IMG/VR virus record: IMGVR_UViG_3300045391_005020
Source of the DNA: a virus
Taxonomy: Duplodnaviria > Caudoviricetes
Length of the DNA: 64,000 bases
Reading direction: 5' to 3' (one strand)
A program made the translations under genes and the position numbers. Below the pieces are notes generated by a model, which was not told the DNA's origin, ran no database searches, and worked only from the letters and a program-made list of their open reading frames with translations. Positions 1 to 64,000 of this stretch are shown here, in pieces. How positions within the stretch are numbered: the first letter of the stretch is position 1; every line of letters starts with the position of its first letter.

Positions 1-447
1 GCCGCTGGTAGTGGCCGCGAACGTGATGGTATGGTCTCCCATCGCGAGCGTGTTCGCGTTCTGGACGTTGATATCGGTCAGGGTCAGGTCGTCATTCAGA
101 GTAACGGTGCCGACGCCATTTTCGTAAATCGCTAACCCGCGGATGGATTGTCCAGCCGACGTGATGGAGCCGGCGGTGTAGAAGATGACACCTGGCGAAT
201 TGACCATCGTCATTCCGGACGAGAGGGTCAGGTTTCCGCGCATCGCGAAGCCGGTGCCACCCGGATCGAACGAGCCGGTGAAGCCGGTGAAGTCGATGTT
301 TTTGCCGAGCGCCGTATCGCTCAGGGTGATGGGATTCGATCCCGTGACGATGACGTTATCGGTGTCCTGGTCGGGAACCCCGTTGGTCCAATTAGCAGCG
401 GTCTGCCAGTCGGTATCGAACGCACCTGTCCAAGAAGTTGTAGTCAT
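1..447 (-). CDS. N-terminal part of a Gly/Thr-rich beta-repeat virion or adhesin-like protein (runs off the window edge)
   Basis: ATG at 447; open frame MTTTSWTGAFDTDWQTAANWTNGVPD... with a W-x-x-A-A-N-W start typical of beta-helix surface proteins. Not in the ORF track because it is truncated. Confidence 0.6.
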   Translation of the reverse strand, partial: MTTTSWTGAFDTDWQTAANWTNGVPDQDTDNVIVTGSNPITLSDTALGKNIDFTGFTGSFDPGGTGFAMRGNLTLSSGMTMVNSPGVIFYTAGSITSAGQSIRGLAIYENGVGTVTLNDDLTLTDINVQNANTLAMGDHTITFAATTSG

Positions 448-535
448 CTGCTGTCCCGTCGGTCGCAAACAAGCGCGACCCAACGTGGATTATAACAGGC
501 AGATAAGACTACTGGACCGAAACAGATCTAAGGTC

Positions 536-1225
536 TTAGGCCAGAACCTTGAGGTCGGTCTGGATCAGCAGGATGGTATCGGTTGCCGCGATACCGACCT
601 TTGAGGCCGCGGTCACGACTTCCAGATCCGGGGCCGCAGCGCTGTAACGGCCGGGTGTGGCGGTTAGCCAATAGGTGGCGCCGGGCGTTAGGGTTGCGGC
701 GCCGGTCAGGAGAGTCCAGTCCGAGAGCTCGAGCTGCTGGCCCGGTTTCAAGACTACACCTTCTTCGGTCGCGAGCGTATCTTCGGCTATCAGGCCGATC
801 ACTTGGTACTGGTCAGACGCCACGTCCGCGGCGGCATATTCGAGCCCGGACGCAGTGGTCCGAACCGCATGACCCTGCAAGAGAGCTGATGCGGCGGTCA
901 CGCTCAGGGAACCGTCGCCGGCCGGAATCGTGGTGAGACCCGAATCGGTCTGGATCCGGAGGACGACGCCCGAGATCGTGTCTTCGAGCCACACGTCACC
1001 GGTCACCGGCGAAGCGGGCGCGCTGCTCAGGATGTTGAACCACAACCGGCCATCGCCTTTGATCTGGTGGACCGGGACGCCGGCGTTGCGCCATTCGTCC
1101 ATGACGGCCCCGTCATCGAGCGTGATCAGGGTCGTGGTGGTTTCGGCTACCCCGGAACTGCTGGCGAGTTCTGAGATGTTCTTGAGACCGTTGAGCGAGG
1201 TCCCGTGATTCCTACGGACAGTCAT
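536..1225 (-). CDS. putative virion structural or decoration protein
   Basis: 229 aa; C-terminal YAAAD...VIGL...LTPGATYWL...VGIA pattern resembles capsid cement/tail-associated beta domains. Confidence 0.45.
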   Translation of the reverse strand: MTVRRNHGTSLNGLKNISELASSSGVAETTTTLITLDDGAVMDEWRNAGVPVHQIKGDGRLWFNILSSAPASPVTGDVWLEDTISGVVLRIQTDSGLTTIPAGDGSLSVTAASALLQGHAVRTTASGLEYAAADVASDQYQVIGLIAEDTLATEEGVVLKPGQQLELSDWTLLTGAATLTPGATYWLTATPGRYSAAAPDLEVVTAASKVGIAATDTILLIQTDLKVLA

Positions 1226-1234
1226 TCCCTAAGG

Positions 1235-2602
1235 TTACGGGGCGGAATCTGGCCCGCCAGCCGCGTCACGTCCGGTCCAGTATTGCTGGAGGGCCAGGGA
1301 TGAGCAGCGCTCCTGGAACTGGGCCCCGGTGTCGCCGTCTCCGGCAGCCACGCAATCCTCGACGAGGTCTGGGCAGCATTCCAGGATACGGCGCGCGATC
1401 TTGTAGCGGCCGTCGCGAGACAGAGCGCCGAGTTCGATCACGCGGTCGATGCGGCCCGGCCGGGAAGACATCGAGCCGTCCTGGGTCTTGGAGGCGAGGG
1501 CGGGATCGACGGTTTCGATATGGTTGGTGGTGATGATCGTGAAGATCCCTTCGGCGGATTCGACACCAGAGATCGCGTTCAGGAGGCAGTCGAAGGTGAG
1601 CCCGCCCCCGGATTCACCCAGGAGGTTTTCGCGGCCCTCGAAGACCGCGTCGATGTCTTCAATCAGTACCACCGCCGGCGACTGTGCGAGCGCCGTGGTC
1701 CAAGCGTTGATGAACTCTTTGTTGGACATCGAGGCGATGTCCATGATGTAAACCGGAAGATCCAGTTCCTGGGCGAGTGCTTTTACGCACGAGGTCTTGC
1801 CGGTGCCGGGCTTGCCGTGCAGGAGCCAGCCGCGGCGCCACGGAATCTGGCGATCCGCGTACCACTTCTTCGAATCGATCCAGCGGCGTGCTTCCTCGAT
1901 CGCGACTTCCATCGCGGGCGGAAGAGCCAGATAGCTGAACGGTTCCGAAACCGAGACCTGGGGCCCGAGCTCCTCGGGCTTCCACGTGAGGGGGCGGTTC
2001 TCCATCACGTCGTCGAGCCCCATGCTGGACGGAGAACGTAAGCGAGGACCGTCATCGTCGTCGCGGTCGCTGATCATCTTGCGGCCACCAGAGCCAACGC
2101 AGCGGCGGATTGCGAAACGCTTTCCGGCGCCTTCATAGTAGTGGTCGTTCAAGTGCGTGCCCTGCATGTACTGGTTCAACGCCTTGAAGGCGCGCTCGAG
2201 TAAGGCCTCGACTTGGAAGGTGCCGCGGATGAACGTCACGGTGGTCCGGAGATGGCCGTGATCCTTGTCGAGTGGTGCTGATACCACGATAGGGCGCCAG
2301 CCGTCCCAGAACAACGCGGCCTTCTCGGGAAACTGTTCGAACCCGACGGCTTGCTTGCGATCGAGCGGACGCACGTGCATGACGGTTCCGGTAAATTTCC
2401 GGAAGGCGCCGTGGGAACTCTGGAACTCATGCCAGCACAGACGGCCGATCGCCTGAGCGGCGTATCCGACGACTTCCACCCGGATGACCAGGAGACCGAG
2501 CGCGCGTTCGAGCATACCTTTGATGTGACCCCAGCACGCCATCACGACGCCGAGGGCGAGGCCTCCACCAAAAACTCCAGACATGCTGGCAAGATCAATC
2601 AT
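1235..2602 (-). CDS. BCS1-like AAA+ ATPase
   Basis: N-terminal TM segment, WRRGWLLHGKPGTGKT (Walker A), LIEDID (Walker B), LLNAISG, TTNH, RPGRID. Confidence 0.85.
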   Translation of the reverse strand: MIDLASMSGVFGGGLALGVVMACWGHIKGMLERALGLLVIRVEVVGYAAQAIGRLCWHEFQSSHGAFRKFTGTVMHVRPLDRKQAVGFEQFPEKAALFWDGWRPIVVSAPLDKDHGHLRTTVTFIRGTFQVEALLERAFKALNQYMQGTHLNDHYYEGAGKRFAIRRCVGSGGRKMISDRDDDDGPRLRSPSSMGLDDVMENRPLTWKPEELGPQVSVSEPFSYLALPPAMEVAIEEARRWIDSKKWYADRQIPWRRGWLLHGKPGTGKTSCVKALAQELDLPVYIMDIASMSNKEFINAWTTALAQSPAVVLIEDIDAVFEGRENLLGESGGGLTFDCLLNAISGVESAEGIFTIITTNHIETVDPALASKTQDGSMSSRPGRIDRVIELGALSRDGRYKIARRILECCPDLVEDCVAAGDGDTGAQFQERCSSLALQQYWTGRDAAGGPDSAP

Positions 2603-3009
2603 GTGCGCTCCGCCAAGAACGACTCGTAGTGTTCGATGGCTTTCTTGAGATCACGCGGGTCGAACCAGAGCGTTGGTCCGCGCAGGACGTGACCGTAATC
2701 CCGGACCCCGCAGTCGGTGGTGCCGATCAGGATCACGAGCCGGTTGAGATGGAATTCATCGGTCTCGGACTCCCAGGTGAGTTCGAAGTCGTCCTCGTTG
2801 CGGGTCACGTGCGGAACCACGAGTTCGATTCCGAGCTGCAGGCACGAGAGGGCGAATTGACGGAACCACATCTTGGCATCCTGGACCGCCTCGGGCGGAA
2901 CCGGTGCCGCATAGACTTCGAAGTCGTCGGCCAGGACGGCGGCTTCGCGCCGGATCGCCTGGTCCACATCCGCTATCTTTTGGGTCGTCTCGTCGAGGCC
3001 GTCTGGCAT
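2599..3009 (-). CDS. hypothetical protein
   Basis: 136 aa; stop overlaps the start of the ATPase gene. Confidence 0.6.
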   Translation of the reverse strand: MPDGLDETTQKIADVDQAIRREAAVLADDFEVYAAPVPPEAVQDAKMWFRQFALSCLQLGIELVVPHVTRNEDDFELTWESETDEFHLNRLVILIGTTDCGVRDYGHVLRGPTLWFDPRDLKKAIEHYESFLAERT

Positions 3010-3224
3010 GATCGAGACAATATGATTGACTAGATGACAGTACAGTAAATTTTACCGCTGTTCCCAGGACTCCCGTTCGAGGCGCCGGCGTTCGGCTTCG
3101 GCGTGCCGGTACAGGGTCTCGAATTCGTTGGAACGATCCGCGAGCCACTTGTTAGTGGAGCGCAGCAGCAGGATCCAGGTGACCAAGGAGCCGATAACGA
3201 GCAGGAGCGCAAACAAGATCCAAA

Positions 3225-3464
3225 TCATCGTGCACTCAGCTCTTTCTCACCATCTTGGGTTAGGGCCCAGCCGGAGCCAACTTGGACGACCAGCTTGTAG
3301 GATTCGAGACGCTCGAGGGTCGTCTTGATCGAGTTTATGTAGCGCCAATTCTGGTTCGGACCCTCTTCGGTTTCGGGCCAGATGTACTCGACGATCTCCG
3401 GAACGGTCGTGAAGCGGTGAGAGAGTGCCTCCAGGATCGCGAGTTCGTTCTGAGTCAGGTTCAT
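3225..3464 (-). CDS. winged-helix-like small protein
   Basis: MNLTQNELAILEAL...TVPEI...IKTTLERLESYKLV pattern; ATG at 3464 coupled to the upstream gene. Confidence 0.5.
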   Translation of the reverse strand: MNLTQNELAILEALSHRFTTVPEIVEYIWPETEEGPNQNWRYINSIKTTLERLESYKLVVQVGSGWALTQDGEKELSAR

Positions 3465-3799
3465 GGTTCGTCCTTGTTCTTGCCGGTCAGGAGCCACACG
3501 TGGCACACTTCGAGTCGGGCGGCCTGTTGAATCACGCCCATGATCGCGCTCTCGCGCTGCTCGGTTACGGTCGCCTTGGTGTAGCGGTGGAACCGGTCCA
3601 GGAAGATCGCGATCTCGTCGTCGACCGTCTGGCGGTTAATCTTGCCCTTCTCCCAGCGGTCAGCGAGCACCAGGTAGAGCCGGACGGCGACCATCAGGAG
3701 TCCGATCTGGAGCGGTGTGTCGAGATTCTTCGACACCACCAGCATGGCCTCGGCTTGCCGGCGCAGGATCGCCGGCGACAGATCGTCCGTCACGTTCAT
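3461..3799 (-). CDS. hypothetical protein
   Basis: 112 aa, translationally coupled on both sides. Confidence 0.6.
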   Translation of the reverse strand: MNVTDDLSPAILRRQAEAMLVVSKNLDTPLQIGLLMVAVRLYLVLADRWEKGKINRQTVDDEIAIFLDRFHRYTKATVTEQRESAIMGVIQQAARLEVCHVWLLTGKNKDEP

Positions 3800-4005
3800 T
3801 CGCCAGCGAGATACTTGATGGACCGCTTGGTTACCTGCGCGGCCTTGCGGAGCAGTTTCATAGACGGATTGGAGCGCTGACCGGACTCGATCAGGCTCAG
3901 GTAGGATGTCGAGATTCCCAGCAGAGCGGCGAACTCGGTCTGGTTCTTCTTCATCCGTTGGCGTTGCGCTTGCCAGCGCTTACCGATGACGTTGTCGTCT
4001 GACAT
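3796..4005 (-). CDS. XRE/Cro-C1 HTH transcriptional regulator
   Basis: NQTEFAALLGISTSYLSLIESGQRSNPS is a classic HTH_3 motif; likely start MSDDN at 4005. Confidence 0.9.
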   Translation of the reverse strand: MSDDNVIGKRWQAQRQRMKKNQTEFAALLGISTSYLSLIESGQRSNPSMKLLRKAAQVTKRSIKYLAGE

Positions 4006-4006
4006 C

Positions 4007-6974
4007 TTATTTGGCGCTCCTGCGCGCTTTGGGTTTCGGCTTTCGCGCGGCAACCGGGATGAGCGGCAGCGAGAAGATTCCGAGTTCTTTGAGTCGGTCT
4101 TGAATCGAGGAGATGCGGCGCCGGTCGACGTCGTTCAGCTTGGCGCCTGCGGTCAGGTCACAGATCAGGAGCGCCATGTCGGCAGCCAGGATCGACAGAT
4201 TCGGCGCGGACTTGGGCGGTTCCGGGAGCGTGGCGACCAAGTGCTCGACCGGCGTCGGGGTCGCGGCATCCGGCGGGACCGGAACTTTGGCGCGGCGATC
4301 GTTGATCGGTTTCTGGTCTGGCTTTGTTTCGACCTTCGCCTTCGGGCGAACGACCAGCGAAGTCGCGGCGTTGAACTCGTGGTGGATCTGGGTGAGCCCG
4401 ATCTCGTGCCGCACGCCGTCGCCTGACCACTTGCCTGACTGGTGGTTGTACTTCGGGATCTTGGTGTGGAGCGCCTGCATCCCGTACTTGTCGACCGTGT
4501 AGGCAACCCAGCCCAGGTCGTGGTGCGACCAGTCCATTACGGGTTCCCTTTGAATGCGCGCGATAGCTGCACAGCCGAGAGGGCGATGACCAGGACCGCG
4601 GTAGCAGATCCGACCCCGAGGCTGATCCAGCCCGTTCGGGTCATGGCGCCGTCCGGTCCCGACAGGGCCAAGAACACCAGGAAGGACAGATTCATGAGCA
4701 CGACGGCCCAGGTGACAAAGCGAGCGAGATTCATCGACGGCCTTTCTGAGGCTTGAGCCAAGAAGCGATAAATTCAGTGGTGAGGAGCCAGATGAAGGTC
4801 ATGGCTGCCAACGCGGTGATGGAGGCCGCGATGGTCTGGACCCAGAGCGGTCCGCCGAACACGTAGATTCCCCACACGCTGCAGAGTCCGCCCTCGAGCA
4901 GATGTTTGAGGCGCAGCCGCCAGGTGCCGACACCGTCGTGGATCACATCGCACGCAACCCCGAGACCCCACGTGATGATCCACGTGACGTACAGGGCGGT
5001 CTGGGTCGGAGGCATTGAGTCCAACACGCTCGCGAGCGCGATCGAGGCGATCGAAATCGCCATCAGGATTGGACCAATCAGGTTCAGCTTCAGTTTCATG
5101 TCGGTTCTCCATTAAAAGTCGGGTGCTGGATCGAGGTCGCCATCAAAGCCAACAGCGGTTCGCCGCCGGCCGCACTGGCGATCTGGATCGAGGTAAGGCC
5201 CATGAAAGCCTTGAGGATGCGGTTGAATTCGAGAAGTCGGTTCGGGGCCCGGAACTCCACGTCGCTCAGCAGGATCGCGATCTCGGGCGGAGGCGCGAAC
5301 ATGCGCCCGTAGAAGTACATGGAGTTGTAAGCGCCGGTGGTGTCGAACGGCGGAAGCGTGTCGCGTTCGACGTCGATCATGATGTTTCCGGTCCCGATCC
5401 AGTGATCGAGGCGCACGACGGCGCGCTGACCTGCGAACTGATGTTCCAGGAACGCCTTGATCTCGTTAGCCGAGGCGGTCTCGATGACTGGGCAAAGAAG
5501 TTCACCGACGCCGGTGATCTGCGGGACGGACAGCATGCTTAGGCCTGGGCCGCTCCTTCGGCCGGCGCGGCTTCGGGGGCCGCGGCAGCAGGGGCTTCCT
5601 CAGTTTTCTTGCTCTTGGCGAGTTTGGCTTCCAGGTACGCGATCTTCTCGTCGTCGGTCATGCGGCGCAGCCCGATCTCGGCGAACTGCTCGTCCGACAT
5701 CTCGAGGATGTTCGAACCAGGGTTCATGAACACGAGATCGCACGAGCCGCCGAACATGCCTTTGATCTGCTTGTAGGCGGTCGCCTTGTTGGACACGCCC
5801 CACACGAAGACGATGCGCTTGTTGTTGTCGCCGACGAGCATGGAAAGTTTCATTCTGGATCCTGTGGTTGTGGACGAGTTGAGGGTACTGGGTCAGGAAG
5901 TTCGGTCGGAGTCACGATCGTGATCTCAGGCTGTTCCTCGATGATCTTCTGGGCGGTCGCGCCGATCTCTTCGACCTCGTGGTCTTCCAAGTCGGCCGAG
6001 TAATCCGCGATCTTCGAGGTGTCGACGACGCTGCCGTCGGCGAGCTGATAGAGACCGCTCCCAACCTTCTTCGCGAAGGCGATCCGGGGGTCGTACGGCT
6101 TGCGCTTCGCCGCGAGTTCGCAGCGCTTCTCGTACGTCAGCTCTTTGCCGTCGTCGCCGACCGGCGCCCGAACGGTCTGTTCGGAGTCGACCATGTGGGT
6201 ACCGCGCAACAGCAGGTTGTTCCGGTACGCAGAGAGCGACTGCTGGAGCTTGTGGCTCTTGATCTGCTGGATGTGTGCGATCGGGTCGATGCCCAACGGA
6301 TCGAAGCCGAGCGGATCTTTACTCATCGGTCTTCTCGGCTTCCTCGGTGAGCTTTTTGAATTCTTCGCTGTAGTACTCGCGGACGACCGCCTGGAGCCGG
6401 CGGTACGTGATGAGCGCCCGGATCGTCAGGTAGGTGATCCGCGCGAGCGTGTAACCGAACAACACGACGGTCCCGATCAGCAGGAGCGAGCTTCCGGTTT
6501 CGACCGAGGTAGCGATGACGCTCATTCGATGATCCTGGTATCGATGTCGTCTTGGCTGACCGGTTCGAGCATCGTCTCGGTCTCGATGTCGTTCTGGCAG
6601 ACCTTCCGGGGTCCGCAGGTCCGGTGGCAGCACTTCACTTTGCGGTTGATGCGCCGGATGTCGTACACGACGCCCGCGAACGCGATGACCAGGAGAGCAG
6701 CGAGGATGTAGTACAGCACGTTATTTCCTCCAGTCGTTCCAGAACAGCTTCACCACCGATCCGATGAAGATCAGGGCGGCTGAACCAACGAAGACCCAGT
6801 ACACGGTCACGATTACTTCCGGGTGTACCGACGGGTGACGCGCTTGGCCGGAACTTTGGCCGGGACCATGCGGCGATACGCCGCGCGGATCAGGTGGATG
6901 AGCACGCCGAACAGGGCGCCCAGGCACGCGCCCGTAGCGACGAAAAACAGGCCTTTAAGCAGGATCGGGGACAT
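4007..6974 (-). other. run of small hypothetical and membrane genes (4007-4537, 4537-4761, 4731-5099, 5096-5536, 5539-5853, 5850-6326, and short TM ORFs up to ~6974)
   Basis: Abutting or overlapping minus-strand ORFs with coupled starts and stops; several are hydrophobic. Confidence 0.55.
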
Positions 6975-7064
6975 GTGGGTTTCCGTTGTTGGTTTGTACA
7001 ACCCACGATAGCCAGGTTTACTCGTAGTCAAGACAATGGACTTGACTCATATGTAAAAATAAGG

Positions 7065-7089
7065 AACCCCGGGCTTTTCGGCCCGGGGC
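7065..7089. terminator. GC-rich hairpin, probable terminator
   Basis: CCCCGGGC-TTTTCG-GCCCGGGG. Confidence 0.55.
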
Positions 7090-7458
7090 TCACAATTACC
7101 AATCCAACAACAAGTTAAACCAATCCAACCTGGTCGAAATTACCTACGCAGGGAGAGCGGTCAAACGTCGTCCTCTGTTATATTTCCGCTTGCTTCTGTG
7201 CTTTCCAGGGCATCCAGCGGATCCCTGTGGGGTTTGAGCGCCGGCACAAGGGGACTTTCCTCGGCGGCTGCGTAGATCGCCTCGATCCAGGCCATCGCCC
7301 CGAGACCGTGGTGGATCCTGACCAAAACCCGTATCTTGCACCCCAGGCAGGTGCCTGCTCCATGACAGATACACGTCTTCATACCAAGTCGATTGTGACG
7401 ATCCGGGAACGAAAGTCACGCGCCAGCTTGAGACCCCGTTTCCCGGCTGGGAAACCCA

Positions 7459-7475
7459 ACTGTGGAACAATTCTT
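7459..7475. repeat. trailer arm of the 17-bp inverted repeat bracketing the tRNA region
   Basis: actgtggaacaattctt is the exact reverse complement of 18712-18728. Confidence 0.85.
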
Positions 7476-7479
7476 TAAG

Positions 7480-7550
7480 TGGCACAGCCCCCAGGTATTG
7501 CACCTGGCCCGCCGGATTTGGAGTTCGGCGCCTCCCTTGGAGAAGGCCAT
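7480..7550 (-). tRNA. tRNA-Trp(CCA), atypical short D-arm
   Basis: Anticodon loop CTCCAAA; T-arm CCAGG-TGCAATA-CCTGG; encoded CCA; weak acceptor stem. Confidence 0.7.
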
Positions 7551-7556
7551 ATGGAA

Positions 7557-7631
7557 TGGTCCGCGCACAGGGAATTGAACCCCGATTCCCTCCTTATCAG
7601 AGAGGTGTCCTGACCGTTGGACGATACGCGA
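7557..7631 (-). tRNA. tRNA-Ile(GAT)
   Basis: CCTCT-CTGATAA-GGAGG; TTCAATT T-loop; CCA. Confidence 0.85.
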
Positions 7632-7638
7632 GTGAAGA

Positions 7639-7713
7639 TGGTGCTCAGCCAGGGAATTGCACCCCAGTCCCACCCATACCAAGGGCGTGTACTGCTGACT
7701 GTACTAGCAGAGC
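7639..7713 (-). tRNA. tRNA-Thr(GGT)
   Basis: CGCCC-TTGGTAT-GGGTG; CCA. Confidence 0.85.
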
Positions 7714-7781
7714 GTGAAACAGCGTCGTAAAGCAAGCGCGTTGCTTCGTGACAATAGACTTGACCAGGACACGATGCGTGC

Positions 7782-8081
7782 GTGATCGATGAAGAATTTG
7801 TAATCGTCGACGGCTCTGTCGAGTCGCCCCTGTTGACCGCTGAGGAGGCTGCGGCCTATCTGCGCTGTCACCCCAAGACGCTTGGTAAGCGTGGGGTGCC
7901 ATATGTCGACCTGGGGCATCGATCACACTTCTACCGGAAAGAGGACCTCGATGCTTGGATCGCGCAGCGGCTCAAGAAGCCGCTCGCATCCGCGCCGGCG
8001 CGCGTGGATGTCCTGGCGCTCGAGCCCGTGCGCGAGTACCTGCCGAAGCGCCGGAAGCGCGCTACGAGTCGAGCTTCCTGA
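7782..8081 (+). CDS. excisionase-like HTH (MerR/HTH_17) protein
   Basis: LLTAEEAAAYLRCHPKTL...YRKEDLDAWI; convergent with the integrase; has its own promoter motif at 7751. Confidence 0.85.
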   Translation: MIDEEFVIVDGSVESPLLTAEEAAAYLRCHPKTLGKRGVPYVDLGHRSHFYRKEDLDAWIAQRLKKPLASAPARVDVLALEPVREYLPKRRKRATSRAS

Positions 8082-9396
8082 CCACTTCCCTGAACACCGT
8101 GCGCGACGGGTGCGCGTATCGCTCGGTGAGCTTCGTCGAGCTGTGTCCCATGAGTCCCTGGATGTGGTAGATGTCCACGTCCTTCTCGGTCAACCGGGTG
8201 GCGTACGTATGGCGCAGATCGTGGATCCTGAGCGTCGGTTTTCCGAGTTCCTCCCGGACTCGTTCCCACGCCTTGCGGAGCCCGACGGCCGGGCGTGGCC
8301 CGAACCGCTGTTCTTCCGCGGCGAGCCGCATCTTCACTGCTTCTTCGCGGGTCAAGAAAACCCCGAGGTACTTGGGGCGACCGCCGCGGCCACTCCCGAT
8401 CTCGGCGCGGTACCGGATGGCGCCGCCCTTCTGGCGCACCTTGCGGACGCCGAGGATTTGTCCGCCAGGAACCGATCGCTTCGGGAGCCGCGTGTTGCGC
8501 TCGCGATCGAGCCGAGACAGGGTGCCAGCGTGCCACGGAAAGATTGGCTCGGCGGCGCGGGCCTGGGCGACCTGCTTCAACTCCGCGACCGTGGCGACAC
8601 CGGCGCGACGCAGCAGCATGTCGATCGTTCGGTTCCGGAGCGGAACCTCGCGCATCTTATGGTTCTTGGTCACGTACCCCAGCAGACGCACGAACGGCTC
8701 GAGCTTCTCGGTGAACAGGATCGAGCTCCACGTGAGCGCCAAACCTTCACGCCGCCGCGCGCCCGTATCCATCAAGAGCATCGCGTAGTCGCGCAGGTCG
8801 GGCGTTGGCTCGCACAGCGCCAGCAACCGATCCGCTTCGGCCTCGCTCAGGGCCAGGTAGTTCGCAACCCCGACCGGCACCTTTTTGAATTCCGGAACCG
8901 GCATCCCGGCTCCCCAAAACTTGTTCGCGTACCGGCACACCACCGTGACGTTCATGAGCGTGGTGTTCACCGTGTTGGGGGCCAAGCCGGCCGCCAGCAT
9001 GGCGCGTTTGAAATCGCTCAGGCGCTCGGTGGTCACCGCGGTCAGCGGCGTCTTCTCGCCCAGGAACTCGACGATCCGGCCGAACAGAGACGCGCGGGTT
9101 GCCAAGGACTGCTTGTAGGGTCGATCGTGGTAGCAGGGGGCCACCACCTCGACCAGGTAGTCGTCGAACGCTTTCTTGACCGTCAGAGCCGAGCGCTCCG
9201 GCGGTGCCACGGTCACGGCCATGATCGGCACATGCTGGGCCTGGTCGCGCGCCGCCTTCCGGAGATTCACCTTCCACTCGTCCTCGAACTCGCGCGCGTC
9301 GTTCTTGGTCGGGAAGCCGCGCCGCGTGAAGCGTTGGTTCTTAAACTCGAACTGGACGTAGTAGGAATCGGTGCGTTTGTCGAAGCAGGCAGACAT
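8062..9396 (-). CDS. int: tyrosine integrase with an N-terminal arm-binding domain and an internal AP2-like insertion
   Basis: Catalytic motifs TGARRRE, TKN, HDLRH, MGHSS, TERY; N-terminal YYVQF...RRGFPTKNDARE. Confidence 0.93.
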   Translation of the reverse strand: MSACFDKRTDSYYVQFEFKNQRFTRRGFPTKNDAREFEDEWKVNLRKAARDQAQHVPIMAVTVAPPERSALTVKKAFDDYLVEVVAPCYHDRPYKQSLATRASLFGRIVEFLGEKTPLTAVTTERLSDFKRAMLAAGLAPNTVNTTLMNVTVVCRYANKFWGAGMPVPEFKKVPVGVANYLALSEAEADRLLALCEPTPDLRDYAMLLMDTGARRREGLALTWSSILFTEKLEPFVRLLGYVTKNHKMREVPLRNRTIDMLLRRAGVATVAELKQVAQARAAEPIFPWHAGTLSRLDRERNTRLPKRSVPGGQILGVRKVRQKGGAIRYRAEIGSGRGGRPKYLGVFLTREEAVKMRLAAEEQRFGPRPAVGLRKAWERVREELGKPTLRIHDLRHTYATRLTEKDVDIYHIQGLMGHSSTKLTERYAHPSRTVFREVVRKLDS

Positions 9397-9412
9397 GCTA
9401 TTTCTCCCATTG

Positions 9413-9765
9413 GTGTCACTACGGACTCACAGCACTTGGTCACCTGCAAGCCACCGTACCCCCTTTGGGTGCAATTCAAAATAGCGACTGATTGGTTTCG
9501 TTCGATGGTGTCATACACTCGGTATTTACCGATATTCTGTGCATTCCGTGCAGGCGATCCGATCATCGTAACAATAGATTTTAACCAGTGTTAAAACCCA
9601 TCTTTCGTAATTCAGATAGCCACGGTTCGATTAAATTCCCCAACCGCAGCCATTTGCACGACTTGTACCTAACAAAACCGTCTAGCTACTACTCCCGTTC
9701 GAAATCATAAAGGTAGTAAAAGGAGCGATGCGGACTCGCCGGTCACCTGCAAAGTCACCTGCAAA
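9413..9765. mobile_element. putative attP (arm-type repeats flanking an AT-rich core)
   Basis: GTCACCTGCAA at 9439-9449, 9742-9752 and 9754-9764; non-coding, immediately upstream of int. Confidence 0.6.
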
Positions 9766-9793
9766 CTACTGGGTTTATGGATGAAAAACGAAG

Positions 9794-9865
9794 TGCCCAA
9801 GAGAGGGATCGCACCTCCGACCTTTCGCTTACGAAGCGACTGCTCTACTGCTGAGCTACTCGGGC
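9794..9865 (-). tRNA. tRNA-Thr(CGT), no encoded CCA
   Basis: GTCGC-TTCGTAA-GCGAA; full cloverleaf. Confidence 0.85.
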
Positions 9866-9912
9866 GCATGGGCCGCATCGTGCTCAAACGACGCCACGCG
9901 TCTAGGGGTGAC

Positions 9913-9987
9913 TGGTGCCCACGGCCACGAATCGCACGAGCGTCTCCTGAGTACAAAACAGGTGTCCTGCTACTGGACGACGCGGGC
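9913..9987 (-). tRNA. tRNA-Thr(TGT)
   Basis: Anticodon loop TTTGTAC; CCA. Confidence 0.8.
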
Positions 9988-9993
9988 ATTGAA

Positions 9994-10069
9994 TGGACTA
10001 CGCGATCGGTGCTGCCCCGACTTGGTCCTGCTTGGAAGGCAGGCGATCTGCTAGATGACCCACGCGTAG
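9994..10069 (-). tRNA. tRNA-Gly(TCC)
   Basis: CCTGC-CTTCCAA-GCAGG; U73; CCA; T-loop GGCAGCA. Confidence 0.85.
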
Positions 10070-10076
10070 GTGAAAG

Positions 10077-10334
10077 TTAGATTGGTTCGCCGTGCAGCTG
10101 AATCAGCGCATGGCATCGATGGGTGAGTTCGAAGCACGCCATCGCGGTCTGGTTGGCGACCTCATGGGGAACGTAGAGACGACCCCGTTCGGGATCGAAG
10201 TGCGCGCCGCGCAGCCACGGCATCTCGGTTAGGATCGGAACACCGATCGCCATCAGCTCGTCGTAGGTGAGCCAGTACCGGTACGGCCAGCTCAGAGTGG
10301 CGGGTGCTTCAGGTGTCTCTTGGCCGTCGGGCAT
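10077..10334 (-). CDS. hypothetical protein
   Basis: 85 aa ORF inside the tRNA region. Confidence 0.5.
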   Translation of the reverse strand: MPDGQETPEAPATLSWPYRYWLTYDELMAIGVPILTEMPWLRGAHFDPERGRLYVPHEVANQTAMACFELTHRCHALIQLHGEPI

Positions 10335-10531
10335 GAGATCTGGAATCCGATCGGAGCCGGACGGTTCAGGATGTCGTCGTGGCGGGCTTCGTCTTCTTCG
10401 CGGGCGCAGCGAGCGGCCCGGATCTCGTTGATCAGGAACATGATGGCGGCTCCTACCAGGAAACCGGCCGCGAATCCGACGGAGAGTATGATTGGCACAC
10501 CCGGATCATAACGAGTCAAGTCTATTGTCAA

Positions 10532-10606
10532 TGGTGCTGGCCCAGGGAATTGAACCCCGGTCTGAGCGGTACGAAGGCCCTGTTCTGCTAACTAAACTAG
10601 GCCAGC
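10532..10606 (-). tRNA. tRNA-Thr(CGT), second copy
   Basis: Anticodon loop TTCGTAC; TTCAATT T-loop; CCA. Confidence 0.8.
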
Positions 10607-10660
10607 ATGGCGAGACAATAGATTTGACTGACAGTGTAATATTACATACAGTCGGCCGGT

Positions 10661-11431
10661 ATGCGTACCGCCCTCCTGCTGTTACTATTCGGAACTCTGT
10701 CGGCCGCGGTCCCGGGAATCCCTGAGCCGCCGGCGCCGGGCCCGATCCCGGAAGTGACGCTCGGGTGGTTCAACGACTGGCACGCGATCCCGACCACGCA
10801 CTCGGATGATCACCGGACCAACGCGTTCATCGTGGGGATCCGGATCGACGACTGGGTCTACCAAGTCGACGACTCGATGCTCACGTCGCGCGAGCTCGGG
10901 GTCAGGAACGACGAACTCTCGCTGACCGCAGGCTACATCATCGCGAACGACGAGTCGGCCTCGATCGTCCTCGGCGGCGGGGTTCGGCTCCGCGGAGACT
11001 ATGGCGGCGAGTCCACCCAGAACTGGTGGCATTCGCAGTGGCGCGATTACCCGGTCCACCTTGCGTACGAAGACTCGGTTCCGAGCCCGATTCTCTACAT
11101 GATGAATCACCTGCGGACGTTTCCGCTCAACGATCATTCGCTCGAGATCATCGCGGACGGTGAAGTCCTGTCGGACGCGCTCGCCGTCGATCTCGGGCTG
11201 CGCGACGTCGTGTTCCTGAATGACGCCGGTGACATCCGTATCTGGTTCGGCCCGCGCTGGCAGTTCCGCGAAGATTGGCAGGACAATCAGATCGGTCCCG
11301 AGATCGCTCGATTCGAACGAGGTCTCTGGATCGACTACGGGATCCAGATCGGTCACTTCAGCCTCGGAGAACGCCATGCGATCGGGCGCTCCGAAGGCAT
11401 GGGCACGATCAGCTGGAGCTGTGGATTCTAA
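10661..11431 (+). CDS. secreted outer-membrane beta-barrel, LpxR (lipid A deacylase)-like
   Basis: Signal peptide; NDW...SDDHRTNAF resembles the LpxR N-terminal ND...D..YT motif; amphipathic strands; C-terminal Phe; own promoter at 10615. Confidence 0.55.
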   Translation: MRTALLLLLFGTLSAAVPGIPEPPAPGPIPEVTLGWFNDWHAIPTTHSDDHRTNAFIVGIRIDDWVYQVDDSMLTSRELGVRNDELSLTAGYIIANDESASIVLGGGVRLRGDYGGESTQNWWHSQWRDYPVHLAYEDSVPSPILYMMNHLRTFPLNDHSLEIIADGEVLSDALAVDLGLRDVVFLNDAGDIRIWFGPRWQFREDWQDNQIGPEIARFERGLWIDYGIQIGHFSLGERHAIGRSEGMGTISWSCGF

Positions 11432-11598
11432 TGACCAAAGTACCTCTTTCGCCCTGGACGCGCCTCACGAGTCGCTCCGAACTGGAGTCTGACGCGCGCT
11501 ACTTCAAGCTGCTCGACGAAAACGGCCGGAAGCATCTGACCGCAGAAACAAAGAAGCGCATCGACGCACTCCGGATGATGTACGGCGACGACGCCTGA
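11431..11598 (+). CDS. small hypothetical protein (MTKVPLSPW...)
   Basis: TAATG coupling to the upstream gene. Confidence 0.5.
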   Translation: MTKVPLSPWTRLTSRSELESDARYFKLLDENGRKHLTAETKKRIDALRMMYGDDA

Positions 11599-11601
11599 TG
11601 A

Positions 11602-11679
11602 TGGTCGGCGCCGTGGGAGTCGAACCCACCTGTGACCGCTTATAAGACGGCTTGCGACTGAACCGGTCGCGTGACGCCA
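11602..11679 (-). tRNA. tRNA-Ile(TAT)
   Basis: GCCGT-CTTATAA-GCGGT; TTCGACT T-loop; A73; CCA. Confidence 0.8.
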
Positions 11680-11682
11680 CTG

Positions 11683-12468
11683 TTATGGTTCAGGGGCCCA
11701 GGTGACCGAGCTGAACTCGATGTGCCTGGTAGAGTCTGGATTCCAGACGTCGAACACTTTGACGCCGGTTCCTTCGTCCATCGGGATATAGGCGTCCGCG
11801 GCGCTCACGTTGGTGAGCGGGCTTGGCGGGTTCGACTGATACGTTACCGCATAGAAGTTTCGCATGTAACCGTTGATTCCCGGGTTGTCGTAGCCGACGC
11901 GCATCCCGAGGAGACCAGCGCCCGTCGTGATGTTCGCCCCGACTGTTCCAGAGACCACTGAGACTCCGTTGAGAAACACAGCCGTTACGCGAGACGTGTT
12001 GACGGTGATCCTGATTGTGTTCCACGCACCGAAGTTGAATAGACCGGGAGCTGAGCTGTTCTGGAAGGCTCCGCCCGCCCATTGTGCTTGCCAGCGCAAC
12101 GATCCGTCACCCATCACCCGTAACTCATACCCGTAATTTGAGACGTTCCACGGTGCCCCGAAAGAGAACAAGCCAGCGGATCCAGAGGCGTGATTGACTT
12201 CGAACTCCCACGTGCGGGCCTGGAGACCGCCGGCCGCGATGTGCCACATCGTGTTTCCGCGCCCGTAGAACGCCTGGTTGGTGCTGCCGAGGCTCTGGAG
12301 GTTGGTGTCGAACGGCCGATCGTAAATCGTTTCCGGCATGCGCCCGCCCTGGACGGCTTCAACATGCGAGAGAGCCTCGGTCTTCCGGAACCTGTCTTGC
12401 TCGATCTGGTTCTGCTGGCCAGCTGGAGTTCGACTCTTACCGTTGTCGGTTACGCGGAATTTAGGCAT
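11683..12468 (-). CDS. LamG/concanavalin-like domain protein
   Basis: WNTIRITV...VFLNGVSV...INGYMRNF...PMDEGTG beta-sandwich pattern. Confidence 0.6.
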   Translation of the reverse strand: MPKFRVTDNGKSRTPAGQQNQIEQDRFRKTEALSHVEAVQGGRMPETIYDRPFDTNLQSLGSTNQAFYGRGNTMWHIAAGGLQARTWEFEVNHASGSAGLFSFGAPWNVSNYGYELRVMGDGSLRWQAQWAGGAFQNSSAPGLFNFGAWNTIRITVNTSRVTAVFLNGVSVVSGTVGANITTGAGLLGMRVGYDNPGINGYMRNFYAVTYQSNPPSPLTNVSAADAYIPMDEGTGVKVFDVWNPDSTRHIEFSSVTWAPEP

Positions 12469-12506
12469 ACCACAGAGTTTATGGTTGCCATGTCGGCATA
12501 CTAGGG

Positions 12507-12582
12507 TGGCGTCGCGGGGTGGGCTCGAACCACCAGCCTCCAGCTTCGGAGGCTGGTGCTCGTCCGATCGAGCTGCCGCGAC
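12507..12582 (-). tRNA. tRNA-Arg(CCG)
   Basis: CCAGC-CTCCGAA-GCTGG; CCA. Confidence 0.9.
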
Positions 12583-12586
12583 AAAA

Positions 12587-12661
12587 TGGAACGCATGCTG
12601 GGAATCGCACCCAGATCCTCTCGCTGGCAGCGAGACGTCTTAGCTGTTAGACGACACACGC
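12587..12661 (-). tRNA. tRNA-Gly(GCC)
   Basis: TCTCG-CTGCCAG-CGAGA; U73; CCA. Confidence 0.9.
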
Positions 12662-12667
12662 GTGAAA

Positions 12668-13096
12668 CTAAAGAAGCGGAAGCTGTCCCGTCACGGGATC
12701 GATCTCGTGGTCCCAGTGTGGACCGATCGCCAGACACGTCTTGGTCGGAACCCCGTTGAACTCGGTGAGGCCGCGGTCTTCGATCAGATGACACCGTAGC
12801 CCACGAGCCTTCGCGGCCAGCTCGATGTCGAGCAAGGCCTGCTCGGACTCAACGTAGCAGCAGATCTTCCGGAAGTTGCCGAAGTACCAGGCTTGCTCGG
12901 CCGGATCCAGGAAGATCCCGTCGAGCTCGATTTTGACGTCGTTGTCCTTCAGGCCTGGACGGCTCTCGCGCGGCCCGAACACTTTGAGCATCAGGGCTGC
13001 GATGCTGGCATGAGATCCCTGAGCGATCATCTTACCCTTGCGCATATTGAGGTCCTTGCGGACCACGATCACTTGCTTAACCGAGTTGACTGACAT
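12668..13096 (-). CDS. pth2: peptidyl-tRNA hydrolase type 2
   Basis: KQVIVVRKDLNMRKGKMIAQGSHA, IEDRGLTEF, TCLAIGP, IDPVTGQLPLL. Confidence 0.95.
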   Translation of the reverse strand: MSVNSVKQVIVVRKDLNMRKGKMIAQGSHASIAALMLKVFGPRESRPGLKDNDVKIELDGIFLDPAEQAWYFGNFRKICCYVESEQALLDIELAAKARGLRCHLIEDRGLTEFNGVPTKTCLAIGPHWDHEIDPVTGQLPLL

Positions 13097-13135
13097 GGCA
13101 GCACTGTACAGAGTCCTTGTTGGGTTGGAAGGAAA

Positions 13136-13212
13136 TGGTCCGCCGCGTAGGACGTGCGCCTACATCCCCCGGTTAAGAGCCGGGTGCATCTGTCTGTTTA
13201 TGCTTGCAGCGA
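13136..13212 (-). tRNA. tRNA-Lys(CTT)
   Basis: CCCGG-CTCTTAA-CCGGG; CCA. Confidence 0.9.
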
Positions 13213-13218
13213 ATGAAG

Positions 13219-13293
13219 TGGTTGACCACCACGGGGTCGATCCGTGTTCCCTCGGTTAAAAGCCGAGTGCATCAGCCCTAATGCTTGTGATCT
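13219..13293 (-). tRNA. tRNA-Lys(TTT)
   Basis: CTCGG-CTTTTAA-CCGAG; CCA. Confidence 0.88.
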
Positions 13294-13299
13294 GTGAAA

Positions 13300-13373
13300 T
13301 GGAGGCGCGAGGAGGAATCAAACCTCCGTGGACAGGGTTGCAATCTGCCGCCTGGTCACTCGGCCATCGCGTC
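13300..13373 (-). tRNA. tRNA-Cys(GCA)
   Basis: Anticodon loop TTGCAAC; U73; CCA. Confidence 0.88.
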
Positions 13374-13470
13374 TTGAAAAGTAAAGGGTGCCCGTTCTTC
13401 CTATTGGTAGAAGAACGGGACTTGTTGGTGTCACGCGTGATGACACCACGGGTACGGTCGTCCGGCCCAG

Positions 13471-13758
13471 TCAGGCGACTTCTGGAGTTCGCTGCTCCGG
13501 GAGACCGAGGAACGCATTGCGCATGTTCTCGATGCGCGACTCTGGCGACCGGTGCGCCGTCGGCTTACCGCGGATCACAAGCGAGAGGTCGTGAAGGGTG
13601 CTGATCAGGAGCGCGTTGTAGTGCGCCTGAGACTGCGCGACGCGAGCTGCGTTGCTCACGTGTGGCTCGTGCGTGACCGCCTTGAAGGCGACCTGCATGG
13701 CAACGAGCTTCTTGAGCTCGCACCGTATTTTGTAGACGTCGTCGGAGATCTGGGACAT
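13471..13758 (-). CDS. hypothetical protein
   Basis: 95 aa with an AAAGG SD. Confidence 0.55.
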   Translation of the reverse strand: MSQISDDVYKIRCELKKLVAMQVAFKAVTHEPHVSNAARVAQSQAHYNALLISTLHDLSLVIRGKPTAHRSPESRIENMRNAFLGLPEQRTPEVA

Positions 13759-13761
13759 TGG

Positions 13762-14097
13762 TTACCTTTCAGGATTCCAGAGTTTGTGGTGACGAAACAG
13801 TTTCCTGGCCTCGCCCGAGATGGGCGCGGTCGCGAGCGCGGTAGCGGCGTTGCCGATATCGGGCTCTCGGAAGAGAGTGAGAGGAATGCCGGCCCCGGTG
13901 AGCCGCTCAGCTTCCTGGAGAAGCTCGAGCTCAGACGGGACACCGATCACGATCAGGTGGCTGATCTGGTCGGTCTGGTACGGGTGGAGGAGTGCGACCT
14001 CGTGGGTCGCGTGGGCAGCCTGAACAAGCTGCTGGGCCAATGGCAGGTCTAGCCTGACAAGGCAGTAGACGTAGCCGGGTAGCTAGGCGTTCTTCAT
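13762..14097 (-). CDS. Pth2-like (PTRHD1-type) protein with an in-frame amber codon at codon 5
   Basis: ATG AAG AAC GCC TAG CTA CCC... reads MKNA*LPGYVYCLVRLDLPLAQQLVQAAHA...FREPD...TALATAP; VRLDL and QAAHA match the Pth2 motifs VRKDL and QGSHA. Confidence 0.8.
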
Positions 14098-14138
14098 GGT
14101 AACGATTTCACCAAGCTGACCAGGGCGGTCAAGGCTAT

Positions 14139-14372
14139 TCAATCTTCGTAATCCAGCTTCTGGAGCTCGTCCAGATCGCGGTCACTCAGGTGCTCTTCGG
14201 GCGAGGGCGTGTTCAGCAAGGTGACGCCGTTGATCGCGGTCACGTGCTTCATGTAGCGCTTCAGGAGCTCTTTGTAGTCGGGCTCAGCCTGCTGGACCAT
14301 AACGGCAAGCCGGTTATTCGACTTACCGATCTGGCGCAGGTTGGCTTTGAAGGTATCGGACGCTTTAGTCAT
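14139..14372 (-). CDS. hypothetical protein
   Basis: 77 aa with an AGGAG SD. Confidence 0.65.
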   Translation of the reverse strand: MTKASDTFKANLRQIGKSNNRLAVMVQQAEPDYKELLKRYMKHVTAINGVTLLNTPSPEEHLSDRDLDELQKLDYED

Positions 14373-14384
14373 GGCTGGCTCCTA

Positions 14385-14460
14385 TGGTGCCCCCGGTGGG
14401 ATTCTCGCCCACAACCGCCGGGTTTAGAATCCGCCGCTCTTGATATTGAGCTACGGGGGC
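14385..14460 (-). tRNA. amber suppressor tRNA (anticodon CTA)
   Basis: Canonical spacing: GCCCCCG acceptor, GCTC/GAGC D-stem, GCGGA-TTCTAAA-CCCGG, GTGGG/CCCAC T-stem, A73, CCA. Only 3 Watson-Crick pairs in the anticodon stem. Confidence 0.75.
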
Positions 14461-14517
14461 ATGGGGGACTATGGCACAATATAACGCCACAGTCAAGGCC
14501 ATTGTCACGAATCGGAC

Positions 14518-15411
14518 CTACTCCTGGCCCTCGCGCTTGTATTCATTCATCTTACTGATCTTCAGGTTGACCTCTTCGACTGCCTGCTTCTTCTGCTTGG
14601 TCTTGGCACCTTTACGGGCGCTGGCAGAGCGTTCGTCGATCATGCGGTCTCTGGTGTTGCCGAGCAGGTCCTCGGTGGCGCTGAACAGACGCTTAACCGA
14701 TTTGTCTTCGCGCCACTGCTCTATCGCCCAGGTGCAGTTCCAGTAGTTGTCGCTGGAGCCCGAACCGATGCGATCACCCAGCACCGCGTTGCGGAGGACC
14801 AAGATCGGACTGCCTTCAGGCAGATCCGTGCCGGCCAGGTATGAGTCGATGAACTCCTCGGCCTTCCGAGGATAGAAGTGATGGAAAACCACCATTGCCG
14901 CCGCGATGGTCGCGCGGGTTAAACGAGCACGTTTCGTGTTGAATTTCCCGGTCACGAACTCGAACGACGCAGACATCTTGAGGAAAGTGTCCTCGAGTTC
15001 GTCGATCGTCGGGCGGTGGTGGACGCCGGTGCACTTCAGATACTGGCTAACGATCTGATTGCAGAGACGGTTATGGGCCGGGTCATTCAGAAGTTTGAGG
15101 CACTCGAAGCTGGTACGATTGCGACCGCGGTCCGTATGCTTAGCGATTTCAGGACTACCGCCGCGCATGACGTACATCCACTGCCCTTTGCCAGTAATGA
15201 CGATCGCGGCGAGTCGGTGTTGGCCGTCGAGTACTTCACCGTCTTTACCGATGCAGATACCCTGATGGGTCGTCATGAACTCATCGTTCATAATAAGCCG
15301 GACGAAGTAATCGGTATTGGCCGGCGTCATCGGGCGCGCGTTGTTGTGGTTGTGGTTTTTTAGCAAGTCCTCGGCTATTTCCTTGGACACGTATTCTCGG
15401 TTGTACGACAT
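14518..15411 (-). CDS. ParB N-terminal-like domain protein
   Basis: NARPM...THQGICIGKDGEVLDGQHRLAAI. Confidence 0.65.
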   Translation of the reverse strand: MSYNREYVSKEIAEDLLKNHNHNNARPMTPANTDYFVRLIMNDEFMTTHQGICIGKDGEVLDGQHRLAAIVITGKGQWMYVMRGGSPEIAKHTDRGRNRTSFECLKLLNDPAHNRLCNQIVSQYLKCTGVHHRPTIDELEDTFLKMSASFEFVTGKFNTKRARLTRATIAAAMVVFHHFYPRKAEEFIDSYLAGTDLPEGSPILVLRNAVLGDRIGSGSSDNYWNCTWAIEQWREDKSVKRLFSATEDLLGNTRDRMIDERSASARKGAKTKQKKQAVEEVNLKISKMNEYKREGQE

Positions 15412-15525
15412 AGGATCTTTCCCGCCCGCTGTGGGCCATTTCGTAGACAGTGTAAATTCGCGTTACCGAGGCCAAATATACGAGCTGTTGCACACAGTCA
15501 AGATCATTGTATTGATCGTACTAAA

Positions 15526-15603
15526 TGGTCGGGATGGCGGGATTTGAACCCACGATCTCCTGGTCCCAAGCCAGGCGGAGTAACCAGACTCTCCTACACC
15601 CCT
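15526..15603 (-). tRNA. tRNA-Pro(TGG)
   Basis: CCTGG-CTTGGGA-CCAGG; CCA. Confidence 0.9.
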
Positions 15604-15610
15604 ATGAAAA

Positions 15611-15687
15611 TGGTCAGAGTGGTTGGATTTGAACCAACGATCTCCTGGATCCGAACCAGGCAGAATACCAAGCTTTCCCACACTCTG
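15611..15687 (-). tRNA. tRNA-Pro(CGG)
   Basis: CCTGG-TTCGGAT-CCAGG; CCA. Confidence 0.92.
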
Positions 15688-15692
15688 AAAAA

Positions 15693-15767
15693 TGGCGCCC
15701 CCACGCGGTGCTGCCCCGCGCTCTCCTGATAGACAATCAGGCGTCTTAGCTGATGGACGATGAGAGC
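15693..15767 (-). tRNA. tRNA-Asp(GTC)
   Basis: CCTGA-TTGTCTA-TCAGG; G73; CCA. Confidence 0.88.
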
Positions 15768-15771
15768 AAAA

Positions 15772-15865
15772 GCCCGCGCTTTATTCGACCGCCTTCGCGG
15801 CCACCCGTTCAACCGACGGGCAGGTCAGCCTTACGGCTGCGCGGAACCTGATTGCCTTGCGGCAC
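15772..15865 (-). ncRNA. candidate small structured RNA with GNRA hairpins
   Basis: TGCC-GCAA-GGCA; CAGGT/ACCTG enclosing CAGCC-GTAA-GGCTG; CCCGT/ACGGG. Confidence 0.45.
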
Positions 15866-15868
15866 GAA

Positions 15869-15943
15869 TGGTGGATCCGAGGTGACTCGCACACCTATCC
15901 CTCTGCTTGCAAAGCAGCCGCTCTTCTTTGGAGCTACGAACCC
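15869..15943 (-). tRNA. tRNA-Ala(TGC)
   Basis: Anticodon loop TTTGCAA; G3:U70; CCA. Confidence 0.9.
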
Positions 15944-15965
15944 GAAAAACATGCAGATAACGCGC

Positions 15966-16062
15966 TGGTTCCCGCGGCCTATTGATTTGCTATTCCGCCC
16001 GGACGGGAGCGGTTGCTGGCTCGAGCACAGCGGCGGCGTGTTACCAATTACACTAACCGGAG
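15966..16062 (-). ncRNA. degenerate tRNA-like RNA with an expanded anticodon arm
   Basis: D-arm GTGT-AATTGGTA-ACAC; CCGCC...GGCGG enclosing an insertion; ends ACCA; T-arm degraded. Confidence 0.35.
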
Positions 16063-16234
16063 CAACCCGGCCGGGCGTCGAACCCGATTTCCGCAAGAGG
16101 TGACCGCTCCATGCCTGGTACGGGTTGAGCGCGATCTCGAGCAGCGCTGCAGCGTGGCTCGATGTTTCGCTCGGTCATTCTCGTCCTAAGGGGACGGGTG
16201 GCCCGTAGAGGATTTGATCCTCAGCGATCATGAA

Positions 16235-16311
16235 TGGAGGGAGAAGGCGGAATCGAACCGTCTTGCGAGCGCGCCCGCATCGAGCCCAGGTATCCCTGTT
16301 CGAATTCTCCC
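16235..16311 (-). ncRNA. tRNA-like RNA with no anticodon loop
   Basis: GGGAGAA/TTCTCCC acceptor, GACGG-TTCGATT-CCGCC T-arm, U-CCA; the middle arms are non-canonical. Confidence 0.65.
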
Positions 16312-16316
16312 ATGAA

Positions 16317-16405
16317 TGGCGGGGTGAGATGGGTTCTATACCACCGACCTCTCATTGGCCGACATTGCTGTCGGCGAATAAGTGCTCTCGCTGAGCTACC
16401 ACCCC
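16317..16405 (-). ncRNA. tRNA-like RNA with the anticodon loop replaced by a GCAA-capped hairpin
   Basis: GCTC-AGCGA-GAGC D-arm; CTTAT-TC-GCCGACA-GCAA-TGTCGGC-CA-ATGAG; CCA. Confidence 0.65.
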
Positions 16406-16470
16406 AAAGAGGATCCGTCGGTCACGAACACTGATGAGGTGCTCGATTCGGTCATCAGCCGACCGACGGC

Positions 16471-16813
16471 GTTAAGTTGTTTGAAGCGAGCTCGAGTGAG
16501 GGGTTACAATTCCCTGACTTATCTCCGCAATCACGTATTCGACCATCCTGCCTCATCCGTGCCCGAACGGCCGTTCGGGACACCGGGTCAACAGCAGGAG
16601 GAGGACTCTCACCTCCACACGCTCGCCTTCTAGTCGTTATATTTGGCTACCAAGCGTGGCTCTCGAGTTGCGCACCGATGAACACCCAATGCGTCTCGAT
16701 CGTCGTCTTGCGCTTTCGCGTTCTTTCGTACCTCTTTATGTTCTCAAGAGTGCCTTGGTCCCCGAAGGACGGGTTGGCTCGGCCACACGCGGGCGCGCTT
16801 CAATCAACTTAAC
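16471..16813 (-). ncRNA. large structured ncRNA (~340 nt) closed by a long terminal helix
   Basis: GTTAAGTTGATTGAAGCGCGC pairs with GCTCGCTTCAAACAACTTAAC; many internal hairpins; preceded by boxA and a promoter motif; no credible ORF. Confidence 0.65.
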
Positions 16814-16820
16814 AAACTGG

Positions 16821-16832
16821 ATTTCAAAGATC
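16821..16832 (-). promoter_or_regulatory. boxA-like antitermination site
   Basis: GATCTTTGAAAT just downstream of the promoter motif at 16864. Confidence 0.6.
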
Positions 16833-16884
16833 GAAGCACAGATAATCCGGTCCCGGCCATGATAGTCAAGGCCATTGTTATGAT

Positions 16885-16961
16885 TGGTTGCGAGTCTTGG
16901 AATTGCACCAAGCTACTTGGCTTATGAGACCAGGCAGGATCTATCTCCTGTCGAACTCGCA
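16885..16961 (-). tRNA. tRNA-Met(CAT) (could be Ile2 if lysidine-modified)
   Basis: Anticodon loop CTCATAA; CCA. Confidence 0.8.
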
Positions 16962-16966
16962 TTGAA

Positions 16967-17042
16967 TGGTACGCGACGATGGATTCGAACCACCGGTCTT
17001 CTCGATGTCACCGAGTTGCTCTGGCCGCTGAGCTAGTCGCGT
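16967..17042 (-). tRNA. tRNA-Val(GAC)
   Basis: Anticodon loop GTGACAT; TTCGAAT T-loop; CCA. Confidence 0.9.
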
Positions 17043-17047
17043 ATGAA

Positions 17048-17122
17048 TGGTGGTCAGCCAGGGACTCGAACCCTGATTCTCCGGGTGTAGGCCGGGCGTT
17101 CTTGCCGTTGAACTAGCCGACG
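17048..17122 (-). tRNA. tRNA-Val(TAC)
   Basis: Anticodon loop CCTACAC (C33); CCA. Confidence 0.85.
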
Positions 17123-17127
17123 ATGAA

Positions 17128-17201
17128 TGGCACCCACTGATGGAATTGAACCACCGCCTGAACGTTCGTAGCGTCCCGGTCTTCCGTTAGCCTAAGCGGG
17201 C
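17128..17201 (-). tRNA. tRNA-Arg(ACG)
   Basis: GGACG-CTACGAA-CGTTC; CCA. Confidence 0.88.
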
Positions 17202-17224
17202 GTGTCCCTACCTGCGCAGGGAAA

Positions 17225-17299
17225 TGGTACTCGGTCAGGGTTCTGCCCCCTGTTCTCGCGGATGAAAGCCGCGGATCTTAGCTAGTGGACGAACCGAGC
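17225..17299 (-). tRNA. tRNA-Glu(TTC)
   Basis: CGCGG-CTTTCAT-CCGCG; CCA. Confidence 0.88.
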
Positions 17300-17304
17300 A
17301 TGAA

Positions 17305-17380
17305 TGGGCCAAGAGACCGGATTCGCACCGGCATCACGGGAGACACAATCCCGCATCCTCACTGTTGGACGACTCTAGGC
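17305..17380 (-). tRNA. tRNA-His(GTG)
   Basis: CGGGA-TTGTGTC-TCCCG; G-1 and C73; CCA. Confidence 0.9.
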
Positions 17381-17385
17381 ATGAA

Positions 17386-17460
17386 TGGGTGACCCGCGAG
17401 GATTCGAACCTCGAGCAGCGAGATCCAAAGTCTCGCGTTCTACCATTGAACTACAGGTCA
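17386..17460 (-). tRNA. tRNA-Gln(TTG)
   Basis: CGAGA-CTTTGGA-TCTCG; U1-A72; CCA. Confidence 0.9.
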
Positions 17461-17614
17461 GTGAAAAAGGTCAGGCGCTCTTCCGGGTTAAGCTAGCAAG
17501 ACAAGGGCCTGGGCGCATGGCGTCGATCGCCGCTTCCGCGCTGTTCCGCGAGTGTCGTCGAGGCCTCGACGACTGCTCTTCTTGGACGGGATTCGAACCC
17601 GCATCTCCTGAGAG

Positions 17615-17689
17615 TGGTAGTCCTACTGTGTGCTGCCCACAGTTTGTCCGGCTGAGAACCGGGTGTACTAGCTGGTGTACGATAGGACC
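17615..17689 (-). tRNA. tRNA-Glu(CTC), nested in a second tRNA-like frame
   Basis: CCCGG-TTCTCAG-CCGGA; CTGTG-GGCAGCA-CACAG; CCA. Confidence 0.8.
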
Positions 17690-17784
17690 AAGAAAAAGGA
17701 GTCGGCCAGGTCAGCTGGCATTGATATCTGCGTAGGTCGGAATACCCGGCGCACCGGGGCGACATCGCATACGACTCCGAAGAT

Positions 17785-17860
17785 TGGCGGCGCCGACAGG
17801 ACTCGAACCTGTCGCCTTCCCGTTAGGACCGGGACGCTCTACCGGATGAGCTACGGCGCT
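17785..17860 (-). tRNA. tRNA-Arg(CCT)
   Basis: TCCCG-GTCCTAA-CGGGA; CCA. Confidence 0.9.
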
Positions 17861-17900
17861 CTGACCGCGCGCACGAAATGTGGCTCGCGCGCACGGAATG

Positions 17901-17974
17901 TGGCTGGACCGGAGGGATTCGAACCCTCACGCCCGCGTTTAGAAGGCGCGGCTCTGATCCGATCAGGCGGTCCC
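17901..17974 (-). tRNA. tRNA-Arg(TCT), atypical D-arm
   Basis: CGCGC-CTTCTAA-ACGCG; TTCGAAT T-loop; G73; CCA. Confidence 0.75.
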
Positions 17975-18028
17975 GAAACTTGACACATGAGCCAGAATTC
18001 GTCTGCTCTGACCCGAAAGGATTTACTC

Positions 18029-18268
18029 ATGCCCATGAGTCGAGCAGGACGGGCCGCGGTCGCGGCAGCAGCCAAGAAGCGTTGGAGGCTGATCAAGGCT
18101 GGAAAGATCCGGAAGCCGAAGGTCGGCCGCAAGGCCGGCGGACGCAACAGTGCAAAATTATCGATCAAGTCGTCCGGTCAGTCCGGGCTCAAAGAAACCG
18201 TGAAGGCGTTGAAACAGCTCGGGGCCGCGGCGGGATGCCGGGTCGAAGTGACGCTCGTCCCGAAGTAG
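18029..18268 (+). CDS. small basic nucleic-acid-binding protein
   Basis: MPMSRAGRAAVAAAAKKRW motif; Lys/Arg-rich. Confidence 0.55.
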   Translation: MPMSRAGRAAVAAAAKKRWRLIKAGKIRKPKVGRKAGGRNSAKLSIKSSGQSGLKETVKALKQLGAAAGCRVEVTLVPK

Positions 18269-18580
18269 TTACTTGGTCCAGTGAGGGGTGTTAAGCATCA
18301 TCGCATGCGCCTCGGTCTGGATATCGCTGAACTCGCGCTCACTCATTCCGGACTTGATGGCCTCGATCTGGAGTCTCGCCAACAGAGCGGCTGCGAGGCC
18401 TAGGCAGGTCTTGAGTGGACCGCGATGGAAGGTTCCGAATAGGGCCTCGTTGGTCCCGGTCGTCTCGTCTTGTTTGACCATCGAGATCACGCACGCGATT
18501 CCGCGGCTCTGGAGCTCCGAGATCAATTCGCGATCGGGTACGAGTTTCAGATTCATGACGGTTTTGTAGCCAGACCGCAA
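18269..18580 (-). CDS. hypothetical protein (similar N-terminus to 27465-27788)
   Basis: NL..VPD.ELI.EL.SR..ACVI pattern shared between the two. Confidence 0.55.
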   Translation of the reverse strand: MRSGYKTVMNLKLVPDRELISELQSRGIACVISMVKQDETTGTNEALFGTFHRGPLKTCLGLAAALLARLQIEAIKSGMSEREFSDIQTEAHAMMLNTPHWTK

Positions 18581-18597
18581 TGCGATCCAGCCAGAAA

Positions 18598-18671
18598 TGG
18601 CAGCCAGGCAGGGAATCGAACCCCGATATCGTGGTTAACAGCCACGTGTAATACCGTTATACGACCCGACT
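18598..18671 (-). tRNA. tRNA-Asn(GTT)
   Basis: CGTGG-CTGTTAA-CCACG; G73; CCA. Confidence 0.92.
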
Positions 18672-18711
18672 AAATGTCGGCCGTCCTCGACCTCTGCCGA
18701 GGACGGCCCAC

Positions 18712-18728
18712 AAGAATTGTTCCACAGT
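18712..18728. repeat. leader arm of the 17-bp inverted repeat
   Basis: aagaattgttccacagt, complementary to 7459-7475. Confidence 0.85.
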
Positions 18729-18734
18729 ATAGAG

Positions 18735-18748
18735 TTTTCAAAGACAGC
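18735..18748 (-). promoter_or_regulatory. boxA-like antitermination site at the head of the tRNA region
   Basis: GCTGTCTTTGAAAA versus the consensus TGCTCTTTAACA. Confidence 0.65.
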
Positions 18749-18750
18749 CT

Positions 18751-18832
18751 GAAACGCATGAACCCCAGGCTTTTGGCCTGGGGTTCGGGAGAGTCAGCGC
18801 AGAAGATGCTGTGTTACTCTCGGACCCCCAGG
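18751..18832 (-). terminator. attenuator: terminator hairpin with a competing antiterminator
   Basis: GAACCCCAGGC-CAAAA-GCCTGGGGTTC (11 bp). Its 5' arm plus the upstream ACTCTC pairs alternatively with CCTGGGGGTCCGAGAGT at the end of the leader ORF. Confidence 0.7.
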
Positions 18833-18948
18833 ATATCGCCATTACCGCGTTCAGTACCGACACAAATTCCCGTAGTCACGGCTTGCGGTTTGGCATGCCA
18901 TGTGGGCTTGGTCATCGCGGCTGGATTTCTGAGGGCTATAGAAAGCAT
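18814..18948 (-). CDS. 44-aa leader peptide of the tRNA region
   Basis: AGGA SD, ATG...TAA, encoding MLSIALRNPAAMTKPTWHAKPQAVTTGICVGTERGNGDILGVRE; TTGACT-N16-TATCTT promoter upstream. Confidence 0.7.
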   Translation of the reverse strand: MLSIALRNPAAMTKPTWHAKPQAVTTGICVGTERGNGDILGVRE

Positions 18949-18977
18949 GATGTCCTGGCGTCCCAAGATAACGCCCA

Positions 18978-19507
18978 TCACTTGGAAGTCAAGCTAACGG
19001 GCGAGTTCTTCCAGACGCCGCGGATACTGGTGGCGATCCAGACAACCTGCAGTGCCACAATCGCCCACGCGCTGGTCTCCCAGCCATAGATGGCCAAGAA
19101 AATGTCGCTGACGATGAACCACACGAAGCCCCACATGCGGGTGCGGGAGACCTGGCTGGCGACCAACAGGGCGCCGAGCAAACCGGCCGCGGCAGCCGGC
19201 CACTGGCACAAGAGCGCGATGTCGTGCCAGGTCACTTCTGGAGTCCTCGGCGGGCTTGTTCGATCAGGTACTGAACCATCCTCGGATCGAACGCGGCGAT
19301 AAATCTCCGGATCTCATTCGCTTCCGGTCTTGATGGGCTCACTTCACATACCGAACCGTCGTCCTCGCCATGATATTCATGGCGCTCCTCGAGGTACACG
19401 CGCTCTTGCTGATCCTGCGACTGCGCGAGACGCCAGTCGCGATCGTGCACTGCTGAACAGATGTTCTCCAGCCAATCGAGTTCTTGAGCCGACAACAAGT
19501 CTTCCAT
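18978..19507 (-). other. two small genes: membrane protein (18978-19235) and hypothetical (19232-19507)
   Basis: Three TM-like segments in the first; coupled ORFs. Confidence 0.55.
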
Positions 19508-19516
19508 TGGAGATCC

Positions 19517-20641
19517 TTATTCGGAGACGCAGCTCGGATAGTCCGTCACTTCACCAGGCAGATACGTCCCGGTGTAGCCTGGGTAATTCCACGCTGCGTA
19601 GTATGACATCGTGTAGGCATCGAGCGTCAGACTCTTGGTCGTGGTGACCGTTGGGTACGTGACCGACCAATCCGTCACCGTGACCGCGAGCAACCACGGC
19701 CCCGATGGTATGCTCGCCGCATCGAGGAAGTAGTTCGAGGGCAAGCCCGTCGCGTGTGTATTCTGGTACGCGGTCACGCCGCTAACGGTTACCAGACTGG
19801 TTCCCGAGAACGGGATCGCGGTGATGGTGTTCGCCGATCCAGTGGTCAGAACAGTAACGTTTGGCGATGCGTTGATAGCACCCGGGAACGTGAGCATCAC
19901 CAGCGAGAGTTTGTAGCTGACGATAAATCGGGCGGTCGTGCCGCCGCTTGATGTCGCCCAGATGACGGAACGAAGGGTCGTCGGCAGCTTCACCAGATAT
20001 CCTGGATGCTGACCGCCTGGCAGCGTCGTGTACGAGCTAAGACCGCGACCACCAAGGTAACTGTCGTTCGCAAAGCCGCTCGATGATAGACCGGTAGCAG
20101 CGGCGAGCTGACGCGTGATGAAGTTGTCGCCGAAGTCATGGACCGCCATGAGCATCAGGTTGTTTCTGGTGATCGAGGTCCTGCCGGAAGACGGAGCGAA
20201 GTTCTGGGTGTTGCCGTATGCGATGCCGTCGCCCCACTGACCGTAGAGCTCGTTGGTGACGTAGTCGGACGGTGCAAGCACTGTCGACGTGTTGGTATGG
20301 AAGATGCTCGAACAACTGCGCACGTCGTATGCGCCGGCACCAGACGCGACCCAGCGAGACATGACATTGTTGTCATCAGCCGGCGTTCCGAATCCGCACG
20401 CGTTTGGCGGGTTGATGCCGGTAGCCGTCATGTTGTCGATCGCGCACACGCTGGCCGCGTTGGTGACCAACCGCAGTATGTTCCCTACCGCGTCCGCGAA
20501 TGTCGACGTTGGGGTCTGGCCCGCTGCGCTGAAGTTCAGCAGGTAGTTCGCGCGCTGCGAAATTCTCGGAAGCTTCCCGATGAAGTTCGTCGGCGAAGTC
20601 CCCGGGATCTTGATGTATTCGCCAGCATGATCGGTCGGCAT
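19517..20641 (-). CDS. Ser/Thr/Gly-rich putative virion protein
   Basis: 374 aa, beta-rich composition. Confidence 0.5.
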   Translation of the reverse strand: MPTDHAGEYIKIPGTSPTNFIGKLPRISQRANYLLNFSAAGQTPTSTFADAVGNILRLVTNAASVCAIDNMTATGINPPNACGFGTPADDNNVMSRWVASGAGAYDVRSCSSIFHTNTSTVLAPSDYVTNELYGQWGDGIAYGNTQNFAPSSGRTSITRNNLMLMAVHDFGDNFITRQLAAATGLSSSGFANDSYLGGRGLSSYTTLPGGQHPGYLVKLPTTLRSVIWATSSGGTTARFIVSYKLSLVMLTFPGAINASPNVTVLTTGSANTITAIPFSGTSLVTVSGVTAYQNTHATGLPSNYFLDAASIPSGPWLLAVTVTDWSVTYPTVTTTKSLTLDAYTMSYYAAWNYPGYTGTYLPGEVTDYPSCVSE

Positions 20642-20644
20642 GGT

Positions 20645-21403
20645 TTACGACAGCCAGACGGGCGTCTGCATGAAGAATTCTGAACCGACCTGGTAGACCA
20701 CGACCCATGTCCCAGAAGGAATGGTTTCCGATCCACTAATCTGCAGCTGCTTCACTGAAACAGTCCTGGTCGACGCGCTAGTCGAACCGTTCTCGAACAG
20801 GTTGACGTTGTAGGTGTTGCCAGAACCGGAACTGATCTGGCCAGGAACAGTGAACCCGCTGTTGGCTGGAGGCGATACGACCCACGCGTATTGCTGAGGG
20901 CCGCCGCTAATGCGGCAGCGCGTAGTCAGCACTACGGGCGTGTCGATCGCGAGCGTCGAGACGCCGGCGCTCACGTTCGGGAACACGCCCAGCTTGCCGG
21001 TCGCAGAGCCAGATATGGGCGCATAGATGTCGAGACTAGCGTAGCCTCCGCGAGCGACCGGAGTCGTCAGGGCTCCCCACGTTCCCTTCGAGACGCCGTT
21101 GAGGATCGGCTGCACCACCGCGGTCAGGCATGTCTGCCCGGAGTCCGTGTCGCGCCGGACGATGACCTTCCGCTTGCTGGATTGATCCGAGCCTGACGTG
21201 GTGTCGTAGCACAGCAGCTTGGCCGCGTACGCCGGACACGGCACATCGTTCGGGAGCAGGAGCTTCACCTTCAGGACCGAATTGGCACCCGCGAGGTCGT
21301 CGACTTGGACGCTGGCGAGACAGCCAGGATCACCCGTGTTGGTGTCCGATGAATCGGTCTCGAAGTGGCCCGTCAGGAGCCCGCGGAAGAGAGTTTGGCC
21401 CAT
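20645..21403 (-). CDS. putative virion/tail-associated protein
   Basis: 252 aa; C-terminal YNVNLFENG...VKQLQI...IPSGTWVVV OB-like segment. Confidence 0.5.
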   Translation of the reverse strand: MGQTLFRGLLTGHFETDSSDTNTGDPGCLASVQVDDLAGANSVLKVKLLLPNDVPCPAYAAKLLCYDTTSGSDQSSKRKVIVRRDTDSGQTCLTAVVQPILNGVSKGTWGALTTPVARGGYASLDIYAPISGSATGKLGVFPNVSAGVSTLAIDTPVVLTTRCRISGGPQQYAWVVSPPANSGFTVPGQISSGSGNTYNVNLFENGSTSASTRTVSVKQLQISGSETIPSGTWVVVYQVGSEFFMQTPVWLS

Positions 21404-21416
21404 GGTGTTAAATTAC

Positions 21417-24340
21417 CTAGCCGAACTCGCCCAGATAGCCCCGGATCATCTGGAAGTTGTCGATTTCGTATTCGGTGAACTCGTCCGTGATGGCGTCGTA
21501 ACCCAGCGCCATGTCCCGCTCTCCATCCAGGCTGAAGATCAGGGTGATGTCCCGGGCGCCACGCTGGAACTTCACGTACATGGCCTCGTCGTCCTCGAAC
21601 CAGACATGGTTCGGCCGCATCTGGACCTGGTTCATCATCGCTTCGGCGTGACCGAACAGCTGGCCGTAAAACGGGTACTGAGCGTACAGACCTTCGAAGG
21701 TGTCCCGAATGTCGTCGGGGTGCATCTGGGGCCAGTGATCGTCGTACTCGTTCACGACTGGTCCTCGTCGTCGGCCGCGTCGGCCAAGCCTTGGTCGGCC
21801 TGCCACTTCTGGTCCTCGGACATGAAGCTGCGGTGGTACTCGACGATGTCCTTGAGGCGTTCGACCGCAGCGTGGAGCTCGGCCACGTAGGACATGAACT
21901 CTTCCGGCGTCTTGCAGTCGTACCGCTTCGCCAGGTTGCGCCACTTCTCTCGAGCGACCCACAGGGCCTCGCGGGCGGTGAACTCTTCGACCAGGAGGTC
22001 GAACACGTCTTTCTGACCGGCGGTCCCGGCCTGTCCGCACAAGTCCTTGGCGCGCTCCCAGAGGGCGGAGCATCGCCGGCACGGACGCGACTCCAGCGGG
22101 GAGCCGGTCACGGTCGGGATCTTGCCGGTGCCCTTACATTCCGGGCACAGCGGATCGATCGGTTCCCAACTCACCAAACGCCGCCTTGCCGCTCTTCCGC
22201 GACGGGGCCGTACTGGATGATGGTCGGGCTATACATGAGGTACAGGTCAGAACCATTCTCGGAGTTGGTCTTCTCGACCGCGTCAGCCAACGCGTCGTCG
22301 CGGGATTCTCCGAATCCCAGGACAGTTCCGTCGCAGGCTTCACAGATAAAGATGCGCTTCTCAAGATTCATCGTCGTCTCCGTCTTGATCGAAGGTGGGA
22401 TAGATGTCGTAGGGGCCCGGAGTCTGATCGCGTTCCTCGATGTCGACCTGGATCGGGAACTGCTGGATCGCCAGCTGCTGTTCGGCTGCTTCGCAGAGTT
22501 GGTCGATCGTGCTGTCCAGCTGAACCCCGACCATCTGATGGAGTCCACCCATGCGACCCGTCACCCAGACGGCTGCGGTTGGGAACATGGTTTTGCACCC
22601 AAGCGCAACGGTCGCGGCTTCGTGGAAACTGGAATCGAACCCCTGATCGATCGTGATCAGCATCGTGGCTACTTCGTGATCTCAGTGATCGCCGTACCTT
22701 CGCCGGAGTTGTTGACGACAAGCCAGCGACGACCGGTCGCGTTCTCGGTAAGCTCGAACACGTAGGTGAATCCGACGCCCGGATGTCCGGTAGCAACCAA
22801 CTCCAGCGTGAAGCCAGTCTGGTCGCCCAGAGTCGGACGGTTCTTCACCCGGACGACTTTCATCTGGAACTCACCGCGACCCATCATGAACAGGTACACG
22901 GTCCCGTCCGGCATCGTGCAGGTGAAGCTCGGGAGCGGGATCATCCTGTCAGCGGGAGTGCCGGCCTTGATCTCAGTATTGGTGAATTGGGCCTGCGCTT
23001 CTTTGGCGATCTCGGCGCATACTTCTTCAGTATGGGTGTTGAGGCCCTGAGCATCGGCGTTGGCCACGAGCTTTCCGATTACGTCACCGACTTCGTCGGG
23101 ACCTTTGGGATCGTGGGGTTTGTCGGCCCCGAAACAGAAACAGGAGAACAGAGCCAGCAGTGCGAGAAAACGCATCAGGTATCCTTCGATTCGTACATGC
23201 CCATGTCCTGGGCTTCTTGGGTGAGGTCGGAGAGGATTTCTTTCCGGTGCCACAGATCTTTCTTGAGGAGGCAACGGCAGACGGCGAGTTGGGCGGTGTC
23301 ACCGAACGAGTGGATCGGCTTCTCGCCCATGATGCGCCAGCCCGTGAAGCTGCAGCGCCAGGGAGGTGGGCAGAAGCAATCGCCGTCGAAACTCAGGTGG
23401 GCGCCGCCGTGGATGTCGTTCGCGATCTCCTGCATGACCTCTTGGGCCTGCTCGAAGTCGCGTGACGGGCGCCACACTTCGAAACCCTTGTACCACTTGC
23501 GGCGCACCAGAATCGGAAGCTCGTCGGATTCGGTCGCCTGCATGTATCGGAGACGGTTCGCCGGATTGTGCTCGAAGTCGTTGACCAGGAGATCGGTCAG
23601 GTGCGTAATGTCGCGCGGAACCAGGACCTCGACGAACGTCGGCGTGTAGCGACCGCGCTGCACGATCGCGAGCGCGACCAGGTGATCCATCTCGGTTCCG
23701 GCCGGCATCGCGTTGAACCCAGTTGGATACTGGCGCTCGTAGTCTTCCTCGTGATCTTCCACGATCTGGTTGATCGCGCACTCGATGTTGACGTCAGAGT
23801 AACCGTAGCTGACCGCGACTGAGCGATTGTCACCACTGCCGTAGATGTGATACAGACGCGCCGAGTAATGACCCTTGTCGATGATGCACAGGACATCGAC
23901 GACCTTGCCTGCAATCAGGGCGTGGCGCCACACGGTGAGCTCAACGTCGGCGAGTTCCTTCGCGATCTCGGCGTCCAAGATCGCGTCTCGGTTGACGGGT
24001 TCTTGGATCACTTCTGTTTCCCGGACCGCTTCTTTTTCTTCTCGGCCTTTTGGGCGGTGTTGTAGAGTTCGATGTAGTTCAGGACCACGCGCTCGCTCAC
24101 GACGTTGTAGGGGATCTTGCGGGCGACAGCCTCGCGGGCGAAATCGCGAAACAGCTCCTCGTCGGTCTCTGGAGCCTTCTTGTCAGCCAGCAGGTAATTC
24201 ATCATCAGACGCTCTACCAGGTGGTTGAACGTGATGTTCAGCTCGTGGGCCCGCTTGGCGAGAACCAGGAAGTCCTGATCGGAGATGTCGATCTTGACCT
24301 CTTTTTCGGACTCATGGAGGGGAACGCGACGGGGCTTCAT
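21417..24340 (-). other. hypothetical gene run (21417-21755, 21752-22177 with a CxxCxGxG Zn finger, 22361-22663, secreted 22669-23175, 23175-24011, 24008-24340)
   Basis: Coupled minus-strand ORFs downstream of the promoter motif at 24372. Confidence 0.55.
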
Positions 24341-24391
24341 GTGCCCCTACATCGTGCAGAAATTTACCAGCAGTCAACCCTATTGTTACGA

Positions 24392-25168
24392 TCAGATCTC
24401 GACCAAGAGCTGGCTTGAGAACCCGGGGTTCTCGGCGTCCGAGTAACCACGGGGGTTACAGACGAGGCGGGTCGGTCCAACCTGGACGTCGGCACTGGTA
24501 TGGGTGTGACCGAACAGCCACGCCTTCAGGTTGGGGACCATCAGGTCTTCACAGTTGCTGCAGAAGTAAGGGTTGAGGGGGCGGCCATTCTGGAGCCAGT
24601 ACGGGCTGATGGCCTGCACACTGGGCATGAAGTGCGTCACCGCCACGACCTCGGGGTACTCCTCGACCATGACGATTTCCTGGATGTAGGACTTGGTGCG
24701 AGCATGTATGTGGACTAGATCTGTCGGATCCAGCAGGCGTCCCTCGTGACCAATGCAGCCGACGAAGTCACTGATACCGCGCCGCGCGTAGTGCATGGCG
24801 TGATTGGCTGGAATATCCGGATCGAACAGCTGGAAGTCGGTCCAGAGCGTGCCGCCCACGAACATGACGTCGCCGACCATGTGGCTGGACTCGTCCAGCA
24901 GATGCACATTCGGGAACTCGGTAAGGAGCTCCTTCCAGGCCTGCTTGGTGTCAGCGAAGGTGCTGTAGTAGTAGTCGTGGTTACCGAGCACGATCATAGT
25001 CGGGGTATTCCGCGTCGCTTGCAGAACTTGTCTGATGCGCGGCAGAACCTTCGGGCCCGGGAGCGGACCGAAGTCGCCGGCGATCACGATCGCGTCGGCC
25101 TTCTGGTTCCGTTTGAACGTGAACGCCCGGAACTCGAGGTGGAGGTCACTGACTAGCTGAATTTTCAT
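24392..25168 (-). CDS. calcineurin-like metallophosphoesterase
   Basis: SDLHLE, AGD, GNHDYY, TH, FGHTH. Confidence 0.92.
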   Translation of the reverse strand: MKIQLVSDLHLEFRAFTFKRNQKADAIVIAGDFGPLPGPKVLPRIRQVLQATRNTPTMIVLGNHDYYYSTFADTKQAWKELLTEFPNVHLLDESSHMVGDVMFVGGTLWTDFQLFDPDIPANHAMHYARRGISDFVGCIGHEGRLLDPTDLVHIHARTKSYIQEIVMVEEYPEVVAVTHFMPSVQAISPYWLQNGRPLNPYFCSNCEDLMVPNLKAWLFGHTHTSADVQVGPTRLVCNPRGYSDAENPGFSSQLLVEI

Positions 25169-25358
25169 GGCTCGCGCGGATCCAGGAACTGGATCAGGTC
25201 ACCGATGTCCAGAGCGTTGTACGCCTTGAGGACGATCCGTTCCGATTCCTTCTGGTCGCCCCGGTGCTTCGCTGCTGCGGCGGCCCCGAACAACTCCTTG
25301 GCGGCCAGCTGGCGCGTCTCGAACTCGGACATGGCTTGGTCGTAAGTGAGTTTGCGTT

Positions 25359-25970
25359 TCATGGCTGGTAGACCTTGTCTGCTAGGCCGAGCTCAACAGC
25401 TTCTTCGGCGGTCAGGATGGTGTCGAACAAGTTCATCTCTCTGAATGTCTTGCCTTTGAACTTGGGATGCTTCTCGCGGATGCGCGTCATCAGGATGGCG
25501 TCCAGTGCGGCGCAGTACCTTTCGTTGAAGTGAACCCACTTCCGAACGATCTGCGGATGATTGACCGCGTGGCCTTCATAGCCCTCGTGGAACATCACGA
25601 CGGCGTGCGGCATCAGGATCCGTTCGTCGGCCGCCTGGAGGATGATGCAGCCCATCGAGCAGGCGTCGCCGTACACCGTGATGGTGACGTGATTCCTGCA
25701 GGCCTTGATGGCGTCGTAGATCGCCATCCCGTGGACCTCGCTGCCGCCTGGATTCGACATGATGATGCGGATCGGTTTGTCGCCGCTTGGGGCGGCCGTC
25801 TCGAGCAAGTGGATCGCCTTGATAAAGCGCTCCGCCATCAAGAAGTCGACCCCAGTCTCGCTGCCGTCCTCTTGGTCGTAGCCTGCGCTGTTGAGGTAGA
25901 CCGTTCGGTTGTCGAGGTCTAGCCCGTAGTCGAAGAACTTGTCGATGTGGTCTTTGTTAACCCTGGACAT
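25359..25970 (-). CDS. clpP: ClpP-like protease subunit
   Basis: SNPGGS, GMAIYDAI, ACSMG (Ser), MFHE (His), DTILTAEEAVELGLADKV. Confidence 0.9.
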   Translation of the reverse strand: MSRVNKDHIDKFFDYGLDLDNRTVYLNSAGYDQEDGSETGVDFLMAERFIKAIHLLETAAPSGDKPIRIIMSNPGGSEVHGMAIYDAIKACRNHVTITVYGDACSMGCIILQAADERILMPHAVVMFHEGYEGHAVNHPQIVRKWVHFNERYCAALDAILMTRIREKHPKFKGKTFREMNLFDTILTAEEAVELGLADKVYQP

Positions 25971-25972
25971 AC

Positions 25973-27788
25973 TCAGTACCAATCTGGGAGTGGAGGCAGC
26001 ATCTTGCGAAGTCCGTCGATCGCGGCTTGGCGGGATTTGCCGCTGAAGTAGCAGTCGAAGCCCTGGCTCCCGAAGGCCCAGTTTGCGACCCAGCCATTGT
26101 GGTTCTGCGAGACCGTGATGATCACCGGCTTGCCGTCGTGGCAGATCACGACGCGCTCGTAGGGACCAAATTCATCCTGGACCGGAATGACCTCGAGTTC
26201 ATCGCCGTCATTCATCTGCGTGGACCGCCTGCACGTCGACCAACTGGCCGTCCGTGAACTTCAATCGGAGGTCGACCCAATAGGAATCGACGTACCCGTA
26301 GGCGTTGATGTAGCCGTGGTAGTTCGCATCGCGCTCACCGATCTGGATTGCCCGGATGGCGCCGAACGACGGGAACCTCTGGTTTGGCCGCTCTTCCAGC
26401 GGGACGTCCTCGTACCGATACATCGGCTGGATCAGCCGGCCGGCCTGGTTGACGCTGTATCGAGTGAGTGCGCACTCGAGATCCTTGGTCTGCCAGCCGC
26501 CGCTCGGATATCCGTGCGGAAGCCAGTCCTTGTGGATCTCGATGTCGTCGAACATCCCCACGCTAGATTCCGATCTTGAACATGAACCAAGACAGGAACC
26601 CGATGCCGCTGAACATGGTCAGGACACCGCCGAAGCACAGGTGCTTGAAGTACACCGGATCGTGCCGACCCAGGTAGAAGGCGCTGGCGTAGAATACGGT
26701 CGCGCCAACGACCATCAGGGCGACGCCGATACGCATCGCAGCCATCGGGCTCAAACCCGGGATGCGTGCCAGCATGGCGAAGCGGATGTAGAACCACGCG
26801 TCGAGCGCGAGATTCTTGAGCCAAGAAAGAAACTTCATTGGTTGATGTCCTTGAGTACTTGAAAGAGGGAGCTGAGGATCAGGCAGCAGCAGAGAGCCAG
26901 ACCGCCCACGCACATCGCGACGCCGACCCAGTAGTCGCTGTAGACGACGTTGGTGCCGACGATCGCGCATGCCAAAGACAGAGCCGCGATCGAAAGCTTG
27001 AGCCCGAAGGTGCACTCGTTCACGCGACCCTCGCGAAGGTCATGGAGCGATAGCTCGGGAGAGCGCCGCACCGGCGCAGCAGGGATTCGAGCTCGGCCAT
27101 CGCTCGTTCGGCGGTCTTGGCCTGGCCCACGTAGGCGCGGTCACCGTGCGTGTAGCTGGCGCGCCACGGCGAGACTTCCCACTTCTTCAGGGCGGCCTGC
27201 TTGCTCAGGATCACTCCGAGCCGCTGGGTGCCGTTTTGGATCCAAACGAGTCCGGATTCAGTCTTGGTATTCATGACCGTTTCTCCTCTTCGAATGAGTT
27301 AGCGAACGAACAGACAAGCAGGAAAAGCATCACGAGCGTTCCGATGATCGGGCCGGCGATCGCCGGCGTCTTCCAGGCGTCGAACATCGCAACGGCCCAC
27401 CAGCCGCTCGTGTAGATCGCGGAGACGATCATGAAGAACATGATTCGGATAATCTGACGGGAGTTCATTCTTGGTCTTCTTCCGGATCTTTGGTCTGCTG
27501 CGCGATGTCGCGCATCTCGTGGATGAATTGCAGCATGGAGGTATTGGCGAATCGCCCGCGCACGTCGGGATTCGCGTGTAGGTAACGCGACAGCGCATCG
27601 CCGAGCAGGATCAGTTCAGAACCCTCGCCCTTCATGGTGAGGACGTGTTCGCCCAAATCGGGGCCGGTGTAGTAGTGGCAACCGATCACGCACGCGAAGC
27701 AGCGCGATTCGAGTTCGTCCATCAGGTCCGGTATCGATGCGAGATTGATTTCCATACAGGCCTCAGTTCTGGGCCGCGAAGCGGTCAC
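25973..27788 (-). other. run of small hypothetical and membrane genes
   Basis: Coupled ORFs 25973-26215, 26208-26561, 26563-26838, 27020-27274, 27271-27468, 27465-27788. Confidence 0.5.
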
Positions 27789-28266
27789 GAATTTGTTCGA
27801 AGCTCACCGGCGCGTAGTCCCAGCAGTCGACGCCGACGTCGAGCGACTTGCCAACGCCAGCTACTGAGCCGTGGCTGTGTCCGAAGAGATGCCAGGCGCC
27901 GTGGTGCCGATGCGGCCAGACCTGATGGCTGTAGTGGGACAGCCAAATCGTCTGGTCCTCGACGGTCACGAGGTTCACTTCCTTGATCCAGCCGAACCAA
28001 CCGCCGCGGTGATAGGTGGACTTCCAGCGCTCGTCGTGGTTGCCCAGGATCAGGAACTTGCGGCCGTTCAGGCGGTTCATGACTTCCGTGGGGGCGTAGA
28101 ACGCTACGTCGCCGAGGAAGTACACGTGGTCCGTCTTCCCGACTCGCTCGTTGTGACGCTCGATCAGGGCCTCGTTCATCTGGGTCACCGAGTCGAACGG
28201 ACGGCCGCAATATCCAAGGATGTTGGTGTGGCCGTAGTGCTGATCGGAGGTGAACCAGGTACTCAT
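27763..28266 (-). CDS. metallophosphoesterase
   Basis: TSDQHYGH, LGDV, GNHD, SHY, FGHSHG, DVGVD. Confidence 0.9.
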   Translation of the reverse strand: MSTWFTSDQHYGHTNILGYCGRPFDSVTQMNEALIERHNERVGKTDHVYFLGDVAFYAPTEVMNRLNGRKFLILGNHDERWKSTYHRGGWFGWIKEVNLVTVEDQTIWLSHYSHQVWPHRHHGAWHLFGHSHGSVAGVGKSLDVGVDCWDYAPVSFEQIRDRFAAQN

Positions 28267-28724
28267 TGGGATTGCGGGAGAGTACCTGTTATTTTACCAG
28301 CAGTCAACCGGATTGTACCGATACAGTCCAGTTGATTGTAACGATCTGGCATTCCCTACGCGGGGAAATTGGCCGAGACCAAGCAGGGCTCCAAGCGCCG
28401 ACGCATCTGGATGTCTTTCCACAGCACCGCGGTCAGGAGCAGAATCAGGAGGGCCGCGATCCCGGCGCCCAGGAAGATCACGAGCCAACTGGACATAGGC
28501 ATCCGGGGCTTGTCGGTCACGCCTGGTCCTTCTGGGCCTCGAGGGCAGCTTCGGCCGCAATCAGGCGCTCACAGAGTTCGACCAGCGCCTCGGCCGTCAG
28601 GGCCTTGCGGAGCGGGGTGTAGTCGAGCCCCAGGTTGCTGAACCCTTCCCAGGTGCTCCCTTTGTACATCTGGGAGACCGATCGGCGCCTGGCCAACTTG
28701 GCAAGCTTCAGGATCTTCTCGGGA

Positions 28725-29099
28725 TCAACCATCGTGCTCTGCTGCCGGAATGTCGTACCTGACTACGATCGCGAGTTTTCCCGCCTGCTTCATGGTCTGG
28801 ATCATGTTCTTGGTGCCCTTGGATTCGCCGTCCCAGAAGGCGACCAGAACGTCCGCGTATTGGGCCATCTCGGCGTTCCGGATCGGCCCCGCCCGTAATC
28901 CGTGCTTCTGCCAGTCGGCCGGGAAGCAGCGGGTCGGGATCCGGCTCGCCAGCGCCCAAGCCTCGCCGAGCATGTCAGCGCCCTTCGCGCCGCCGTGCAC
29001 GATCTCGGTGATGTCGAAGTTGGTCCGCACCGTGTCCATGAACTCGGTCAAGAGCCCCATGTCTTCGAAGTACCGGCCGCCGGCGATGATGACCCTCAT
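28725..29099 (-). CDS. DUF2493/YspA SLOG-family protein
   Basis: MRVIIAGGR...HGGAKGAD...AGPIRNAEM...FWDGESKGT. Confidence 0.88.
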   Translation of the reverse strand: MRVIIAGGRYFEDMGLLTEFMDTVRTNFDITEIVHGGAKGADMLGEAWALASRIPTRCFPADWQKHGLRAGPIRNAEMAQYADVLVAFWDGESKGTKNMIQTMKQAGKLAIVVRYDIPAAEHDG

Positions 29100-29431
29100 G
29101 TGGTCGTCCCGTACTTCATGAGCAGGAGACCAACGATCGTGACGGCCAACCCGATCAGCGCAGTTCCAGAGAACCGGATCCCGTAGCACAAAACCGGAAT
29201 CAGAAACGTCGACGCCGTGATGAGGGTGTCCCACCAGAGTCCATAGTAGATCAGCCGACCATTATCGATCGTGGCCCGAGCGAGCAGCACCCAGAGCAGG
29301 TTGCCCACTAGGGCGCAACCGAGACCGGCATAGATGATCCAGGGCTTCGTCTTCAGGGCAGGATTGAACACGAGCCACGAGTAGAGCCCGTAGATCACCA
29401 CTACGCTCAAGAGGAAGCAGAGGATCTTCAC
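29096..29431 (-). CDS. 4-TM small membrane protein (SMR/DMT-like)
   Basis: 111 aa with four hydrophobic helices. Confidence 0.5.
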   Translation of the reverse strand: MKILCFLLSVVVIYGLYSWLVFNPALKTKPWIIYAGLGCALVGNLLWVLLARATIDNGRLIYYGLWWDTLITASTFLIPVLCYGIRFSGTALIGLAVTIVGLLLMKYGTTT

Positions 29432-31078
29432 GCGCCAGCCACGACGCCGCGTTGGCGCATCCGGGTGGTGCCCGTGAAGGCGATTCCGTACTGTTCGGTT
29501 TCGGTCTGGGGCTCCATGTAGAGGTGCGCGACCTGGTAACAGCCCTGGGTGTTCTCCATTGGTTTGATTCCGGTCCCGAGGTACACCATGCCATCGGGAA
29601 TCTGGCCATACTCGCTCACAATGTGAAAGCGCCTGGGAGCGTACTCGCAGTTCATCGAGTCGTATTCATACCAGATCGCGAGACCCGAACCCACGTAGGG
29701 ACCATAGTCGACACGAAGAATCCGCATCTGTTTAGGAAGATCTGGCGACGATGCGAAATCAGTTCCGTTGCCGAATATGTAGTTGCTGATCGACCGACTC
29801 ATTCATTCCCGTTCGTGACGTAGTAGGTTTCGCCTGGCTTCGGGCCGCCACCGCTCGAGACGTTGATCCCAGCGTCGCGGCATGCCTGCTCTGCTTCGCG
29901 CTGCTTCCTGAGCACCATGTCCCAGTAGCCCTCGCGGATTGCTTCGGTCTGCTTTTCGAGCTTCTCATTCATGGCCACCAGAGCGGCCCGGAGCGCTGCG
30001 TTTTCTTTGGACAGTTCGCCGTTCTCGGTTTCGGCTTCACGGAGGCGTTCCTGAACCAGGTCCAGGACGGCCTCGTAATCTTCCGCACTCATGGGCGGAA
30101 GTTCCGGCTCGGAGTCGGTGGTCTCGGGTTCCTGGGTACTTTCGCCGAACAGCGGTTTCCCGTCGGGGCCGACATACATCGGACAATGGGAGGACGTCAC
30201 GACGGTCTCGTAATCGATCTTGGGCGCACCTGGGCAGTTGTGGATCAGGGGCTTCTCGATCGTGCCGCACGAGGCACCGCAGGTTCCGCACGTGACCGGA
30301 AGATGCCCTTGGCCATTCCGGATCGCCTGCTCGCGCCGCTCCTGGTTCCGCATGTCGGTCGCGACGATCTGGAGTTCGTCTGAACCCCACAGCGCAGCCG
30401 AGAGCTTGTCGCCGCAGCCTACGACGCTGACGTAGTCGCCGCCCATCCCGTAGCCGTCGTCGGTCCAGAAGATGTCGTGCCCGAGTTCACGGTCGGGTTT
30501 GAAATGACGCCAGTCGTGGCCGGTCCAGAACGAGATCGTGTCGCCGACCTGGTACACGTCGCCCGCGTACGGATGCTCAGGGAGTGCGTCAGCCCGCCTG
30601 GGCGTCATGTTCGGGTATTGGGCGTAGAAGCCCGAGTGTTGGAAATCTTCAGACATGGTTCACCAGTAGCGATAGATGACGTGGTAGTACTTGGTCACGA
30701 AGTGGAAGATCACGTAGATCAGGAACCCGATGATCGCCAGGTTCAGGATCGAGCCGATCAGGGTGAACGTGCTCGAGAGCACGTTCACGACGGTCCCGGC
30801 CAGTGAGCGTTTCTTCCGCTTTTTCACAGGATCGCCGGCACTTCCGGAATCGCTCCCAACGCGTGGATGTCTTTCCACCGGAACTCAGTCTTGCCGGTGA
30901 GCGGATCGACCACGACCCATTCGGCGTAGCCGCGCTTGATCGCTTCAGTCCGGAGTTGGTTTTCGGTCGCGCTCGGCCGGAGCTGCAGGGCTAAAACGAA
31001 ACCGAGCACCACGCCGATTCCGGCGAACACGAAACCGCTCCAAGCTGGGAGACATCGGTCGTGGGTGTAGTCTGTCAT
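29428..31078 (-). other. hypothetical gene run (29428-29802, 29799-30656, small TM ORFs)
   Basis: Coupled ORFs. Confidence 0.5.
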
Positions 31079-31422
31079 CGGTTGTCGCCTTCGCCGTGCA
31101 TGGTTCCGCGGTCGGTGCGGTCTTGGAGCTTCGCGATGTTGTCTTGCGCGATCCCCGAGAGCTTGAGACCGTAGTCGTCCGCGATCGCGGTGATGTACCA
31201 GAGCGCGTCCCCGAGTTCCTTCGAGAGCGCCACGACGTCGATCGGGTTGCCGTCCCGCCATGACTTCTTGAACTTGCCCAAGACTTCGCCGGCCTCTTCG
31301 CCGAGGCCAACAACGTGCACGACCTTCGCTTCTTGGGTTCGGCCACCGGCGTCGTACGCGAGAGCCCGGTCCTGGTAGTCGTCCAGAGTCATGGGCGTCG
31401 GGTAGTAGGTTTTGCGCGACAT
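31075..31422 (-). CDS. MazG-like NTP pyrophosphohydrolase
   Basis: GLGEEAGEVLGKFKK...KELGDALWY...NIAKL..R..RGTMHGEGDNR. Confidence 0.9.
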   Translation of the reverse strand: MSRKTYYPTPMTLDDYQDRALAYDAGGRTQEAKVVHVVGLGEEAGEVLGKFKKSWRDGNPIDVVALSKELGDALWYITAIADDYGLKLSGIAQDNIAKLQDRTDRGTMHGEGDNR

Positions 31423-31648
31423 CACAGAGTCCTGATCAGGTACCACGCCAGCACCCACAGGATCGCCATGATCCAGGTGCCCTGCGCATCGACACGGAAC
31501 TTGGGATCTTTGCCCAAGCTCGCGAGCGCGTGGAACGCGGTGAGCTTCGCGACGAACTCGCATACGTGGTTGAACGAGTGGACGATCGCGAGGCTGAAGA
31601 CCACGAGAGCGGCAAGAAGATGAAGGACGGCAAATATCATTCTGATTC

Positions 31649-32572
31649 CTATTCGGTGATGATTGGGGCCGCAGGAGCGACTATGGGTGAGTAAGCCATC
31701 CGGAGTCGACGCTCTGCGCCCCGTATTTCGGCTTGATCCATTTGGACCCGGATCTCGGGCGGATTTTCTCTGGCCTGTCTCTCCAGGTGTTCCGCGAGAG
31801 CGGCCTGCTCGGCCGCAGTGTTGGTGGTGCGCAGAGGCATGATCGGACCCGGCGACGTCAGCAGGGCCGTGAGTCGCGCGACCTCTTGGCGCAGCTCCGT
31901 GATCTCAGTCTGCATAGCATCGACGCGGGCGGTGAACTCAGGCGCGAGCCCGATAGCGCCATCGCGGGTTTCGAGCCCGCCGCCAACCCGAAGTTCGTCC
32001 AAGGCGTCCTGAACGTTCGTGGCGTTCCACTCTTCCGTGGTCCTCCAACCGATCTCGCCGGCCGCGTCAGTAGCCAAAAAGCGGTTGGCCGCGTCTTCGG
32101 GCAGCTCCGGAGCTCCGACGTTGGTTATGCGATTCAGGTTGTGGAACGCGCCCGTTGTCCCGTCTATTCCGCCTATCTCCGCTATCCCGGCTATCGGCCT
32201 GAGGTCGAGATCGCCCTCTACCACGAGATTACGCGGCACCGGGAATTGTTGTCCCGGTGCAGGGTTGAAGTACCTGACGTCCAGCGGTTCACCGTGCCGC
32301 AGGATGTACGTTCCTCCTGGCTGTACTTCGACGCCGTCGAGCCTCATGGGCCTGGTCTGTCGGGGAAGCTCCGGACGATGCCGGCCAGGTCCCTGGTTGC
32401 TCCGGGACGAATCAACGGTCGGCGGGATCGCCCTGATCCAGCTCCACGTCTCGCCATCATGCCCGAAGTAATGGCCGTCCATCCGGACGACCTGGTTGGA
32501 CTCGGTCATGGTCGCGGGCAAGTGCATGACCAACGGGGCGGTCACGAATTGGGCTTCAGAGAACTCAGGCAT
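31649..32572 (-). CDS. hypothetical protein with a trimeric-fibre-like segment and coiled coil
   Basis: RITNVGAP..PEDAAN, ATNVQDALDEL. Confidence 0.45.
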   Translation of the reverse strand: MPEFSEAQFVTAPLVMHLPATMTESNQVVRMDGHYFGHDGETWSWIRAIPPTVDSSRSNQGPGRHRPELPRQTRPMRLDGVEVQPGGTYILRHGEPLDVRYFNPAPGQQFPVPRNLVVEGDLDLRPIAGIAEIGGIDGTTGAFHNLNRITNVGAPELPEDAANRFLATDAAGEIGWRTTEEWNATNVQDALDELRVGGGLETRDGAIGLAPEFTARVDAMQTEITELRQEVARLTALLTSPGPIMPLRTTNTAAEQAALAEHLERQARENPPEIRVQMDQAEIRGAERRLRMAYSPIVAPAAPIITE

Positions 32573-35153
32573 CTTCCGGAATTGCTTTCGTGCGGGCTTC
32601 GAAGCCGCAGTTGGGACAGAAGTTCACTTGGGACCCGAACTCGCCATTCTGGACCCACAGGGTTCCATTCGGCTCTTCCTCGCAGTGGGTCACGGCCTGG
32701 CCCCAGTAACCTGGGTGCGCGGGGAAGTTGAGTCGGCAGTAGTGCTGCTCCGCGGGCCAGTTCACTTGTCCGACACCCGCGGACCTTTCTCTTCGTCGTA
32801 GAACTGAGCGGTGTTGGTCGTGGTGACTCGCATCGGCGGCGCCGGCTTCATGTCGATCACGGGGCCATGCGTGGACGGAACGGCGCCACAGCCTTGGCAG
32901 ATTGGGGTCGGTGGGATGACGCCATGCCACACCGACGGGACCGCAACGGCTCCTCCGCAGATGGAGCACGTGCCGATTACGCGGTCGTACATTGCTCTGC
33001 TTTCGCGCGCTCACGATTCCGCGCCACGAGCTCTCTGGTGATTTCCAGGTTGGCTCCGGCGAGCCTCATGTGGTGAAGTAAGACGTCCGATGAACCGGCA
33101 GAGAAGTGCCGGGCCATCCTGAGTGCTTCGATCGCAGCTTCGAGGAAGTGGTCAGCGAGCCTGAGCTCGCCGTCCGTAGGGTAGGATTGGGGCATCCCAA
33201 GACTGTAACAGGCAAGTCACACAGTCAAGGCCATTGTTACGATCCAGCCACGCGGCCAACCACACGCTCAATCGTCGAGCGGCTTGTCCCTAGGCTCCCA
33301 AGTGACCGTGCCCTCGACCAGGATCTTGTCGCGCTCGACATCGATGTTGAAGTGAGCGACGTGGGGTCGGTGATTCGGCGGCCCCTCGTACCACTGATCG
33401 CAGATCCGGAGCCGCATCCCGCCCTTGAAGCTCAAGAGCGAGAAGCACTCTTCCCAGTGGTCGCTCATCCGTTCCAGGGCCTTCCGGGATCGCTCGGGCC
33501 TTTCCGGATCCAGTGGGGCAGCGGAGCGCGAGCGAGTCTGATCAGACTGAGCCGGGTATTCCGGGCGTGCCAGTCCATGCACTGGTACATGTCGCCGTCC
33601 CGGTCGGCATCCGGGTACTGCTTGTGCAGGTAGTCCAGGATCCTGAACGCTTCGGTCCACAAGGCCCGTTCACGGAACTGTTGGCGGATTCGTCTTATCA
33701 GGTTGAACATAGGGTTTGGGCGGCTGGGTTCGCAGGATGAACTTCCACCAGGACCGGAGCTTCCGGATGTCGCTCAGCGCGACTCCCTTGGGGATTTTGA
33801 TACGCCGCACAGCCAGAACTGTATCACAACCTCGGCGTAGGCAAGTCTATTGTAACGATCTGAACTTACGTAAAAACCAATTGAGGAAGCGGGGTCGCCG
33901 GCGCTCGCGATTGAGCCGGTCCAGCTCGGCGAACTCGGCCTCGAGTCTGGCCCGAGCCAGCTCGAGCTCACGGGCGTCTTCCGGGGAGAGGGGGCGGTAC
34001 TTCATGCGATCAGGTATTTCTGACCGGTCGCTACGACGACCCATTGGGTCACCGGGTCGAAGCCGCCGTACCGAACCACATAGACGTAGTCGTCTGGCAT
34101 GATGAGCGTGAACGAGGACTCGCCGGTCACAGGATCTCGGCGGCAAACCCAGCCGTCCATGTCGGGGAATTCGCGTTTGAGTTCGGCCAGGATCTTCTGC
34201 GCGACCTTGGCGTCACGCGTGTCCATATCCTGGTTCTCGCACTGTTTGACCATCGCGTGGAGGCGATCCAGGATGTCGCACGGCGGCGCGTTATGCTGGC
34301 CTTCGGCGGCACCGGCGATCGCGCAGCAGAACACCAGCAGGAAACTAACCAGAGTACGCATCAGGTGTCGAAGATGCGCGCGGTGACGTCGGCGAGATCT
34401 ACTTTGACGCCCAGCTTGGTCTTCTCATCGCGGCCAGCGGCGCCGCAACCGGTGCAGTGAGTTTCGAAGTAGAAAAGTGACGGTGCGTAGACGTTGCCAA
34501 CCCAGTGGTCGTAGTGGCGTCTGTAGTCATTGATCTCGATAGAGCGGTAGGTGGATCTTTGGGTACGCTTGAACGCGGTGCAGCCGCAGAACTGACACTC
34601 CTGCGGGGCGTCGAAATCTATGAGTCGACTTTCCCAGGCAACCAAGTCGCGGTGCATTGCTTGCCGGTAGTTCTCGATTTTCTGTTCGACTGTCTTGGAG
34701 GGCTCGGCGTCTTCGGTCACGGCCTCGATCTTCTGATCGAGTTCGGCCACGAGGGCTTCGCGGAGCTCTGATTCCACCTGTTTCTCGGACTTACTGAATG
34801 GCCACATGGTTAACCTTTCTGGACCGGGTGCCGCTTGCAGCGCTTGCGAGTGCACTGGTACTCGACGCGCGAGGGACCGTAGGCGCCGCCTCGTCCGCCG
34901 AGGTACATGACGGTCTCGCACGGATGCGGTTCACGAATCTTGGTCCACCAGTATTTGGGACGCTTCGGTTTCATGGCTTCTCGTACGTCATGGTGACGCG
35001 CGCCACGGTCACGTCGTCATCGGTGGTGAAATCGGTCTCAAGGGCGCACTGTGCTGATTCTTCGTCATCGTAGAGCACCGTGCTCGGCTCACCGCCGAAC
35101 AGGACAACCCAGCGCTCGACTGTGACCATAACCGGTTTGCGTTTCTTCGGCAT
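32565..35153 (-). other. run of small hypothetical genes, several with CxxC pairs
   Basis: Coupled ORFs downstream of promoter motifs at 33223 and 33839. Confidence 0.45.
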
Positions 35154-35154
35154 C

Positions 35155-36387
35155 TTATCCCTTCACGCACACGACCTGTTTGAGGGTGTGGACGACATCG
35201 ACCAGGTCAGCCTGGGCGGCCATCACGGCGTCGATGTCCTTGTAGGCCGCCGGCGTCTCGTCGATCACGTCGTCATCCTTCCGGCATTCCACACCGGCCG
35301 TAGCGGCAGCGTGGTCAGCTGCGGTGAAGCGACGCTTCGCTTCCGTTCTGCTCATGCGGCGACCGGCGCCGTGGCTGCAGCTGCAGAGCGATTCCTTGTT
35401 ACCCTTGCCGCGCACGATGTAGGAGCGCGCACCCATCGAGCCCGGGATGATTCCGAGATCTCCTTCTCTGGCTCGGACCGCACCCTTGCGGGTGACGAAC
35501 ACGTTCTTGCCGTAGTGGGCCTCGCGGGCGACGTAGTTGTGGTGACAGTTCACGGCTTCTTCGCGGATCTCGAAGAACGGCAGGATGCCCTCGAGGGCGT
35601 AGTGGACGTTCTCGAGCATCAGCTCGCGATTGAGCCGTGCATAGTCCTGGGCCCACATGACCGCGGCCCAGTAGTCGGCGAAGTGCTCCGTCTCCTCCGG
35701 AAAATAAGCGAGGTCCTGGTCCGGGAGATTGATGAAGAAGCGCCGCATGTCCTCTTTGGCCAGTTCGATGAAGTACTGACCGAATCGGTTCCCGACTCCG
35801 CGCGAGCCCGAGTGGAGCATGATCCACACGCGCTGCTCTTCATCGAGGCAGATCTCGATGAAGTGGTTGCCGGTCCCGAGCGTGCCCAGGTGGTTCAGCG
35901 AGTTCCCGCGATCGAGCTTCGGGTGGCGCTCGCACAGCGTCTTGTACCCGGAGGCAAGGTGGTTGTCCCACAAGTACTGGGCACGACCAGATGGATTCCC
36001 GAATGCGCCGCGATCGTTGGGACCGCCGTTGTCGGTGCGGCCGTGCGGGACCGCCTTCTCGATCGCTTCTCTGATGTACCGCAGGTTATCAGGGAGATCC
36101 TTGGCGGTCAGGGTAGTCCGGTTCGCAATCATGCCGCACCCGATGTCGACACCGACTGCGGCCGGGATAATGGCGCCGAGCGTCGGGATCACGGACCCGA
36201 CGGTCGCGCCCATGCCCATGTGGACGTCAGGCATGACGGCCACATGGTTGTGGATGAACGGCATCTTGGCGATGTTCAGCAACTGCTGGCGCGCCGCGTC
36301 CTCGAGCTCGACCCCTTTGGTCCAGCAATAGATCGGAGACCCGTCGGCTTTGATGACGTTGTAGTTCTGTTCGGCTGGCTTGTTCAT
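35155..36387 (-). CDS. rtcB: RNA 2',3'-cyclic phosphate/3'-phosphate--5'-OH ligase RtcB
   Basis: MPDVH, VGVDIGCG, GTLGTGNHFIE, HSGSRG, HHNY, IPGSMG, SHGAGR, DETPAAYK. Confidence 0.97.
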   Translation of the reverse strand: MNKPAEQNYNVIKADGSPIYCWTKGVELEDAARQQLLNIAKMPFIHNHVAVMPDVHMGMGATVGSVIPTLGAIIPAAVGVDIGCGMIANRTTLTAKDLPDNLRYIREAIEKAVPHGRTDNGGPNDRGAFGNPSGRAQYLWDNHLASGYKTLCERHPKLDRGNSLNHLGTLGTGNHFIEICLDEEQRVWIMLHSGSRGVGNRFGQYFIELAKEDMRRFFINLPDQDLAYFPEETEHFADYWAAVMWAQDYARLNRELMLENVHYALEGILPFFEIREEAVNCHHNYVAREAHYGKNVFVTRKGAVRAREGDLGIIPGSMGARSYIVRGKGNKESLCSCSHGAGRRMSRTEAKRRFTAADHAAATAGVECRKDDDVIDETPAAYKDIDAVMAAQADLVDVVHTLKQVVCVKG

Positions 36388-38633
36388 TTCAGAATGTTCT
36401 CCGGCAGGAGGGATTGGATCTGTTCGATCGCGCCTTCGGCGTACGTGACAGAACTGTCTTCGATATGGTGGACCGCGGTCTCGATCACGAGCTTGATCAC
36501 TTGGCGCGCGGTCTTATCTGGGTCCAGCTCGCCGCCCTCGATCAGGAACTCGACCTGGGCCAACAAGTTCGCGGCGTGGCCATTGAATACTGGCTTGGCC
36601 GTGTCGGTGATGCCGGGCGGAATCCAACCCGGGTCCGGGTTGTAGTGGGCAACATCGTAAGCATGGGTGGCCTTGCACATATCGCACTTGCTGCCATCCG
36701 GCAGCGTCCCGGATCCGCCCGAGCACGAGTTCATCCCGCACTTCGGGCAGCGGACCATGTAGCACTCGCACGTCGGGCACCAGGCCCAGCGGAATTCAGC
36801 GTCGGCCACGGCGGTCCTTCGCCTCACCAATGATGGCGATCACGAACCCCAGCACGAACAGTCCGCCCACGATGCAGCCCCAGGTGGGCGAGTGGCGCAT
36901 CAAGACCGCGATCCCGATGGCCGCGAACAGAAGGGGCATTATTTGAGTCCCATCTCGGCGCGGACCCGATCGAACATCTGCTGCATCGATTCCGGCGAGA
37001 GCGGAGGCGGCTCGGAGGTGTCGACCGGCTGGCCCGTCTCGATCTCGACCACACGGGCACCATGCACGTGCTGCCCACAGCGAGGACAGCGACATCCGTG
37101 GTCTCGATCCCACGCGTCGGAATAGTCGCGCTTCACGCCTTCTCCGTCGGCGGCTTCTTGCCGGTCGCCTTAGTCCACATCTCGATCGCGTTCTCTTCGA
37201 ACACGCCCGGCCCATAGAGCTTTCCGTCATCCGGGTCCTCGAGGTACCAACCGGCTTCGTTCGGAAACTTCCAGGTGCCTTTGAGGGCTTCGGTGCAGTA
37301 GTAGAGGTTCATTGTTCAGTCATCCAGGTGACTTGGGAGATGATGCGGCGGAGTCGCTCCATCACGTCTTCGATGGAGTCCTGTGTCCCGTGCTTGTAGA
37401 TGAGTCGCATCTCTTGGTCGAGTTCATGGAGGGCCGCGAACGCGGCGCCGGCGTGAACAGCCTGGAGATGCTCGATGGAGTCGTCTGGAAGGTTGAAGGT
37501 CAGGGTCGCCTGCGGCATCAGACCTCCAGGGTCTTGGGAACGTTGAATTTCGCGCGCTCGTCTGCGCTGTCGAAGATCAGGATACGGCCGCGGATCTTCT
37601 GGACGTAATCCGCAAGCGCGGCTTGCGGATTCGCTCCGGTCCCGAACTCACCCCGGAGGAACGGGTCCTGCGCGTCGTTTTTGAGTGAGCTGTCTTCGAA
37701 CCGCGCCTGCCAGGTTTGGCAAGACGGGCTGAACGTAATGAGCAAGGTCTCGTCGATAACTTCCGCGAACTCGGTTAACTTCATTTCGGGTCCTTCGGCT
37801 CAGTCCAGTCGGCCACGCACGCCATCACGAGCACACCGGCGCAGAAGCCCGCGGCGACCGCGTACCCGCCCGCGTTGGGGAGACATTGGACCGCGTAGTA
37901 ACACAAGAGCCCGGCGAGGCCGAGCCGGAACAGTGAGGTCATCGGTCCTCGCCTTCCATGAGCCGCACGGTCACGACGCACGCGAGGGCGCCGAACACCA
38001 ACCCGAACAGGCTCACACCAGTCAGACGGGTCGCGATGGTTCCAACGGCGGTTCCGACCACGAACGGGATCAGGACGAACCAGATCCGGTTCATCGTTCC
38101 CCGCGTAGGTAAGCGAGGGTGTCGACCAGGAGGGCCACACCGAGACCGGTCAGGATCGCGGCGACCATGGTGGTCCCGTACGTGACGCCGCGGGACAGTG
38201 CCAGGAAGGTAACGCCCGCGCTGGTGACCAGGCCGAGCAAAACAGTCAGGTAGGTGCGCATCCGCACCACTGTACAAATGGCCTTACTGAGTCAACCGGA
38301 TTGTTACGATTCGTCCGGTGGCGTCGGAGTCTTGCGGCGCCTCGAGGTGGTCGGTCTCTTCCACGAGCTGGCGTCGCCGGGCTGGTACCCGCCGGGGTCC
38401 TTCAGGTACCGCTTCGACTCCGGTTCACGCTCGTCGCAGGGCTGAAACCTCGGCGATTTCATGAGCCGATCCGCCGCGGCCTCGATGGTGAGGCCAGACC
38501 GGTAGTAACCAAAGACGTCGATGGGGCTTAGCATGGCTTCGATCTCGACTCGGTCCCGAACGACCCGCCTGGCGACCAGTTCGCCCTTCAGGAAATCGAA
38601 CCACTCAGCGAAGCCGACCTTCTCAGGAACCAT
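36384..38633 (-). other. run of small hypothetical genes (36384-36800, 36939-37136, 37133-37312, 37309-37518, 37518-37784, small TM ORFs, 38304-38633)
   Basis: Coupled ORFs. Confidence 0.5.
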
Positions 38634-38729
38634 AGCGAGCTCATCCTTTGCCGTAAAACGAGGCCCAAACTTATTACGGCTCTGATCGGCGCTAGTTGAT
38701 TCTATGCCCTGTCGAGCTCGCTTGAGTCA

Positions 38730-39185
38730 CTAACCAAAAAGCCGGTCGATAAATACAGCTCCGTCCAGGTGATCGATCTCATGCTGCAAAATGATCGCGG
38801 TGAAGGTTTGGGACGCCGCGAGTGACTCGCCTTTATGGTTCCCGAGGTGATCCTGGTACTCCACTACGATCGCGGCCGACCGCGGGACCTCGAGCTCCAC
38901 GCCGGGGAAACTCAGGCATCCCTCTGGGCCTGAGTGCTTGCCGTCGCGCTTGGTGATCCGTGGGTTCACCCAGATGCAGCTGAGACCTGAGCGAAAACTT
39001 TTGTGTCGCGTCACACAAACGCGGCGCGGATCGCCGACCTGGTTGGCGGCGAGCCCGATGGCCCCATAGGCGTCCATCGTGTGAATCATGTCGTCTATGA
39101 GTGTACGGAGATCGTCGTCGAACGCCGTGACTTCGGCGGTCGGTTTTAACAGGAGGGGATCAGGATACTGGAGAACCCGAAGCAT
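38730..39185 (-). CDS. def: peptide deformylase (short, phage-type)
   Basis: IGLAANQVG, EGCLS, QHEIDHLDG; ends shortly after motif 3. Confidence 0.93.
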   Translation of the reverse strand: MLRVLQYPDPLLLKPTAEVTAFDDDLRTLIDDMIHTMDAYGAIGLAANQVGDPRRVCVTRHKSFRSGLSCIWVNPRITKRDGKHSGPEGCLSFPGVELEVPRSAAIVVEYQDHLGNHKGESLAASQTFTAIILQHEIDHLDGAVFIDRLFG

Positions 39186-39667
39186 TACTCGTTTGGGTTC
39201 GTTGGCTCGGAATACGAGCCGCCGCAGTAGGGGTTCCAATCGGTCTTGGTCGGCTCAATACTGGTCGGTTTGTCTGTGTAGAAACCGGAAGTCTTGGTCT
39301 TATTGACCAAACCGGTCCCGTCGCAGTCCCGGCATGCACGCATGTCGTACGGCATCCACCTGCTCCGAACCTCGCCGCTTCCGGAGCACTCATTGCAGTA
39401 CTCGACCTTCGGCTCAGTGCCGTCGCACGATCCGCAGTGTCCTAGCTTGATCTCGTATTGACCGCACGCCGGACAAACGTCGTGGTTGTATACTTCGGTC
39501 TCGTATGTCTCGCGCACGACCGCGGACAACGTGTCCATCGCGCCGGCGCCATTGCTGAGCAACCGGTGCGCCGCGCACAGCGCGAACGCCATGTCGCCCC
39601 AGTCTTGGGACTTCAGCGCACGAACCAGCATGGTTCTGAGCGCGTCGGCATCTTGCTGCTCAGTCAT
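39185..39667 (-). CDS. DnaJ-type CxxCxGxG zinc-finger protein
   Basis: CNECSGSG, CRDCDGTG. Confidence 0.6.
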   Translation of the reverse strand: MTEQQDADALRTMLVRALKSQDWGDMAFALCAAHRLLSNGAGAMDTLSAVVRETYETEVYNHDVCPACGQYEIKLGHCGSCDGTEPKVEYCNECSGSGEVRSRWMPYDMRACRDCDGTGLVNKTKTSGFYTDKPTSIEPTKTDWNPYCGGSYSEPTNPNE

Positions 39668-39951
39668 CCATCATCCCTTTGAGGCGCTGCTGGTAGTCGC
39701 CGTAGTGATCCTTCATGAACTTCGCCCACCACGGATCCGGGGTCCACACCCAGCGGCATTCACCGTTCTCGTCGAGGGGGCCGAAAATGTCGCGGTGTCC
39801 AGCACCGACCATCGCGGCCTCGACTCGGACTCTCGAGTCACCAACGTAGATCCCGGTGTCGCGCGCGTACCAGGTGAGCTTCCACACCGAGATCCCGATG
39901 ATGCCGATCAGAAACCAGCGAATGTTGCGGTACGTTGTGGGCTTCATGGAA

Positions 39952-40116
39952 TCACGCCTTGCTTGTCATGTGCCAGCCCTTGCAGAACCGACACTCATAA
40001 ACGCGAAGCTTCGAGACGTCGCGGCTAGGTTTGGAAAGAATTTGTCGGCACGCATCCACGGCTGCCGCGGAGTCGGCGAAGCGTTTCTTGCGCATGCACT
40101 CGACCAGTCTGGCCAC
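39952..40116 (-). CDS. 54-aa Zn-binding phage protein (not in the ORF track)
   Basis: GGAGG SD, GTG start; C..KKRF...LRVYECRFCKGWHMTS. Confidence 0.65.
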   Translation of the reverse strand: MARLVECMRKKRFADSAAAVDACRQILSKPSRDVSKLRVYECRFCKGWHMTSKA

Positions 40117-40179
40117 AGAACCTCCGGAAATAAGACCGGGGCCCAGGCGGCAATCCGCGCAGGGCCCCGGGTCTCCTGA

Positions 40180-40587
40180 TTAGCGCTTGATGGTTTTGAT
40201 CGCGTCCTTGGCGGCCGAAACCGACAAGAGCGTGAGCACACCAATCGCTAGATCACGGACGAACGGGCTGGCTGCGTAGCCAGTCACGTTCGCGGCCACG
40301 CCAACGACCAACGTCGCGATGGCAGCCGCGCCCACCATGGGCGCCAAATCGTTCACGAGACCAACGGTCCAGCCGATGACGCCCTTGGGCGACAGGTCGG
40401 TGACGGAGCCGATGAGCTCACGAACCTTCTTGGCCGCCCACATGGTCAGCGGGGCAGCCGTCAGCGCGAACGCCAGGATTGCCACGCTGGCGATCAACGG
40501 ATGACAGGCGATGTAGCACTGATTGTGCAGCACGCCCAAACCGATGAACACAGCGGTCAAGATACTTGTGATGAGACGACTATTCAT
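40180..40587 (-). CDS. multi-pass membrane protein
   Basis: Four hydrophobic segments; own promoter motif (40636) and a downstream hairpin (40134-40174). Confidence 0.6.
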   Translation of the reverse strand: MNSRLITSILTAVFIGLGVLHNQCYIACHPLIASVAILAFALTAAPLTMWAAKKVRELIGSVTDLSPKGVIGWTVGLVNDLAPMVGAAAIATLVVGVAANVTGYAASPFVRDLAIGVLTLLSVSAAKDAIKTIKR

Positions 40588-40701
40588 AGTCGGAACACTC
40601 CTTTGTGAGCCCTGACTGTACCAGATTTAACTGCCAGTCAACCGTATTGTCTCGATCGAGTGGATTTCCACTTGACGGCACAGGGCTTATGGACGCGGCG
40701 C

Positions 40702-42734
40702 TCAGTAGGCGACCCACGCGTTATCGGGATCTCGGAATTCGATCATCCGATACGTGTGCCAGTTCGGGCCCACGACCTTCACTGACATCTGGTGTCCGTC
40801 TGGACGGACGATCTCGAGCATCAGGCCGGCCGGCAACGGGACCGTCGCGCCGTCCGCGGGCGTGGTCACGTACGTATTTTGGACCGACCACACGATGCCG
40901 TGGTCTGGCGGTACTTGCGAGAGGGTGCAGACGATCATGTTCGGAACTTCGGGATGTTCTTGGTGGGATGCACGATGTGCACGTTGAGACCAGTGAACAC
41001 TCGGACCTCCATGGCCTCGTAGTAATCCCGGAGCGCCAGGATGTCGCGGCTCGTCAGGTAGGACTCAGCAGTGTCGATCGCGAAGCAGTCGGGGCTTATC
41101 TCCGACATTTCGCGACCGAGCCGATCGCCCAGCGGCGGACAGGCGAAGTATTGAGCTTCGCTCATTCGCGATCCGGCCGGCGCGGGTATACCTGGCCCGC
41201 GATGATCGCCATGTGGTTGTCCTTGATGGCCCGGATCTCCTGAGGCGACATGATCCGATATCCGGCGTTCTCGAGGGCGTCCACGATATGCTGCGCCATA
41301 TCGCCGGCGATGTAGTTGGTCATGACCTGGTGGATGATCAGTTTGGGGCTGTCCATTAGTCGTCCTCTCGGGTTGATTCGACGCCATCGTAGTAACCGGC
41401 TTCACGTGCATCGGCGCACATGTCGGTCACCATGGCCTCCGAGTAGACCGAGTATCCGGCCTCGTCGAGGGCCTGCAGGATCTGGTTCGCGCGATCGCCG
41501 CACTTCTCTTCGTCCAGCAGCTTCCGGTCCCCGCAGGTCCAACTCGCGAGCGTCTTGGTGATAATGTCTTTCGATGTCAGCATTGGTTCTCGAACGAGTC
41601 GCACACGATCACGTAGATCGCTTCGAGTTCGGCTCGCTTCATCTGGGTGATAGGGGGATTCAGGACAACGTGGCGGCCGTACTTGGGCCAGTAATCCACG
41701 TAGTGATCGGCGAGGCCCTGGACGTCATCCTTGCCCATCCAGTGCACACCTGGGTTGTGCTTGAAGCGTTTCCGGCTCTCGGCGTTCGAGCGTTTGGCGT
41801 CCGCGAGCGCTGTCTTCTTCCAGGGCTTCGGAATCTTCTCGGGATCCTGCCACATGGACCAGCCTGAGTGGATCAGGTGCCACATCGAGAACGCCTCGAT
41901 CGCCTGGTGCTCGAATCCCTGCTCTGGATGGTAGATCGTCGGGTAATACATCGCCTGCCCGACCTCGCTGAAGATTGCGGCGATCAACTGATCGCGCGAC
42001 AGCCGGCTACTCTTCAGACGACGCGGGATCTTCTTGAGATCCACGGTCCCGTAGAGTCCACCCTCGTAGATGGTCTTGTCCGAGTACGGCCAGTGCAGGT
42101 GCAGCGGGCTCAGGAAGATGCTCTGGTGATCCCACTTCTTCTTGGGGTACGGCGAGGCCGCTTCGCGCAGCCGCGCAAAATCCAGCGGGGCCTCGAACGT
42201 GTCCCGCTTCTTCACTTCCGCTTCCTCGGAAGCTTGCGGATCCGGCCGACGCAGAAGTCGAGCAACAGCTCCTTCTCGCCAGAGCCGTCGAAGTTCACCG
42301 CGACGCGGGATCCCATGAAGTCGCCAGTGACGGCGCCGACTACGGTTCCGTCCCCGAGGGTCTTGTGGCGAACTCGGTCACCTTTGCGGTACCGGAGGTG
42401 GCCGCGGCTCACGGTCCCGACTTTCACGAACAGCTTGTTACCGATGCGATGAACTTTCATGTCAGATCCTTGGCCCATACTTGAGCGTGAGGCGGAACGG
42501 GGCCGGCTTGCCGCGCACCGTGAAGGGAGCGATGTATTCGAGGCCGGCGTGCACGTCGAACATCGTGCTGAGGTCGACGTATCCGAGCTCTTCCTCGTGG
42601 TACCGGTAGGTGAGCTCATAACCCGGCGCCCACTCGACCAACACCGCGTGCTCGGTCTCGTCAGGCCAGATCGGTTTCCAGCCGGACGCCAAGAGCGCTT
42701 CCCAATACGCCATCGGGATCACGGGTCTTCCCAA
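40702..42734 (-). other. hypothetical gene run (includes 41577-42215 and a small SH3/Tudor-like ORF 42212-42460)
   Basis: Coupled ORFs; GDRVRHKTLGDGTV motif. Confidence 0.5.
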
Positions 42735-43156
42735 TACTCGGTCGTGAGCCAGTCGAGCGTTTCCTTCATGCCGTCCATCAGGTCAGGCTGGTACACGAGC
42801 CACAGCCAGTCGGCCCAATACCAGTCCGAGCACTTCTCGGGTTCCGGATTCGGGTACGGCCACACCAGCGTCGGAACCAGGAGCACGAAACTGTGGAGCA
42901 CGTACGGCTCGCGGCCGGGCGGATTGAACGTGTTGCTGAACAGATCGATCCAGGGCCCGAATGTGTGGATGTTTAGGATCCCGAGCTCTTCGTCGAGCTC
43001 ACGCCGTGCCCCGTCGTACTTGGATTCACCGGCTTCGAGTCGGCCGCCCGGAAACTGGACGTACCCGGGAAACTCCCGAAGGGTCGACGCGCGCCGGCTC
43101 ACCAGGAGCTGACGGCGCGGATTCACCAGACAGATCTGGGTGCCTTCGTTACGCAC
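42719..43156 (-). CDS. Nudix hydrolase
   Basis: GGRLEAGESKYDGARRELDEELG Nudix box. Confidence 0.9.
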   Translation of the reverse strand: MRNEGTQICLVNPRRQLLVSRRASTLREFPGYVQFPGGRLEAGESKYDGARRELDEELGILNIHTFGPWIDLFSNTFNPPGREPYVLHSFVLLVPTLVWPYPNPEPEKCSDWYWADWLWLVYQPDLMDGMKETLDWLTTEYWEDP

Positions 43157-43160
43157 GGGA

Positions 43161-43715
43161 TTACGGGTACTCGAACGGCACCAGCGATGCGTTCGCCTTC
43201 ACGTACAGTGGGTGCTTGGGCGAGCCGTTCTTGGTCGTCCCCAAGCACAATAGGTTGTGCTGTCGCGATACGACACGGCCACGGTACTGAGCAATCTCCT
43301 GAGCGCCCCACGCGGCGACCCGGATACCGTTCACGTGCTCGATGCACTGGGTCTTGATGAAGTGATCGTTTTCGGGACCGATCGGATCGAAGAGGGTGCC
43401 GTACAGATTCTTGGGATTCGTCGCCCGCTTGGCAAACAGGTTCACGACGGTCAGGCGATTGCAGCCCCAATCGGTCGCGAACCGGATGCACCGGCGGATC
43501 GTGGGATCATTCGTGGCCGCGTCCGCGGTGCTCGGGTTGAGCATGATGAACAAGCACGGGAAGTCGGCCTTCTTGGGCGCCTTCGGGTTGTCCCGGAGAT
43601 CGCGCGTCAGCAGGTACCGATACAGACGGTCCTCGCTGAACTCGGCAGTGTCGATCACGGGCTCGCCGTCGGCAGCGATTCGGTTGAGTCGGAAGACCCC
43701 GACGTGATTGGTCAC
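43161..43715 (-). CDS. DUF1643 family protein
   Basis: YRYLLTR, FIMLNPSTADA..NDPTIRRC, VNLFA, AAWG, PKHPLYV. Confidence 0.9.
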   Translation of the reverse strand: MTNHVGVFRLNRIAADGEPVIDTAEFSEDRLYRYLLTRDLRDNPKAPKKADFPCLFIMLNPSTADAATNDPTIRRCIRFATDWGCNRLTVVNLFAKRATNPKNLYGTLFDPIGPENDHFIKTQCIEHVNGIRVAAWGAQEIAQYRGRVVSRQHNLLCLGTTKNGSPKHPLYVKANASLVPFEYP

Positions 43716-46700
43716 TTGGTCTTCTTGGCTACGCCACGAGACGGAGTCACGTACACATCCGGATTCTGGTGTGCGCCAGCGGCTCCTGCTTGTTTGCGGG
43801 CGCGGGCGACGCGCTCCTTGCGGACTCGCTTCGAAGTCACGGCAGCGTCGGGCACATCGGCCTCGGCCTTCTCGGCTGCGGTTCCGTGCGTTGCAATCGG
43901 GTAGCAGCCTTCGCGCTTATCGTCGAACACCTGGATCTCTTGGGCCGGGTGGCCGCCGTTACCGTCCTCGGGGATCATGTAGAACTTGGCGCGCTCGTAT
44001 TGGAGCTTGGCCGACCGAGTCTGCCGACGGATCAATTCCTGGCCCTCGTGGTAGGTCATGAAATTGCGGTAGCCGCGGGCCATGTAGGCAAACAGATCGG
44101 TCACGATGCTGAACATCAGGGAGCTCCTTCGGACCCCTGTTATGACAATATAACAGGTATAGTCAAGCCTATTGTGTAATTGGCCTAGCGGTCGTCCCGG
44201 TCCCGCTGGGCATGCCGATTCTTCCGCTTCAGTCGGTTCTTCGCGGTCCAGGTGCGATCACAGGATCGCGCACGTTTGCGGGCGCCACCGAAGTCTCCGT
44301 AGCCGCGCTGGCACGGAGGCTTCTTCACCGGCTCTGCTCTTTGAGAGCTCGAGCCAACATGGCCAGGTGGGTCGGGGATTCGATGTGGGCGACGTGCATC
44401 ATGGCCTGAACCGGCTCATGGGTGTCGACCACGCTCATCAGCAGGATGTCCTGCAGGTACTCGTCTTGGCTGAACCGGATGCCGTCCAGAACGGTCGCAT
44501 GGAGCTTGTTCTGCTGGGCAGAACGCAAGATGGCGCCGTAGGTAGGCACCGGCTCTGGTTGTTTGGCGAATCCGAGCGCGACGTTCACGTCAACCTCAGC
44601 GCCGGCTTTTGGTCCGGTACTGGCGACCACCCCACACATCAATGGCGGTCTTGACCACGCGCGTCATGCCTTCGACGAGCGACACAGCGAATTCGTAGAC
44701 CGCGATCAACGGCACAATCACGAGCCCGGCGATCGGCAGCAAGTACAGGAGCTTCAAGGAGGCGACCAGACGCGAATCCGTTCTGGCGATCCGGAACGAA
44801 GGGAACTTCATGGCATCCCTTGGTCGACCCAGTGGACCAAACGGCGCGGGTCAACCTTGGTGGTGGTTCCATCCGCGTTCTTGACCTCGATCTCGGCGCG
44901 GCCGGAGACCGAATTAGTGGAGATGATGATGCGTTCGACAGCGACCTGGTAGTCGTCCTGTCCGGGTGGTTTTTCGCCCCAGCTCATAGTTTGCCTTTCA
45001 GGAGGACGGTCCAGGTGTCCTGAACCGTCGCGGATAAGTACACGTACGCCTCGCGGCAGCAGATCAGGACCAGCCAGACCGGTAGAAACGCCAGCGTGAC
45101 CGGCACCAAGTACAGGAGCTTCAACCGTGCTCTGGTCGGAGTGTCGTGCGCTTGGATATCCCACTCGGCCTCCGCGGTCCAATCCAGGAACCGCCGGATC
45201 TGTTCCCACAGGTCGATCTTGCAGCAGTCGAGAATCAGGTACGTGACCGTGTAGATCAGGACCGTGATGACGGCCCACAGGATGACCGTTCTGGTATACG
45301 GCCACACCTCGGTGGTGCCGAGCCAGCTGATCAGCCAGATTGCGCCCACGACCGAACCGATCACGCCGAGCCACGCAAGGAGTTGTCTCATCGCTTGGTT
45401 TCCCTGACCGCGGCCTTGAGAGCGTCGATGAGTGCCGGGATCGCGAACGCGTCGATGTTGATTTCGCGGCCGTTGTACCGGATGTCGAGCGAACCAATCC
45501 AGGGCACGACCTGGAAGGTCGCGAATCCCTCGTCCGAGGAGACATGGACGGTCCTGGTGTGGACCGACGAATCGTCCGACCACTTGACCGAATCCTTGAA
45601 TACCGTGACTTCCGGTTTGCTCATTTGCTCTTTCTGAACCACCACATCTCAAAGAACGCGCGTCCGAAGCTGATCGCCAAGAACGTCAGGATCAGGGTCG
45701 CGATGTAGTAATTGATCAGGTCGACGGTGCTCATGCGCGCCATGCCTTCCAGGCTTCACTCAGGTGGTGCACGACCCAGTAGAGCCCGAAGCACCCCAGG
45801 CCTGCCATCGTGACCGCGCCGCCCCAGAAGCCGTCGGCCTGATAGCCGGTCAGGCGCGTGTGGACCATCAGATAGAGCAGGATCAACGGGACTGCGGCCC
45901 CGACCGATGCCATGAGGGCGAAACCGAGCCGATCGGTCACTTTCTGCACTTGTGGTCTCCGAACAGGAACTCGAGGGTGCGACGCATGATCTCGACCGAG
46001 ATGCTGGATCGATCGACCTCGTAAGATTTGGCCGCGTCGTTCAGGGCCTGCCCGATCGAGATCGGGATCAAGAGGAGCGCGGTCACGCCGGCGAGCGGGA
46101 GTAGCACCAGGGCGGCCAGGAAACGACTGACCGTCATCGGCGCCTCTTGGGCTTCGTGGTTCGGAGTGCGTCTCGGGTCGCGTCGATCGCGACCATTCCG
46201 GTCACGCCCAGTAGCCCGGTGCACAGAATAGCCCCGGCCCAGTACATGAGCTGGCAGCCAGCGTACTGGCACTTGAGTGCCGAGCTGACGAACAAGACCG
46301 TCCAGTAGATGTTCCAGGACGTGCACAGCCAAAACAGGAAAGCACGACCGATGACGGGCATCATCAGTAGGACCGCTTGATCTTCCGGGCGCCGTACCGG
46401 TCGTGAGCGTGGGTGATGCTGGTCAGGGACATGCCGGTCTTGGCCGCAATCTCCTGATTCGAGTAGCCTTCGCGCTTCATCTGGGTGACCATCCGACCCA
46501 GCTCCGGATCGGCCTTCTGGTTCGGGCCTTGGCGGCCGGAACGGACGTAGCGCAGGTGCAGCTCTGACGCCTTGCGAATCACAGTGCTGCGCTTGCGGCC
46601 CGTCTTCTTGGCGATCTGGCTGTAGCTCAGCGACTCGTCCCTGAAGAGGGCTTCCCAGTCGATCTGATCATTGGTGGATGGTTGCGGTTTGGCGCTCATT

Positions 46701-49157
46701 TAGCCTCTGCTTGCGTGGGGAGTTGCGGCACCACAGCCGTCTTGGCCTTCTGGGGCTGTTCGGTCGACACGCGGTCGACGTAGTCAGGGCCCCAGATCGG
46801 ATCGCCGGTCAGGTGCTGGATTGCGGGTAAGCAATCGGGGTTCTGGTAGGAAAAGCGGATATGTTGGGGACCGACTTCGATGTCGAAGATCTGGAAGCCT
46901 GTGGGGTTCAGGATCTCGCCCACTACGTCCTGCTCGGAGCAGTAGATCCGGAGGGCGGCCGGCACGCACCGGCACTTGTAGGTGTACGAATCCTGGTCTT
47001 CCCCGTAGGCCTGCATGGTCGGCCAGACCTCTTGGAGCCGGTAGAGCAGGTACCGAACGGTCGTCGGGATCTCGGGGCTGGCGACGGCCAGGTACCGATT
47101 CTCCACGCGGAGAGGGCTCACTTGGGGCCCTTACGGTCACGCCCGAAGGCGTACTTGGCCACCCCGACCGCGGCCTCGCAGACAGCCCAGACCATCAGGA
47201 GCGCGATGAAGTAGTGCTCGGAAGCGAAGTGCCAGAAGGAGTCCATTCTGGTTAGTCGTCGAGGGCCAGCAGGTGGGCCGTCATGGCGGTCTCGAAAGTC
47301 GTCCGCGCGATCTCGACTTGGGCCGCGTCCTGACCGACCATCGCGATCCGGACGGTGGCGCCGCTGGTACCGGCCGGGTACGACCAGTGCGAGACGTTGA
47401 AAAGGTTGTAACTCACGTCGCCGACGTTGAGTACGTGGACATTGGTGACGGCCATCTTGGGGAGCCTTTCAGTCGGACCCGAGCAAGGACGGGCCTACGT
47501 GCATGAGCGAAGATCTGGAAGTAGAGGGGGCCTTGCTGGTACGGTCTCGTAACCGTACAGATATTATCCAGTAGTCAAATGTATTGTAATGATAATGGCC
47601 GCCAAATGGCCCAGGCCAAGATCATGTGATACCTAAAAAGAAGCTACGCCGGCCCCGCAAGGGACCGGCGGCTTCTTCGCGGTTCCTTCATGGCTGCCAG
47701 AGCAGGAATCCGACCCACGAGTTCCACAACAGGCTATACCCGTCATGGAAGAACGCGGTGCCGCGGTGCCACTCGACCAATGTCTTGGTGCCAAAACCGT
47801 CCCGGAAGTACGCGGTGATTTCCTGACCGACCGCTGGTCTTACCAGCCGGCCTGAGCGGTCGCGTCTCCCCAGCTTCTTCCCCGGCATGTCAAGACTCCG
47901 CGGGCGGATTGAACGCCAGCTCGTATTTGGTAGCGGTCTGCTGGAGGCTGTGTCGCCACTCTGACGGCTCGTCACGATCGTGGATCATCTGAAGCCTGAG
48001 CCCGAGGCATTCGTGCTTCCTCGTCGGGAATAGCTCCTTGATAGCCGGGCGCTCGAGCAGGTCTTCGAATCCGACTTCCATCTCCGGATTGTAGATCTCG
48101 TCCGGGATCAGGCACCCGATCGCACACATGCGCCCTTCGGGGCCGCGGTACAGGCACTGTTCTCCGGTTTTGAGAAAATGACTCGATCGCGCATTCTGGG
48201 TTAACAAGTGGGTAACGACGCGGTCGAACATTTCTTGGAGGTCCATCAGGGGCTCCTCTGCCACAAAACTTTGCCTTTTGGGGTCCGGACTTCGTCGATG
48301 ATGACCCGGCAAGCATAGCAGTCCTGCCAGTACTCGCCGTCTTGATCGGTGGCCCTCAATTCGGCCTCACGGATGTTGTGCGCTTTAACGACACGCGTCT
48401 CCGCGTGCGTGACCCGCACGTCTACCGAGAATTCCTTGAGCCGATTCCGGTTCCGCTTTGTCTTACTCTTCGTCCTCATCCTCGCCCTCCTCCTCGAAGT
48501 CATCGAGGTCCGGCCAGACTTCCTCGCCGGTCTTCTGATTGGTCACGCAGGTGACATGACCTTCATTTGATTCGGAGCAGTGTTCGGCTTCCACCATCTC
48601 GGCGGCAGCCTTGGCACTCGGGGCCATGACGGTCACGTCCCGGTACGTGACTTCCTCGACGGTCACCACGTACTTCTGTTTCTTCAGCTTCTTGGCCATT
48701 TGGCCTGTCTTTCTTTCCGCTCTTTGCGGCATGCCTTGATCTCGTCCTCGATGATCTCGGCTTCGGTTTTGCCCGGCTTCCATTTCCTCGGTTTCCATGC
48801 CTTGTGGGAATCGAGTCCGACCAAGATCGAGCACGTGTATTTGGAGACCTTGGCGCTCAAGATGCTCCAGCCTTTCGGGAGTCGGAACGCAATCCACGTC
48901 GGCTCGCCCGCCTTGGATTTATCCGGGTAGAGAGTGCCGCGGCCGGCGCCAAGGTAGACCTCGTGGGATCCGGCACCGGATCCGTACCCGTCAATCTCAG
49001 GCCATTTGGCCACCAGGTCGAACGTCCACTCTTGGACTTTCGTGCCGATGTTTCGGCAGTAGCAACCGGGGTTGACCCTGATCTCGCCTTGCACGACCGT
49101 TGGATTTAGGCGCGGCTGTAGGGTCATGACGCTTCCTGGGGCTCGCGGATTTGGCAA
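43712..49157 (-). other. run of hypothetical and small membrane genes, including HTH protein 46364-46699
   Basis: Coupled ORFs; LSYSQIAKKTG and GYSNQEIAAKTG HTH motifs. Confidence 0.5.
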
Positions 49158-49537
49158 TCCACCAGTTCGTTCGACTTGACGCTGTAGAACACCTCATGGT
49201 CGCAACCGGATAACAGCCACAGCTGCTGCCTGACGTCGTCGTTGAGGGTGTCCCAGATCCCTTCCAGGGTAGCGATGTCATCAACGTCTTCGCATCCCTC
49301 GTGGGCCTGAATCGTCTCTATCGAGACGCCATCGAAGGGATCACAGTCGCCGTAATCCCACGGGTTGAAGGTAGCGTCGCTGCAGTCCTGCATGTTCAGA
49401 ACCTCGCGCTTCGCCGTGGCTGCCGCTTCGGACCGATACGATTCGACGATCCTGAGCACATCACCAGTCGGAAGATGGTGGTTCTCGTTGTCCTCGTCGG
49501 TCTCGAATCCCATCTCGCACACCGAGTAGATCTTCAT
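49124..49537 (-). CDS. acidic paralog family A, copy 1
   Basis: YRS..AA, NPW.YG, W..L....R..LW, DCQIREP. Confidence 0.75.
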   Translation of the reverse strand: MKIYSVCEMGFETDEDNENHHLPTGDVLRIVESYRSEAAATAKREVLNMQDCSDATFNPWDYGDCDPFDGVSIETIQAHEGCEDVDDIATLEGIWDTLNDDVRQQLWLLSGCDHEVFYSVKSNELVDCQIREPQEAS

Positions 49538-49941
49538 CGTGCCACCGCCGGCTCGCGGACTTGGCAATCCGGAACTTCGATCTCTTCGACCTCGAAGAAC
49601 TTGTTCTCGTTTGCTTCCGAGAGCTCCCACAGGCGCTGACGTGTCTCGCTGGACAGCTCGCCCCAGTGGTCCTTCAGCTCATTGCGGTCATCCAGGTCAT
49701 TGATCCCGGATGCTTGCCGCAACTCGTCGAGCTCCATGGATTCGAACGGATCGTCGGGCCCGTAGGACCACGGATCGTTGTCCGAGTCGGCGCAGGCAGA
49801 CCGATTGAGCTGTCGGCAAGCCTCGCGAGCGGCCTGCTCGGATCGGTACCCGTTGCGCAGGCACTGGATGCCGCAGGAATTGTAGTGATCGGAGTCTTCG
49901 TCGTATTCGAACCGAACTTCGTAGATCACGAAAATATTCAT
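49534..49941 (-). CDS. acidic paralog family A, copy 2
   Basis: Same motifs, ending DCQVREP. Confidence 0.75.
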   Translation of the reverse strand: MNIFVIYEVRFEYDEDSDHYNSCGIQCLRNGYRSEQAAREACRQLNRSACADSDNDPWSYGPDDPFESMELDELRQASGINDLDDRNELKDHWGELSSETRQRLWELSEANENKFFEVEEIEVPDCQVREPAVAR

Positions 49942-52800
49942 TGTTGGACCCTTCGTCCCTCGAGTAATGCGAGTGCGTCCCTGACGCACCCCAGAAGCCC
50001 TTCCGTTGTCCCGTAATGATGTCCATCACGGTGAAGGGCGTGCAGGTGTGCAGACAAGAACGGCCTCGCAGCCTGAAGCGCCTGGATGGCGGCCGTAATG
50101 CCGTCGACCGGATTCGGGATGTCGTCGCAGGCTTCGAAACAATCGCAGATCCGCTCGAACAACGCGCGGTCCAGCTCGGAGTCCGGCATCGCAATGATCC
50201 GGAAGCTGCCGTCAGTCCCGTATGCGAGATGTCCATCCTCGGTCACGAACAGTTCGTTGTGGGTAAACATGATCAGTCCGGAAAGAGGCCGAACGTGATG
50301 GCGCGAAAGAATCGTCCGAGCATCCCTCGGGCCTCGTCCTTATCGACCTCCATCAAATGCTGCTTGGCGATCAGGACCGCTTCTTTCATGGCGCAGTCCT
50401 CGGCGTGCCCGATGCGACCATCGCCGGCTTTTTCCATAGCACGGGTCTCGGCGGTCGGGCGGCGCCCACCACAAACTGGACACTGCTTGATATAGTCAGC
50501 TTCGTTGATTGCCCATTGGACGGCCTTGAGCGTCTCGAAAAATCTGACCGACTGTTCACGGGTCAGGGGTCCTTGGCGGTTAGCCATTATTCCTCCTCGG
50601 AGTACGGGTCTATCTCGGCCCTGAAGTGACTCTGGGCGCTAGCGAGACAGCGGTTGAAGTCGATCTTCTCTCGGTTGCAGTAGTGCATCAGGTCGGAGAG
50701 AAGGTCGGTCGTGCACGTGTCGTAGCCCTCATTGACGTCATAGTTCGTCCTGAGGGTTTCGAGCGCACGCTCGACTCGTTGTAGATTTCTAATGGTCATG
50801 TTTTCCTCAGTACCAGGGCCACATGGAGAAACCGCGCTCAGCCCAGAATCTGAGCCAATGCACCGCTTCGTGGACCGTCAGGTTCTCGCCGAATTTGCTC
50901 TGCTTGTCCCAGAGCAACTGGTTCAGCAGTTCGAATTCATCTTCGTGGCCAGGCTTGGCCGCAGATTCAAGGAAGTGATCTTCGCTGATCTCGAGGTACC
51001 GCTGGTACTTCGGCATCATGCGATTGATCAGTTCTTTGTCGATCAGGCAGTCGAGCCGCTTGGCGTAGTCCAACATCTGCTCTGGATCGTGCTCCAGGAA
51101 GGCCTCGTCGACCAAGTCCTTCGGGACGATCTCGCAGTACTGGATACGCTTGCCGCGGAAACTTTCGAAACCGGAAGACGTCGCGAATGGATTGCACAGG
51201 TTGTGCCGAATCAGATCCAGATTCTCCTTCGGGACCGTATCGACCATGATCGACCCGTCGGCATCCTTGACCACTTCCTCGAATGGACGGTTCCAGTAGC
51301 CCGCGTAGTTGCCGTGCAGGCCCCGCACCTCCGGTGACATCTCGTCGATCATCTTCCGGTGGTTCTCGTAGATCTTCCGAAACGCGTCCATGGCGGCGTC
51401 GTCATTATTGGCGTCGAGCCTGAGGGCGCCGAGCGCCTCCATCGGACTCTGGGCCATGCCTTGCAACTTCTTGCGCAGCTGTTTGAACTCCGGGCTATCC
51501 CGGTCAGTCGCCTGCAATTGTCTGGTCAGGCTATTCACTTCGTCTCGGTCGGCTCCGTCGAGGAACCGCTCCCGCAAACACCAATCTAATCCCATGGTGG
51601 GCTCCTCTTTTATCCGCAGTCCTGATGGACGCTCAGGGTCAGCGTCGTTTTGTATTTCTTTTCAAATGCGATCGCGGCCTTGGTCTTGGTCATGACGTCG
51701 TCGAGACCCCAAAACACTTCGTCGTGCAGATCCGATCCACGCAGGCCCTCGCCGACGTATCCGGCGTAGAGGCCCATGCCGGTCTTGGCCTTGAACTCGT
51801 CGGTCAGCTCTTTGTAGAGTGACTCGAGCAAGTCGAGTTGGTTCTCCGAAAGCTCGCCCATGTCGTATCCGCTATCGTGAACCTGGACAAAATTGGCAAG
51901 GACGCCGTCCGGAGACGATCCGATGTCCTTCGCGATGTTTGCGACCTCACCCATGAACAGCTTCCAGGGTGTAGACGCTTCTTTCTCGACCGTATCCGGG
52001 TCGATCACGTAGTGGCTCTGGCTGAAATAATCAGTTCCCACTGGGAACCTCCTTCGGTGGTGTCCATCCGGCTTTCCGGAAGGCCTTGACGATGTTGAAT
52101 GCCTGAACGGTCCAGATCCATCCGTTCCGCTCGTTGATCAGGTTTTGGACGATCTCGCACATCGCGTCGTCGATCTGTTTGTCGAGCACGACCTGCGCCC
52201 GAATCGCCTGAATCTGTTCTTCAGTGAGGGACATGATCGTTCTCGGTGACCACGATACGGTTCACCAGGTACTTCGCGCGATCGTGGAAGACCTCGAGGG
52301 CACGTTCGATCGACAGTGTATAGACGCCGTCGTGGAACTCTTCCTCGCCGTTCCGGTTTTTGAGCCAATGGACGGCGTACTCGATCCTGCCGTCCCGCTC
52401 TGACCACTCGCGGACGGTGGCGCCATGCCAGTCGTCGGGCAGGAGCGCCGGAGAATCGAATCTCATGATGGTTTTCACAGCAGATTCTTCCAGATGTAGA
52501 CCGCGCACGGATACACGATGACAACGCCCAGCAGTCCGAGCACCGTCAGATCGAACAGATAGCCAGTTACTTTCTTCATCGATGCCCCATCACGGCCTCG
52601 AGCTTTTCAGCGCGCGGCGTCAGGGCGTCCGTGATGGCATGGGCCAGGCTCGATTCGATCCGGGACGCAGCCCACAGGATCGCAATCGCAGTCAGCGTGA
52701 ATACGATGATCTTGAAATTGGTAGTTTGGGCGAGGTACATGAGCCCTCTGGGGTGTTTGTTTTTCATAAGGCGGTCCCAAAGAGGGAACCGCCAGATCAA
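49938..52800 (-). other. hypothetical gene run (49938-50270, 50273-50587, 50587-50799, 50807-51595, 51610-52041, 52031-52234, 52221-52467)
   Basis: Coupled ORFs with SD sequences. Confidence 0.55.
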
Positions 52801-52806
52801 GCGCCC

Positions 52807-53631
52807 TCAGGTGGGCCGCTTGTAGAGCGTGCGCTGGAGCACCAGCTCCTTCAGATCCGCGATGGATTTGTTGTTCGACTTCGCGACCAGGTCCTCGACC
52901 GCAGCGTCGGGCGCGTTCGGGATCAAACCCTTGATGTAATTCCGGCGAGCTTCCGCATCCGGCGGCTTGATCTCGACCGGGCAATCGAACCTGCTGGGAC
53001 GGATGAGCCGCTCCGACAGATCTTCCTTCTTGTTGGTCGACGCCACGAACAAGACGTGCTCGATCGCGAACGATCCATCCAACACGTTCAGGATCGCTTC
53101 CTCGTACCCGCCATCCATATAGCGATCGAGGTCCTCGACCATGACGACCACCGGTGTCGTCGGACACGCGGCCCGGAAGACATCCATGGCGGCCGGAAAG
53201 GTCCCGAAGTGACCCAGCTCGAGACAGATGCCGCCGCGCGACATCACGTCCTGGATGATGAGTCGGATCAGGGTGGTCTTGCCCATGCCGGGCAGCCCGT
53301 ACAGAAGGACGCCGCGCTTGTGCGGGAACCCGAGCTGCTGGTAGAGCTCGGAACCGTTCCAGAACTTGTCGAGCTCAGCCAGGACGCCCTGCTGGGTCTT
53401 GTCCCCGACGATCTTGCACGTCGGGATGTCTTGCTTGACGAAATACATGGTGCCGTGGTTCATTTGGTACTGATAGACCCCGGGCGGCAGAGCCTTGACC
53501 GTATTGGTCGCCTCGCGGGCCATGTAGGACTTGCCATCCGTGGTCGCGAAGCACTCGATGTTGTATTTCTCTTTGGTGTCGTCCTTTTCGGACTCCGCGA
53601 TGATCTTGCCAATTTCGAATAGAAGGCTCAT
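52807..53631 (-). CDS. AAA+ ATPase
   Basis: HKRGVLLYGLPGMGKT, MVEDLD, ILNVLDG, STN, RPSRFD. Confidence 0.9.
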   Translation of the reverse strand: MSLLFEIGKIIAESEKDDTKEKYNIECFATTDGKSYMAREATNTVKALPPGVYQYQMNHGTMYFVKQDIPTCKIVGDKTQQGVLAELDKFWNGSELYQQLGFPHKRGVLLYGLPGMGKTTLIRLIIQDVMSRGGICLELGHFGTFPAAMDVFRAACPTTPVVVMVEDLDRYMDGGYEEAILNVLDGSFAIEHVLFVASTNKKEDLSERLIRPSRFDCPVEIKPPDAEARRNYIKGLIPNAPDAAVEDLVAKSNNKSIADLKELVLQRTLYKRPT

Positions 53632-53712
53632 AAGAGCTGTCCTTTCAAGGGTCTGACGACCCTTCTGGATCGTAACAATAGGTTTGCTGCCAGAAACAAT
53701 AGTGTTATGGTA

Positions 53713-54774
53713 ATGGGTATGCTGATCCCGAATCACACAGGTGGTTTGCCGCGTTGGGTCAATTATGTCGTCAGTTTCGTGTTCAGCTGGCTTGCTCTGG
53801 CCAGTGTCATCAACGTCACGGTTCACCGTGTCGACGGCACTGTCTTTGAGTCACACCACGTCAATGCGTGGTTCCAGCACTGGTACGATGCGGTCGACGC
53901 CGGCAAATTCCGGTTCGACCCTGTCTGCGAGCCCATGATTTCCATCTCGGGCGTCTTCACGCTCGGGGCCCAGAAGGCCGAGATCCTGTACCGGTTGGCC
54001 AGCTATCCCAGCTTCGACGACGACACCATCATCTTCTGCAACCGGGTCATGACGCGGGAGCAGGCGAAGGTCCTGATCCGGTCCCAGTACGGTCTCGATG
54101 ACGACATGCTGGAACACTGGTGCCTGATGATGTGGGATCACAACGGCGCCTTCCGGGACTGCCTTGACGACATCTTGCCGAGCTTCCTGGACGCCAAGAT
54201 CGCCCCGTCAATCCACTGGGGCTATGACCTCTCGGGTCACGGCGGCTACTCGGACAAGTCCTACACGGCGGGAATGATTCGGATCCACATGCTGGCCGAA
54301 TGGCTCTACCGAGCCGGCCACGACACTCCGGACATCCTGATCATCGAATCCTGCAATGGCGACGGCACGACCCCGGTGGCCGAGCTCCTGGCCCAAGACG
54401 GCGTCTTCCCGAAGCGCTTGGTATTCACGCCGGGCGGATACCCGACCTGCGCGTACCTGGCCTCGATGGCCCGTAAGCTCGGCCTCGAATCCGAACAGAA
54501 CCTGTTCGCCCCGGTCTATTACCAATGGGGCATCGGCGAGCCCGGCTGGGGCTGGGCCCTGCAGCGGCTCAACATCGAACCGGTCTATTCGGCGATCGAC
54601 ACCAAGGAATTCATGAACGCGATCCCTGGACTCCTCCAGGACTATGGCAGCGCGGTCGGGCTCAACGGCCAGATCGATACGCCGGAGCTCCGGCACGCCT
54701 GCCACGAGATCGCGAATGAACTCACCGCACCCGTGATTCACAACAACTCTGATCACGAGTTCGTCGTCGACTGA
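53713..54774 (+). CDS. membrane-anchored hypothetical protein
   Basis: ~350 aa with an N-terminal TM segment and GC3-rich codons; divergent promoter motif at 53675. Confidence 0.65.
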   Translation: MGMLIPNHTGGLPRWVNYVVSFVFSWLALASVINVTVHRVDGTVFESHHVNAWFQHWYDAVDAGKFRFDPVCEPMISISGVFTLGAQKAEILYRLASYPSFDDDTIIFCNRVMTREQAKVLIRSQYGLDDDMLEHWCLMMWDHNGAFRDCLDDILPSFLDAKIAPSIHWGYDLSGHGGYSDKSYTAGMIRIHMLAEWLYRAGHDTPDILIIESCNGDGTTPVAELLAQDGVFPKRLVFTPGGYPTCAYLASMARKLGLESEQNLFAPVYYQWGIGEPGWGWALQRLNIEPVYSAIDTKEFMNAIPGLLQDYGSAVGLNGQIDTPELRHACHEIANELTAPVIHNNSDHEFVVD

Positions 54775-56009
54775 TCAGAGTTCGCGCTCGACCATAAATT
54801 TGGTCACCCGGGTGAACCGCAGCTGTGCGGCCGGGACCTCTTGGTGGTAGACGTTCCCCATGACCCGAGTCGAGATGAACACGCGCTCGACATCATTTTC
54901 ATGCAGCCGCGATGGCTCGGCGATGGATCTGACCCGGCTGTAATACCCATCGGCCCCGAGGTACGCGAAGCAGTGGTTCTTGAGCTTCTCGCGCATCAGC
55001 GCCCCTCGGGGTCGGCCTGGCCCAGCGAATAGTCGCTCGCCGGCCCACTGACGTGGTGCCCGCCGCGGACCTCGGCTGCCACGGCTTCGCTGCGGTAGGA
55101 ATGCAGCTCGTCCGTGGAAGGCTCCGCCATCTTGACCACCGGATACTTGCCGCGCCAAGACGATTTCTTGAATAACCAAACCAAATCCTTCAGTTTCTGT
55201 CGCATTATTCTCTCGGTGGAGTTGGGATATCGATCGTGAGCTCGGACGCTCTCGCATTCAGCGCGTAGCCTCCGCGCACGTTGACCAGCACCATCTCGGT
55301 AGGGCAGCCTGCGATGGGCGCGGACTCGATGGTGATGACCGGATAGTTCCGGCCATGCGAGCGCTGGTCGTAAATGAAGCGTCGCTCTTTGAGTTTCTCG
55401 CGCATGGTTACTCCCGGCTAGGGACGTCGACAGTCAGTTCCGACTGATCAACGTCGAACAGATGGTCGCCACGTAGACGGACGCAAACACGCTCGCGGTC
55501 GTATCCGCGCGACGTGGCCGCTTCGATCTTGATGACCGGATAATCCCGGCCGTGACGGTCTTGTCTGTACAGGAATCGTTTCTCTTTGAGCTTCTGTCGC
55601 ATGGTTAGCTCTGGACCTCAGGAAGCCCGAGGACGAGGTCGGATGACCTTACGTTCAAGCCGCCCGCGTGGGGCACTTGGATCTGAACCTGTTCCTTTTC
55701 GTATCCTTGCGACCCATCCTGGATGGCCTTCACGTAGTAACGGTGACCGTACGAGCCGGGGCGATAGATGAACCGACGTCCATAGAGTTTCTGTCTCATG
55801 GACTATCGACCACTCTGATCGGGGATCCCGAGCTGCAGATCACACTGGGCCACGTCGACGCTGTTAGCGCCACGCAGGTCCAACATAACGCGCTCCCGGT
55901 CAGTGGCGCCGTTGTCGAGATGGGTCTGAGACATCTTGACGACAGGATAGCGACCGCCGTGGTTCTCCGGACGATACAGGAACCTGAGTTCTTTGAGTTT
56001 CTGACGCAT
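54775..56009 (-). repeat. tandem array of six paralogous small genes (54775-54996, 54996-55205, 55205-55405, 55408-55602, 55605-55799, 55803-56009)
   Basis: All begin MR(Q/E)KL; most share F.Y...G..YPV. Confidence 0.85.
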
Positions 56010-56199
56010 GGATCCTCACTCGATATAAGGGTTGGTGTCGACGCACTTGTGATTGCCTTCAATGACGCCGCAAATCACGGCGCACGGGTACTCTTCGGCC
56101 ATCATCCGTTCGGCCTCGTTAGGATTTTTCGCTTCGCAAAAGCTTGCCCAACGTTGCTTGGTATCCGGATAGAACCCGATCAACGTATAGGTCTTCTGC

Positions 56200-56574
56200 T
56201 TAGCCCTGGTCTTCTTCGTCTTGGTCATGGGTTCTCCGCTTCTGATCCGGACAATCGTCCGGTAGGGGGTTCTCGTACTGGGCCCAGAACCGGTCGGCGT
56301 TCTGGAGGGCGCGCCGCATGTTCTCGGCGCCGATCGGATTCATGCTGTGGACCGCCCATTCGAGGCGCTCGAGCACTCCTTCGTAGGCGGCTTTCTCGAT
56401 CCAGCACGCTACCATGTAGCCGTTGCCGGTCTTCTGAATGTCGCCGAGGTCATGATCGAGGCTGATATGGGTCACTCCACCAGCCTCGAGTTCAGCGATC
56501 GCTTCACTGGCCGTCTTGACGTGGACCGTGTAGGGCCACGGCATGGGGCGTTTATCGTCCAGCCACAGCTTCAT
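56200..56574 (-). CDS. cyclic-phosphate-processing receiver domain protein
   Basis: MKLWLDDKRP...ISLDHDLG...GY...HSMNPIG. Confidence 0.85.
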   Translation of the reverse strand: MKLWLDDKRPMPWPYTVHVKTASEAIAELEAGGVTHISLDHDLGDIQKTGNGYMVACWIEKAAYEGVLERLEWAVHSMNPIGAENMRRALQNADRFWAQYENPLPDDCPDQKRRTHDQDEEDQG

Positions 56575-56840
56575 TGATGCACCGGTCGTTCTTCCAGTTC
56601 GTACCATTCTCCGTCGACGGTCTGGAAGTACCGGTCGACTGCCTGGTATGGGCTGGTGGGCTGCGTGCCGCCCACTTCGCTCCACCAGTCAGTCACGTAC
56701 TCCAACAAGGACTCGCGGGCGAGATCCTCGGTCGCGAATACGTCGATGTCGGTTCCGTGGCGATGGTTGATCACCAGGACCCAAACCATCGACTTGTTCT
56801 TTGGTTTGGCTCTCGCCATCGAATCTCTTTTCTTTAGCTA

Positions 56841-57257
56841 TCAGGTGGCCGCGGCCGGCTCCCGAACTTGGCAGTCCGACAGCGGAAGTTCCTGGATGCT
56901 GTAGAACAGCTGGTGATCAACATTCGATTGCTCCCAGAGCCACCGACGCTGATCAGAAGTCAGATCGTCCCACATGTTGTTCAGGTCGTCGAAGTCAGAC
57001 AGGTCGTCTTCGCTCATATCCAGATAGTCCCGGATATTCTCGAGCTTGTCTTCATCGAACGCATCGCCGTCGTCCGGATCATTGTATTCGAATACGTTCC
57101 GGGTTCCGCACCGCTCGGCGTTGAGACGATGGAGTTCATTCAGGGCCGCTTCGTGCGACCGGTACGAGTCTATGGCAGCGCTGTACCCGTCGGCATACCG
57201 GAAGCACCGGTCATCATGGTACTCGATGTTGTTCTGTAAGATCACAAAGATTTGCAT
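56841..57257 (-). CDS. acidic paralog family A, copy 3
   Basis: YRSHEAA...W..LTSDQRRWLW...DCQVREP. Confidence 0.75.
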   Translation of the reverse strand: MQIFVILQNNIEYHDDRCFRYADGYSAAIDSYRSHEAALNELHRLNAERCGTRNVFEYNDPDDGDAFDEDKLENIRDYLDMSEDDLSDFDDLNNMWDDLTSDQRRWLWEQSNVDHQLFYSIQELPLSDCQVREPAAAT

Positions 57258-57291
57258 AATGCCCCTTTCTGGCGAGCTATTGATTTGATCT

Positions 57292-57687
57292 TCAGGCGGT
57301 CTCAGCCGGCTCGCGGACCTCGCAGTCGACCAACTGAATCTCGCGGACCGTGAAGAAGTAGTTGTCGGAGATATGGTCGCGCCAAACACTAATTCGGCTG
57401 TTATCAGAAAGATCGCCCCAGCGATCATTGACGTCGTCTTTGTCAGCTATGTCGGTGAGGCCTTCGATCTCGCTCAGGCGTCCAAGGTCGGCACCGTAGA
57501 GGGGATCTTCGTTCCAATCGAACGGGTTCTCGGTGATGTACTTGTCGTCGTTCAGCTCGTCACACTTCTGGCGCGCCTGTTCCCCAGATCGGTAAGCTTC
57601 GCGAGGGAAGCTGCCCTCTTCTTGGTAAGGATAGTCGCTGTCCCGGTTGAACGAATGCTTCTGGACCACAAAGATGGTCATGCTCAT
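57292..57687 (-). CDS. acidic paralog family A, copy 4
   Basis: YRSGEQA...NPFDW...DCEVREP. Confidence 0.75.
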   Translation of the reverse strand: MSMTIFVVQKHSFNRDSDYPYQEEGSFPREAYRSGEQARQKCDELNDDKYITENPFDWNEDPLYGADLGRLSEIEGLTDIADKDDVNDRWGDLSDNSRISVWRDHISDNYFFTVREIQLVDCEVREPAETA

Positions 57688-57976
57688 AGGGTTTCCTATT
57701 TCGCGTACGGGTAACAGAACACCGCGTATTCGCGGCCAGTGATCCGGATGGTCTCGAAAGGCCCGCCGGGTTCGATCGCGGTCACGAAGTCCTCGAAAGT
57801 TCCAAAGCACGATAGGTGTGCAGCGCCCTGAACTTCCTCGAAACCGACCTGGATGGCCTCGACATGAAACAGAGCGGGGCCGATCTGGAGAGACGCTTTC
57901 AGGTTACAGTTGGGAGCGTCGGCTGGACCGATCGATTCCCAAATCAAGTCTTCCAGCGGTATCCGCGGACGTTGTG

Positions 57977-58522
57977 TTACTTCAGCTCCCACGGTTGTCC
58001 TATTCCGAGGCTTTTAACCGCCTCGAGGTATTCTTCTTCAAGTTCTGGATCGGTGCCCACCAGGGCTTCCCGATAGAGCTGCATCGACTCGGTCCCGTAG
58101 AGGCGCTTGAAGTCCTCATCGGCGCCGGCCATGTCGAGCAAGTTGTCGATTCGATCCGCCAGCTTGATGCACTTGACGCCCGGAATCAGGCTCGCGATAT
58201 GCTTGCGATCGAGCGCCTTGCGCTCAGCGCGACTGAGTTCGGGGTGCTGCTTGGACGGATTCGTGAGGTCGTGGACGATATGGTGGATCGACGTGAAGCA
58301 GTTGAACTCACGCCAGATGTCGTCCAGCTTGACCCCACAGTCCTCGACGACGTCGTGGAGCCACGCTGCGGCGATGAACTCGTCGTTGGTGAATCGGGGG
58401 TGCCTGCACAGTCGGGCCGCCACGCGACCCGGGTGCTCGATATAGGGTCGGTTCGTGTATTTCCTGAGCTGGCCACGATGCGCCTTCTCGGCGAACTTGG
58501 CAGCCTGAATGATCAGGTTCAT
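57977..58522 (-). CDS. HD-domain small alarmone hydrolase-like (RelA/SpoT HD, Mesh1-type)
   Basis: AH.GQLRK...PYIEHP, AAWLHDVVED, IKLADRIDNL. Confidence 0.88.
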   Translation of the reverse strand: MNLIIQAAKFAEKAHRGQLRKYTNRPYIEHPGRVAARLCRHPRFTNDEFIAAAWLHDVVEDCGVKLDDIWREFNCFTSIHHIVHDLTNPSKQHPELSRAERKALDRKHIASLIPGVKCIKLADRIDNLLDMAGADEDFKRLYGTESMQLYREALVGTDPELEEEYLEAVKSLGIGQPWELK

Positions 58523-58947
58523 GAATTACCTAATGTAGTTACTCGAGTTCGAGTATTTCGAATTGGTTCTGGGCGTGCTCGTGGTCGAGAGACCCGACCA
58601 TGTAGAAGCACAATTCGCGCAGGAGGGCGGTGTCCGAGCCGTCAGCGGCTGGGCCTTCCTCGGCGATCCTGATGAGTCGTTCGTATTGTTCTTCCATCTT
58701 GGCACGCGCCTGGTCCTCCAGGGCGGCCATACGGATCAGCTCGCGTTTTATCTGAGCCTTCACGTCCTGCATGGTAATCCTCCTGTATGGGAGGATTATT
58801 ACACCGTCCCATCACAAACAAATGTATTGTTTAATGGTAGAGTGAGACGTGTGAGTCGCCCCGTGAGACGCGAAGAGCTAGGCGATGTCACCTAGCTCTT
58901 CTGTACCCTATTAAGATTTGGTTAGCAATGCGTCGAAAACTAACGCC

Positions 58948-59790
58948 TCATTCGCTCACTTTTTGCGCATAACGCCGCGGAAACAGCTTCGGGTGGCGTC
59001 CGCGCCAGCGCGAGATGTGGACCCCCATCGAATTCGGGGAAATCTTCAGTGTCTTCGCGATGATATGCACGGTCTTGCCCTGGGCCCACATGGCCGCGGC
59101 TTTCTCCATCACCGGCGTGATGGTCATGACCTGTTCGCGACGTTCGACGTAGCGTTTGATCTTCTCGCTCTCATCGGTGATCGCTTGCTGCTCACGCTGC
59201 ACACGCTGCACCTGACGACGGCTAGGATGACCGGCCTTTAGGCAGATTTGACGCACCCGTTCCTTCGAGATCCCGAGCTTCTCGGCCAAGACGGTGTGCT
59301 CGGTGCCCTTGAGGTCTTCCTCAAGGATCCAGTCGCGCTGCTTAGGGGTCACCTTGATGAGCTGATCGTAGGCAGCGCTGGGCTTGCCGGAAATACGACC
59401 AACAGGGCGCATTGGGATCTTATGTTTCACCAGGACGCGTCGAATCATGACAACCGTGGTGTCGTAGCGGGCCGCAAGATCGCGCAGCGTCGCATTCTCA
59501 TTATAAGCCTTACAGATCGCCTCTTCGTACGGAGCAAGTTTCTCCGGACGGGTGTGAGACGACTTGGCGGGGCGGGCCTGTTCCTTCGGGGTCAGGCTCG
59601 GCGTGGGGTCGGTGGCCTGGATCCACTTGGCCACCCGATTGGTGGTCTTCGCGACAGGTAGTGGTTTCGGTTTCGGCTGCTTCGGGGCTTTGACACCCAA
59701 CAGCGCCTGCTCGAGGAAGCTGAGGCCGTGTTGGACGGTGTTCTCCAACAGCTCTGGCCGTCGCTTCTGGGTTTTCTTGGTTCCGCTCAT
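58948..59790 (-). CDS. multi-HTH (sigma region-4-like) DNA-binding protein
   Basis: LAEKLGISKERVRQI plus two further HTH-like segments. Confidence 0.65.
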   Translation of the reverse strand: MSGTKKTQKRRPELLENTVQHGLSFLEQALLGVKAPKQPKPKPLPVAKTTNRVAKWIQATDPTPSLTPKEQARPAKSSHTRPEKLAPYEEAICKAYNENATLRDLAARYDTTVVMIRRVLVKHKIPMRPVGRISGKPSAAYDQLIKVTPKQRDWILEEDLKGTEHTVLAEKLGISKERVRQICLKAGHPSRRQVQRVQREQQAITDESEKIKRYVERREQVMTITPVMEKAAAMWAQGKTVHIIAKTLKISPNSMGVHISRWRGRHPKLFPRRYAQKVSE

Positions 59791-59941
59791 AGTCGGTCTC
59801 CGTTGGATAAGGGGAGGACGATGCTGACCTTTTACATCCGGTCAAGTTGTTTGTCACGATGTGGACATCGTCCAAATGGTCCCGTATGAATCATGTACAA
59901 TAGGATTGCCTGAAAGGCAAATGGACCTCCGTGGAAATGAC

Positions 59942-59967
59942 AAAACCCTGCCGAGTGGCAGGGTTTT
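59942..59967. terminator. bidirectional intrinsic terminator
   Basis: AAAACCCTGCC-GAGT-GGCAGGGTTTT. Confidence 0.75.
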
Positions 59968-59991
59968 GTGTGTCTGTAGAGGCTACCGGCT

Positions 59992-61053
59992 TCAGCCCTT
60001 GACAAGTCGGGTCTTCTCCTGTCCCAGGAATTCCACTGCGGTTTTGGCGGCACCTAGCACGTCGGCAGTGCCGACATAGGGCTTCAGGACCTCGCCGAGC
60101 GGCGGATAGACCACGCCGGCGCCGTCCAGGATGGCCGCGATGGCCTTGTCGTCGAACTCCTTGCCCTCTTCCGGTATCAGCGGATTCAGTCGAGCCAACA
60201 GGGAGTCTATCAGGGTAACTTGGGTGACGTTCTGGCCGTCGGTTCCCGGCACCAGCTCGTTGGAGGCGAAGTGGCGACGCTGGTCGTCGTCGCACAGCTT
60301 CATCCGCATGTATTCGATGCATGCGCCGGCCAGCGACTTGATGTCGGCCTTGGCTAGGTCGATCTGGTTCTTGCCCGAGTTGAGCTCGGGGTTCTGGATC
60401 GCCAGCAGCTGCAACCGGTGGTCGAGCTTGGGACATTTGAGCGAGGCGAGCTGGATGGTGTCTTCGAGACGTTCGCGGTGCTCCTTGATCGCCTCGTCGG
60501 TCTCGGCCTTCAGGAAGGCCTCGAACTCTTCGGTAATATCCTGCATGGCCTCGATCATGTTGTCTCGCTCATGATCGGTCAGGCGGGCCGGGTTCTTCTC
60601 GTCGTCGACAATATCCTTGTCTGCCTTCTTCTGGACCTTGAAGGCGCCCACGAACGGGATGACCTTCACGATCGCAAATTCGTGCATCCAGATGAACTTC
60701 GAACCCTCACTGGGGTAGAAGCCCTGGCCGTCGTCGTCGCCGATCGGCTGGTATAGGCGGTTGCCGAACCGGCAGTAGAACTTGCCCTTCTCGGCCACGA
60801 AACCGGTCTGTTCCCAGAAGTACTGGCCTTCTTCCTTCTGGGGCGGACGTGACATCAGGATCGCGTTCCCCATGGACTTGAGCGCTTCGTTGAGCTTCTC
60901 GAGCCAGTTGATCAGTACCACGCGTCGCTCAGCTGCCGCTTTGATCTCGGCTTCCTTGGCCGCGTCGGCCGCGGAGGGTGCCTGGGCGATCTCGACCAAT
61001 GCCGGCGGAACCTCGACAGGGGTCACGGGCTGGGGCTGAGCTTCTTCAGTCAT
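59992..61053 (-). CDS. hypothetical protein
   Basis: ~353 aa with an AAGGA SD; promoter motif at 61104. Confidence 0.7.
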   Translation of the reverse strand: MTEEAQPQPVTPVEVPPALVEIAQAPSAADAAKEAEIKAAAERRVVLINWLEKLNEALKSMGNAILMSRPPQKEEGQYFWEQTGFVAEKGKFYCRFGNRLYQPIGDDDGQGFYPSEGSKFIWMHEFAIVKVIPFVGAFKVQKKADKDIVDDEKNPARLTDHERDNMIEAMQDITEEFEAFLKAETDEAIKEHRERLEDTIQLASLKCPKLDHRLQLLAIQNPELNSGKNQIDLAKADIKSLAGACIEYMRMKLCDDDQRRHFASNELVPGTDGQNVTQVTLIDSLLARLNPLIPEEGKEFDDKAIAAILDGAGVVYPPLGEVLKPYVGTADVLGAAKTAVEFLGQEKTRLVKG

Positions 61054-61461
61054 AAGTGTCCTTGGGGGAAGTTGTGCCCCCAAGGATCACGATTTTTACC
61101 AGTAGTCAAGTCTATTGTCTTGATCTTACCTACGTAGGGAACCCCTAGACGGGCGGGTTCGGGGCGATGTAGTTGGGGTCGAGGTTCGACGGGTCGGCCA
61201 GAAATACGTCCAGGTCCTCGATCGTGAAGTCCTCGAGGTGTCCTTCGTGGTCGCACTCGTAGCACCGAGCGTAGCTCCTATCGCCCCATTCGACGTCACC
61301 GTAGCTGTCGGTGCCGTCGTCGCTGACGTCCATTAGACAGGTGGACTCGATCAGGAGTCGGCGACGGTTCCCGCATTTTGGGCAGGCCTTGTCGGTCAGG
61401 CAGTTGTCGTTCCGCTTGATCTTCTCGACCGGCCCAAATTTCTGGACGAACTCTTCCGGGG

Positions 61462-61956
61462 TCACGCCGCGCCAGCCGCGACCGGCGCCGACTCGGCGAT
61501 GCGGGTCAGCAGGTCCTTCGAGACGATCATGGACTCGACTTCGAGCCAGCCGCCCTGGTGGGACGCGTTGCACGAGAACGACACGCCCGTCTTGTAGACG
61601 CGCATGTACACGCTCACGCCCTGGAAGTCATGGTGGGCGCCGATGTGCGGATAATCCGCGGGCAACTCACGGATCCAGGTGTTTCCGTCCTGACCAAGCA
61701 GGTTCAGACGATCCACGCTGTACCCGAGCTTGTCCGCGACACTGCGCGGAGCGGCCCAGAACACGAACGGGCAATTGAGGGCGAGGTGATCGACCTCGGC
61801 CCCGAGAGCGCCCGAAGCACGCGCCATCGCTTCCACGCTGCCGAGCAGACGAAGGAAGTAACGGGCGCGATCCGGAGTCAGATCGATGGCCGCGCACTGG
61901 CGCGGTTCATCGGGGGCCTGGTCAGCGACCGAAGTCGCGCGGATGAGCAGTTTCAT
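61462..61956 (-). CDS. hypothetical protein
   Basis: AAGGAG SD; 164 aa. Confidence 0.6.
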   Translation of the reverse strand: MKLLIRATSVADQAPDEPRQCAAIDLTPDRARYFLRLLGSVEAMARASGALGAEVDHLALNCPFVFWAAPRSVADKLGYSVDRLNLLGQDGNTWIRELPADYPHIGAHHDFQGVSVYMRVYKTGVSFSCNASHQGGWLEVESMIVSKDLLTRIAESAPVAAGAA

Positions 61957-61966
61957 GGGAACTCCT

Positions 61967-62533
61967 TTAAGCCGTTTTGTTACGAGCTAACTGAACAATG
62001 ACTTGTTGGGTCAGGGACGACACAGCGCTGGTCGGCTGCTGACTTGCGAGTGGGATCAGGATGGCCTCAGCGGCCTCGATGTCGTGGCCGAGAGAGCGCA
62101 ATGCCGCGAGCGCCTGGCCGATCCGTGGATCGACTGTGGCCGCGAGCTCTCCTGATTGCTTGAGATGGTTGATGATGTTGGTCATCTTGGTCGACCCGAC
62201 GCCCTTCACGACCCGTAGGCCCGAAGAGTCGCCGGTCACGACGGCGCGTGCGATCGCATCGTGCCCTAGTTCGGTCACGACCTTGTGGGCGATCTTGGGT
62301 CCGATCCCGTCAGTGCCCTCGACCATGCGGGCAAGCTGGCGTTCCTGGTAGGATTCGAACCCGTACAGGATCACGCCCTTGTCAGTCTGGTGTTGCCAGA
62401 TCCACAAGGTGGCAGGACCGTTCTTGAGCGGGAATCGGCTCCCGACCATGACTTCGTACCCGACCGCGCCGGCCAACAGGACGGCGCTACCAGGCGACGA
62501 AGCCACGATGGTGCCGGCGAGGTAGCTGATCAC
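61967..62533 (-). CDS. ruvA: Holliday junction DNA-binding protein RuvA-like
   Basis: MISYLAG...VGYEV...LYGF...GIGPKIA...VKGVG...ALAALRSLG. Confidence 0.85.
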   Translation of the reverse strand: MISYLAGTIVASSPGSAVLLAGAVGYEVMVGSRFPLKNGPATLWIWQHQTDKGVILYGFESYQERQLARMVEGTDGIGPKIAHKVVTELGHDAIARAVVTGDSSGLRVVKGVGSTKMTNIINHLKQSGELAATVDPRIGQALAALRSLGHDIEAAEAILIPLASQQPTSAVSSLTQQVIVQLARNKTA

Positions 62534-63663
62534 AATGCACCCGCGGCCTCGAGGGCCACCACCAGGGCGCGATCCTTGATGTCGGCGCCGTTCCCGAACT
62601 GAGACGACTCGAAGCGAGCCATCTGGTCCGAGATAGCGCGACGCTGCTGAGTCGGACGCTCGTGGTCGATGTACTGGGTAATCGACTGAAGCGCGCTGAA
62701 GATCGTGTCCTTAGTGCCTTCCAGCTGGCAGGTCGGGCTCGCAAGAATCGCGGACAAGGTATCGTACCGCTTCTTCTCGTTCGCCTCGCGCATCGCCTTC
62801 GCACGTTCCGACTCGTCGCCCGGCTTAGCCTCTTCACCGGGTTCATCCCGGTCAGGCTCGGACTCGTCGACGCTCTCCCAAGTCTTCTTGATGATCTGAC
62901 GGAACAGTTCGTCGGTCAGGTCCTTGCGCGCCAAGATCTCGTAGGCTTCTTTGGTTCGTTCGACGGCCTTCAGGGTGCCGGCGTACGCCTTCTGGATATC
63001 CTCGAGAGCCTTGGTGATGCCCTTGGTGTGACGGATCATGAAGCCACCGGACAGACTCTTTTTCTTCTTACGGCGATTGCGCGCTCGCAGCATGGCTGCG
63101 TCGTGCAATGCCGCGCGCTGGGTATTCTGACACACCACGCGGGTGAGAGTCGGAACGACTCCCAGCATATGGTTGTAGATGTGTCCGTTGGTGAACAGCA
63201 TGTACGGGACGACGGTATCGTCCTTGCCGAGGCGGATCATCAGATCCGGCATCCGGACCAGAAACCACACGGTCTCGCCCTTACCGAGCGCGCCGGCGGT
63301 TTCCCAGATGAGATCATGATCGACGCCGGCGATGCCGCGTGCGACCTCAATAATCTGATAGTTTTGCACCGGTTCGTACGAATCGCGAACCGGACCCAGC
63401 ACAACGCCGTTGTCGGAGCGAGTCATCGAACACCAGCCGTCGACCTGGTGGTAGATCGATTGCGTTTCTCCGCCCCCGATATCGATCACTTCGGCGTGGT
63501 AGAGGGGTTTCTTCTCGACGATCCAATTCAGACCAGCGAGTTCCAGAACTTCGGTGTCCTGGATCGGCTTATCGATAATAGTGCCGAGACCGTGCCATGC
63601 GGGCTCCTTGAGGGAGAACATCGCGGCAGATCCATCGGCCTTACGAGCGAGATTGTGAGCCAT
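62530..63663 (-). CDS. DUF932 family phage/plasmid protein
   Basis: PAWHGLG, AGLNW.VEK, YEPVQN, ETAGALGKGETVW, RVVCQNT, IRHT. Confidence 0.88.
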   Translation of the reverse strand: MAHNLARKADGSAAMFSLKEPAWHGLGTIIDKPIQDTEVLELAGLNWIVEKKPLYHAEVIDIGGGETQSIYHQVDGWCSMTRSDNGVVLGPVRDSYEPVQNYQIIEVARGIAGVDHDLIWETAGALGKGETVWFLVRMPDLMIRLGKDDTVVPYMLFTNGHIYNHMLGVVPTLTRVVCQNTQRAALHDAAMLRARNRRKKKKSLSGGFMIRHTKGITKALEDIQKAYAGTLKAVERTKEAYEILARKDLTDELFRQIIKKTWESVDESEPDRDEPGEEAKPGDESERAKAMREANEKKRYDTLSAILASPTCQLEGTKDTIFSALQSITQYIDHERPTQQRRAISDQMARFESSQFGNGADIKDRALVVALEAAGAL

Positions 63664-63687
63664 ATGATTCCTTGTGGTTCATAAAAC

Positions 63688-63731
63688 AAAATCCCAGTCG
63701 CGAGACTGGGATTGCTGAGATTCAAAGAGCC
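63688..63731 (-). promoter_or_regulatory. boxA followed by a terminator hairpin
   Basis: GGCTCTTTGAATC then AATCCCAGTC-TCGC-GACTGGGATT-TTGTTTT. Confidence 0.6.
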
Positions 63732-64000
63732 AGAGGCTCGTCTGATTAGGCGTCGTTCAGGCGCACGTACACGTATTCGTCTTTGTTGCCCTTCTCGTCG
63801 CGCTGGCGCTTCAGCCGAAAGCCGGTGCGGGCCAGCGACGCGATGATCTCGCGCAGCGGATACGTCCGGTCCTGGTTGGCGAGGCGCCACTCGGGTTCTG
63901 CCTTGGCCGGAATCGCGCACTGTTGATTCACGGCGTCGATGATAACCGGAAGTGTGGTGCCGCCCGGAAGTGCATCCAGGATCGCGTCGAGTGCGGGCTT

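Follow-up and report, generated by a model that had tools for sequence, protein, structure and literature searches.

A phage tRNA island bordered by complementary arms with the layout of an rRNA-operon leader and a candidate leader-trailer helix

The tRNA island of a giant phage, contained in a 64-kb stretch of DNA that we analyzed as a whole (the window), is bordered by two arms that are perfect complements of each other. We interpret these arms, at a probability of roughly 0.55 and from the DNA letters, as an rrn-type antitermination leader and the two strands of an RNA leader-trailer helix, by which the phage probably borrows the rRNA transcription machinery of its host to make tRNAs. The sequence signals are present in rrn-like order and spacing, and the arms are conserved as a pair; the interpretation further entails Nus binding, a transcript spanning both arms, and pairing of the arms as RNA, all of which we infer.

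The leader arm, ACTGTGGAACAATTCTT (18728-18712), and the trailer arm, AAGAATTGTTCCACAGT (7475-7459), both lie on the minus strand, to which all coordinates written from high to low refer. They are perfect 17-nt complements lying 11,236 nt apart, in agreement with an earlier note on this DNA in both position and sequence. The same note had put 4 nt between the CCA of the last tRNA and the trailer arm; these nucleotides are CTTA, which separate the CCA (7482-7480) from the arm. The tRNA-like element concerned is a Trp-CCA (7550-7480) with a miniature D arm, which default ARAGORN and Rfam missed and which was found only at a relaxed ARAGORN threshold; its cloverleaf, tiny D arm included, is conserved with compensatory changes in the sole relative, a 213.6-kb groundwater phage contig of ∼70% DNA identity. 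The first tRNA found in tRNA scans, Asn-GTT, lies at 18671-18598. The enclosed RNAs have the complementary strands as immediate neighbors, the 5' strand including a boxC-like element, and in both phages 3-4 nt separate the CCA from the helix. Among 3197 minus-strand windows, the trailer is the best duplex partner of the leader, and the minimum-energy dimer, in which every local hairpin is formed, retains the helix (ddG of -23.8 kcal/mol in the phage and -15.6 kcal/mol in the relative).

The window also contains five perfect 16-mer inverted repeats of unrelated sequence, so a perfect 17-mer inverted repeat is in itself not rare in 64 kb of this composition, which would favor a chance origin of the arms. 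Their placement at the two island ends, however, is not a matter of chance. In each of 24 other phage tRNA islands, we compared the 150 nt preceding the first tRNA with the 150 nt following the last; the longest end-to-end complement measured 5-10 nt, as against 17 nt in the phage and 14 nt in the relative. This null, the position of the arms at the island ends, and their conservation in the relative make a chance inverted repeat barely credible.

The relative retains both arms at the same two positions, with a common core of 12 bp in the leader (GGAACAATTCTT, 18723-18712) and of 13 nt in the trailer, where the block AAAGAATTGTTCC (7476-7464) is identical at 13 of 13 positions. The conserved part of the helix is only 12-14 bp long and AU-rich. 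The trailer core forms an island of identity between the diverged tRNA-like element and a 48-nt indel, namely a stretch (7463-7416) that is present in the phage and missing from the relative in the alignment, and that contains the last 5 nt of the arm as well as weak extra complementarity to the leader. The earlier note had looked to related phages for conservation of the arms with compensatory change; the pair is kept in the sole relative, whereas no double change distinguishes the arms of the two genomes (n = 2), their cores being identical and the helix ends differing. Within the leader 17-mer, the relative differs by a single substitution, T to A at 18726, and the partner position lies in the part of the trailer that it lacks. 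A proposed extension of the pairing toward boxA fared less well: AAACTC (18737-18732) can pair with GGGTTT (7457-7452), but complementarity beyond the 17 bp is not significant, being equaled by 101-149 of 1000 shuffles in duplex energy and by 53 of 2000 in local alignment, and the extension is absent from the relative by alignment and by cofolding. The weak inverted similarity, which continues for ∼45 nt and is the one equaled in 53 of 2000 shuffles, would nonetheless suit a decayed duplication, and the leader resembles real rrn leaders in sequence; both would be expected of a relic of a captured host rrn leader and trailer, or of an inverted duplication, with no present role beyond boxA antitermination. 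A neutral relic would not be expected, though, in genomes that are ∼70% identical, to keep perfect conservation of a trailer block that has a diverged tRNA-like element on one side and an indel on the other, and we regard this origin as unlikely.

The leader of the island follows P1, a sigma70-type promoter identified by a consensus scan (18992-18965; TTGACT, 16 nt, TATCTT), of which both hexamers are unchanged and the spacer has diverged in the relative. Hairpin 1 (18786-18760), with an 11-bp stem and a CAAAA loop, occupies the boxB position and is terminator-like; the relative has the same stem, flagged as terminator-like by the scan, and a hairpin occupies the equivalent place in real rrn leaders. 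A host-type promoter and a hairpin are thus found upstream of boxA, and both are kept in the relative. The boxA-like element TCTTTGAAAA (18744-18735) is also identical there, and exact TCTTTGAAA occurs only twice in the window, both times on the minus strand, once in the island leader and once in a second unit described below. Against the E. coli boxA consensus, GYTCTTTAANA (PMC5725501), TGTCTTTGAAA agrees at 8 of 11 positions (mismatches at 1, 2, and 8), whereas TCTTTGAAAA is the very 10-mer that constitutes boxA in Anaerobiospirillum rrn leaders, 75-115 nt before 16S.

The published boxC, UCUGUGUGGG, follows boxA by 18-19 nt and belongs to the 5' strand of the leader-trailer helix (PMC10250234). 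In the phage, the boxC-like TCTTGTGGG (18715-18707) lies 20 nt after boxA and overlaps the 3' end of the leader arm. Its counterpart in the relative, TCTTTGTGGG, matches published boxC at 9 of 10 positions and lies 20 nt after TCTTTGAAA; the phage element is this same sequence minus one base, at the same 20-nt distance. A boxC with at most two mismatches to UCUGUGUGGG, at about the 18-19-nt spacing, is therefore present, and the earlier analogy with rrn operons proves stronger than had been claimed, as this element stands at rrn spacing and overlaps the 5' arm. Hairpin 2 (18712-18675), an inverted repeat between the arm and tRNA-Asn, has three stem pairs changed on both sides in the relative, with pairing retained; the GTGGG of boxC doubles as its 5' strand. 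The leader as a whole is strongly structured (z = -5.4), and in the relative the P1 hexamers, hairpin 1, boxA, and the arm core are all unchanged, whereas the leader upstream of them is far less conserved.

We scanned 185,579 species genomes with a strict boxA-boxC pattern, TCTTTGAAAA-N(16-22)-TCTNTGTGGG, which retrieved Anaerobiospirillum loci with 16S rRNA 75-115 nt downstream. The leader of the relative matches this pattern exactly, and an ACAAT just before boxC is common to the phage and the rrn leaders, though it lies outside the search pattern. A search of IMG/VR with two strict boxA-boxC patterns gave no convincing match. Several features count against an rrn reading: the terminator-like hairpin 1 sits before boxA, boxA has 3 mismatches to the E. 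coli consensus, boxC is one base short, and its GTGGG is shared with hairpin 2.

Like a bacterial rrn leader, the phage leader presents promoter, hairpin, boxA, ∼20 nt, and boxC in that order, with a further hairpin after boxC; as in the pre-16S helix, boxC lies in the 5' strand and the 3' strand follows the enclosed RNA; and, as in an rrn operon, the enclosed transcript is untranslated. The phage differs from rrn operons by (i) enclosing 10-11 kb of tRNAs, protein genes, and an integrase instead of a 1.5-kb rRNA, (ii) a helix of 14-17 bp, in phage and relative, instead of 25-40 bp, and (iii) a boxA that is a G8 variant and is located in a phage, where Nus binding and RNase III cutting are putative. 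The helix comprises 17 perfect bp in the phage, with nonsignificant flanks, and 14 bp in the relative, and the E. coli 16S helix requires >17 bp (PMC10250234). As the nuclease, RNase III is possible for the phage helix of 17 bp plus flanks and doubtful for the 14 bp of the relative, which are short for this enzyme. T7, which does so without a lambda N-type protein, carries a host-type boxA behind its early host-polymerase promoters (Savalia et al. 2010, as cited in PMC3709561); the phage likewise puts a host-type boxA behind a host-polymerase promoter, and departs from T7 in the candidate boxC-bearing leader-trailer helix (none is reported for T7) and in the tRNA-island unit. With lambda nut sites (boxA-boxB plus N), the phage would share the use of boxA and Nus factors for long-range read-through, but its order of hairpin then boxA is that of rrn, it has a closing helix, and no counterpart of N was identified.

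The design of boxA followed by a helix recurs, as the earlier note had claimed for 16471-16832. Downstream of a promoter (16869-16842), the second unit (16830-16796) consists of the boxA-like TCTTTGAAA (16830-16822), 8 nt, and the 5' arm (16813-16796) of an 18-bp closing helix with one A.A mismatch, whose 3' arm (16488-16471) closes ∼305 nt of unclassified RNA. These arms are paired in the minimum-energy fold, and the enclosed RNA matched no Rfam family. The recurrence of the layout with an arm sequence unrelated to the island arms argues for an RNA design over a sequence-specific DNA site.

A DNA site would be at issue if the arms were inverted repeats recombined by the tyrosine integrase of the island (8062-9396), whose HxxR...Y region is intact, such that 11 kb would flip relative to the promoter and leader. 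The trailer arm is 0.3-0.6 kb away from the integrase and from an HTH_17 excisionase-like gene (7782-8081), and the relative has this pair at the same place. The two integrases, however, are only 30% identical, whereas the arm cores are identical, and the closest integrase homologues are in bacterial chromosomes and resemble ordinary integrative elements. Moreover, the arms (12-17 nt) lack the palindromic dyad symmetry of a recombinase core site, and every contig across either arm shows a single orientation, both in the phage and in the relative's five assemblies, albeit in a small sample. Given also the unrelated helix of the second unit and an rrn boxC match that accounts for the leader arm, we consider inversion very unlikely.

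The 11 kb between the arms had been described as tRNA genes, but it also holds the integrase/excisionase pair, two opposite-strand units, and internal promoters on both strands, so that an 11-kb transcript is unnecessary for many of the tRNAs. In both phages, the scan gave no promoter for tRNA-Thr(CGT) (10606-10532) itself, which lies behind an opposite-strand cassette and therefore needs read-through transcription. No strong minus-strand terminator was found in the scan between the leader and 7091. A strong intrinsic terminator (7091-7064), with an 11-bp stem and a T run, follows the trailer arm by ∼370 nt, has a conserved counterpart at L092 12989-13016, and is the probable end of the transcription unit. 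The internal promoters at 10529, 14496, 15511, and 16869 would yield trailer-bearing RNAs without a leader, and they suit an arrangement in which the arms pair as RNA between separate molecules, with a leader freed from tRNA-Asn by RNase P and capped by hairpin 2 acting in trans on trailers; such a leader might serve as a guide for trailer decay or for 3' processing of the tRNA-Trp-like element. The strong leader structure and, in both phages, the 3-4-nt distance between CCA and helix also accord with action in trans. The rrn-like boxA-boxC layout, in contrast, points to co-transcriptional pairing in cis, and we consider pairing in trans rather unlikely.

For the rrn-type antitermination leader with its leader-trailer helix, we propose that host RNA polymerase would initiate at the sigma70-type promoter (18992-18965) and that the nascent leader would display hairpin, boxA, and boxC in rrn order and spacing. 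Host NusB/NusE, together with NusA, NusG, SuhB, and S4, would bind boxA, and the Nus-modified polymerase would resist Rho and terminators while crossing ∼11 kb of tRNA DNA that is mostly untranslated and includes antisense genes. With boxA remaining tethered at the RNA exit channel of the polymerase, the boxC-containing leader arm would therefore be at hand for the trailer as this emerges, 3-4 nt behind the last tRNA, and would pair with it in a helix closing the precursor. Speculatively, this helix could (i) mark or protect the complete precursor, (ii) be an entry site for a double-strand nuclease, or (iii) free the leader from the polymerase before the terminator (7091-7064). We offer only tentatively, as a possible elaboration, that the host rRNA complex, including its role as an RNA-looping chaperone, may be hijacked for a 10-11-kb tRNA super-operon whose ends are joined co-transcriptionally, the helix being a completion signal that frees the leader and restores termination ∼370 nt on.

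Large phages often carry tRNA islands, which raises the question of how untranslated arrays of this length escape Rho termination and come to be processed. If true, our interpretation would extend the rrn antitermination complex from rRNA to a mobile tRNA island, and its reach from 1.5-3 kb to >10 kb; the super-operon, if real, would have a leader-trailer helix across a span far exceeding any other. The island would offer a compact, mutable system for the model in which a boxA tether holds boxC until the trailer emerges. Further, the signature of boxA, ∼20 nt, boxC, and a complement after the last tRNA could be used to find host-polymerase-dependent RNA operons in uncultivated phages, and perhaps to infer the hosts of these phages.

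The window, with a G+C content of ∼60%, comes from a record of ∼214.9 kb and encodes RtcB, Pth2, a DUF932 protein, and an AAA ATPase that matches phage families; its source is therefore a jumbo phage. Megablast and blastn against GenBank phages revealed no close relative, with nothing alignable except short tRNA or Pth2 stretches, and tblastn with the neighbouring proteins returned no close match.

The tRNA genes of its ∼11-kb island, all on the minus strand, are bracketed by two perfectly complementary 17-mers, namely ACTGTGGAACAATTCTT at 18728-18712 (the leader arm) and its exact complement at 7475-7459 (the trailer arm), both read on the minus strand with 11,236 nt between them, as the earlier note had reported. 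The first tRNA gene is Asn-GTT (18671-18598, minus), and the last one called by default tools is Ile-GAT (7631-7557, minus). A 71-nt tRNA-Trp(CCA)-like element (7550-7480, minus) occupies the space between the latter and the trailer arm; ARAGORN called it at a relaxed threshold only, and it takes a cloverleaf fold in which the D stem has 3 bp and the D loop 3 nt. CTTA separates its CCA (7482-7480) from the trailer arm, which confirms the 4-nt distance noted previously.

At the opposite end, the island promoter P1 (TTGACT, 16 nt, TATCTT; 18992-18965, minus) is followed by ∼170 nt of structured leader (z = −5.4); Rfam contains no family for the leader. Next on the minus strand come (i) hairpin 1 (18786-18760; 11-bp stem); (ii) a boxA-like TCTTTGAAAA (18744-18735); (iii) the leader arm, whose 3' end overlaps a boxC-like TCTTGTGGG (18715-18707) equal to boxC minus one base; and (iv) hairpin 2 (18712-18675), between the arm and tRNA-Asn. 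TCTTGTGGG follows TCTTTGAAA at a distance of 20 nt. A promoter of the form TTGAAA...AATTCT, picked by eye, was dropped, as a second unit with a similar layout does not fit it.

BoxA and boxC are leader elements of antitermination in bacterial rRNA (rrn) operons. We scanned one genome each of 185,579 prokaryotic species with the pattern TCTTTGAAAA-N(16-22)-TCTNTGTGGG and obtained 73 matches, mostly scattered, among which a cluster in Anaerobiospirillum stands out. Because the 16S rRNA start (by Rfam) lies 75-115 nt downstream of the pattern in four Anaerobiospirillum loci, the exact boxA-boxC pattern is a real rrn leader signature. On alignment, the phage and rrn leaders have in common a hairpin before boxA, boxA itself, ACAAT, boxC, and a hairpin directly after boxC; the ACAAT, immediately 5' of boxC, is shared though it lies outside the search pattern. 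The leader arm is therefore the counterpart of the strand that carries boxC in the rrn leader-trailer helix. When two strict boxA-boxC patterns were run on 2.9 million IMG/VR contigs, one gave no match and the other a single coding-like match without tRNA genes, while the exact 17-mer gave three AT-rich chance matches in IMG/VR. The literature that we found covers rrn, lambda, and the boxA of T7, and in it we found no phage tRNA island bracketed by a boxA/boxC leader and its trailer.

The 374-aa protein encoded beside the leader has one homologue (47-49% identity) in 5.8 billion proteins, on a 213,586-bp Hainich groundwater contig (ENA ERZ1292619). This relative carries the entire syntenic island (locus L092) at ∼70-75% DNA identity, including the first tRNA, an opposite-strand cassette, Pth2, the integrase/excisionase position, and the terminal Thr-Ile-Trp-like series. 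A metagenome scan with a boxA-arm pattern recovered only this same phage and chance matches in coding sequence, and protein-seeded locus searches of IMG/VR with the 374-aa and 297-aa proteins and with an alignment returned nothing. In the relative's leader, which fits the boxA-N(16-22)-boxC pattern exactly, the two hexamers of the promoter are unchanged, and so are hairpin 1, boxA, and the 18-nt stretch from boxA on. Its leader arm, ACAGTGGAACAATTCTTT, has one change and one extra T, and its hairpin 2 has another stem sequence that is still paired, with three double changes. The tRNA-Trp-like fold is also kept (L092 ∼12575-12646), through compensatory changes in both the acceptor stem and the T stem, and its CCA is followed by TTC and then by CAAAGAATTGTTCC, past which the alignment shows a 48-nt gap and then a conserved motif upstream of a small ORF. 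What the two phages conserve is therefore GGAACAATTCTT paired with its complement; in the relative, the arms lie 10,266 nt apart. As another account of the arms, a functionless leftover of an rrn operon once captured is hard to reconcile with the perfectly conserved 13-mer of the trailer beside an indel.

The helix measures 17 bp in our phage, where it is lengthened by 5 bp at the end opposite boxC, and 14 bp in the relative, where U-A and G-C pairs are added on the boxC side. It forms in the minimum-energy dimers of both phages, with local hairpins and the tRNA-like element included, and contributes a ΔΔG of −23.8 kcal/mol here and −15.6 kcal/mol in the relative. Since no compensatory double change between the arms occurs at any position in the two phages, the arms show conservation as a pair rather than covariation.

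That 64 kb should contain a perfect 17-mer inverted repeat is unremarkable here, because the window holds five unrelated perfect 16-mer inverted repeats; it is the position of the arms that is remarkable. Among 3197 minus-strand windows, the best duplex partner of the leader is the trailer. As a null set, we used 24 further phage tRNA islands, each with five or more co-oriented tRNAs, from Pth2-bearing IMG/VR loci; the Pth2 search behind them had yielded relatives at no more than 56% identity. In each island we compared the 150 nt ahead of the first tRNA with the 150 nt behind the last, and the longest perfect complement was 5-10 nt in all 24, versus 17 nt here and 14 nt in the relative, and so the end-to-end bracket is lineage-specific in the data at hand.

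The helix had also been suggested to extend imperfectly toward boxA (AAACTC with GGGTTT). Cofolding of our phage did produce further pairing (AAACUC/GGGUUU, GGCUG/CAGCC, and CGUUUC/GGAAACG), with UCUUU of boxA left unpaired. However, shuffles did as well in 149/1000, 336/1000, and 101/1000 cases for three leader segments, the underlying inverted similarity was marginal (53/2000 shuffles), and the stretch is absent from the relative; for these reasons, we do not count the longer helix as evidence.

The enclosed region, described earlier as 11 kb of tRNA genes, does contain them but is a mosaic rather than a pure tRNA array. It holds Pth2 (12668-13096), a lectin-fold protein (11683-12468), a 297-aa protein (14518-15411) whose closest homologue is in an unrelated 40-kb temperate phage, and small ORFs. 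A mid-island cassette on the plus strand (10661-11598), kept in the relative, has its own promoter (10624-10652, plus) and consists of a 256-aa gene of no known family (10661-11431, plus), a real frame by codon-position G+C, and a small ORF after it. Two tRNA-like elements with CCA ends (16405-16317 and 16311-16235, minus) were not called by default ARAGORN or Rfam, and a tRNA with anticodon CUA, an amber reader (14385-14460, minus; 50 bits against Rfam tRNA), has its own TTGACT-17-CATAGT promoter. A 79-nt non-coding stretch between tRNA-Ala and tRNA-Pro (15692-15770, minus; L092 4444-4521) is 98.7% identical between the phages, versus ∼72% around it.

The phage promoter family (ATCGTnACAATnnnCTTGACT, ∼17 nt, TACAGT), with an unusually long conserved upstream part, has >15 copies in the window, mostly on the minus strand (for example, 10515-10529, 14492-14506, 24373-24386, 33224-33237, and 61105-61118). 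On the minus strand of the island, copies lie at ∼10529, 14506, 15511, and 16879; those on the plus strand are at 7032, 7750, and 10614. Some (7032 and 7750) are reverse-facing or without a −10 element. The only strong minus-strand intrinsic terminator (7091-7064) lies ∼370 nt past the trailer arm, after a 73-codon ORF; a terminator-like site at 11572-11553 was dropped because it falls within the coding part of an ORF on the opposite strand. A putative transcript across both arms has in its favour the lack of a strong terminator between them; tRNA-Thr(CGT), which in both phages directly follows the opposite-strand cassette and for which the scans gave no dedicated promoter; and, in our phage, the last three tRNAs, which have no obvious promoter. 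Against it stand several internal promoters and the terminator-like hairpin 1 before boxA.

The island also encodes a tyrosine integrase (8062-9396, minus), which is convergent with an HTH_17 excisionase-like gene (7782-8081, plus). The HxxR...Y region of the integrase is intact, and an extra domain (residues ∼300-372) matches HNH-endonuclease PHROGs. As both genes adjoin the trailer arm in both phages, we considered whether the arms are DNA inversion sites of this integrase. Yet the arms are not dyad-symmetric, all contigs crossing either junction have one orientation, and the two integrases are only 30% identical whereas the arm cores are identical. Moreover, the nearest integrase homologues are ordinary chromosomal integrases (the two best checked, from HMMER against 1.84 billion representatives, are bacterial chromosomal and not in phage tRNA islands; a word-based search missed the relative's integrase), and boxC already accounts for the leader arm.

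The boxA-then-helix design does recur on a smaller scale, as had been noticed. Exact TCTTTGAAA has two copies in 64 kb, both on the minus strand, and the second (16830-16822) lies downstream of a promoter at 16869-16842. Eight nucleotides past it, GTTAAGTTGATTGAAGCG (16813-16796) pairs with 16488-16471 in an 18-bp helix with one A.A mismatch, present in the minimum-energy fold and enclosing an RNA of ∼305 nt (16489-16795, minus) that has no Rfam match. The relative's island lacks this unit. Because the helices of the two units are unrelated in sequence, what the units have in common is their layout, which speaks for a design at the RNA level rather than a DNA site specific to a protein.

Pairing of the arms in cis as RNA has, in our judgment, even to slightly better than even odds, and cutting of the helix by RNase III seems doubtful. 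Three findings strengthen the rrn analogy: boxC, the occurrence of the pattern in real rrn leaders, and conservation in the one relative. We estimate a probability of about 0.75 that this phage tRNA island carries an rrn-type antitermination leader.

What the first reader, a model, noticed from the sequence alone, without database searches (positions are those of the whole stretch)
13762..14460. Amber-interrupted Pth2-like gene next to an amber-suppressor tRNA: a readthrough-gated rescue enzyme
SEEN: ATG at 14097 reads MKNA-TAG(14083-14085)-LPGYVYCLVRLDL...QAAHA, in frame with the tracked 92-aa ORF. The first Pth2 strand (YCLVRLDL, compare QVIVVRKDL in the intact pth2 at 12668) lies between the TAG and the tracked TTG start, with no ATG or GTG in between. 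A complete fold therefore needs readthrough. The context is UAG-CUA. A tRNA with anticodon CTA lies about 300 bp upstream on the same strand. TAG remains an ordinary stop elsewhere (int, pth2). KNOWN: Pth enzymes recycle peptidyl-tRNA after ribosome drop-off, and prfB uses an internal stop codon as a release-factor sensor. INFERENCE: this second hydrolase is made only when the suppressor tRNA is expressed or RF1 termination fails, so it acts as a conditional translation-rescue switch.
Basis: partly seen in the sequence, partly recalled or inferred. Interest (0 to 1): 0.88.

Follow-up and report, generated by a model that had tools for sequence, protein, structure and literature searches.

The report
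Suppressor-tRNA-gated phage Pth2-like gene
A large phage that otherwise uses the normal genetic code has a UAG stop as the fifth codon of a small tRNA-hydrolase-like gene, 291 bases downstream of its own UAG-reading tRNA; dozens of distant phages, some lab-grown, share this layout, so the enzyme is probably made only when that tRNA overrides the stop.

Summary
On the minus strand, ATG 14097 is followed by AAG AAC GCC, then TAG (14085-14083), then 106 sense codons of a Pth2-fold protein. A tRNA with anticodon CUA lies at 14388-14460 (Rfam 50.4 bits; ARAGORN missed it).

This is not a recent nonsense mutation. Of 46 distinct relatives read at the DNA level, 30 have ATG, 1-7 more sense codons, then TAG just before the first beta strand. 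It is never TAA, even at 24% GC. One lineage has TGA and carries a tRNA(UCA) instead. A tRNA(CUA) lies within 3 kb on the same strand in most loci. The cultured phages RsoM2USA, XacN1, Serratia BF, GAP32, ME3 and Arash share the design, and there the gene is unannotated or called truncated.

The window is not recoded overall: TAG ends about 9-14% of its predicted genes. In relatives, a partner gene for an HD-type phosphohydrolase (an enzyme family named for a His-Asp motif) is adjacent, fused or itself TAG-gated. The window has no such gene.

The best reading is a translational gate opened by the phage's own suppressor tRNA. What the enzyme does, and the "rescue switch" logic, are untested.

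This scan has reported the same motif on other DNA (at least 55 genomes). I found no published description.

The parts
14385..14460 (-). tRNA with anticodon CUA (amber suppressor type), 3' CCA encoded
   Evidence: Rfam RF00005, 50.4 bits, E 3e-10, full-length. The acceptor, D and T stems are perfect. The anticodon stem has two non-standard pairs (G27-G43, A31-C39). The D-loop lacks GG and the T-loop is CGAGAAU. ARAGORN missed it.
14468..14496 (-). Sigma-70-like promoter match (TTGACT, 17 nt, TG-CATAGT), 7 nt before the tRNA
   Evidence: Consensus scan: 1 site found against 1.2 expected, so this is weak evidence. No terminator-like site lies between the tRNA and the gene.
14139..14372 (-). 77-aa ORF between the tRNA and the gated gene, function unknown
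   Evidence: Weak hit to phrog_21984. No homologue in the related loci.
14108..14112 (-). Shine-Dalgarno-like GGTGA, 10 nt before ATG 14097
   Evidence: Read from the sequence. No comparable site lies before TTG 14040.
14086..14097 (-). Start codon and three-codon leader (ATG AAG AAC GCC)
   Evidence: The same ATG-plus-short-leader design occurs in 30 relatives.
14083..14085 (-). In-frame TAG, codon 5: the gate
   Evidence: Its position is conserved just before strand 1 in relatives.
13762..14082 (-). Body of the Pth2-like protein (106 codons) plus the TAA stop
   Evidence: AlphaFold2 pLDDT 93. Foldseek TM 0.71-0.78 to archaeal and human Pth2. The clade profile scores 126.9 bits here.
13471..13758 (-). 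95-aa ORF starting 4 nt after the gated gene's stop, function unknown
   Evidence: No family hit.
12668..13096 (-). Canonical, uninterrupted PTH2 paralogue that ends in TAG
   Evidence: Pfam PF01981, 100.4 bits. It scores only 14.4 bits against the gated-clade profile.

Best explanation
The gene at 13762-14097 (minus strand) is a working gene. It belongs to a large, phage-specific clade of Pth2-fold proteins marked by the motifs VQxxHA and FREPDIGNxxTA. Its translation is gated by an early in-frame UAG.

Proposed sequence of events:
1. Ribosomes start at ATG 14097.
2. At codon 5, release factor 1 competes with the phage's own tRNA(CUA), encoded 291 nt upstream on the same strand and probably on the same transcript.
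3. Only when that tRNA is present and charged is the 111-aa protein completed. Otherwise a tetrapeptide is released.
4. The gate sits in the unstructured N-terminal leader, so any inserted amino acid is tolerated.

Shown here: the anatomy, the conservation, the co-variation of codon and anticodon, the fold, and standard-code use elsewhere in the window.

Inferred:
- That the tRNA is expressed and charged.
- That the enzyme hydrolyses an ester at the tRNA 3' end. The HD partner in relatives suggests tRNA 3'-end maintenance.
- That the gate makes enzyme output follow the level of active suppressor tRNA, either as feed-forward control or as negative feedback.
For: 1. Conservation. Of 46 distinct relatives (27-54% identity, GC 0.24-0.65), 30 have ATG, 1-7 more sense codons, then TAG, with no canonical start before strand 1. 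One has TGA. TAA never occurs at the gate.
2. Co-variation. A tRNA(CUA) lies within 3 kb on the same strand in most loci. The TGA-gated L018 and L020 carry a tRNA(UCA) instead. More distant CUA tRNAs occur in RsoM2USA (13 kb away) and in the L007 contig (6.9 kb away).
3. The ATG is the start. Shine-Dalgarno sites precede the first ATG. In L029 the upstream gene's TGA overlaps this ATG.
4. Mid-gene TAGs rule out reinitiation. L023 has a TAG inside the domain. The HD partner gene has TAG at codon 47 in seven cultured phages, while the codons around it vary.
5. The tree places gated members on both sides of the deepest splits. Ungated members fall mainly in two well-supported clades, and the L023 internal TAG is nested inside an ungated clade.
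6. An independent sample of the protein library gave 2,742 clusters at E<=1e-10. Of the top 150, 34 have a Q at residue 2-5 or 9 (33 of them at residue 2-5), and 3 of 3 checked at the DNA level are TAG.
7. The window uses the standard code.
8. Fold and motifs.
Against: - Nothing is experimental. Expression, charging and amino-acid identity of the tRNA are unknown.
- This window's tRNA is aberrant: two mismatches in the anticodon stem, no G18-G19, an odd T-loop, and ARAGORN does not call it.
- By E. coli rules (from my own knowledge), UAG followed by C is a poor context for suppression. Most relatives have UAG followed by A.
- About 9-14% of the window's predicted genes end in TAG, so a strong suppressor would be costly.
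- Eleven relatives are ungated, and nine of them (all but RaK2 and L035) still keep the tRNA nearby. The gate is therefore not essential to the partnership.
- The canonical Pth2 lysine loop is missing, so the enzyme's chemistry is uncertain.
- The window's protein scores below the Pfam threshold (19 bits against 23).
- The HD partner is absent from these 64 kb.
Confidence: 0.75

Rival explanations
1. Short upstream ORF with termination and reinitiation. ATG...TAG is a tiny leader ORF. Ribosomes terminate at the TAG and restart at once on the next codon or nearby, so no suppressor is needed.
For: A canonical start follows the TAG directly in Cane17 (ATG TAG GTG, annotated from the GTG) and in L032 (TAG ATG). 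About a third of the gates are followed by ATT or ATC, which are rare start codons.
Against: - The window has CTA after the TAG. Many relatives have AAT, AAC, GAA, CAC, ACT or AGA there, and none of these is a start codon.
- This reading does not explain why the stop is always TAG, never TAA, at 24-35% GC.
- It does not explain why TGA pairs with a tRNA(UCA).
- It does not explain the mid-gene TAGs in L023 and in the HD partner gene.
Confidence: 0.08
2. RF1 sensor without the tRNA. The UAG is read through by near-cognate host tRNAs only when release factor 1 is scarce or inhibited, which is. The nearby tRNA(CUA) would serve other purposes.
For: UAG is the only stop codon read solely by RF1 (established knowledge). 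The logic resembles that of prfB. This window's tRNA looks weak.
Against: The tRNA is linked on the same strand in most loci, and the codon switches with the anticodon in the TGA lineage. A pure RF1 sensor explains neither. No RF1-directed factor was seen in the window.
Confidence: 0.06
3. Decaying pseudogene, or a sequencing or assembly error at 14083-14085.
For: Taken alone, the pattern is common by chance in this GC-rich window. The phage has an intact canonical PTH2 that could make this copy dispensable.
Against: The same early TAG occurs in 30 diverged relatives, including independently sequenced cultured phages. The rest of the ORF is intact with every invariant residue kept, and the model is confident.
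Confidence: 0.03
4. Genome-wide recoding: the phage reads TAG as an amino acid everywhere (code 15), and this gene is just one of many with in-frame TAG.
For: The phage carries a tRNA(CUA). Recoded phages with such tRNAs are known (bioRxiv 10.1101/2021.08.26.457843).
Against: Coding density hardly changes between code 11 and TAG read as sense (0.80 against 0.85; the TGA control gives 0.90). No other convincing in-frame TAG lies on the coding strand. Several well-supported genes end in TAG. The related loci give the same result.
Confidence: 0.03

Closest known systems
Stop-codon-recoded phages with phage-encoded suppressor tRNAs (TAG read as Gln, 'code 15'; crAss-like, Lak and others; bioRxiv 10.1101/2021.08.26.457843; PMC9523058)
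   Same: A phage tRNA(CUA) reads in-frame TAG in phage genes while the host uses the standard code. The proposed purpose is also the same: to make translation of certain genes depend on the suppressor.
   Different: There, TAG is a sense codon in many late, structural and lysis genes, and TAG is largely given up as a stop. Here the genome keeps the standard code. One gene is gated in the window and two in some relatives. The gate sits at codons 2-9, the gated genes encode tRNA-end enzymes, and the tRNA is linked to them in cis.
prfB (release factor 2) autoregulation through an in-frame UGA
   Same: An early in-frame stop codon inside a translation-factor gene makes its output depend on the balance between termination and a competing event.
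   Different: prfB escapes by a +1 frameshift and senses its own product. Here escape is by a dedicated tRNA, with no frameshift, and no link between the enzyme and RF1 has been shown.
Canonical Pth2 (PF01981; archaeal and eukaryotic peptidyl-tRNA hydrolase 2, for example MJ0051, SsPth2, human Bit1/PTRH2)
   Same: The fold is the same (TM 0.71-0.78). The Q..HA motif and the Asp and Thr of the D-x-G...T-A motif align.
   Different: The conserved Gly-Lys-Gly-Lys loop is deleted and the D-A-G loop is shortened to PDIGN. The window's protein falls below the Pfam threshold. The clade is phage-specific and occurs alongside a canonical PTH2 in the same phage.
Programmed stop-codon readthrough in viruses (Q-beta A1 protein, retroviral gag-pol) - from my own knowledge
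   Same: A viral protein is made only when a stop codon is decoded as sense.
   Different: Those cases use host tRNAs at low efficiency to add a C-terminal extension to a protein that is made anyway. Here the stop precedes the whole protein, so readthrough decides whether any protein is made, and the virus supplies the tRNA.
Orphan suppressor tRNAs of standard-code jumbo phages (XacN1, PMC5852040; Atu_ph07, PMC6102473; GAP32 'Sup-tRNA')
   Same: These are the same tRNAs in the same kind of phages.
   Different: Those papers report no target. The XacN1 authors tested readthrough past 18 amber stops and found none. Here a target appears: XacN1 ORF364 has ATG AAG TAG five codons before its annotated start.

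Membership tests
PTH2 superfamily (PF01981 / Pth2 fold) | Pth2 alpha/beta fold with a four-stranded sheet | tested here: met
   AlphaFold2 pLDDT 93, pTM 0.86. Foldseek probability 1.0 and TM 0.71-0.78 to 2zv3, 1wn2, 3erj, 1xty and 1q7s.
PTH2 superfamily (PF01981 / Pth2 fold) | Sequence match above the Pfam gathering score | tested here: inconclusive
   The window's protein scores 19.0 bits against a cut-off of 23. Relatives score 27.9-30.8 bits. The clade profile hits solved Pth2 sequences at E 8.7e-9 to 1e-2.
PTH2 superfamily (PF01981 / Pth2 fold) | Canonical active-site residues (the lysine of the G-K-G-K loop; the Asp of the D-A-G motif) - residue roles recalled from memory, not checked in a paper | tested here: inconclusive
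   The Asp (D80) and Thr (T86) align and are invariant. The two-residue stretch holding the loop lysine is deleted and the flanking positions are Q or Y-Q.
PTH2 superfamily (PF01981 / Pth2 fold) | Peptidyl-tRNA hydrolase activity | not testable with these tools
   Needs an enzyme assay.
Gated phage Pth2-like clade (VQxxHA ... FREPDIGNxxTA) | Clade motifs present and a high score against the clade profile | tested here: met
   All eight invariant residues are present. The window's protein scores 126.9 bits against 14.4 bits for the window's canonical PTH2.
Gated phage Pth2-like clade (VQxxHA ... FREPDIGNxxTA) | ATG, a short leader, then an in-frame stop before strand 1, with no canonical start in between | tested here: met
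   In the window the TAG is codon 5, nine residues before R15.
Gated phage Pth2-like clade (VQxxHA ... FREPDIGNxxTA) | Matching suppressor tRNA on the same contig and strand | tested here: met
   The tRNA(CUA) lies 291 nt upstream on the same strand.
Gated phage Pth2-like clade (VQxxHA ... FREPDIGNxxTA) | Partner HD-type protein (phrog_14850), adjacent or fused | tested here: not met
   No hit in the 64-kb window by tblastn (E<0.01) or by profile search (best E 1.1). It may lie outside the window. It is also absent from many related loci, so it is frequent but not defining.
Functional amber-suppressor tRNA | tRNA cloverleaf with anticodon CUA in a 7-nt loop with U33 | tested here: met
   Full-length Rfam match, loop UUCUAAA. 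The anticodon stem has two non-standard pairs and the elbow is atypical.
Functional amber-suppressor tRNA | Expressed, aminoacylated and active on the ribosome | not testable with these tools
Identity elements are ambiguous (A73, G1-C72, 5-nt variable loop).
Code-15 (TAG-recoded) phage | Many genes need TAG read as sense; coding density rises sharply under code 15 | tested here: not met
   Density is 0.80 under code 11 against 0.85 with TAG as sense (TGA control 0.90). There is one gated gene, and TAG ends 14 of 99 predicted genes.

The most novel reading that the evidence does not exclude
The suppressor tRNA may be both the key and a stand-in substrate. The gated enzymes (the Pth2-like esterase and, in relatives, the CCA-enzyme-type HD phosphohydrolase) act on tRNA 3' ends, including that of the suppressor. 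Charged tRNA(CUA) opens the gate, and the enzymes in turn change its charged or intact fraction. That would form a self-contained homeostat that reads the state of the tRNA pool during infection, for example under attack by host toxins aimed at tRNA. Supporting hints are that ungated clades still keep the tRNA directly beside the gene, and that a TAG gate was regained at a new site in L023.
Probability: 0.2. Interest if true: 0.92.

Novelty: new variant of a known kind. Interest (0 to 1): 0.8.

Why it matters
Many standard-code jumbo phages carry "orphan" suppressor tRNAs whose purpose is unknown. The XacN1 authors looked for targets and found none (PMC5852040). This finding gives those tRNAs a concrete, conserved target: one or two genes for tRNA-end enzymes that are locked by the matching stop codon.

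If confirmed, it would be a natural, portable switch built from a tRNA key and a stop-codon lock, operating inside a standard-code cell. It could also be an evolutionary stepping stone towards full stop-codon recoding.

It also flags a systematic annotation error. In RsoM2USA, BF, fHe-Yen9-04, the pEa_SNUABM phages, GAP32, CBB and Arash the gene is missing or truncated in the GenBank records.

The idea can be tested directly, because several carriers are cultured on laboratory hosts.

Tried and rejected
- **Whole genome:** none is held for this window.
- **ARAGORN:** it did not call the tRNA; Rfam did.
- **Second scan of viral contigs, using the alignment:** it returned the same loci, all found through the FREPDIGN pattern. 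The locus sample is therefore limited to members with that exact motif.
- **Scan of genome contigs:** one hit only, a 427-kb contig in a MAG labelled Thermoplasmatota, probably a mis-binned phage. Its gene is ungated and a tRNA(CUA) lies 45 nt downstream.
- **HD partner in the window:** none found.
- **Other gated genes in the window:** none convincing.
- **RNA structure around the TAG that might promote readthrough:** none (z = -1.28).
- **orf77 and orf95 as conserved partners:** no homologues in related loci.
- **Amino-acid identity of the tRNA:** not resolvable. The suppressor tRNAs of different loci are diverse (64% mean column identity).
- **Papers giving the Pth2 catalytic residues:** none found in the library, so that point rests on memory.
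- **Pyrrolysine:** ARAGORN's 'tRNA-Pyl' label reflects only the anticodon. No Pyl genes were seen.
- **Literature searches for a prior description of the gate:** nothing found.

Full report
**1. The observation**

On the minus strand the sequence reads ATG(14097) AAG AAC GCC TAG(14085-14083) CTA CCC GGC TAC GTC TAC TGC CTT GTC AGG CTA GAC CTG CCA TTG(14040), and continues to TAA at 13764-13762.
- The tracked ORF is the 92-aa TTG-started frame.
- No ATG, GTG or TTG lies between the TAG and the TTG.
- Read through, the protein has 111 residues (P0001).

Several results place essential parts of the protein before the TTG, which is residue 20:
- Pfam PTH2 matches residues 12-96, weakly (19.0 bits; threshold 23).
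- The AlphaFold2 model, built on a 29-sequence alignment, is confident (pLDDT 93, pTM 0.86). It places the first strand at residues 8-15.
- R15 and D17 are nearly invariant in the family.

A TTG start would therefore delete a core strand and two conserved residues.

ARAGORN lists 20 tRNAs, none of them here. Rfam finds a full-length tRNA at 14388-14460 on the minus strand (50.4 bits), with anticodon loop UUCUAAA, so the anticodon is CUA. It lies 291 nt upstream of the ATG on the same strand.

The pattern alone would not be significant in this 60% GC window: 18 TAG, 21 TGA and 7 TAA sites fit it by chance.

**2. The window uses the standard code**

- Coding density is 0.80 under code 11, 0.85 with TAG read as sense, and 0.90 with TGA read as sense as a control.
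- On the coding strand only four TAGs have long open frames on both sides, no more than TAA or TGA.
- Of 99 predicted genes, 14 end in TAG. These include the canonical pth2 (12668-13096) and the ParB-like gene (14518-15411).
- No second candidate for a gated gene stands out.

**3. Relatives**

A tblastn search of 50,697 phage records found 248 with a match. Thirty-six of them at E<=1e-8 are mostly cultured jumbo phages. A scan of IMG/VR gave 32 loci, 29 of them distinct.

I read the DNA upstream of the first strand in 46 distinct relatives. They sort as follows:

| Class | Count | Notes |
|---|---|---|
| Early TAG gate | 30 | ATG, 1-7 more sense codons, TAG; no canonical start before strand 1 |
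| Early TGA gate | 1 | L018, with its near-copy L020 |
| Ambiguous | 2 | A start codon directly follows the TAG: L032 (TAG ATG), Cane17 (ATG TAG GTG) |
| Internal TAG | 1 | L023: normal start, TAG inside the domain |
| Frame conflict | 1 | L006, the window's nearest relative |
| Ungated | 11 | |

- The gate codon is never TAA, although GC ranges from 0.24 to 0.65.
- In L006 the ATG and the domain are in different frames. Reading a C5 run as C4 reconciles them and gives TAG CTC CCC, which matches the window's TAG CTA CCC. This is an inference.

Cultured carriers, with the start of the gene as read:

| Phage | Start of the gene |
|---|---|
| RsoM2USA | ATG TTG TAG (gene unannotated) |
| Serratia BF and Erwinia pEa_SNUABM_19 | ATG ACG CAC TAG |
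| Yersinia fHe-Yen9-04 | ATG TCT CAC TAG |
| GAP32 and CBB | ATG GCA CAA TAG |
| XbC2 and Kaldavass | ATG GCT CAC TAG |
| ME3 | ATG ACT TAG |
| Arash | ATG CTG TAG |
| XacN1 and RAS14 | ATG AAG TAG |
| Xoo-sp13 | ATG AAG AAG TAG |

Three observations mark the first ATG as the true start:
- Shine-Dalgarno sites lie before the first ATG.
- In L029 the stop of the upstream gene overlaps this ATG (TTATGAGTCTATAG).
- The base after the stop is A in about two thirds of the gates. From my own knowledge, this is the context best suppressed by amber suppressor tRNAs in E. coli. The window has C.

**4. The tRNA link**

- ARAGORN finds a tRNA(CUA) within 3 kb, always on the gene's strand, in 25 of the 32 IMG/VR loci. 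This holds whether the gene is gated or not.
- The two TGA-gated loci instead have a tRNA(UCA).
- CUA tRNAs also occur in ME3, Arash, GAP32 and Cane17, in RsoM2USA 13 kb away, and in the L007 contig 6.9 kb away.
- XacN1 has two (PMC5852040).
- L035 and RaK2 are ungated and no CUA tRNA was found for them.
- The suppressor tRNAs are diverse in sequence. This fits a gate placed in an unstructured leader, where any residue will do.

**5. Readthrough rather than reinitiation**

- The TAG in L023 lies inside the domain.
- In seven cultured Eneladusvirus and Mimasvirus phages the next gene, the HD partner, has TAG at codon 47. ME3 and Arash have Val at that position, and the flanking codons vary.
- The maximum-likelihood tree puts gated members on both sides of the deepest splits. 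Ungated members fall mainly in two well-supported clades (support 99/94 and 100/98). L023 is nested inside one of them, which implies that a gate was regained at a new site.

**6. Size of the family**

A profile search of 1.84 billion representative proteins gave 2,742 clusters at E<=1e-10. Among the top 150:
- 34 have a short leader with Q at residue 2-5 or 9 (33 at residue 2-5);
- 31 start inside strand 1, which suggests truncated gene calls.

Three of three Q-leader proteins checked at the DNA level translate only with TAG read as Q. Only one hit came from 185,579 prokaryotic genomes, so the clade is essentially phage-borne.

**7. What the enzyme is**

- Foldseek matches archaeal and human Pth2 with TM 0.71-0.78.
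- The clade profile hits solved Pth2 sequences, best E 8.7e-9.
- The Q..HA motif and the Asp and Thr of the D-x-G...T-A motif align with the invariant Q26, H29, D80 and T86. The G-K-G-K loop is deleted.
- The window's canonical PTH2 scores only 14 bits against the clade profile, so the two are distinct paralogues.

In relatives an HD-type protein (phrog_14850) accompanies the gene:
- It is adjacent in RsoM2USA, L029, ME3, Arash, BF and GAP32.
- It is fused to the N-terminus in XacN1, Xoo-sp13, RAS14 and L011.
- It is fused to the C-terminus in L018 and L020.

Its best match among solved structures is the HD region of class II CCA/A-adding enzymes (E 3.6e-4, with the HDIGKP motif). That points to chemistry at the tRNA 3' end. 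The window has no such gene, but it does encode RtcB, a tRNA ligase.

**8. Mechanism and rivals**

The best reading (0.75) is a gate opened by the phage's suppressor tRNA. Whether it works as feed-forward control (the enzyme is made in proportion to suppressor activity) or as negative feedback on a stand-in substrate tRNA remains open.

| Rival | Confidence |
|---|---|
| Reinitiation after a leader ORF | 0.08 |
| RF1 sensing without the tRNA | 0.06 |
| Pseudogene or sequencing error | 0.03 |
| Global recoding | 0.03 |

Caveats specific to this window:
- the tRNA has an atypical anticodon stem and elbow;
- the context UAG followed by C is poor for suppression;
- the promoter match before the tRNA is weak.

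**9. Prior knowledge**

I found no paper describing the gate.
- The XacN1 paper reports failing to find targets for its suppressors.
- Iyer et al. note PTH2 in jumbo phages but do not mention the stop.
- The recoding preprint proposes suppressor-driven gating of late genes in recoded phages.

This scan has already reported the same motif on other DNA, in at least 55 genomes, including the HD partner.

Noticed in passing
L003 (XacN1, AP018399.1) about 946-966; L002 about 940-963; L072 about 2443-2451: The HD-Pth2 fusion genes of XacN1 (ORF364), Xoo-sp13 and RAS14 have ATG, 1-2 codons, then TAG, with the Shine-Dalgarno site before that ATG. This lies five codons upstream of the annotated start in XacN1 and Xoo-sp13; RAS14 is annotated from a start much further downstream. 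It gives XacN1's 'targetless' CUA suppressors a target.
   Followed up: partly
L066/L067/L089-L093, HD-like gene at locus 3312-3878 or 1312-1878: In seven cultured jumbo phages (BF, GAP32, pEa_SNUABM_19, fHe-Yen9-04, CBB, XbC2, Kaldavass) the HD-like gene next to the Pth2-like gene has a conserved in-frame TAG at codon 47. It is annotated as two or three fragments.
   Followed up: yes
L023:2994-3284: In a 441-kb contig at 28% GC, the Pth2-like gene has a normal start but an in-frame TAG inside the domain (after ...RYPD). A tRNA(CUA) lies 70 nt downstream. Whether this contig is recoded overall was not settled.
   Followed up: partly
window 35155-36387 (-): RtcB tRNA-splicing/repair ligase (Pfam 433 bits) in the same phage as the 22-gene tRNA array and the two Pth2 paralogues.
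   Followed up: no
window 9913-9987 (-): A second tRNA found by Rfam (41.9 bits) but missed by ARAGORN. Its anticodon loop is ambiguous (UUUUGUACU).
   Followed up: no
window 7557-18671 (-): Many of this phage's tRNAs have non-canonical T-loops (UGCAAUU or UGCGAUC in place of UUCGAAU) and D-loops without GG. All but one (tRNA-Thr 9793-9865, as extracted) encode CCA. The oddities of the suppressor therefore fit a genome-wide trend.
   Followed up: partly
window 8062-9396 (-): A tyrosine-integrase-family gene sits inside the tRNA array and ends in TAG. Readthrough would add 29 codons.
   Followed up: no
L070:4301-4375 (Salmonella phage Arash): A tRNA annotated as tRNA-Phe in the record is read by ARAGORN as anticodon CUA.
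   Followed up: no
L075:2451-2521 and G002 49077-49146 (contig of L022): Two tRNA-like genes have the loop CAUCUAG. ARAGORN reads UCU (called for L075:2451-2521), but the register that keeps U33 reads CUA. They may be hidden suppressors for the gated L022 gene.
   Followed up: no
L006:2960-3010: In the window's nearest relative (54% identity, GC 0.65) the ATG and the domain are in different frames. Reading a C5 run as C4 reconciles them, which suggests a homopolymer error or a real frameshift.
   Followed up: partly
L029:808-1159: A phage-encoded tmRNA (tag ADEFAFAEAA) lies 1.8 kb upstream of the HD and gated Pth2-like pair.
   Followed up: no

Follow-up and report, generated by a model that had tools for sequence, protein, structure and literature searches.

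The window, by which the whole analysed stretch of 64,000 nucleotides is meant, comes from a large uncultured phage and has a G+C content of 60%. Its minus strand carries a tRNA array spanning about 7.5-18.7 kb, in which ARAGORN finds 20 tRNAs and the Rfam tRNA model gives 19 matches; a PTH2 peptidyl-tRNA hydrolase gene, an integrase-like gene and a few small ORFs are interspersed among the tRNAs. The gene content of the phage includes RtcB and two Pth2-type genes. The stretch considered here is a 1-kb gap in the array, between tRNA-Val (16967-17042) and tRNA-Ala (15869-15943), in which no program calls a tRNA. The gap contains four elements, designated A, B, C and D, all of which lie on the minus strand (Table 1). 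The G+C content at third codon positions (GC3), an excess of which marks the real genes of this phage, is 0.52-0.69 in the ORFs overlapping the gap as against 0.73-0.83 in real genes, and the reading of the stretch as a coding region was rejected.

The internal promoter-like site upstream of the non-coding block resembles the main promoter-like site of the operon (18965-18992); no minus-strand terminator-like site was found across 15400-19100. The CCA-UUCAUG spacer signature that follows A and B is also present, according to the pattern search, 3' of bona fide tRNAs at 17042-17388. Immediately upstream of A, within 16410-16880 (-), there is a well-paired RNA of about 340 nt together with a long hairpin (16415-16469); both sit behind the internal promoter-like site and have no Rfam match at E ≤ 10.

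Table 1. Features of the gap in the tRNA array and its surroundings, and anticodon-less sequences from other phages. Positions refer to the window, except in rows that name another locus (L).
Feature	Position	Strand	Description and basis
PTH2 peptidyl-tRNA hydrolase	12668-13096		Interspersed within the tRNA array
RtcB	35155-36387		In the 64-kb window
Internal promoter-like site	16842-16869	(-)	TTGACT, 16 nt, GATTAT; consensus scan; upstream of the non-coding block
Two CCA-UUCAUG junctions	16311-16319 and 16229-16237	(-)	One 3' of A, one 3' of B; pattern search
Element A	16317-16405	(-)	89-nt cloverleaf; sequence, fold, acceptor/T-arm/NCCA descriptor
A, acceptor stem	16399-16405 with 16321-16327	(-)	7/7 bp, one G-U
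A, D-arm	16384-16396	(-)	4-bp stem, 5-nt loop without GG
A, rod in place of anticodon stem-loop	16351-16382	(-)	14 bp, one C-C mismatch, GCAA cap
A, apical heptamer ACAGCAA	16365-16371	(-)	Only copy in the window
A, T-arm	16328-16345	(-)	5-bp stem (5/5), odd 8-nt loop UAUAGAAC
A, CCA	16317-16319	(-)	Encoded; discriminator G
Element B	16235-16311	(-)	77-nt four-way junction; sequence
B, acceptor stem	16305-16311 with 16239-16245	(-)	Perfect, 7/7 bp
B, first arm	16280-16303	(-)	24 nt; CAGG-GAUA-CCUG on a CGA/UCG base
B, second arm	16264-16279	(-)	16 nt; 6-bp stem, CGCG loop
B, T-arm	16246-16262	(-)	UUCGAUU loop; one A-C mismatch, stem 4/5
B, CCA	16235-16237	(-)	Discriminator U
Element C	16121-16234	(-)	Structured linker or separate small RNA; fold
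Element D	~16003-16113	(-)	Circularly permuted tRNA-like module on a stem; YrlA local match, fold, permuted-module descriptor
D, outer stem	16103-16110 with 16006-16013	(-)	8 bp
D, inner stem closing the module	16091-16094 with 16033-16036	(-)	4 bp
D, T-arm	16071-16087	(-)	Canonical; UUCGACG loop
D, closed acceptor-like hairpin	16057-16070	(-)	5 bp, UUGC loop
D, D-arm	16038-16053	(-)	Canonical; AAUUGGUA loop
D, side hairpin	16015-16031	(-)	
Sequence in L075	7361-7426		Anticodon-less; 4-bp arm capped by GGAA
Sequence in L058	470-545		Anticodon-less; capped hairpins
Sequence in L082	2335-2396		Without anticodon arm
Form in L056/L060			141 nt; two hairpins in the loop

Element A is a cloverleaf whose predicted fold (-40.1 kcal/mol, z = -4.35) is matched by 0 of 200 shuffles; 29 of its 30 stem positions are paired, and the rod has 13 of 14 pairs under a GNRA cap. 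The preliminary description of this element was right about the acceptor stem, the D-arm, the CCA and the replacement of the anticodon loop by a GCAA-capped hairpin. The 2x2 internal loop that it placed below the hairpin disappears in the lowest-energy fold, which adds one U-A pair and leaves a single C-C mismatch in the rod. The rod is unique in the window, and its interpretation as a repeated palindromic element was discarded. ARAGORN does not call A, nor does the Rfam tRNA model match it even at E ≤ 10. The element is credible through its position, spacer, CCA and intact stems; the rod alone is insufficient.

In element B, two capped hairpins occupy the places of the D-arm and the anticodon arm. 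All the parts reported earlier for this RNA (7-bp acceptor stem, TTCGATT T-arm, CCA, long first arm and tight hairpin) are present. The 16-nt second arm is too short for a 5+7+5 anticodon arm. The constrained cloverleaf-like fold has an energy of -31.7 kcal/mol, and the unconstrained fold is no better than those of shuffles (z = -1.25). There is no ARAGORN call for B, and at E ≤ 10 its sole match, a weak one, is to tRNA-Sec (18.7 bits, E = 1.9).

Element C consists of a three-hairpin domain, which includes the hairpin 16208-16222, and a long interrupted hairpin at about 16127-16172. Its fold (-41.2 kcal/mol, z = -3.37) is matched by 0 of 200 shuffles, and it has no Rfam match. The 16208-16222 hairpin had been taken for an isolated T-arm-like structure; with a stem of 5-6 bp and a loop of 3-5 nt, it is not T-arm-like.

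Element D is arranged differently: the T-arm comes first, followed by the closed acceptor-like hairpin and the D-arm, so that a loop caps the acceptor end and the termini of the chain lie at the anticodon stem. The tRNA invariants U8, A14, G18, G19, A21, G53, U54, U55, C56, R57, A58 and C61 are present in this permuted order. The D-arm previously assigned to an RNA at 15966-16062 exists and is part of this module, and the expanded anticodon arm described after it does not; the supposedly isolated T-arm near 16068-16087 belongs with that D-arm in the same module. The nested stems of D are visible in the predicted fold, which is no better than the folds of shuffles (z = +0.32). A permuted true tRNA gene was considered for D and rejected, the acceptor having only 5 bp and both CCA and an anticodon loop being absent.

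The earlier account had presented these RNAs as tRNA-shaped with missing or rebuilt anticodon arms, and none of A, B and D is called as a tRNA: ARAGORN and the Rfam tRNA model (gathering score 29 bits) make no calls inside 15966-16405. A canonical 7-nt anticodon loop (U33, purine at 37) on a 5-bp stem is absent from all three. When canonical acceptor and T stems are considered, A passes with 7/7 and 5/5 pairs and B with 7/7 and 4/5, and D fails, its 5-bp stem being closed by a loop. A tmRNA was likewise rejected, as ARAGORN reports none and both A and B have G3:C70, not G3:U70.

The features of the region containing A, B and D are not due to chance. In the window, a descriptor combining a 7-bp acceptor, a 5-bp T stem and NCCA picks out 22 minus-strand sites and a single plus-strand one; a stricter version that also demands a canonical T-loop has 287 matches in 2.3 Mb of phage loci and 0-2 in shuffles. 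The permuted-module descriptor gives 11 real matches, D among them, against one in shuffles. The purely structural descriptor, which asks for a cloverleaf carrying a long rod, shows no enrichment (18 matches, 11 in shuffles).

Close homologues of the region were sought by several routes. With blastn, positions 15400-17500 matched only ordinary tRNAs among GenBank phages. Exact-word scans of IMG/VR gave nine chance matches for the rod of A, none for the D-arm of A and 25 for the D-arm of D; the last were nearly all ordinary tRNAs, mostly tRNA-Trp, and no permuted module was found among them. The 19-mer of the D-arm of D is identical to D-arms of ordinary phage tRNA-Trp. Loci anchored on PTH2 (IMG/VR, metagenomes and GTDB genomes) show identities of at most 57%, except for L090 at 76%, whose contig stops short of the A-D region, at a point corresponding to window position 14510. 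A blastn-short search with A-D against 80 loci gave no match, a single-sequence covariance model of D recovered D alone, and the neighbouring 297-aa protein has no relative in IMG/VR.

Similar architectures nevertheless occur elsewhere. In 160 PTH2-bearing loci of other large phages, 28 distinct CCA-ending tRNA-shaped sequences are missed by ARAGORN, several of them without an anticodon loop (Table 1). Permuted tRNA-like modules also recur in other large phages; a search for a neighbour protein shared by their loci found none. The best look-alike of A is L060 11111-11207, a tRNA-Gly(UCC) interrupted after nucleotide 36 by a 27-nt hairpin, and at the same place a tRNA-Ile(GAU) in L077 (7578-7682) carries a 33-nt insert. 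Both inserts contain the word UAUCUUCU and pair with the anticodon; they look like candidate true short introns or mobile hairpins. A differs from these two genes in that removal of its insert gives no canonical loop.

Recurrent CCA-ending mini-tRNAs of 66-67 nt with a 3-bp D arm, mostly with the loop CUUCUAA (Arg-UCU), are likewise missed by ARAGORN. They were observed at L099 4770-4835, L115 4137-4202, L017 14221-14286 and L033 12738-12803, and in pairs in L039 (16944-17010 and 17098-17164) and L145 (15100-15165 and 16066-16131). A group I intron (Rfam, 63 bits) lies at L075 6538-6738, inside a dense phage tRNA array.

On balance, the stretch probably encodes several tRNA mimics in a row that cannot decode and whose synthesis and maturation are shared with the phage tRNAs. 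A and B retain what tRNA-maturing enzymes read, namely a 7-bp acceptor stacked on a 5-bp T stem, a discriminator, CCA and the UUCAU spacer. Because this spacer is shared with real tRNAs, A and B should mature as tRNAs do. All the elements would be transcribed from the operon promoter or from the internal promoter-like site (16869-16842), and RNase P together with 3' trimming would free A (89 nt) and B (77 nt) as stable RNAs. There is a precedent in a tRNA-like Y RNA, which RNase P can cleave and which can gain CCA (PMC4201824). Since no codon pairing is possible, the mimics would presumably act through the tRNA body. Proteins that recognise tRNA by its shape may be occupied or recruited by them; a defence nuclease of the host that cleaves tRNAs would be one example, and an enzyme of tRNA repair or quality control another. 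The phage itself is equipped for repairing and rescuing tRNAs, through RtcB and two Pth2-type genes. The sealed arm would render the mimics uncleavable at the usual target site. Binding of such proteins, a decoy role included, is the most natural putative function for a tRNA body that lacks an anticodon loop. Against the mimic reading, no partner protein was found among the ORFs examined, and the folds of B and D are at the level of shuffles.

The alternative that A and B are relics is unlikely. According to it, tRNA genes were disabled by the insertion of a hairpin (A) or by rearrangement (B) and were kept, otherwise functionless, just as RNase P marks between adjacent RNAs. The contigs L275 and L276, relatives of L060, have the same Gly gene as L060 in uninterrupted form, as a normal tRNA-Gly(UCC); since the insertion is missing from them, a rod can have been acquired recently instead of being a design under selection. 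The aberrant 8-nt T-loop and the D-loop without GG in A, the mismatch in the T stem of B and the failure of the rod descriptor to exceed shuffles also agree with loss of function. Decay, however, is expected to strike stems at random. The preliminary description had argued from retained pairing against random decay, and this argument holds for A, with its 29 of 30 paired positions and stable GNRA cap, and for the acceptor and T halves of B. The acceptor stems of both are complete, CCA and spacers are intact, and the rod retains 13 of its 14 pairs; moreover, three different anticodon-less designs lie adjacent to one another behind a promoter-like site of their own.

A more specific proposal concerns the heptamer ACAGCAA, which in A directly follows the 5' strand of the rod, GCCG, at the rod tip. 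Units consisting of a closing stem and ACAGCAA, which belong to an uncatalogued family of small RNAs from phage tRNA arrays, are present in six copies in L078 (8.4-15 kb) and in three copies in L022 (2993, 3119 and 6144). These units are 55-120 nt long and have a 7-9-bp closing stem, ACAGCAA directly after its 5' strand and a variable interior; the L022 unit at 3119 measures about 120 nt up to the closing strand GCAUUC. Two of the three L022 units enclose a permuted tRNA-like module. Near tRNAs and on their strand, ACAGCAA is about twice as dense as elsewhere; 37 copies share the strand of the tRNAs and 11 lie on the other one. Membership in the family was defined by a 7-9-bp closing stem, ACAGCAA 0-3 nt after the 5' strand and then a variable interior; the closing-stem part of this definition is permissive, and about 37% of distant ACAGCAA copies satisfy it by chance. 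A is similar to these RNAs in having the heptamer after the 5' rod strand, and some of them enclose modules like D; in A, however, ACAGCAA can take part in the pairing of the rod and the interior measures just 3 nt, and D has no ACAGCAA at the expected place. We take the units to resemble the Class I RNAs of Dictyostelium. It is a speculative and rather improbable extension that each of A, B and D joins a tRNA-shaped body to a protein-binding 'handle' in its own way, the handle of A being ACAGCAA, and that the set comprises Ro60-independent, Y-RNA-like adaptors. As part of the same tentative proposal, such adaptors would bring a protein to tRNA-recognising enzymes or would occupy tRNA-cleaving defence nucleases during infection.

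It is doubtful that D, alone or in combination with C and adjacent hairpins, represents a genuine Y RNA operating with a Ro60/Rsr protein encoded elsewhere in the 215-kb genome. The earlier suggestion of Y-RNA-like tRNA mimicry fits the architecture of D, and membership of the YrlA family fails on the Rfam score, the Ro-binding motif and the absence of a Ro60 neighbour. Like YrlA and the Y RNAs of bacteria and mycobacteriophages (RF02553, PMC4201824), D has an inside-out tRNA domain, with a T-arm, a loop-closed acceptor-like stem, a D-arm and an anticodon-like stem leading to a terminal helix, and the tRNA invariants accompany the YrlA arm order. Its local match to RF02553, over model positions 31-81 (the T/AS/D part), scores 18.6 bits (E = 1.3), far below the gathering cut-off of 69 bits. 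The motif GNCGAAN0-1G near the 5' end of Y RNA is the proposed contact with Ro60 (Chen et al. 2014, PMC4201824); it has no occurrence on the minus strand in 15400-17000, as against 72 on the same strand window-wide. Bacterial rsr-yrlBA-rtcBA loci are a precedent for a Y RNA near RtcB, which is encoded within the window, and Y RNAs are accompanied by extra hairpin RNAs and are found in phages (PMC4201824). A Y RNA was expected to have a TROVE/Ro60 gene within about 4 kb on the same strand; no TROVE match was found in the ORFs within 4 kb (297, 374, 90 and 103 aa) or in the 64-kb window, where the only ORFs of at least 400 aa encode an AAA ATPase, an integrase and RtcB, leaving none of that length unexplained. 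The 374-aa protein encoded upstream of the operon was rejected as Ro60-like, being rich in Ser, Thr and Gly and unlike the helical Ro60 ring; it has no PDB, Pfam or PHROG match. A and B differ from YrlA in having an unpermuted arm order and a CCA end.

The least probable reading is that A is an intron-bearing pre-tRNA whose hairpin is cut out before the phage RtcB ligates the two halves into a functional tRNA, Gly-GCC or Ala-GGC; the preliminary description had suggested such cut and religated precursors, and the idea is very improbable in the light of the rod, which has a single 1x1 C-C mismatch and no bulge-helix-bulge, and of the excision products. Known intron types include the archaeal and eukaryal bulge-helix-bulge introns joined by RtcB and the bacterial group I introns in anticodon loops. 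A is like intron-bearing tRNAs in having extra paired sequence at the anticodon loop of a cloverleaf and in coming from a phage that encodes RtcB; the GCC that would serve as its anticodon is paired with GGC in the insert, an arrangement like that of anticodon-intron helices. The L060 and L077 genes likewise have their inserts between nucleotides 36 and 37, removal of which yields the perfect loops CUUCCAA and CUGAUAA, respectively, and the L077 gene scores 56 bits as a tRNA with the insert in place. A has no group I match, and, unlike in those two genes, excision restores no canonical loop: eight 15-nt excisions give the loops UCGGCCA, UCGCCCA or UCGCCGA, all with C33 and most with C37, and none of these eight products is accepted as a tRNA by ARAGORN with default settings (its intron mode was too noisy and was dropped). 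In E. coli, Ala identity depends on G3:U70 and Gly identity on U73 and C2:G71; by these rules, the acceptor of A has neither identity. No splicing endonuclease was found among the approximately 28 ORFs scanned, which cover the small ORFs in part, and no excision could rescue B or D.

Several known RNAs bear comparison with the mimics proposed here. The eukaryotic mascRNA from MALAT1 (Rfam RF01684) is a tRNA-like RNA matured by tRNA enzymes, and in the artificial 'tRNA scaffold' a payload replaces the anticodon stem-loop. In both, as is proposed here, it is the tRNA body that makes the RNA stable and a substrate for RNase P and CCA processing, and the anticodon place is altered or empty; there is no significant mascRNA match on A, B or D. 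Unexplained small RNAs, also named C and D, have been published for the tRNA region of phage T4. They too are stable RNAs other than tRNAs that lie among phage tRNA genes and presumably share their maturation; the comparison is by description only, and the review that treats the T4 RNAs does not describe them as anticodon-less cloverleaves. A limited literature search gave no published description of CCA-ending, anticodon-less cloverleaves in phage tRNA operons. According to three papers (PMC10264068, PMC11464382, PMC11555353), phage tRNA genes are in part a counter to host anticodon-loop nucleases. If the mimic reading is true, a tRNA body with a sealed loop would bind such nucleases and yet remain uncut there, acting as a sponge and not as a spare part. 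Mimicry of tRNA by Y RNAs is already known (PMC4201824); conserved and expressed elements of the present kind would extend it to Ro60-independent RNAs of 77-110 nt that can be tested at the bench. If A and B are merely tRNAs disabled by insertions, the finding is an ordinary one.

The array contains further unusual RNAs. An 80-nt long hairpin immediately downstream of the integrase-like gene, 7956-8035 (-), has a 7-bp acceptor-like closing stem followed by U-CCA and is without a T or D arm. Two further uncalled, CCA-bearing tRNA-like genes are found at 16885-16961 (-) and 13136-13212 (-). One of them is Met/Ile2-like (loop CUCAUAA) and has a long D stem with a GAUAGA loop, both closely resembling the first arm of B; the other is Lys-CUU-like, with the T-loop CGCACGU. 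Four tRNAs, all on the minus strand (17615-17689, 17225-17299, 15693-15767 and 9994-10069), have the T-loop GGCAG(C/A)A instead of UUCRANY; they are Glu-CUC, Glu-UUC, Asp-GUC and Gly-UCC, have a D-loop of the AYCAGCUA type without GG and are missed by ARAGORN and by Rfam at the gathering score. The joint change of both elbow loops in these tRNAs suggests an alternative contact between the D-loop and the T-loop.

Follow-up and report, generated by a model that had tools for sequence, protein, structure and literature searches.

The window, a 64,000-nt stretch of DNA, derives from a giant phage of the soil and groundwater type and carries a block of phage tRNA genes of about 11 kb. Positions 18712–18992, on the minus strand, form the 5′ leader ahead of this block. 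The whole transcription unit extends over about 11.9 kb and contains about 25 phage tRNA genes and a few ORFs, among them a gene for a PTH2 peptidyl-tRNA hydrolase. From the promoter downwards, the features are:

18987–18992, minus strand: −35 hexamer TTGACT, within the last codons of an upstream gene for an 85-aa PnuC-like protein
18965–18970, minus strand: −10 hexamer TATCTT, after a 16-nt spacer
18953–18956, minus strand: AGGA, a Shine-Dalgarno (SD)-like motif, 4 nt before the ATG at 18948
18814–18948, minus strand: leader ORF of 44 codons plus TAA (MLSIALRNPAAMTKPTWHAKPQ...LGVRE), homologous to a 47-codon ORF at 11682–11825 of L001
18877–18902, minus strand: H-1, a conserved 9-bp hairpin inside the ORF (CAUGGC-A-UGC / GCA-A-GCCGUG)
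18816–18832, minus strand: region 2, the ORF end CCUGGGGGUCCGAGAGU running into the stop codon, which pairs with 18794–18777
18789–18821, minus strand: H0, a hairpin (GAGAGU:ACUCUC) that has the stop codon at its mouth and an invariant outer stem of 6 bp
18760–18786, minus strand: H1, an 11-bp GC-rich, terminator-shaped hairpin (GAACCCCAGGC, loop CAAAA, GCCUGGGGUUC); the stem is identical in the relative at 11 of 11 pairs
18751–18759, minus strand: interrupted U-tract AUGCGUUUC after H1
18732–18748, minus strand: boxA-like element with consensus matches, core UCUUUGAAAA at 18744–18735
18712–18728, minus strand: 5′ strand of the leader–trailer helix (ACUGUGGAACAAUUCUU), with a perfect 17-nt complement at 7459–7475
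18679–18708, minus strand: H2, a 13-bp hairpin that ends 7 nt before tRNA-Asn
18598–18671, minus strand: tRNA-Asn(GUU), the first tRNA of the array, identical in the relative at 72 of 74 positions
14468–14496, minus strand: internal promoter-like site TTGACT-17-CATAGT, before a tRNA with anticodon CUA; counterpart at 4957–4985 of L083
10505–10531, minus strand: internal promoter-like site TTGACA-15-TATGAT, conserved; counterpart at 9774–9800 of L083
7459–7475, minus strand: 3′ strand of the leader–trailer helix, 4 nt downstream of the CCA of the last tRNA, which is Trp-like
7053–7091, minus strand: strong intrinsic terminator that closes the unit, with an H1-like stem and a strong U-tract

The elements on which an earlier note had built a codon-sampling attenuator, namely the promoter hexamer TTGACT, the AGGA with the 44-codon ORF (18948–18814), the 11-bp hairpin (18786–18760), the boxA-like motif and the tRNA-Asn that follows it (18671–18598), are thus all present in the DNA.

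A single relative was detected, a 213.6-kb groundwater phage contig belonging to the Hainich groundwater lineage, whose neighbouring proteins are 47–59% identical to those of the window. Preserved in it are the two promoter hexamers, the switch sequences and the boxA block, as well as an ORF of 47 codons that is open and shares its start and stop with that of the window; the hairpin ahead of tRNA-Asn is also kept and covaries. Between the two phages, H1 and its flanks are identical at 45 of 50 nt and the boxA and stalk strand at 32 of 34 nt, and about 55 nt around H1 are conserved to the same degree as the tRNA itself. Strain variants showed no differences at all in 242 nt (18672–18913), compared to 2.7–5% in the flanking genes. 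The overall fold z-score of the leader was −4.7. Because it is kept in a distant relative, the layout is more than chance, and the order promoter–ORF–alternative hairpins–boxA–tRNA is supported as a conserved functional unit by a sequence comparison that spans two lineages only.

DNA and protein similarity searches against 50,697 GenBank phages gave no match, scans of IMG/VR with a neighbouring protein and three leader patterns gave no real match, and a neighbouring-protein scan of the JGI metagenomes was likewise negative. An 18-mer pattern produced 34 matches in the JGI metagenomes; apart from the Hainich groundwater lineage, all were due to chance. A 374-aa neighbour protein, run exhaustively through HMMER, recovered nothing beyond this relative and one remote fragment carried by a 2.6-kb contig, and the integrase yielded no useful match as a search anchor. 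A pattern scan of GTDB genomes returned 41 matches, with about 30 expected by chance, one of which was a genuine rrn leader. When 17000–20000 was scanned against Rfam 15 at E up to 1, only tRNAs and noise were found, and 18672–18992 matched no Rfam family at this threshold, including the T-box and other riboswitch families.

The pair TTGACT-16-TATCTT was the sole such site found in a promoter scan of 17000–20000 and the sole exact match within the 64 kb, where 0.01 would be expected. The −35 hexamer is identical in the relative (L001, at 11647); since it overlaps the conserved C-terminal codons L-T-S-K of the upstream gene, its conservation is confounded by coding. At the −10, GTTATCTTG is kept in both phages in non-coding sequence, whereas 7 of the 16 spacer positions differ. 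A promoter of this type is found again at 7031–7005 and is conserved in L083. The earlier note had raised internal promoters as a caveat and had given them too little weight: with conserved promoter-like sites inside the array, a gate in the leader would be unable to control the whole array alone. A second promoter at the boxA (TTGAAA-17-AATTCT, or a weak −35 with TATACT) was considered and rejected. It was not called by the promoter scan, and the relative has TATACA rather than TATACT; conservation at this site is better explained by the boxA and the stalk strand.

The two strands of the leader–trailer helix lie 11.2 kb apart and pair over 17 bp, for which the expected number by chance was 0.00, and the relative keeps a 14-bp version with a shifted extension. 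This helix, and with it the rrn-like membership of the operon, had been underweighted in the earlier note. The boxA-like element agrees with the B. subtilis rrn boxA-like consensus, AUGAUCUUUGAAA (PMC13753749), at 9–10 of 13 positions with a contiguous core of 9–10 nt, and with the gamma-proteobacterial boxA consensus, GYTCTTTAANA (PMC5725501), at 7 of 10 positions, although either consensus may differ from that of the host. A true rrn leader in a Deltaproteobacteria MAG (L077) bears GCUCUUUGAAAAC..GUGGAAC 72–95 nt before the 16S gene. As in bacterial rrn leaders, a sigma-70 promoter is followed by a hairpin and by the boxA-like UCUUUGAAAA, with 15 nt between the end of H1 and the UCUUU core; the core is identical to that of the B. 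subtilis rrn boxA-like element and is also found in the Deltaproteobacteria leader. The pairing of a leader strand with its complement beyond the last RNA gene corresponds to the RNase III stalk around 16S. Judged by these motifs and pairings, the stretch is probably a leader, and the operon behind it one of the rrn style. Unlike an rrn leader, however, the phage unit brackets 11 kb of tRNA genes and ORFs rather than rRNA, its boxA falls short of the gamma-proteobacterial consensus and is preceded by an ORF and a terminator-like hairpin, and Nus binding and RNase III cleavage are putative here.

Between the promoter and the boxA, the RNA can adopt alternative structures. The earlier note had proposed that the end of the ORF pairs with the region of the 5′ arm of H1. 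This pairing is real, and as long as the 3′ arm of H1 has yet to be made, the competing helix (the antiterminator) is the fold of lowest energy in both phages, at −24.1 kcal/mol in the window and −22.6 kcal/mol in the relative; the helix is interrupted, however, with 7 bp, an internal loop and 6 bp formed between region 2 and 18794–18777. The antiterminator and H1 share CCCCAG(G) and are thus mutually exclusive. Region 2 is identical in the relative at 16 of 18 aligned nt (CTGGGGG to TAA, 18814–18831). The relative keeps both the ORF and the alternative pairing. In H0, a 4-bp inner stem is possible in each phage, in a different register; its description as covarying was accordingly downgraded, as this is not strict covariation. 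H-1 spans some of the conserved TWHA..QA residues, running between the end of the Thr codon and the Val codon, and its stem is kept in the relative with one G·U to A-U change, while 3 of 6 loop positions differ.

H1 begins 27 nt past the stop codon of the ORF and shares its stem shape with the real operon-end terminator of this phage. Its tail is AUGCGUUUC or UUGCGUUUC in the two phages, and its d'Aubenton-Carafa score is marginal (−4.5 for the window and +5.0 for the relative, with +11 and +28 for operon-end terminators); the earlier note had itself called the U-tract weak. H2 has no U-tract (d = −24) and differs between the phages by five pairs changed on both sides, with all pairs kept. The switch helices are invariant between the two phages and hence gain no support from covariation, whereas the adjoining H2 covaries freely; invariant switch segments beside a covarying hairpin are the pattern expected of sequences that have two pairing partners. 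(The helices were compared by hand, as the RNAalifold consensus on the MAFFT alignment was unreliable around 1-nt indels in H1 and H2.) An objection that the antiterminator is too weak, with the terminator state 7–9 kcal/mol lower and a low refolding barrier, was withdrawn: the barrier was 5.8 kcal/mol in the window and 3.4 kcal/mol in the relative, and the method, when applied to E. coli trpL as a control, likewise returned 5.8 kcal/mol.

The evidence that the ORF is translated points both ways. Its length differs from that in L001 by 9 nt, in frame, with the start and stop kept. The amino acid identity between the two is 24 of 41, the highest among the frames compared, and pN/pS is the lowest at 0.54, against 0.72–0.80 in five control frames and 0.49–0.50 in the neighbouring genes; the LSI, KPT and GI residues are preserved through synonymous changes. 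Set against this, GC3 is 0.52 in the window and 0.51 in the relative, and the GC1/2/3 profile is flat, like that of non-coding DNA. The earlier note had correctly described the ORF as unlike its neighbours, in which 44-codon windows have a GC3 of 0.80 ± 0.08, making the ORF an outlier among the genes of this phage (P < 0.01). The AGGA sits in a 9-nt insertion that is absent from the relative, which has no SD motif; there the ATG follows the −10 by 7 nt, as a leaderless start would allow. Although the ORF lengths differ, the −10 and the stop codon are spaced by exactly 151 nt in each phage, indicating a constraint at the RNA level, and the conserved peptide blocks coincide in part with the RNA stems H-1 and H0, so that RNA constraints could mimic coding conservation. 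No gene caller called the ORF, and alignment of the leader peptide found no homologue among 5.8 billion called proteins. Further in-frame starts lie upstream at GTG 18981 and ATG 18978, where they overlap the preceding gene's stop, and ATG 18978 is destroyed in one natural strain variant. Antisense frames of 91–97 codons are likewise open in both phages. A plus-strand ORF at 18674–18997 (107 aa), also open in both, was called by no gene caller, consists of reverse complements of the hairpins and boxA, and was treated as a shadow frame.

In codon content the ORF is as the earlier note had it: 36 of its 44 codons are distinct, including all four Thr, all four Gly and all three Ile codons, both Lys, both Glu, three Pro and AGA/CGA/CGC, and 18 amino acid types are encoded. 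Phe and Tyr are absent, and tRNA-Phe and tRNA-Tyr were not found even at relaxed thresholds. The design that had been read into this content fared less well. Under a stop-free Markov null, 30.8 ± 2.2 distinct codons would be expected, with P(≥36) = 0.014–0.018 in the window by a statistic that was chosen after the fact, and the relative, with 36 distinct codons out of 47, gave P = 0.078. The leader contains no runs or tandem repeats of regulatory codons. The codon-level match between the leader and the phage tRNAs was not significant (P = 0.13–0.21). Coverage of its amino acids by phage tRNAs was significant in the window only, at 91% (P = 0.012) against 77% (P = 0.25) in the relative, and the leader of the relative fits the tRNA set of the window (87%) better than its own. 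When codons are read strictly, no phage tRNA is cognate to GGA, GGG, CTN or TCT; tRNAs for Met and Trp were detected only at relaxed ARAGORN thresholds, and Asp and Glu tRNAs were seen only as non-canonical tRNAs. The leader does not track the tRNA set of its own phage, and the case for “codon sampling” is weak.

The geometry of the leader resembles that of the enterobacterial leader-peptide attenuators, in which a promoter, a short ORF and competing helices precede the genes (the multivalent thr and ilvGMEDA leaders, with trpL and hisL as the prototypes for a single amino acid). As in those systems, a helix involving the 3′ end of the ORF precludes a GC-rich hairpin that lies further downstream and has U residues in its tail, the position of the stop codon would let a ribosome that terminates there mask the competing strand, and the computed refolding barrier equals that of E. 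coli trpL. In contrast to them, the phage leader controls tRNAs rather than biosynthetic enzymes and lacks runs of regulatory codons, its terminator is marginal, a boxA and the strand of a processing stalk come after it, no SD is present in the relative, and translation of the ORF is putative. In the pyrBI leader of E. coli, the outcome is set by how closely the ribosome trails the polymerase through a leader ORF that ends at the terminator, and the system relies on UTP-sensitive pausing. The phage leader would resemble pyrBI in that the outcome depends on coupling and not on one cognate amino acid; unlike pyrBI, it has no evident pause site or nucleotide logic. Phage antitermination RNAs include the boxA/boxB of lambda nut and the two-hairpin put RNA of HK022. 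The leader is likewise a cis-acting phage RNA with hairpins and a boxA near the start of a long unit, and H0 and H1 are two adjacent conserved hairpins, as in put. The leader gave no Rfam match, however, the loop of H1 (CAAAA or CCAAAA) lacks the G of the GAAAA pentaloop of lambda boxB, and the hairpin precedes the boxA, as in rrn and unlike in lambda.

We tentatively favor a reading of the stretch as an rrn-style tRNA operon leader with a translation-coupled attenuator at a weak terminator, while regarding it as short of probable. According to this model, a host-type sigma-70 promoter, for which conservation provides the evidence, would start the RNA just ahead of the short ORF. The last 17 nt of the ORF and its stop codon would constitute the 5′ strand of a helix, made up of H0 and the extension CCUGGGG:CCCCAGG, and this helix would sequester the central part of the H1 5′ arm, H1 being a hairpin that resembles a weak terminator. 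A ribosome that quickly reaches the stop codon would cover this strand, allowing H1 to fold and part of the polymerases to terminate, whereas if the ribosome were absent or lagged within about the first 33 codons, the competing helix would form first and read-through would increase. Polymerases that pass H1 would transcribe the boxA-like site, which, going by the motif, probably loads host Nus factors and would thereby confer Rho resistance across an array that is long and for the most part untranslated. The 17 nt that follow pair with the operon trailer and may act like an rRNA processing stalk. What the gate would sense is how fast translation proceeds overall, or how available ribosomes are, on a leader that is rich in A/U3 and slow to read, and it would thus provide negative feedback on tRNA supply rather than act as a sensor of a designed codon panel. 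That the unit is gated by an attenuator reading general translation speed in this way is a possibility about which we are rather doubtful. Of the attenuator put forward in the earlier note, the trp/his-type geometry is supported, with the stop codon in the strand that competes with a terminator-shaped hairpin; the general sensor of tRNA depletion is not supported. The attenuator is weakened because H1 is a marginal terminator, the relative has no SD, the GC3 of the ORF is 0.51–0.52 and the key helices are invariant. No published description of tRNA genes controlled by an attenuator of this kind was found in the literature searched.

Several of these observations would also fit an untranslated, rrn-like leader, in which the ORF is incidental, the hairpins are structural or bind protein or RNA polymerase, and nothing senses translation, an explanation that we consider somewhat unlikely. 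The hairpins could then resemble boxB or put, or serve in processing or 5′-end protection, and together with the boxA and stalk would keep transcription processive and resistant to Rho and let the tRNA precursor be processed in order. The position of the boxA-like motif after a hairpin, as in rrn leaders, the 17-bp leader–trailer helix and the fold z-score of −4.7 all suit such a leader, as do the poor terminator score of H1, the GC3 of 0.51–0.52 with its flat GC profile, the relative without an SD, the equal 151-nt distance from −10 to stop, the placement of conserved peptide blocks partly inside RNA stems, and a stretch of 100 nt of the ORF that is unsubstituted in the strain variants, though synonymous sites should drift. 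It accounts poorly for an ORF frame that beats five control frames in coding signal and keeps its start, stop and in-frame length change; a terminator-shaped hairpin between promoter and genes usually signals regulation, and the near-invariance of the ORF end and the H1 5′ arm would be unexplained unless a sequence-specific binder exists. Another candidate is an attenuator in which the sensor is not the ribosome: a phage or host protein or RNA would bind the invariant H0/H1 and pick terminator or competing helix, with known parallels in the TRAP, PyrR, BglG and lambda N systems. The tRNA-like conservation of the 55 nt or so around H1 fits sequence-specific recognition, and H1 has the shape of a terminator. 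No candidate binder was identified, however, the leader matched no Rfam family at E up to 1, T-box and other riboswitches included, and the conservation of the ORF is left unexplained, making this sensor unlikely.

The ORF and H1 might instead delimit a small gene or sRNA in its own right, with a transcript of about 200 nt (an mRNA for 44–47 aa or a regulatory RNA) ending at H1; the tRNAs would then be made via leak-through and internal promoters. The pN/pS of the ORF equals that of real genes, H1 lies 27 nt past the stop codon and the internal promoters are conserved. We nevertheless find this quite unlikely: the GC3 of 0.52 is an outlier for phage genes (P < 0.01), the peptide has no homologue in 5.8 billion proteins, H1 is weak as a terminator, and the boxA and stalk strand, which lie directly after H1 and pair with the far end of the array, argue that transcripts are meant to continue. 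Least of all can we subscribe to the codon-sampling leader of the earlier note, in which depletion of nearly any tRNA, triggered by PrrC, RloC, PARIS-type or similar anticodon nucleases of the host, would stall the ribosome and switch on the phage tRNAs as a counter-defence. Nothing at the locus points to such nucleases, and the link to them was pure conjecture. The 36 distinct codons, the 18 amino acid types and the 91% coverage of residues in the window speak for it, as do the PTH2 gene in the same operon and the behavior of Phe, which is missing from both leader and tRNA set in the window and present in both in the relative. These statistics are marginal and were picked post hoc, however, and the relative reproduces neither the diversity nor the coverage, its leader being better served by the tRNAs of the window. 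The codon-level match is not significant, the GC3 equals neutral local composition, so that purposeful enrichment of rare codons is not indicated, and scattered single codons would give weak sensitivity compared to the tandem runs of known attenuators. We therefore rate this explanation very unlikely.

Many large phages carry tRNA arrays, and the expression, regulation and retention of these arrays are largely unexplained. In the leader described here, 320 nt unite three classical bacterial devices: competition between a leader ORF and a terminator, a boxA and an rRNA-type stalk. The rrn-like architecture would imply that the phage relies on RNA polymerase and Nus factors of the host. An rrn antitermination and processing architecture copied around an 11-kb phage tRNA operon is informative even if no ribosome step takes part. 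If the translation-coupled model is true, attenuation would extend from amino acid operons to tRNA genes, and tRNA output would rise whenever ribosomes lag, be it through a mismatch between codons and tRNAs at an early stage of infection or through host attack on tRNAs. A gate that responds to translation speed would amount to viral feedback control of tRNA supply, and would bear on how phages handle codon mismatch and tRNA-targeting defences.

The statement best supported for this locus is that it forms the leader of a phage tRNA operon organized in rrn style. All of the leader features listed in the earlier note were found on the minus strand where it had placed them:

18992–18987, minus strand: −35 hexamer TTGACT, 16 nt before the −10
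18970–18965, minus strand: −10 hexamer TATCTT
4 nt upstream of the ATG at 18948, minus strand: AGGA
ATG at 18948 to TAA at 18816–18814, minus strand: 44-codon ORF with 36 distinct codons and 18 amino-acid types, without Phe and Tyr
18794–18777, minus strand: partner of an interrupted pairing with the end of the ORF
18786–18760, minus strand: H1, an 11-bp terminator-shaped hairpin, with the tail AUGCGUUUC
After H1 and before H2, minus strand: boxA-like element UCUUUGAAAA
18708–18679, minus strand: H2, a second strong hairpin
18671–18598, minus strand: tRNA-Asn

The promoter pattern occurs once in the window (0.01 matches expected by chance), and the complete leader folds far better than shuffled sequence (z = −4.7).

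The window has a GC content of ≈60%, and its genes are nearly all small and on the minus strand. No relatives were found among GenBank phages or in IMG/VR. The same DNA is present in soil and groundwater metagenome assemblies, and the sole relative found is on a 213,586-bp groundwater contig (loci L001 and L083), in which the flanking proteins are 47–59% identical to those of the window. The record of a neighboring protein that matched itself lists contigs of up to 214,858 bp. We therefore read the window as part of an uncultured jumbo phage. The −35 of the operon promoter lies in the last codons of an 85-aa membrane protein (18978–19235, minus strand), 59% conserved in the relative, that weakly resembles PnuC nicotinamide-riboside transporters in their N-terminal portion (E = 4e-4, which misses the cut-off). 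An antisense 107-aa frame (18674–18997, plus strand), called by no gene caller, crosses the entire leader without a stop in both phages (97 and 91 codons) and is probably a shadow frame.

Conservation in the relative is unevenly distributed over the leader. Both promoter hexamers are identical, while 7 of the 16 spacer positions are not; the −35 falls within conserved codons of the gene upstream, and the −10 lies outside them. The ORF as a whole is 69% identical at the nucleotide level, about the same as neighboring genes (65–71%), with 89% identity in its final 18 nt. Identity is 90% between ACUCUC and boxA, H1 included, 94% in boxA and the next 17 nt, and 97% in tRNA-Asn. By direct comparison, H2 is 63% identical, with all pairs kept and five changed on both sides. 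Across 18672–18913 (242 nt), near-identical strain variants from groundwater show no differences, compared to 2.7–5% in the flanking genes. This segmental conservation and the lack of strain differences indicate that the leader is a selected RNA-level element.

The sequence at 18728–18712 is perfectly complementary over 17 bp to 7475–7459, which starts 4 nt past the CCA of the final tRNA, a Trp-like one, so that the two strands bracket the whole 11.2-kb tRNA array, much as an rRNA processing stalk would. In the relative the helix is conserved over 14 bp (L001 11915–11928 with L083 12650–12663), with an identical 12-bp core, extended on the other side by an inserted leader U facing A and a G facing C. 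Downstream of the trailer strand is a strong terminator at 7091–7064 (d'Aubenton-Carafa score d = +11), with a stem that resembles H1 apart from one compensated pair, followed by a second conserved promoter, TTGACT-N15-TATCGT, that serves the next unit:

7005–7091, minus strand (L083 ≈12990–13075): operon-end terminator and next promoter

The unit thus spans 18992 to ≈7053 and comprises promoter, leader, boxA, stalk strand, tRNAs and ORFs, second stalk strand and terminator. Since two internal promoter-like sites are kept in both phages (14496–14468 and 10531–10505), a gate at H1, if any, would control the promoter-proximal part most directly.

At 3 of 10 positions, the boxA-like motif mismatches the gamma-proteobacterial consensus GYTCTTTAANA (PMC5725501), which may not be that of the host. 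Across 9–10 contiguous nt, its core is the same as the B. subtilis rrn boxA-like consensus AUGAUCUUUGAAA, and there, as in the window, the motif is preceded by a small hairpin (PMC13753749). Scanning 185,579 species genomes for the pattern returned mostly chance matches and one genuine rrn leader, from a Deltaproteobacteria MAG (GCUCUUUGAAAAC, 5 nt, GUGGAAC; 72–95 nt before 16S). On balance we slightly favor the prediction that the element is a Nus-factor site.

The tRNA set of the window exceeds the default ARAGORN output. Rfam added two tRNAs (hits at 14388–14460 and 9916–9987) and relaxed ARAGORN thresholds added Trp, Met and Lys(CUU):

7480–7550, minus strand: Trp(CCA), 71 nt, missed at default thresholds
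9913–9987, minus strand: Thr(UGU), Rfam 41.9 bits, missed at default thresholds
13136–13212, minus strand: Lys(CUU), missed at default thresholds
14385–14460, minus strand: CUA-anticodon (amber-suppressor type) tRNA, Rfam tRNA 50.4 bits, relaxed ARAGORN
16885–16961, minus strand: Met(CAU), missed at default thresholds

The CUA-anticodon tRNA has its own conserved promoter-like site (TTGACT-17-CATAGT, 14496–14468), and a weak second PTH2-like ORF lies downstream of it (13762–14040). Alignments with the relative also revealed two tRNAs whose T-loops are non-canonical, Asp(GUC) and Glu(UUC), so that the odd T-loop is common to at least two tRNAs of the window phage. The former, a 79-nt block (15692–15770, minus strand; L083 4444–4521) that was undetected by ARAGORN and Rfam, is 98.7% identical between the two phages, above the canonical tRNAs, and reads as a tRNA-Asp(GUC)-like RNA with the T-loop GGCAGCA and an encoded CCA. 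The latter (≈17215–17290, minus strand) has GGCAGAA in place of the T-loop, while the T-loop is normal in its homolog (L083 3228–3301), which ARAGORN detects. Two homologous tRNA genes, 82% identical, differ in anticodon, Ala(UGC) at 15869–15943 and Cys(GCA) at L083 4291–4365, and may represent a tRNA identity switch. In both phages the operon includes a co-oriented PTH2 peptidyl-tRNA hydrolase (E = 9e-29; 12668–13096, minus strand; L083 8046–8477) and a 444-aa tyrosine recombinase (Phage_integrase, E = 4e-20; 8062–9396, minus strand; L083 10759–12075).

In both phages the leader ORF runs uninterrupted between an ATG and a TAA that align, with an in-frame length difference, and 24 of 41 aligned residues are identical, LSI, KPT and GI being preserved despite synonymous changes. 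Its raw pN/pS is 0.54, near that of three neighboring genes (0.49–0.50), compared to 0.72–0.80, with 16–22 identities, for the five other frames of the same DNA. An SD is present in the window; in the relative, the RNA could be leaderless, because the ATG coincides with the expected transcription start. Against translation stand the GC3 of 0.51–0.52 with a flat GC1/2/3 profile, the open antisense frames, the conserved TWHA..QA residues, which partly fall in the stem of a hairpin that is conserved except for its divergent loop, and the constant 151 nt from −10 to stop despite a 9-nt difference in ORF length. No gene caller called the ORF. Weighing these comparisons, we lean slightly towards the ORF being translated.

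As long as H1 lacks its 3′ arm, the nascent RNA of both phages folds best into a long hairpin (−24.1 kcal/mol in the window, −22.6 in the relative). In this fold, CCCCAG(G) of the H1 5′ arm is paired with CCUGGGG (CUGGGG in the relative), and ACUCUC with GAGAGU. Once the 3′ arm is made, H1 and H0, a hairpin at 18789–18821 with the ORF stop codon at its mouth, are favored by 7–9 kcal/mol. The direct-path barrier for leaving the antiterminator is 5.8 kcal/mol (3.4 in the relative). We had considered the refolding energetics as an argument against a switch, and dropped it, as the same calculation for the E. coli trp leader, with the ribosome stalled at the Trp codons, also gave 5.8 kcal/mol; a kinetic attenuator is thus consistent with the modeled energetics. 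A ribosome terminating at the stop codon would mask the entire 5′ strand and free the H1 arm; with the ribosome absent, or lagging at about codons 1–33, the competing helix would be free to form. The terminator score of H1 is marginal (d = −4.5; +5.0 in the relative).

Among single readings of the ORF/H0/H1 module, such a translation-coupled attenuator is tentatively the likeliest. Next, and somewhat doubtful, comes a leader that is not translated and has a structural or antitermination role. Covariation cannot test the switch segments because all are invariant; such segments beside a freely covarying H2 would be expected of dual pairing partners. A sequence-specific binding protein would yield the same invariance, and an attenuator with a sensor other than the ribosome is unlikely; lower still we place a small gene or sRNA in its own right, with H1 as its end.

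Least probable is the proposal in the earlier note that the leader samples codons to sense tRNA depletion, as a counter-defense against host anticodon nucleases, which is possible and unsupported. The ORF does have 36 distinct codons, compared to 26.4 ± 2.5 per 44 in real genes, and a GC3 of 0.52 versus 0.80 ± 0.08. Real-gene windows are the wrong null for codon diversity, and stop-free random sequence of local composition was used instead. This Markov null gave 30.8 ± 2.2 distinct codons (P(≥36) = 0.014–0.018), and the homologous ORF, with 36 distinct codons in 47 positions, gave P = 0.078. The diversity is thus only marginally special, and low GC3 with high diversity is largely the appearance of any frame free of codon-usage pressure. 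Counting 16 covered amino acids, phage tRNAs serve 91% of the leader residues in the window; P is 0.012 under the Markov null and 0.074 when windows of real genes are the reference. At the level of codons, the match does not reach significance. A leader designed to mirror the tRNA set fails the cross-lineage comparison: that of the relative is covered 77% by its own tRNAs (P = 0.25) and 87% by those of the window.

A full-text search of an incomplete literature returned no report of tRNA operons, whether phage or bacterial, that are controlled by boxA or by leader-peptide attenuation. If the readings favored here hold, the locus would apply two known kinds of control, leader-peptide attenuation and rrn-type antitermination, to a phage tRNA operon.
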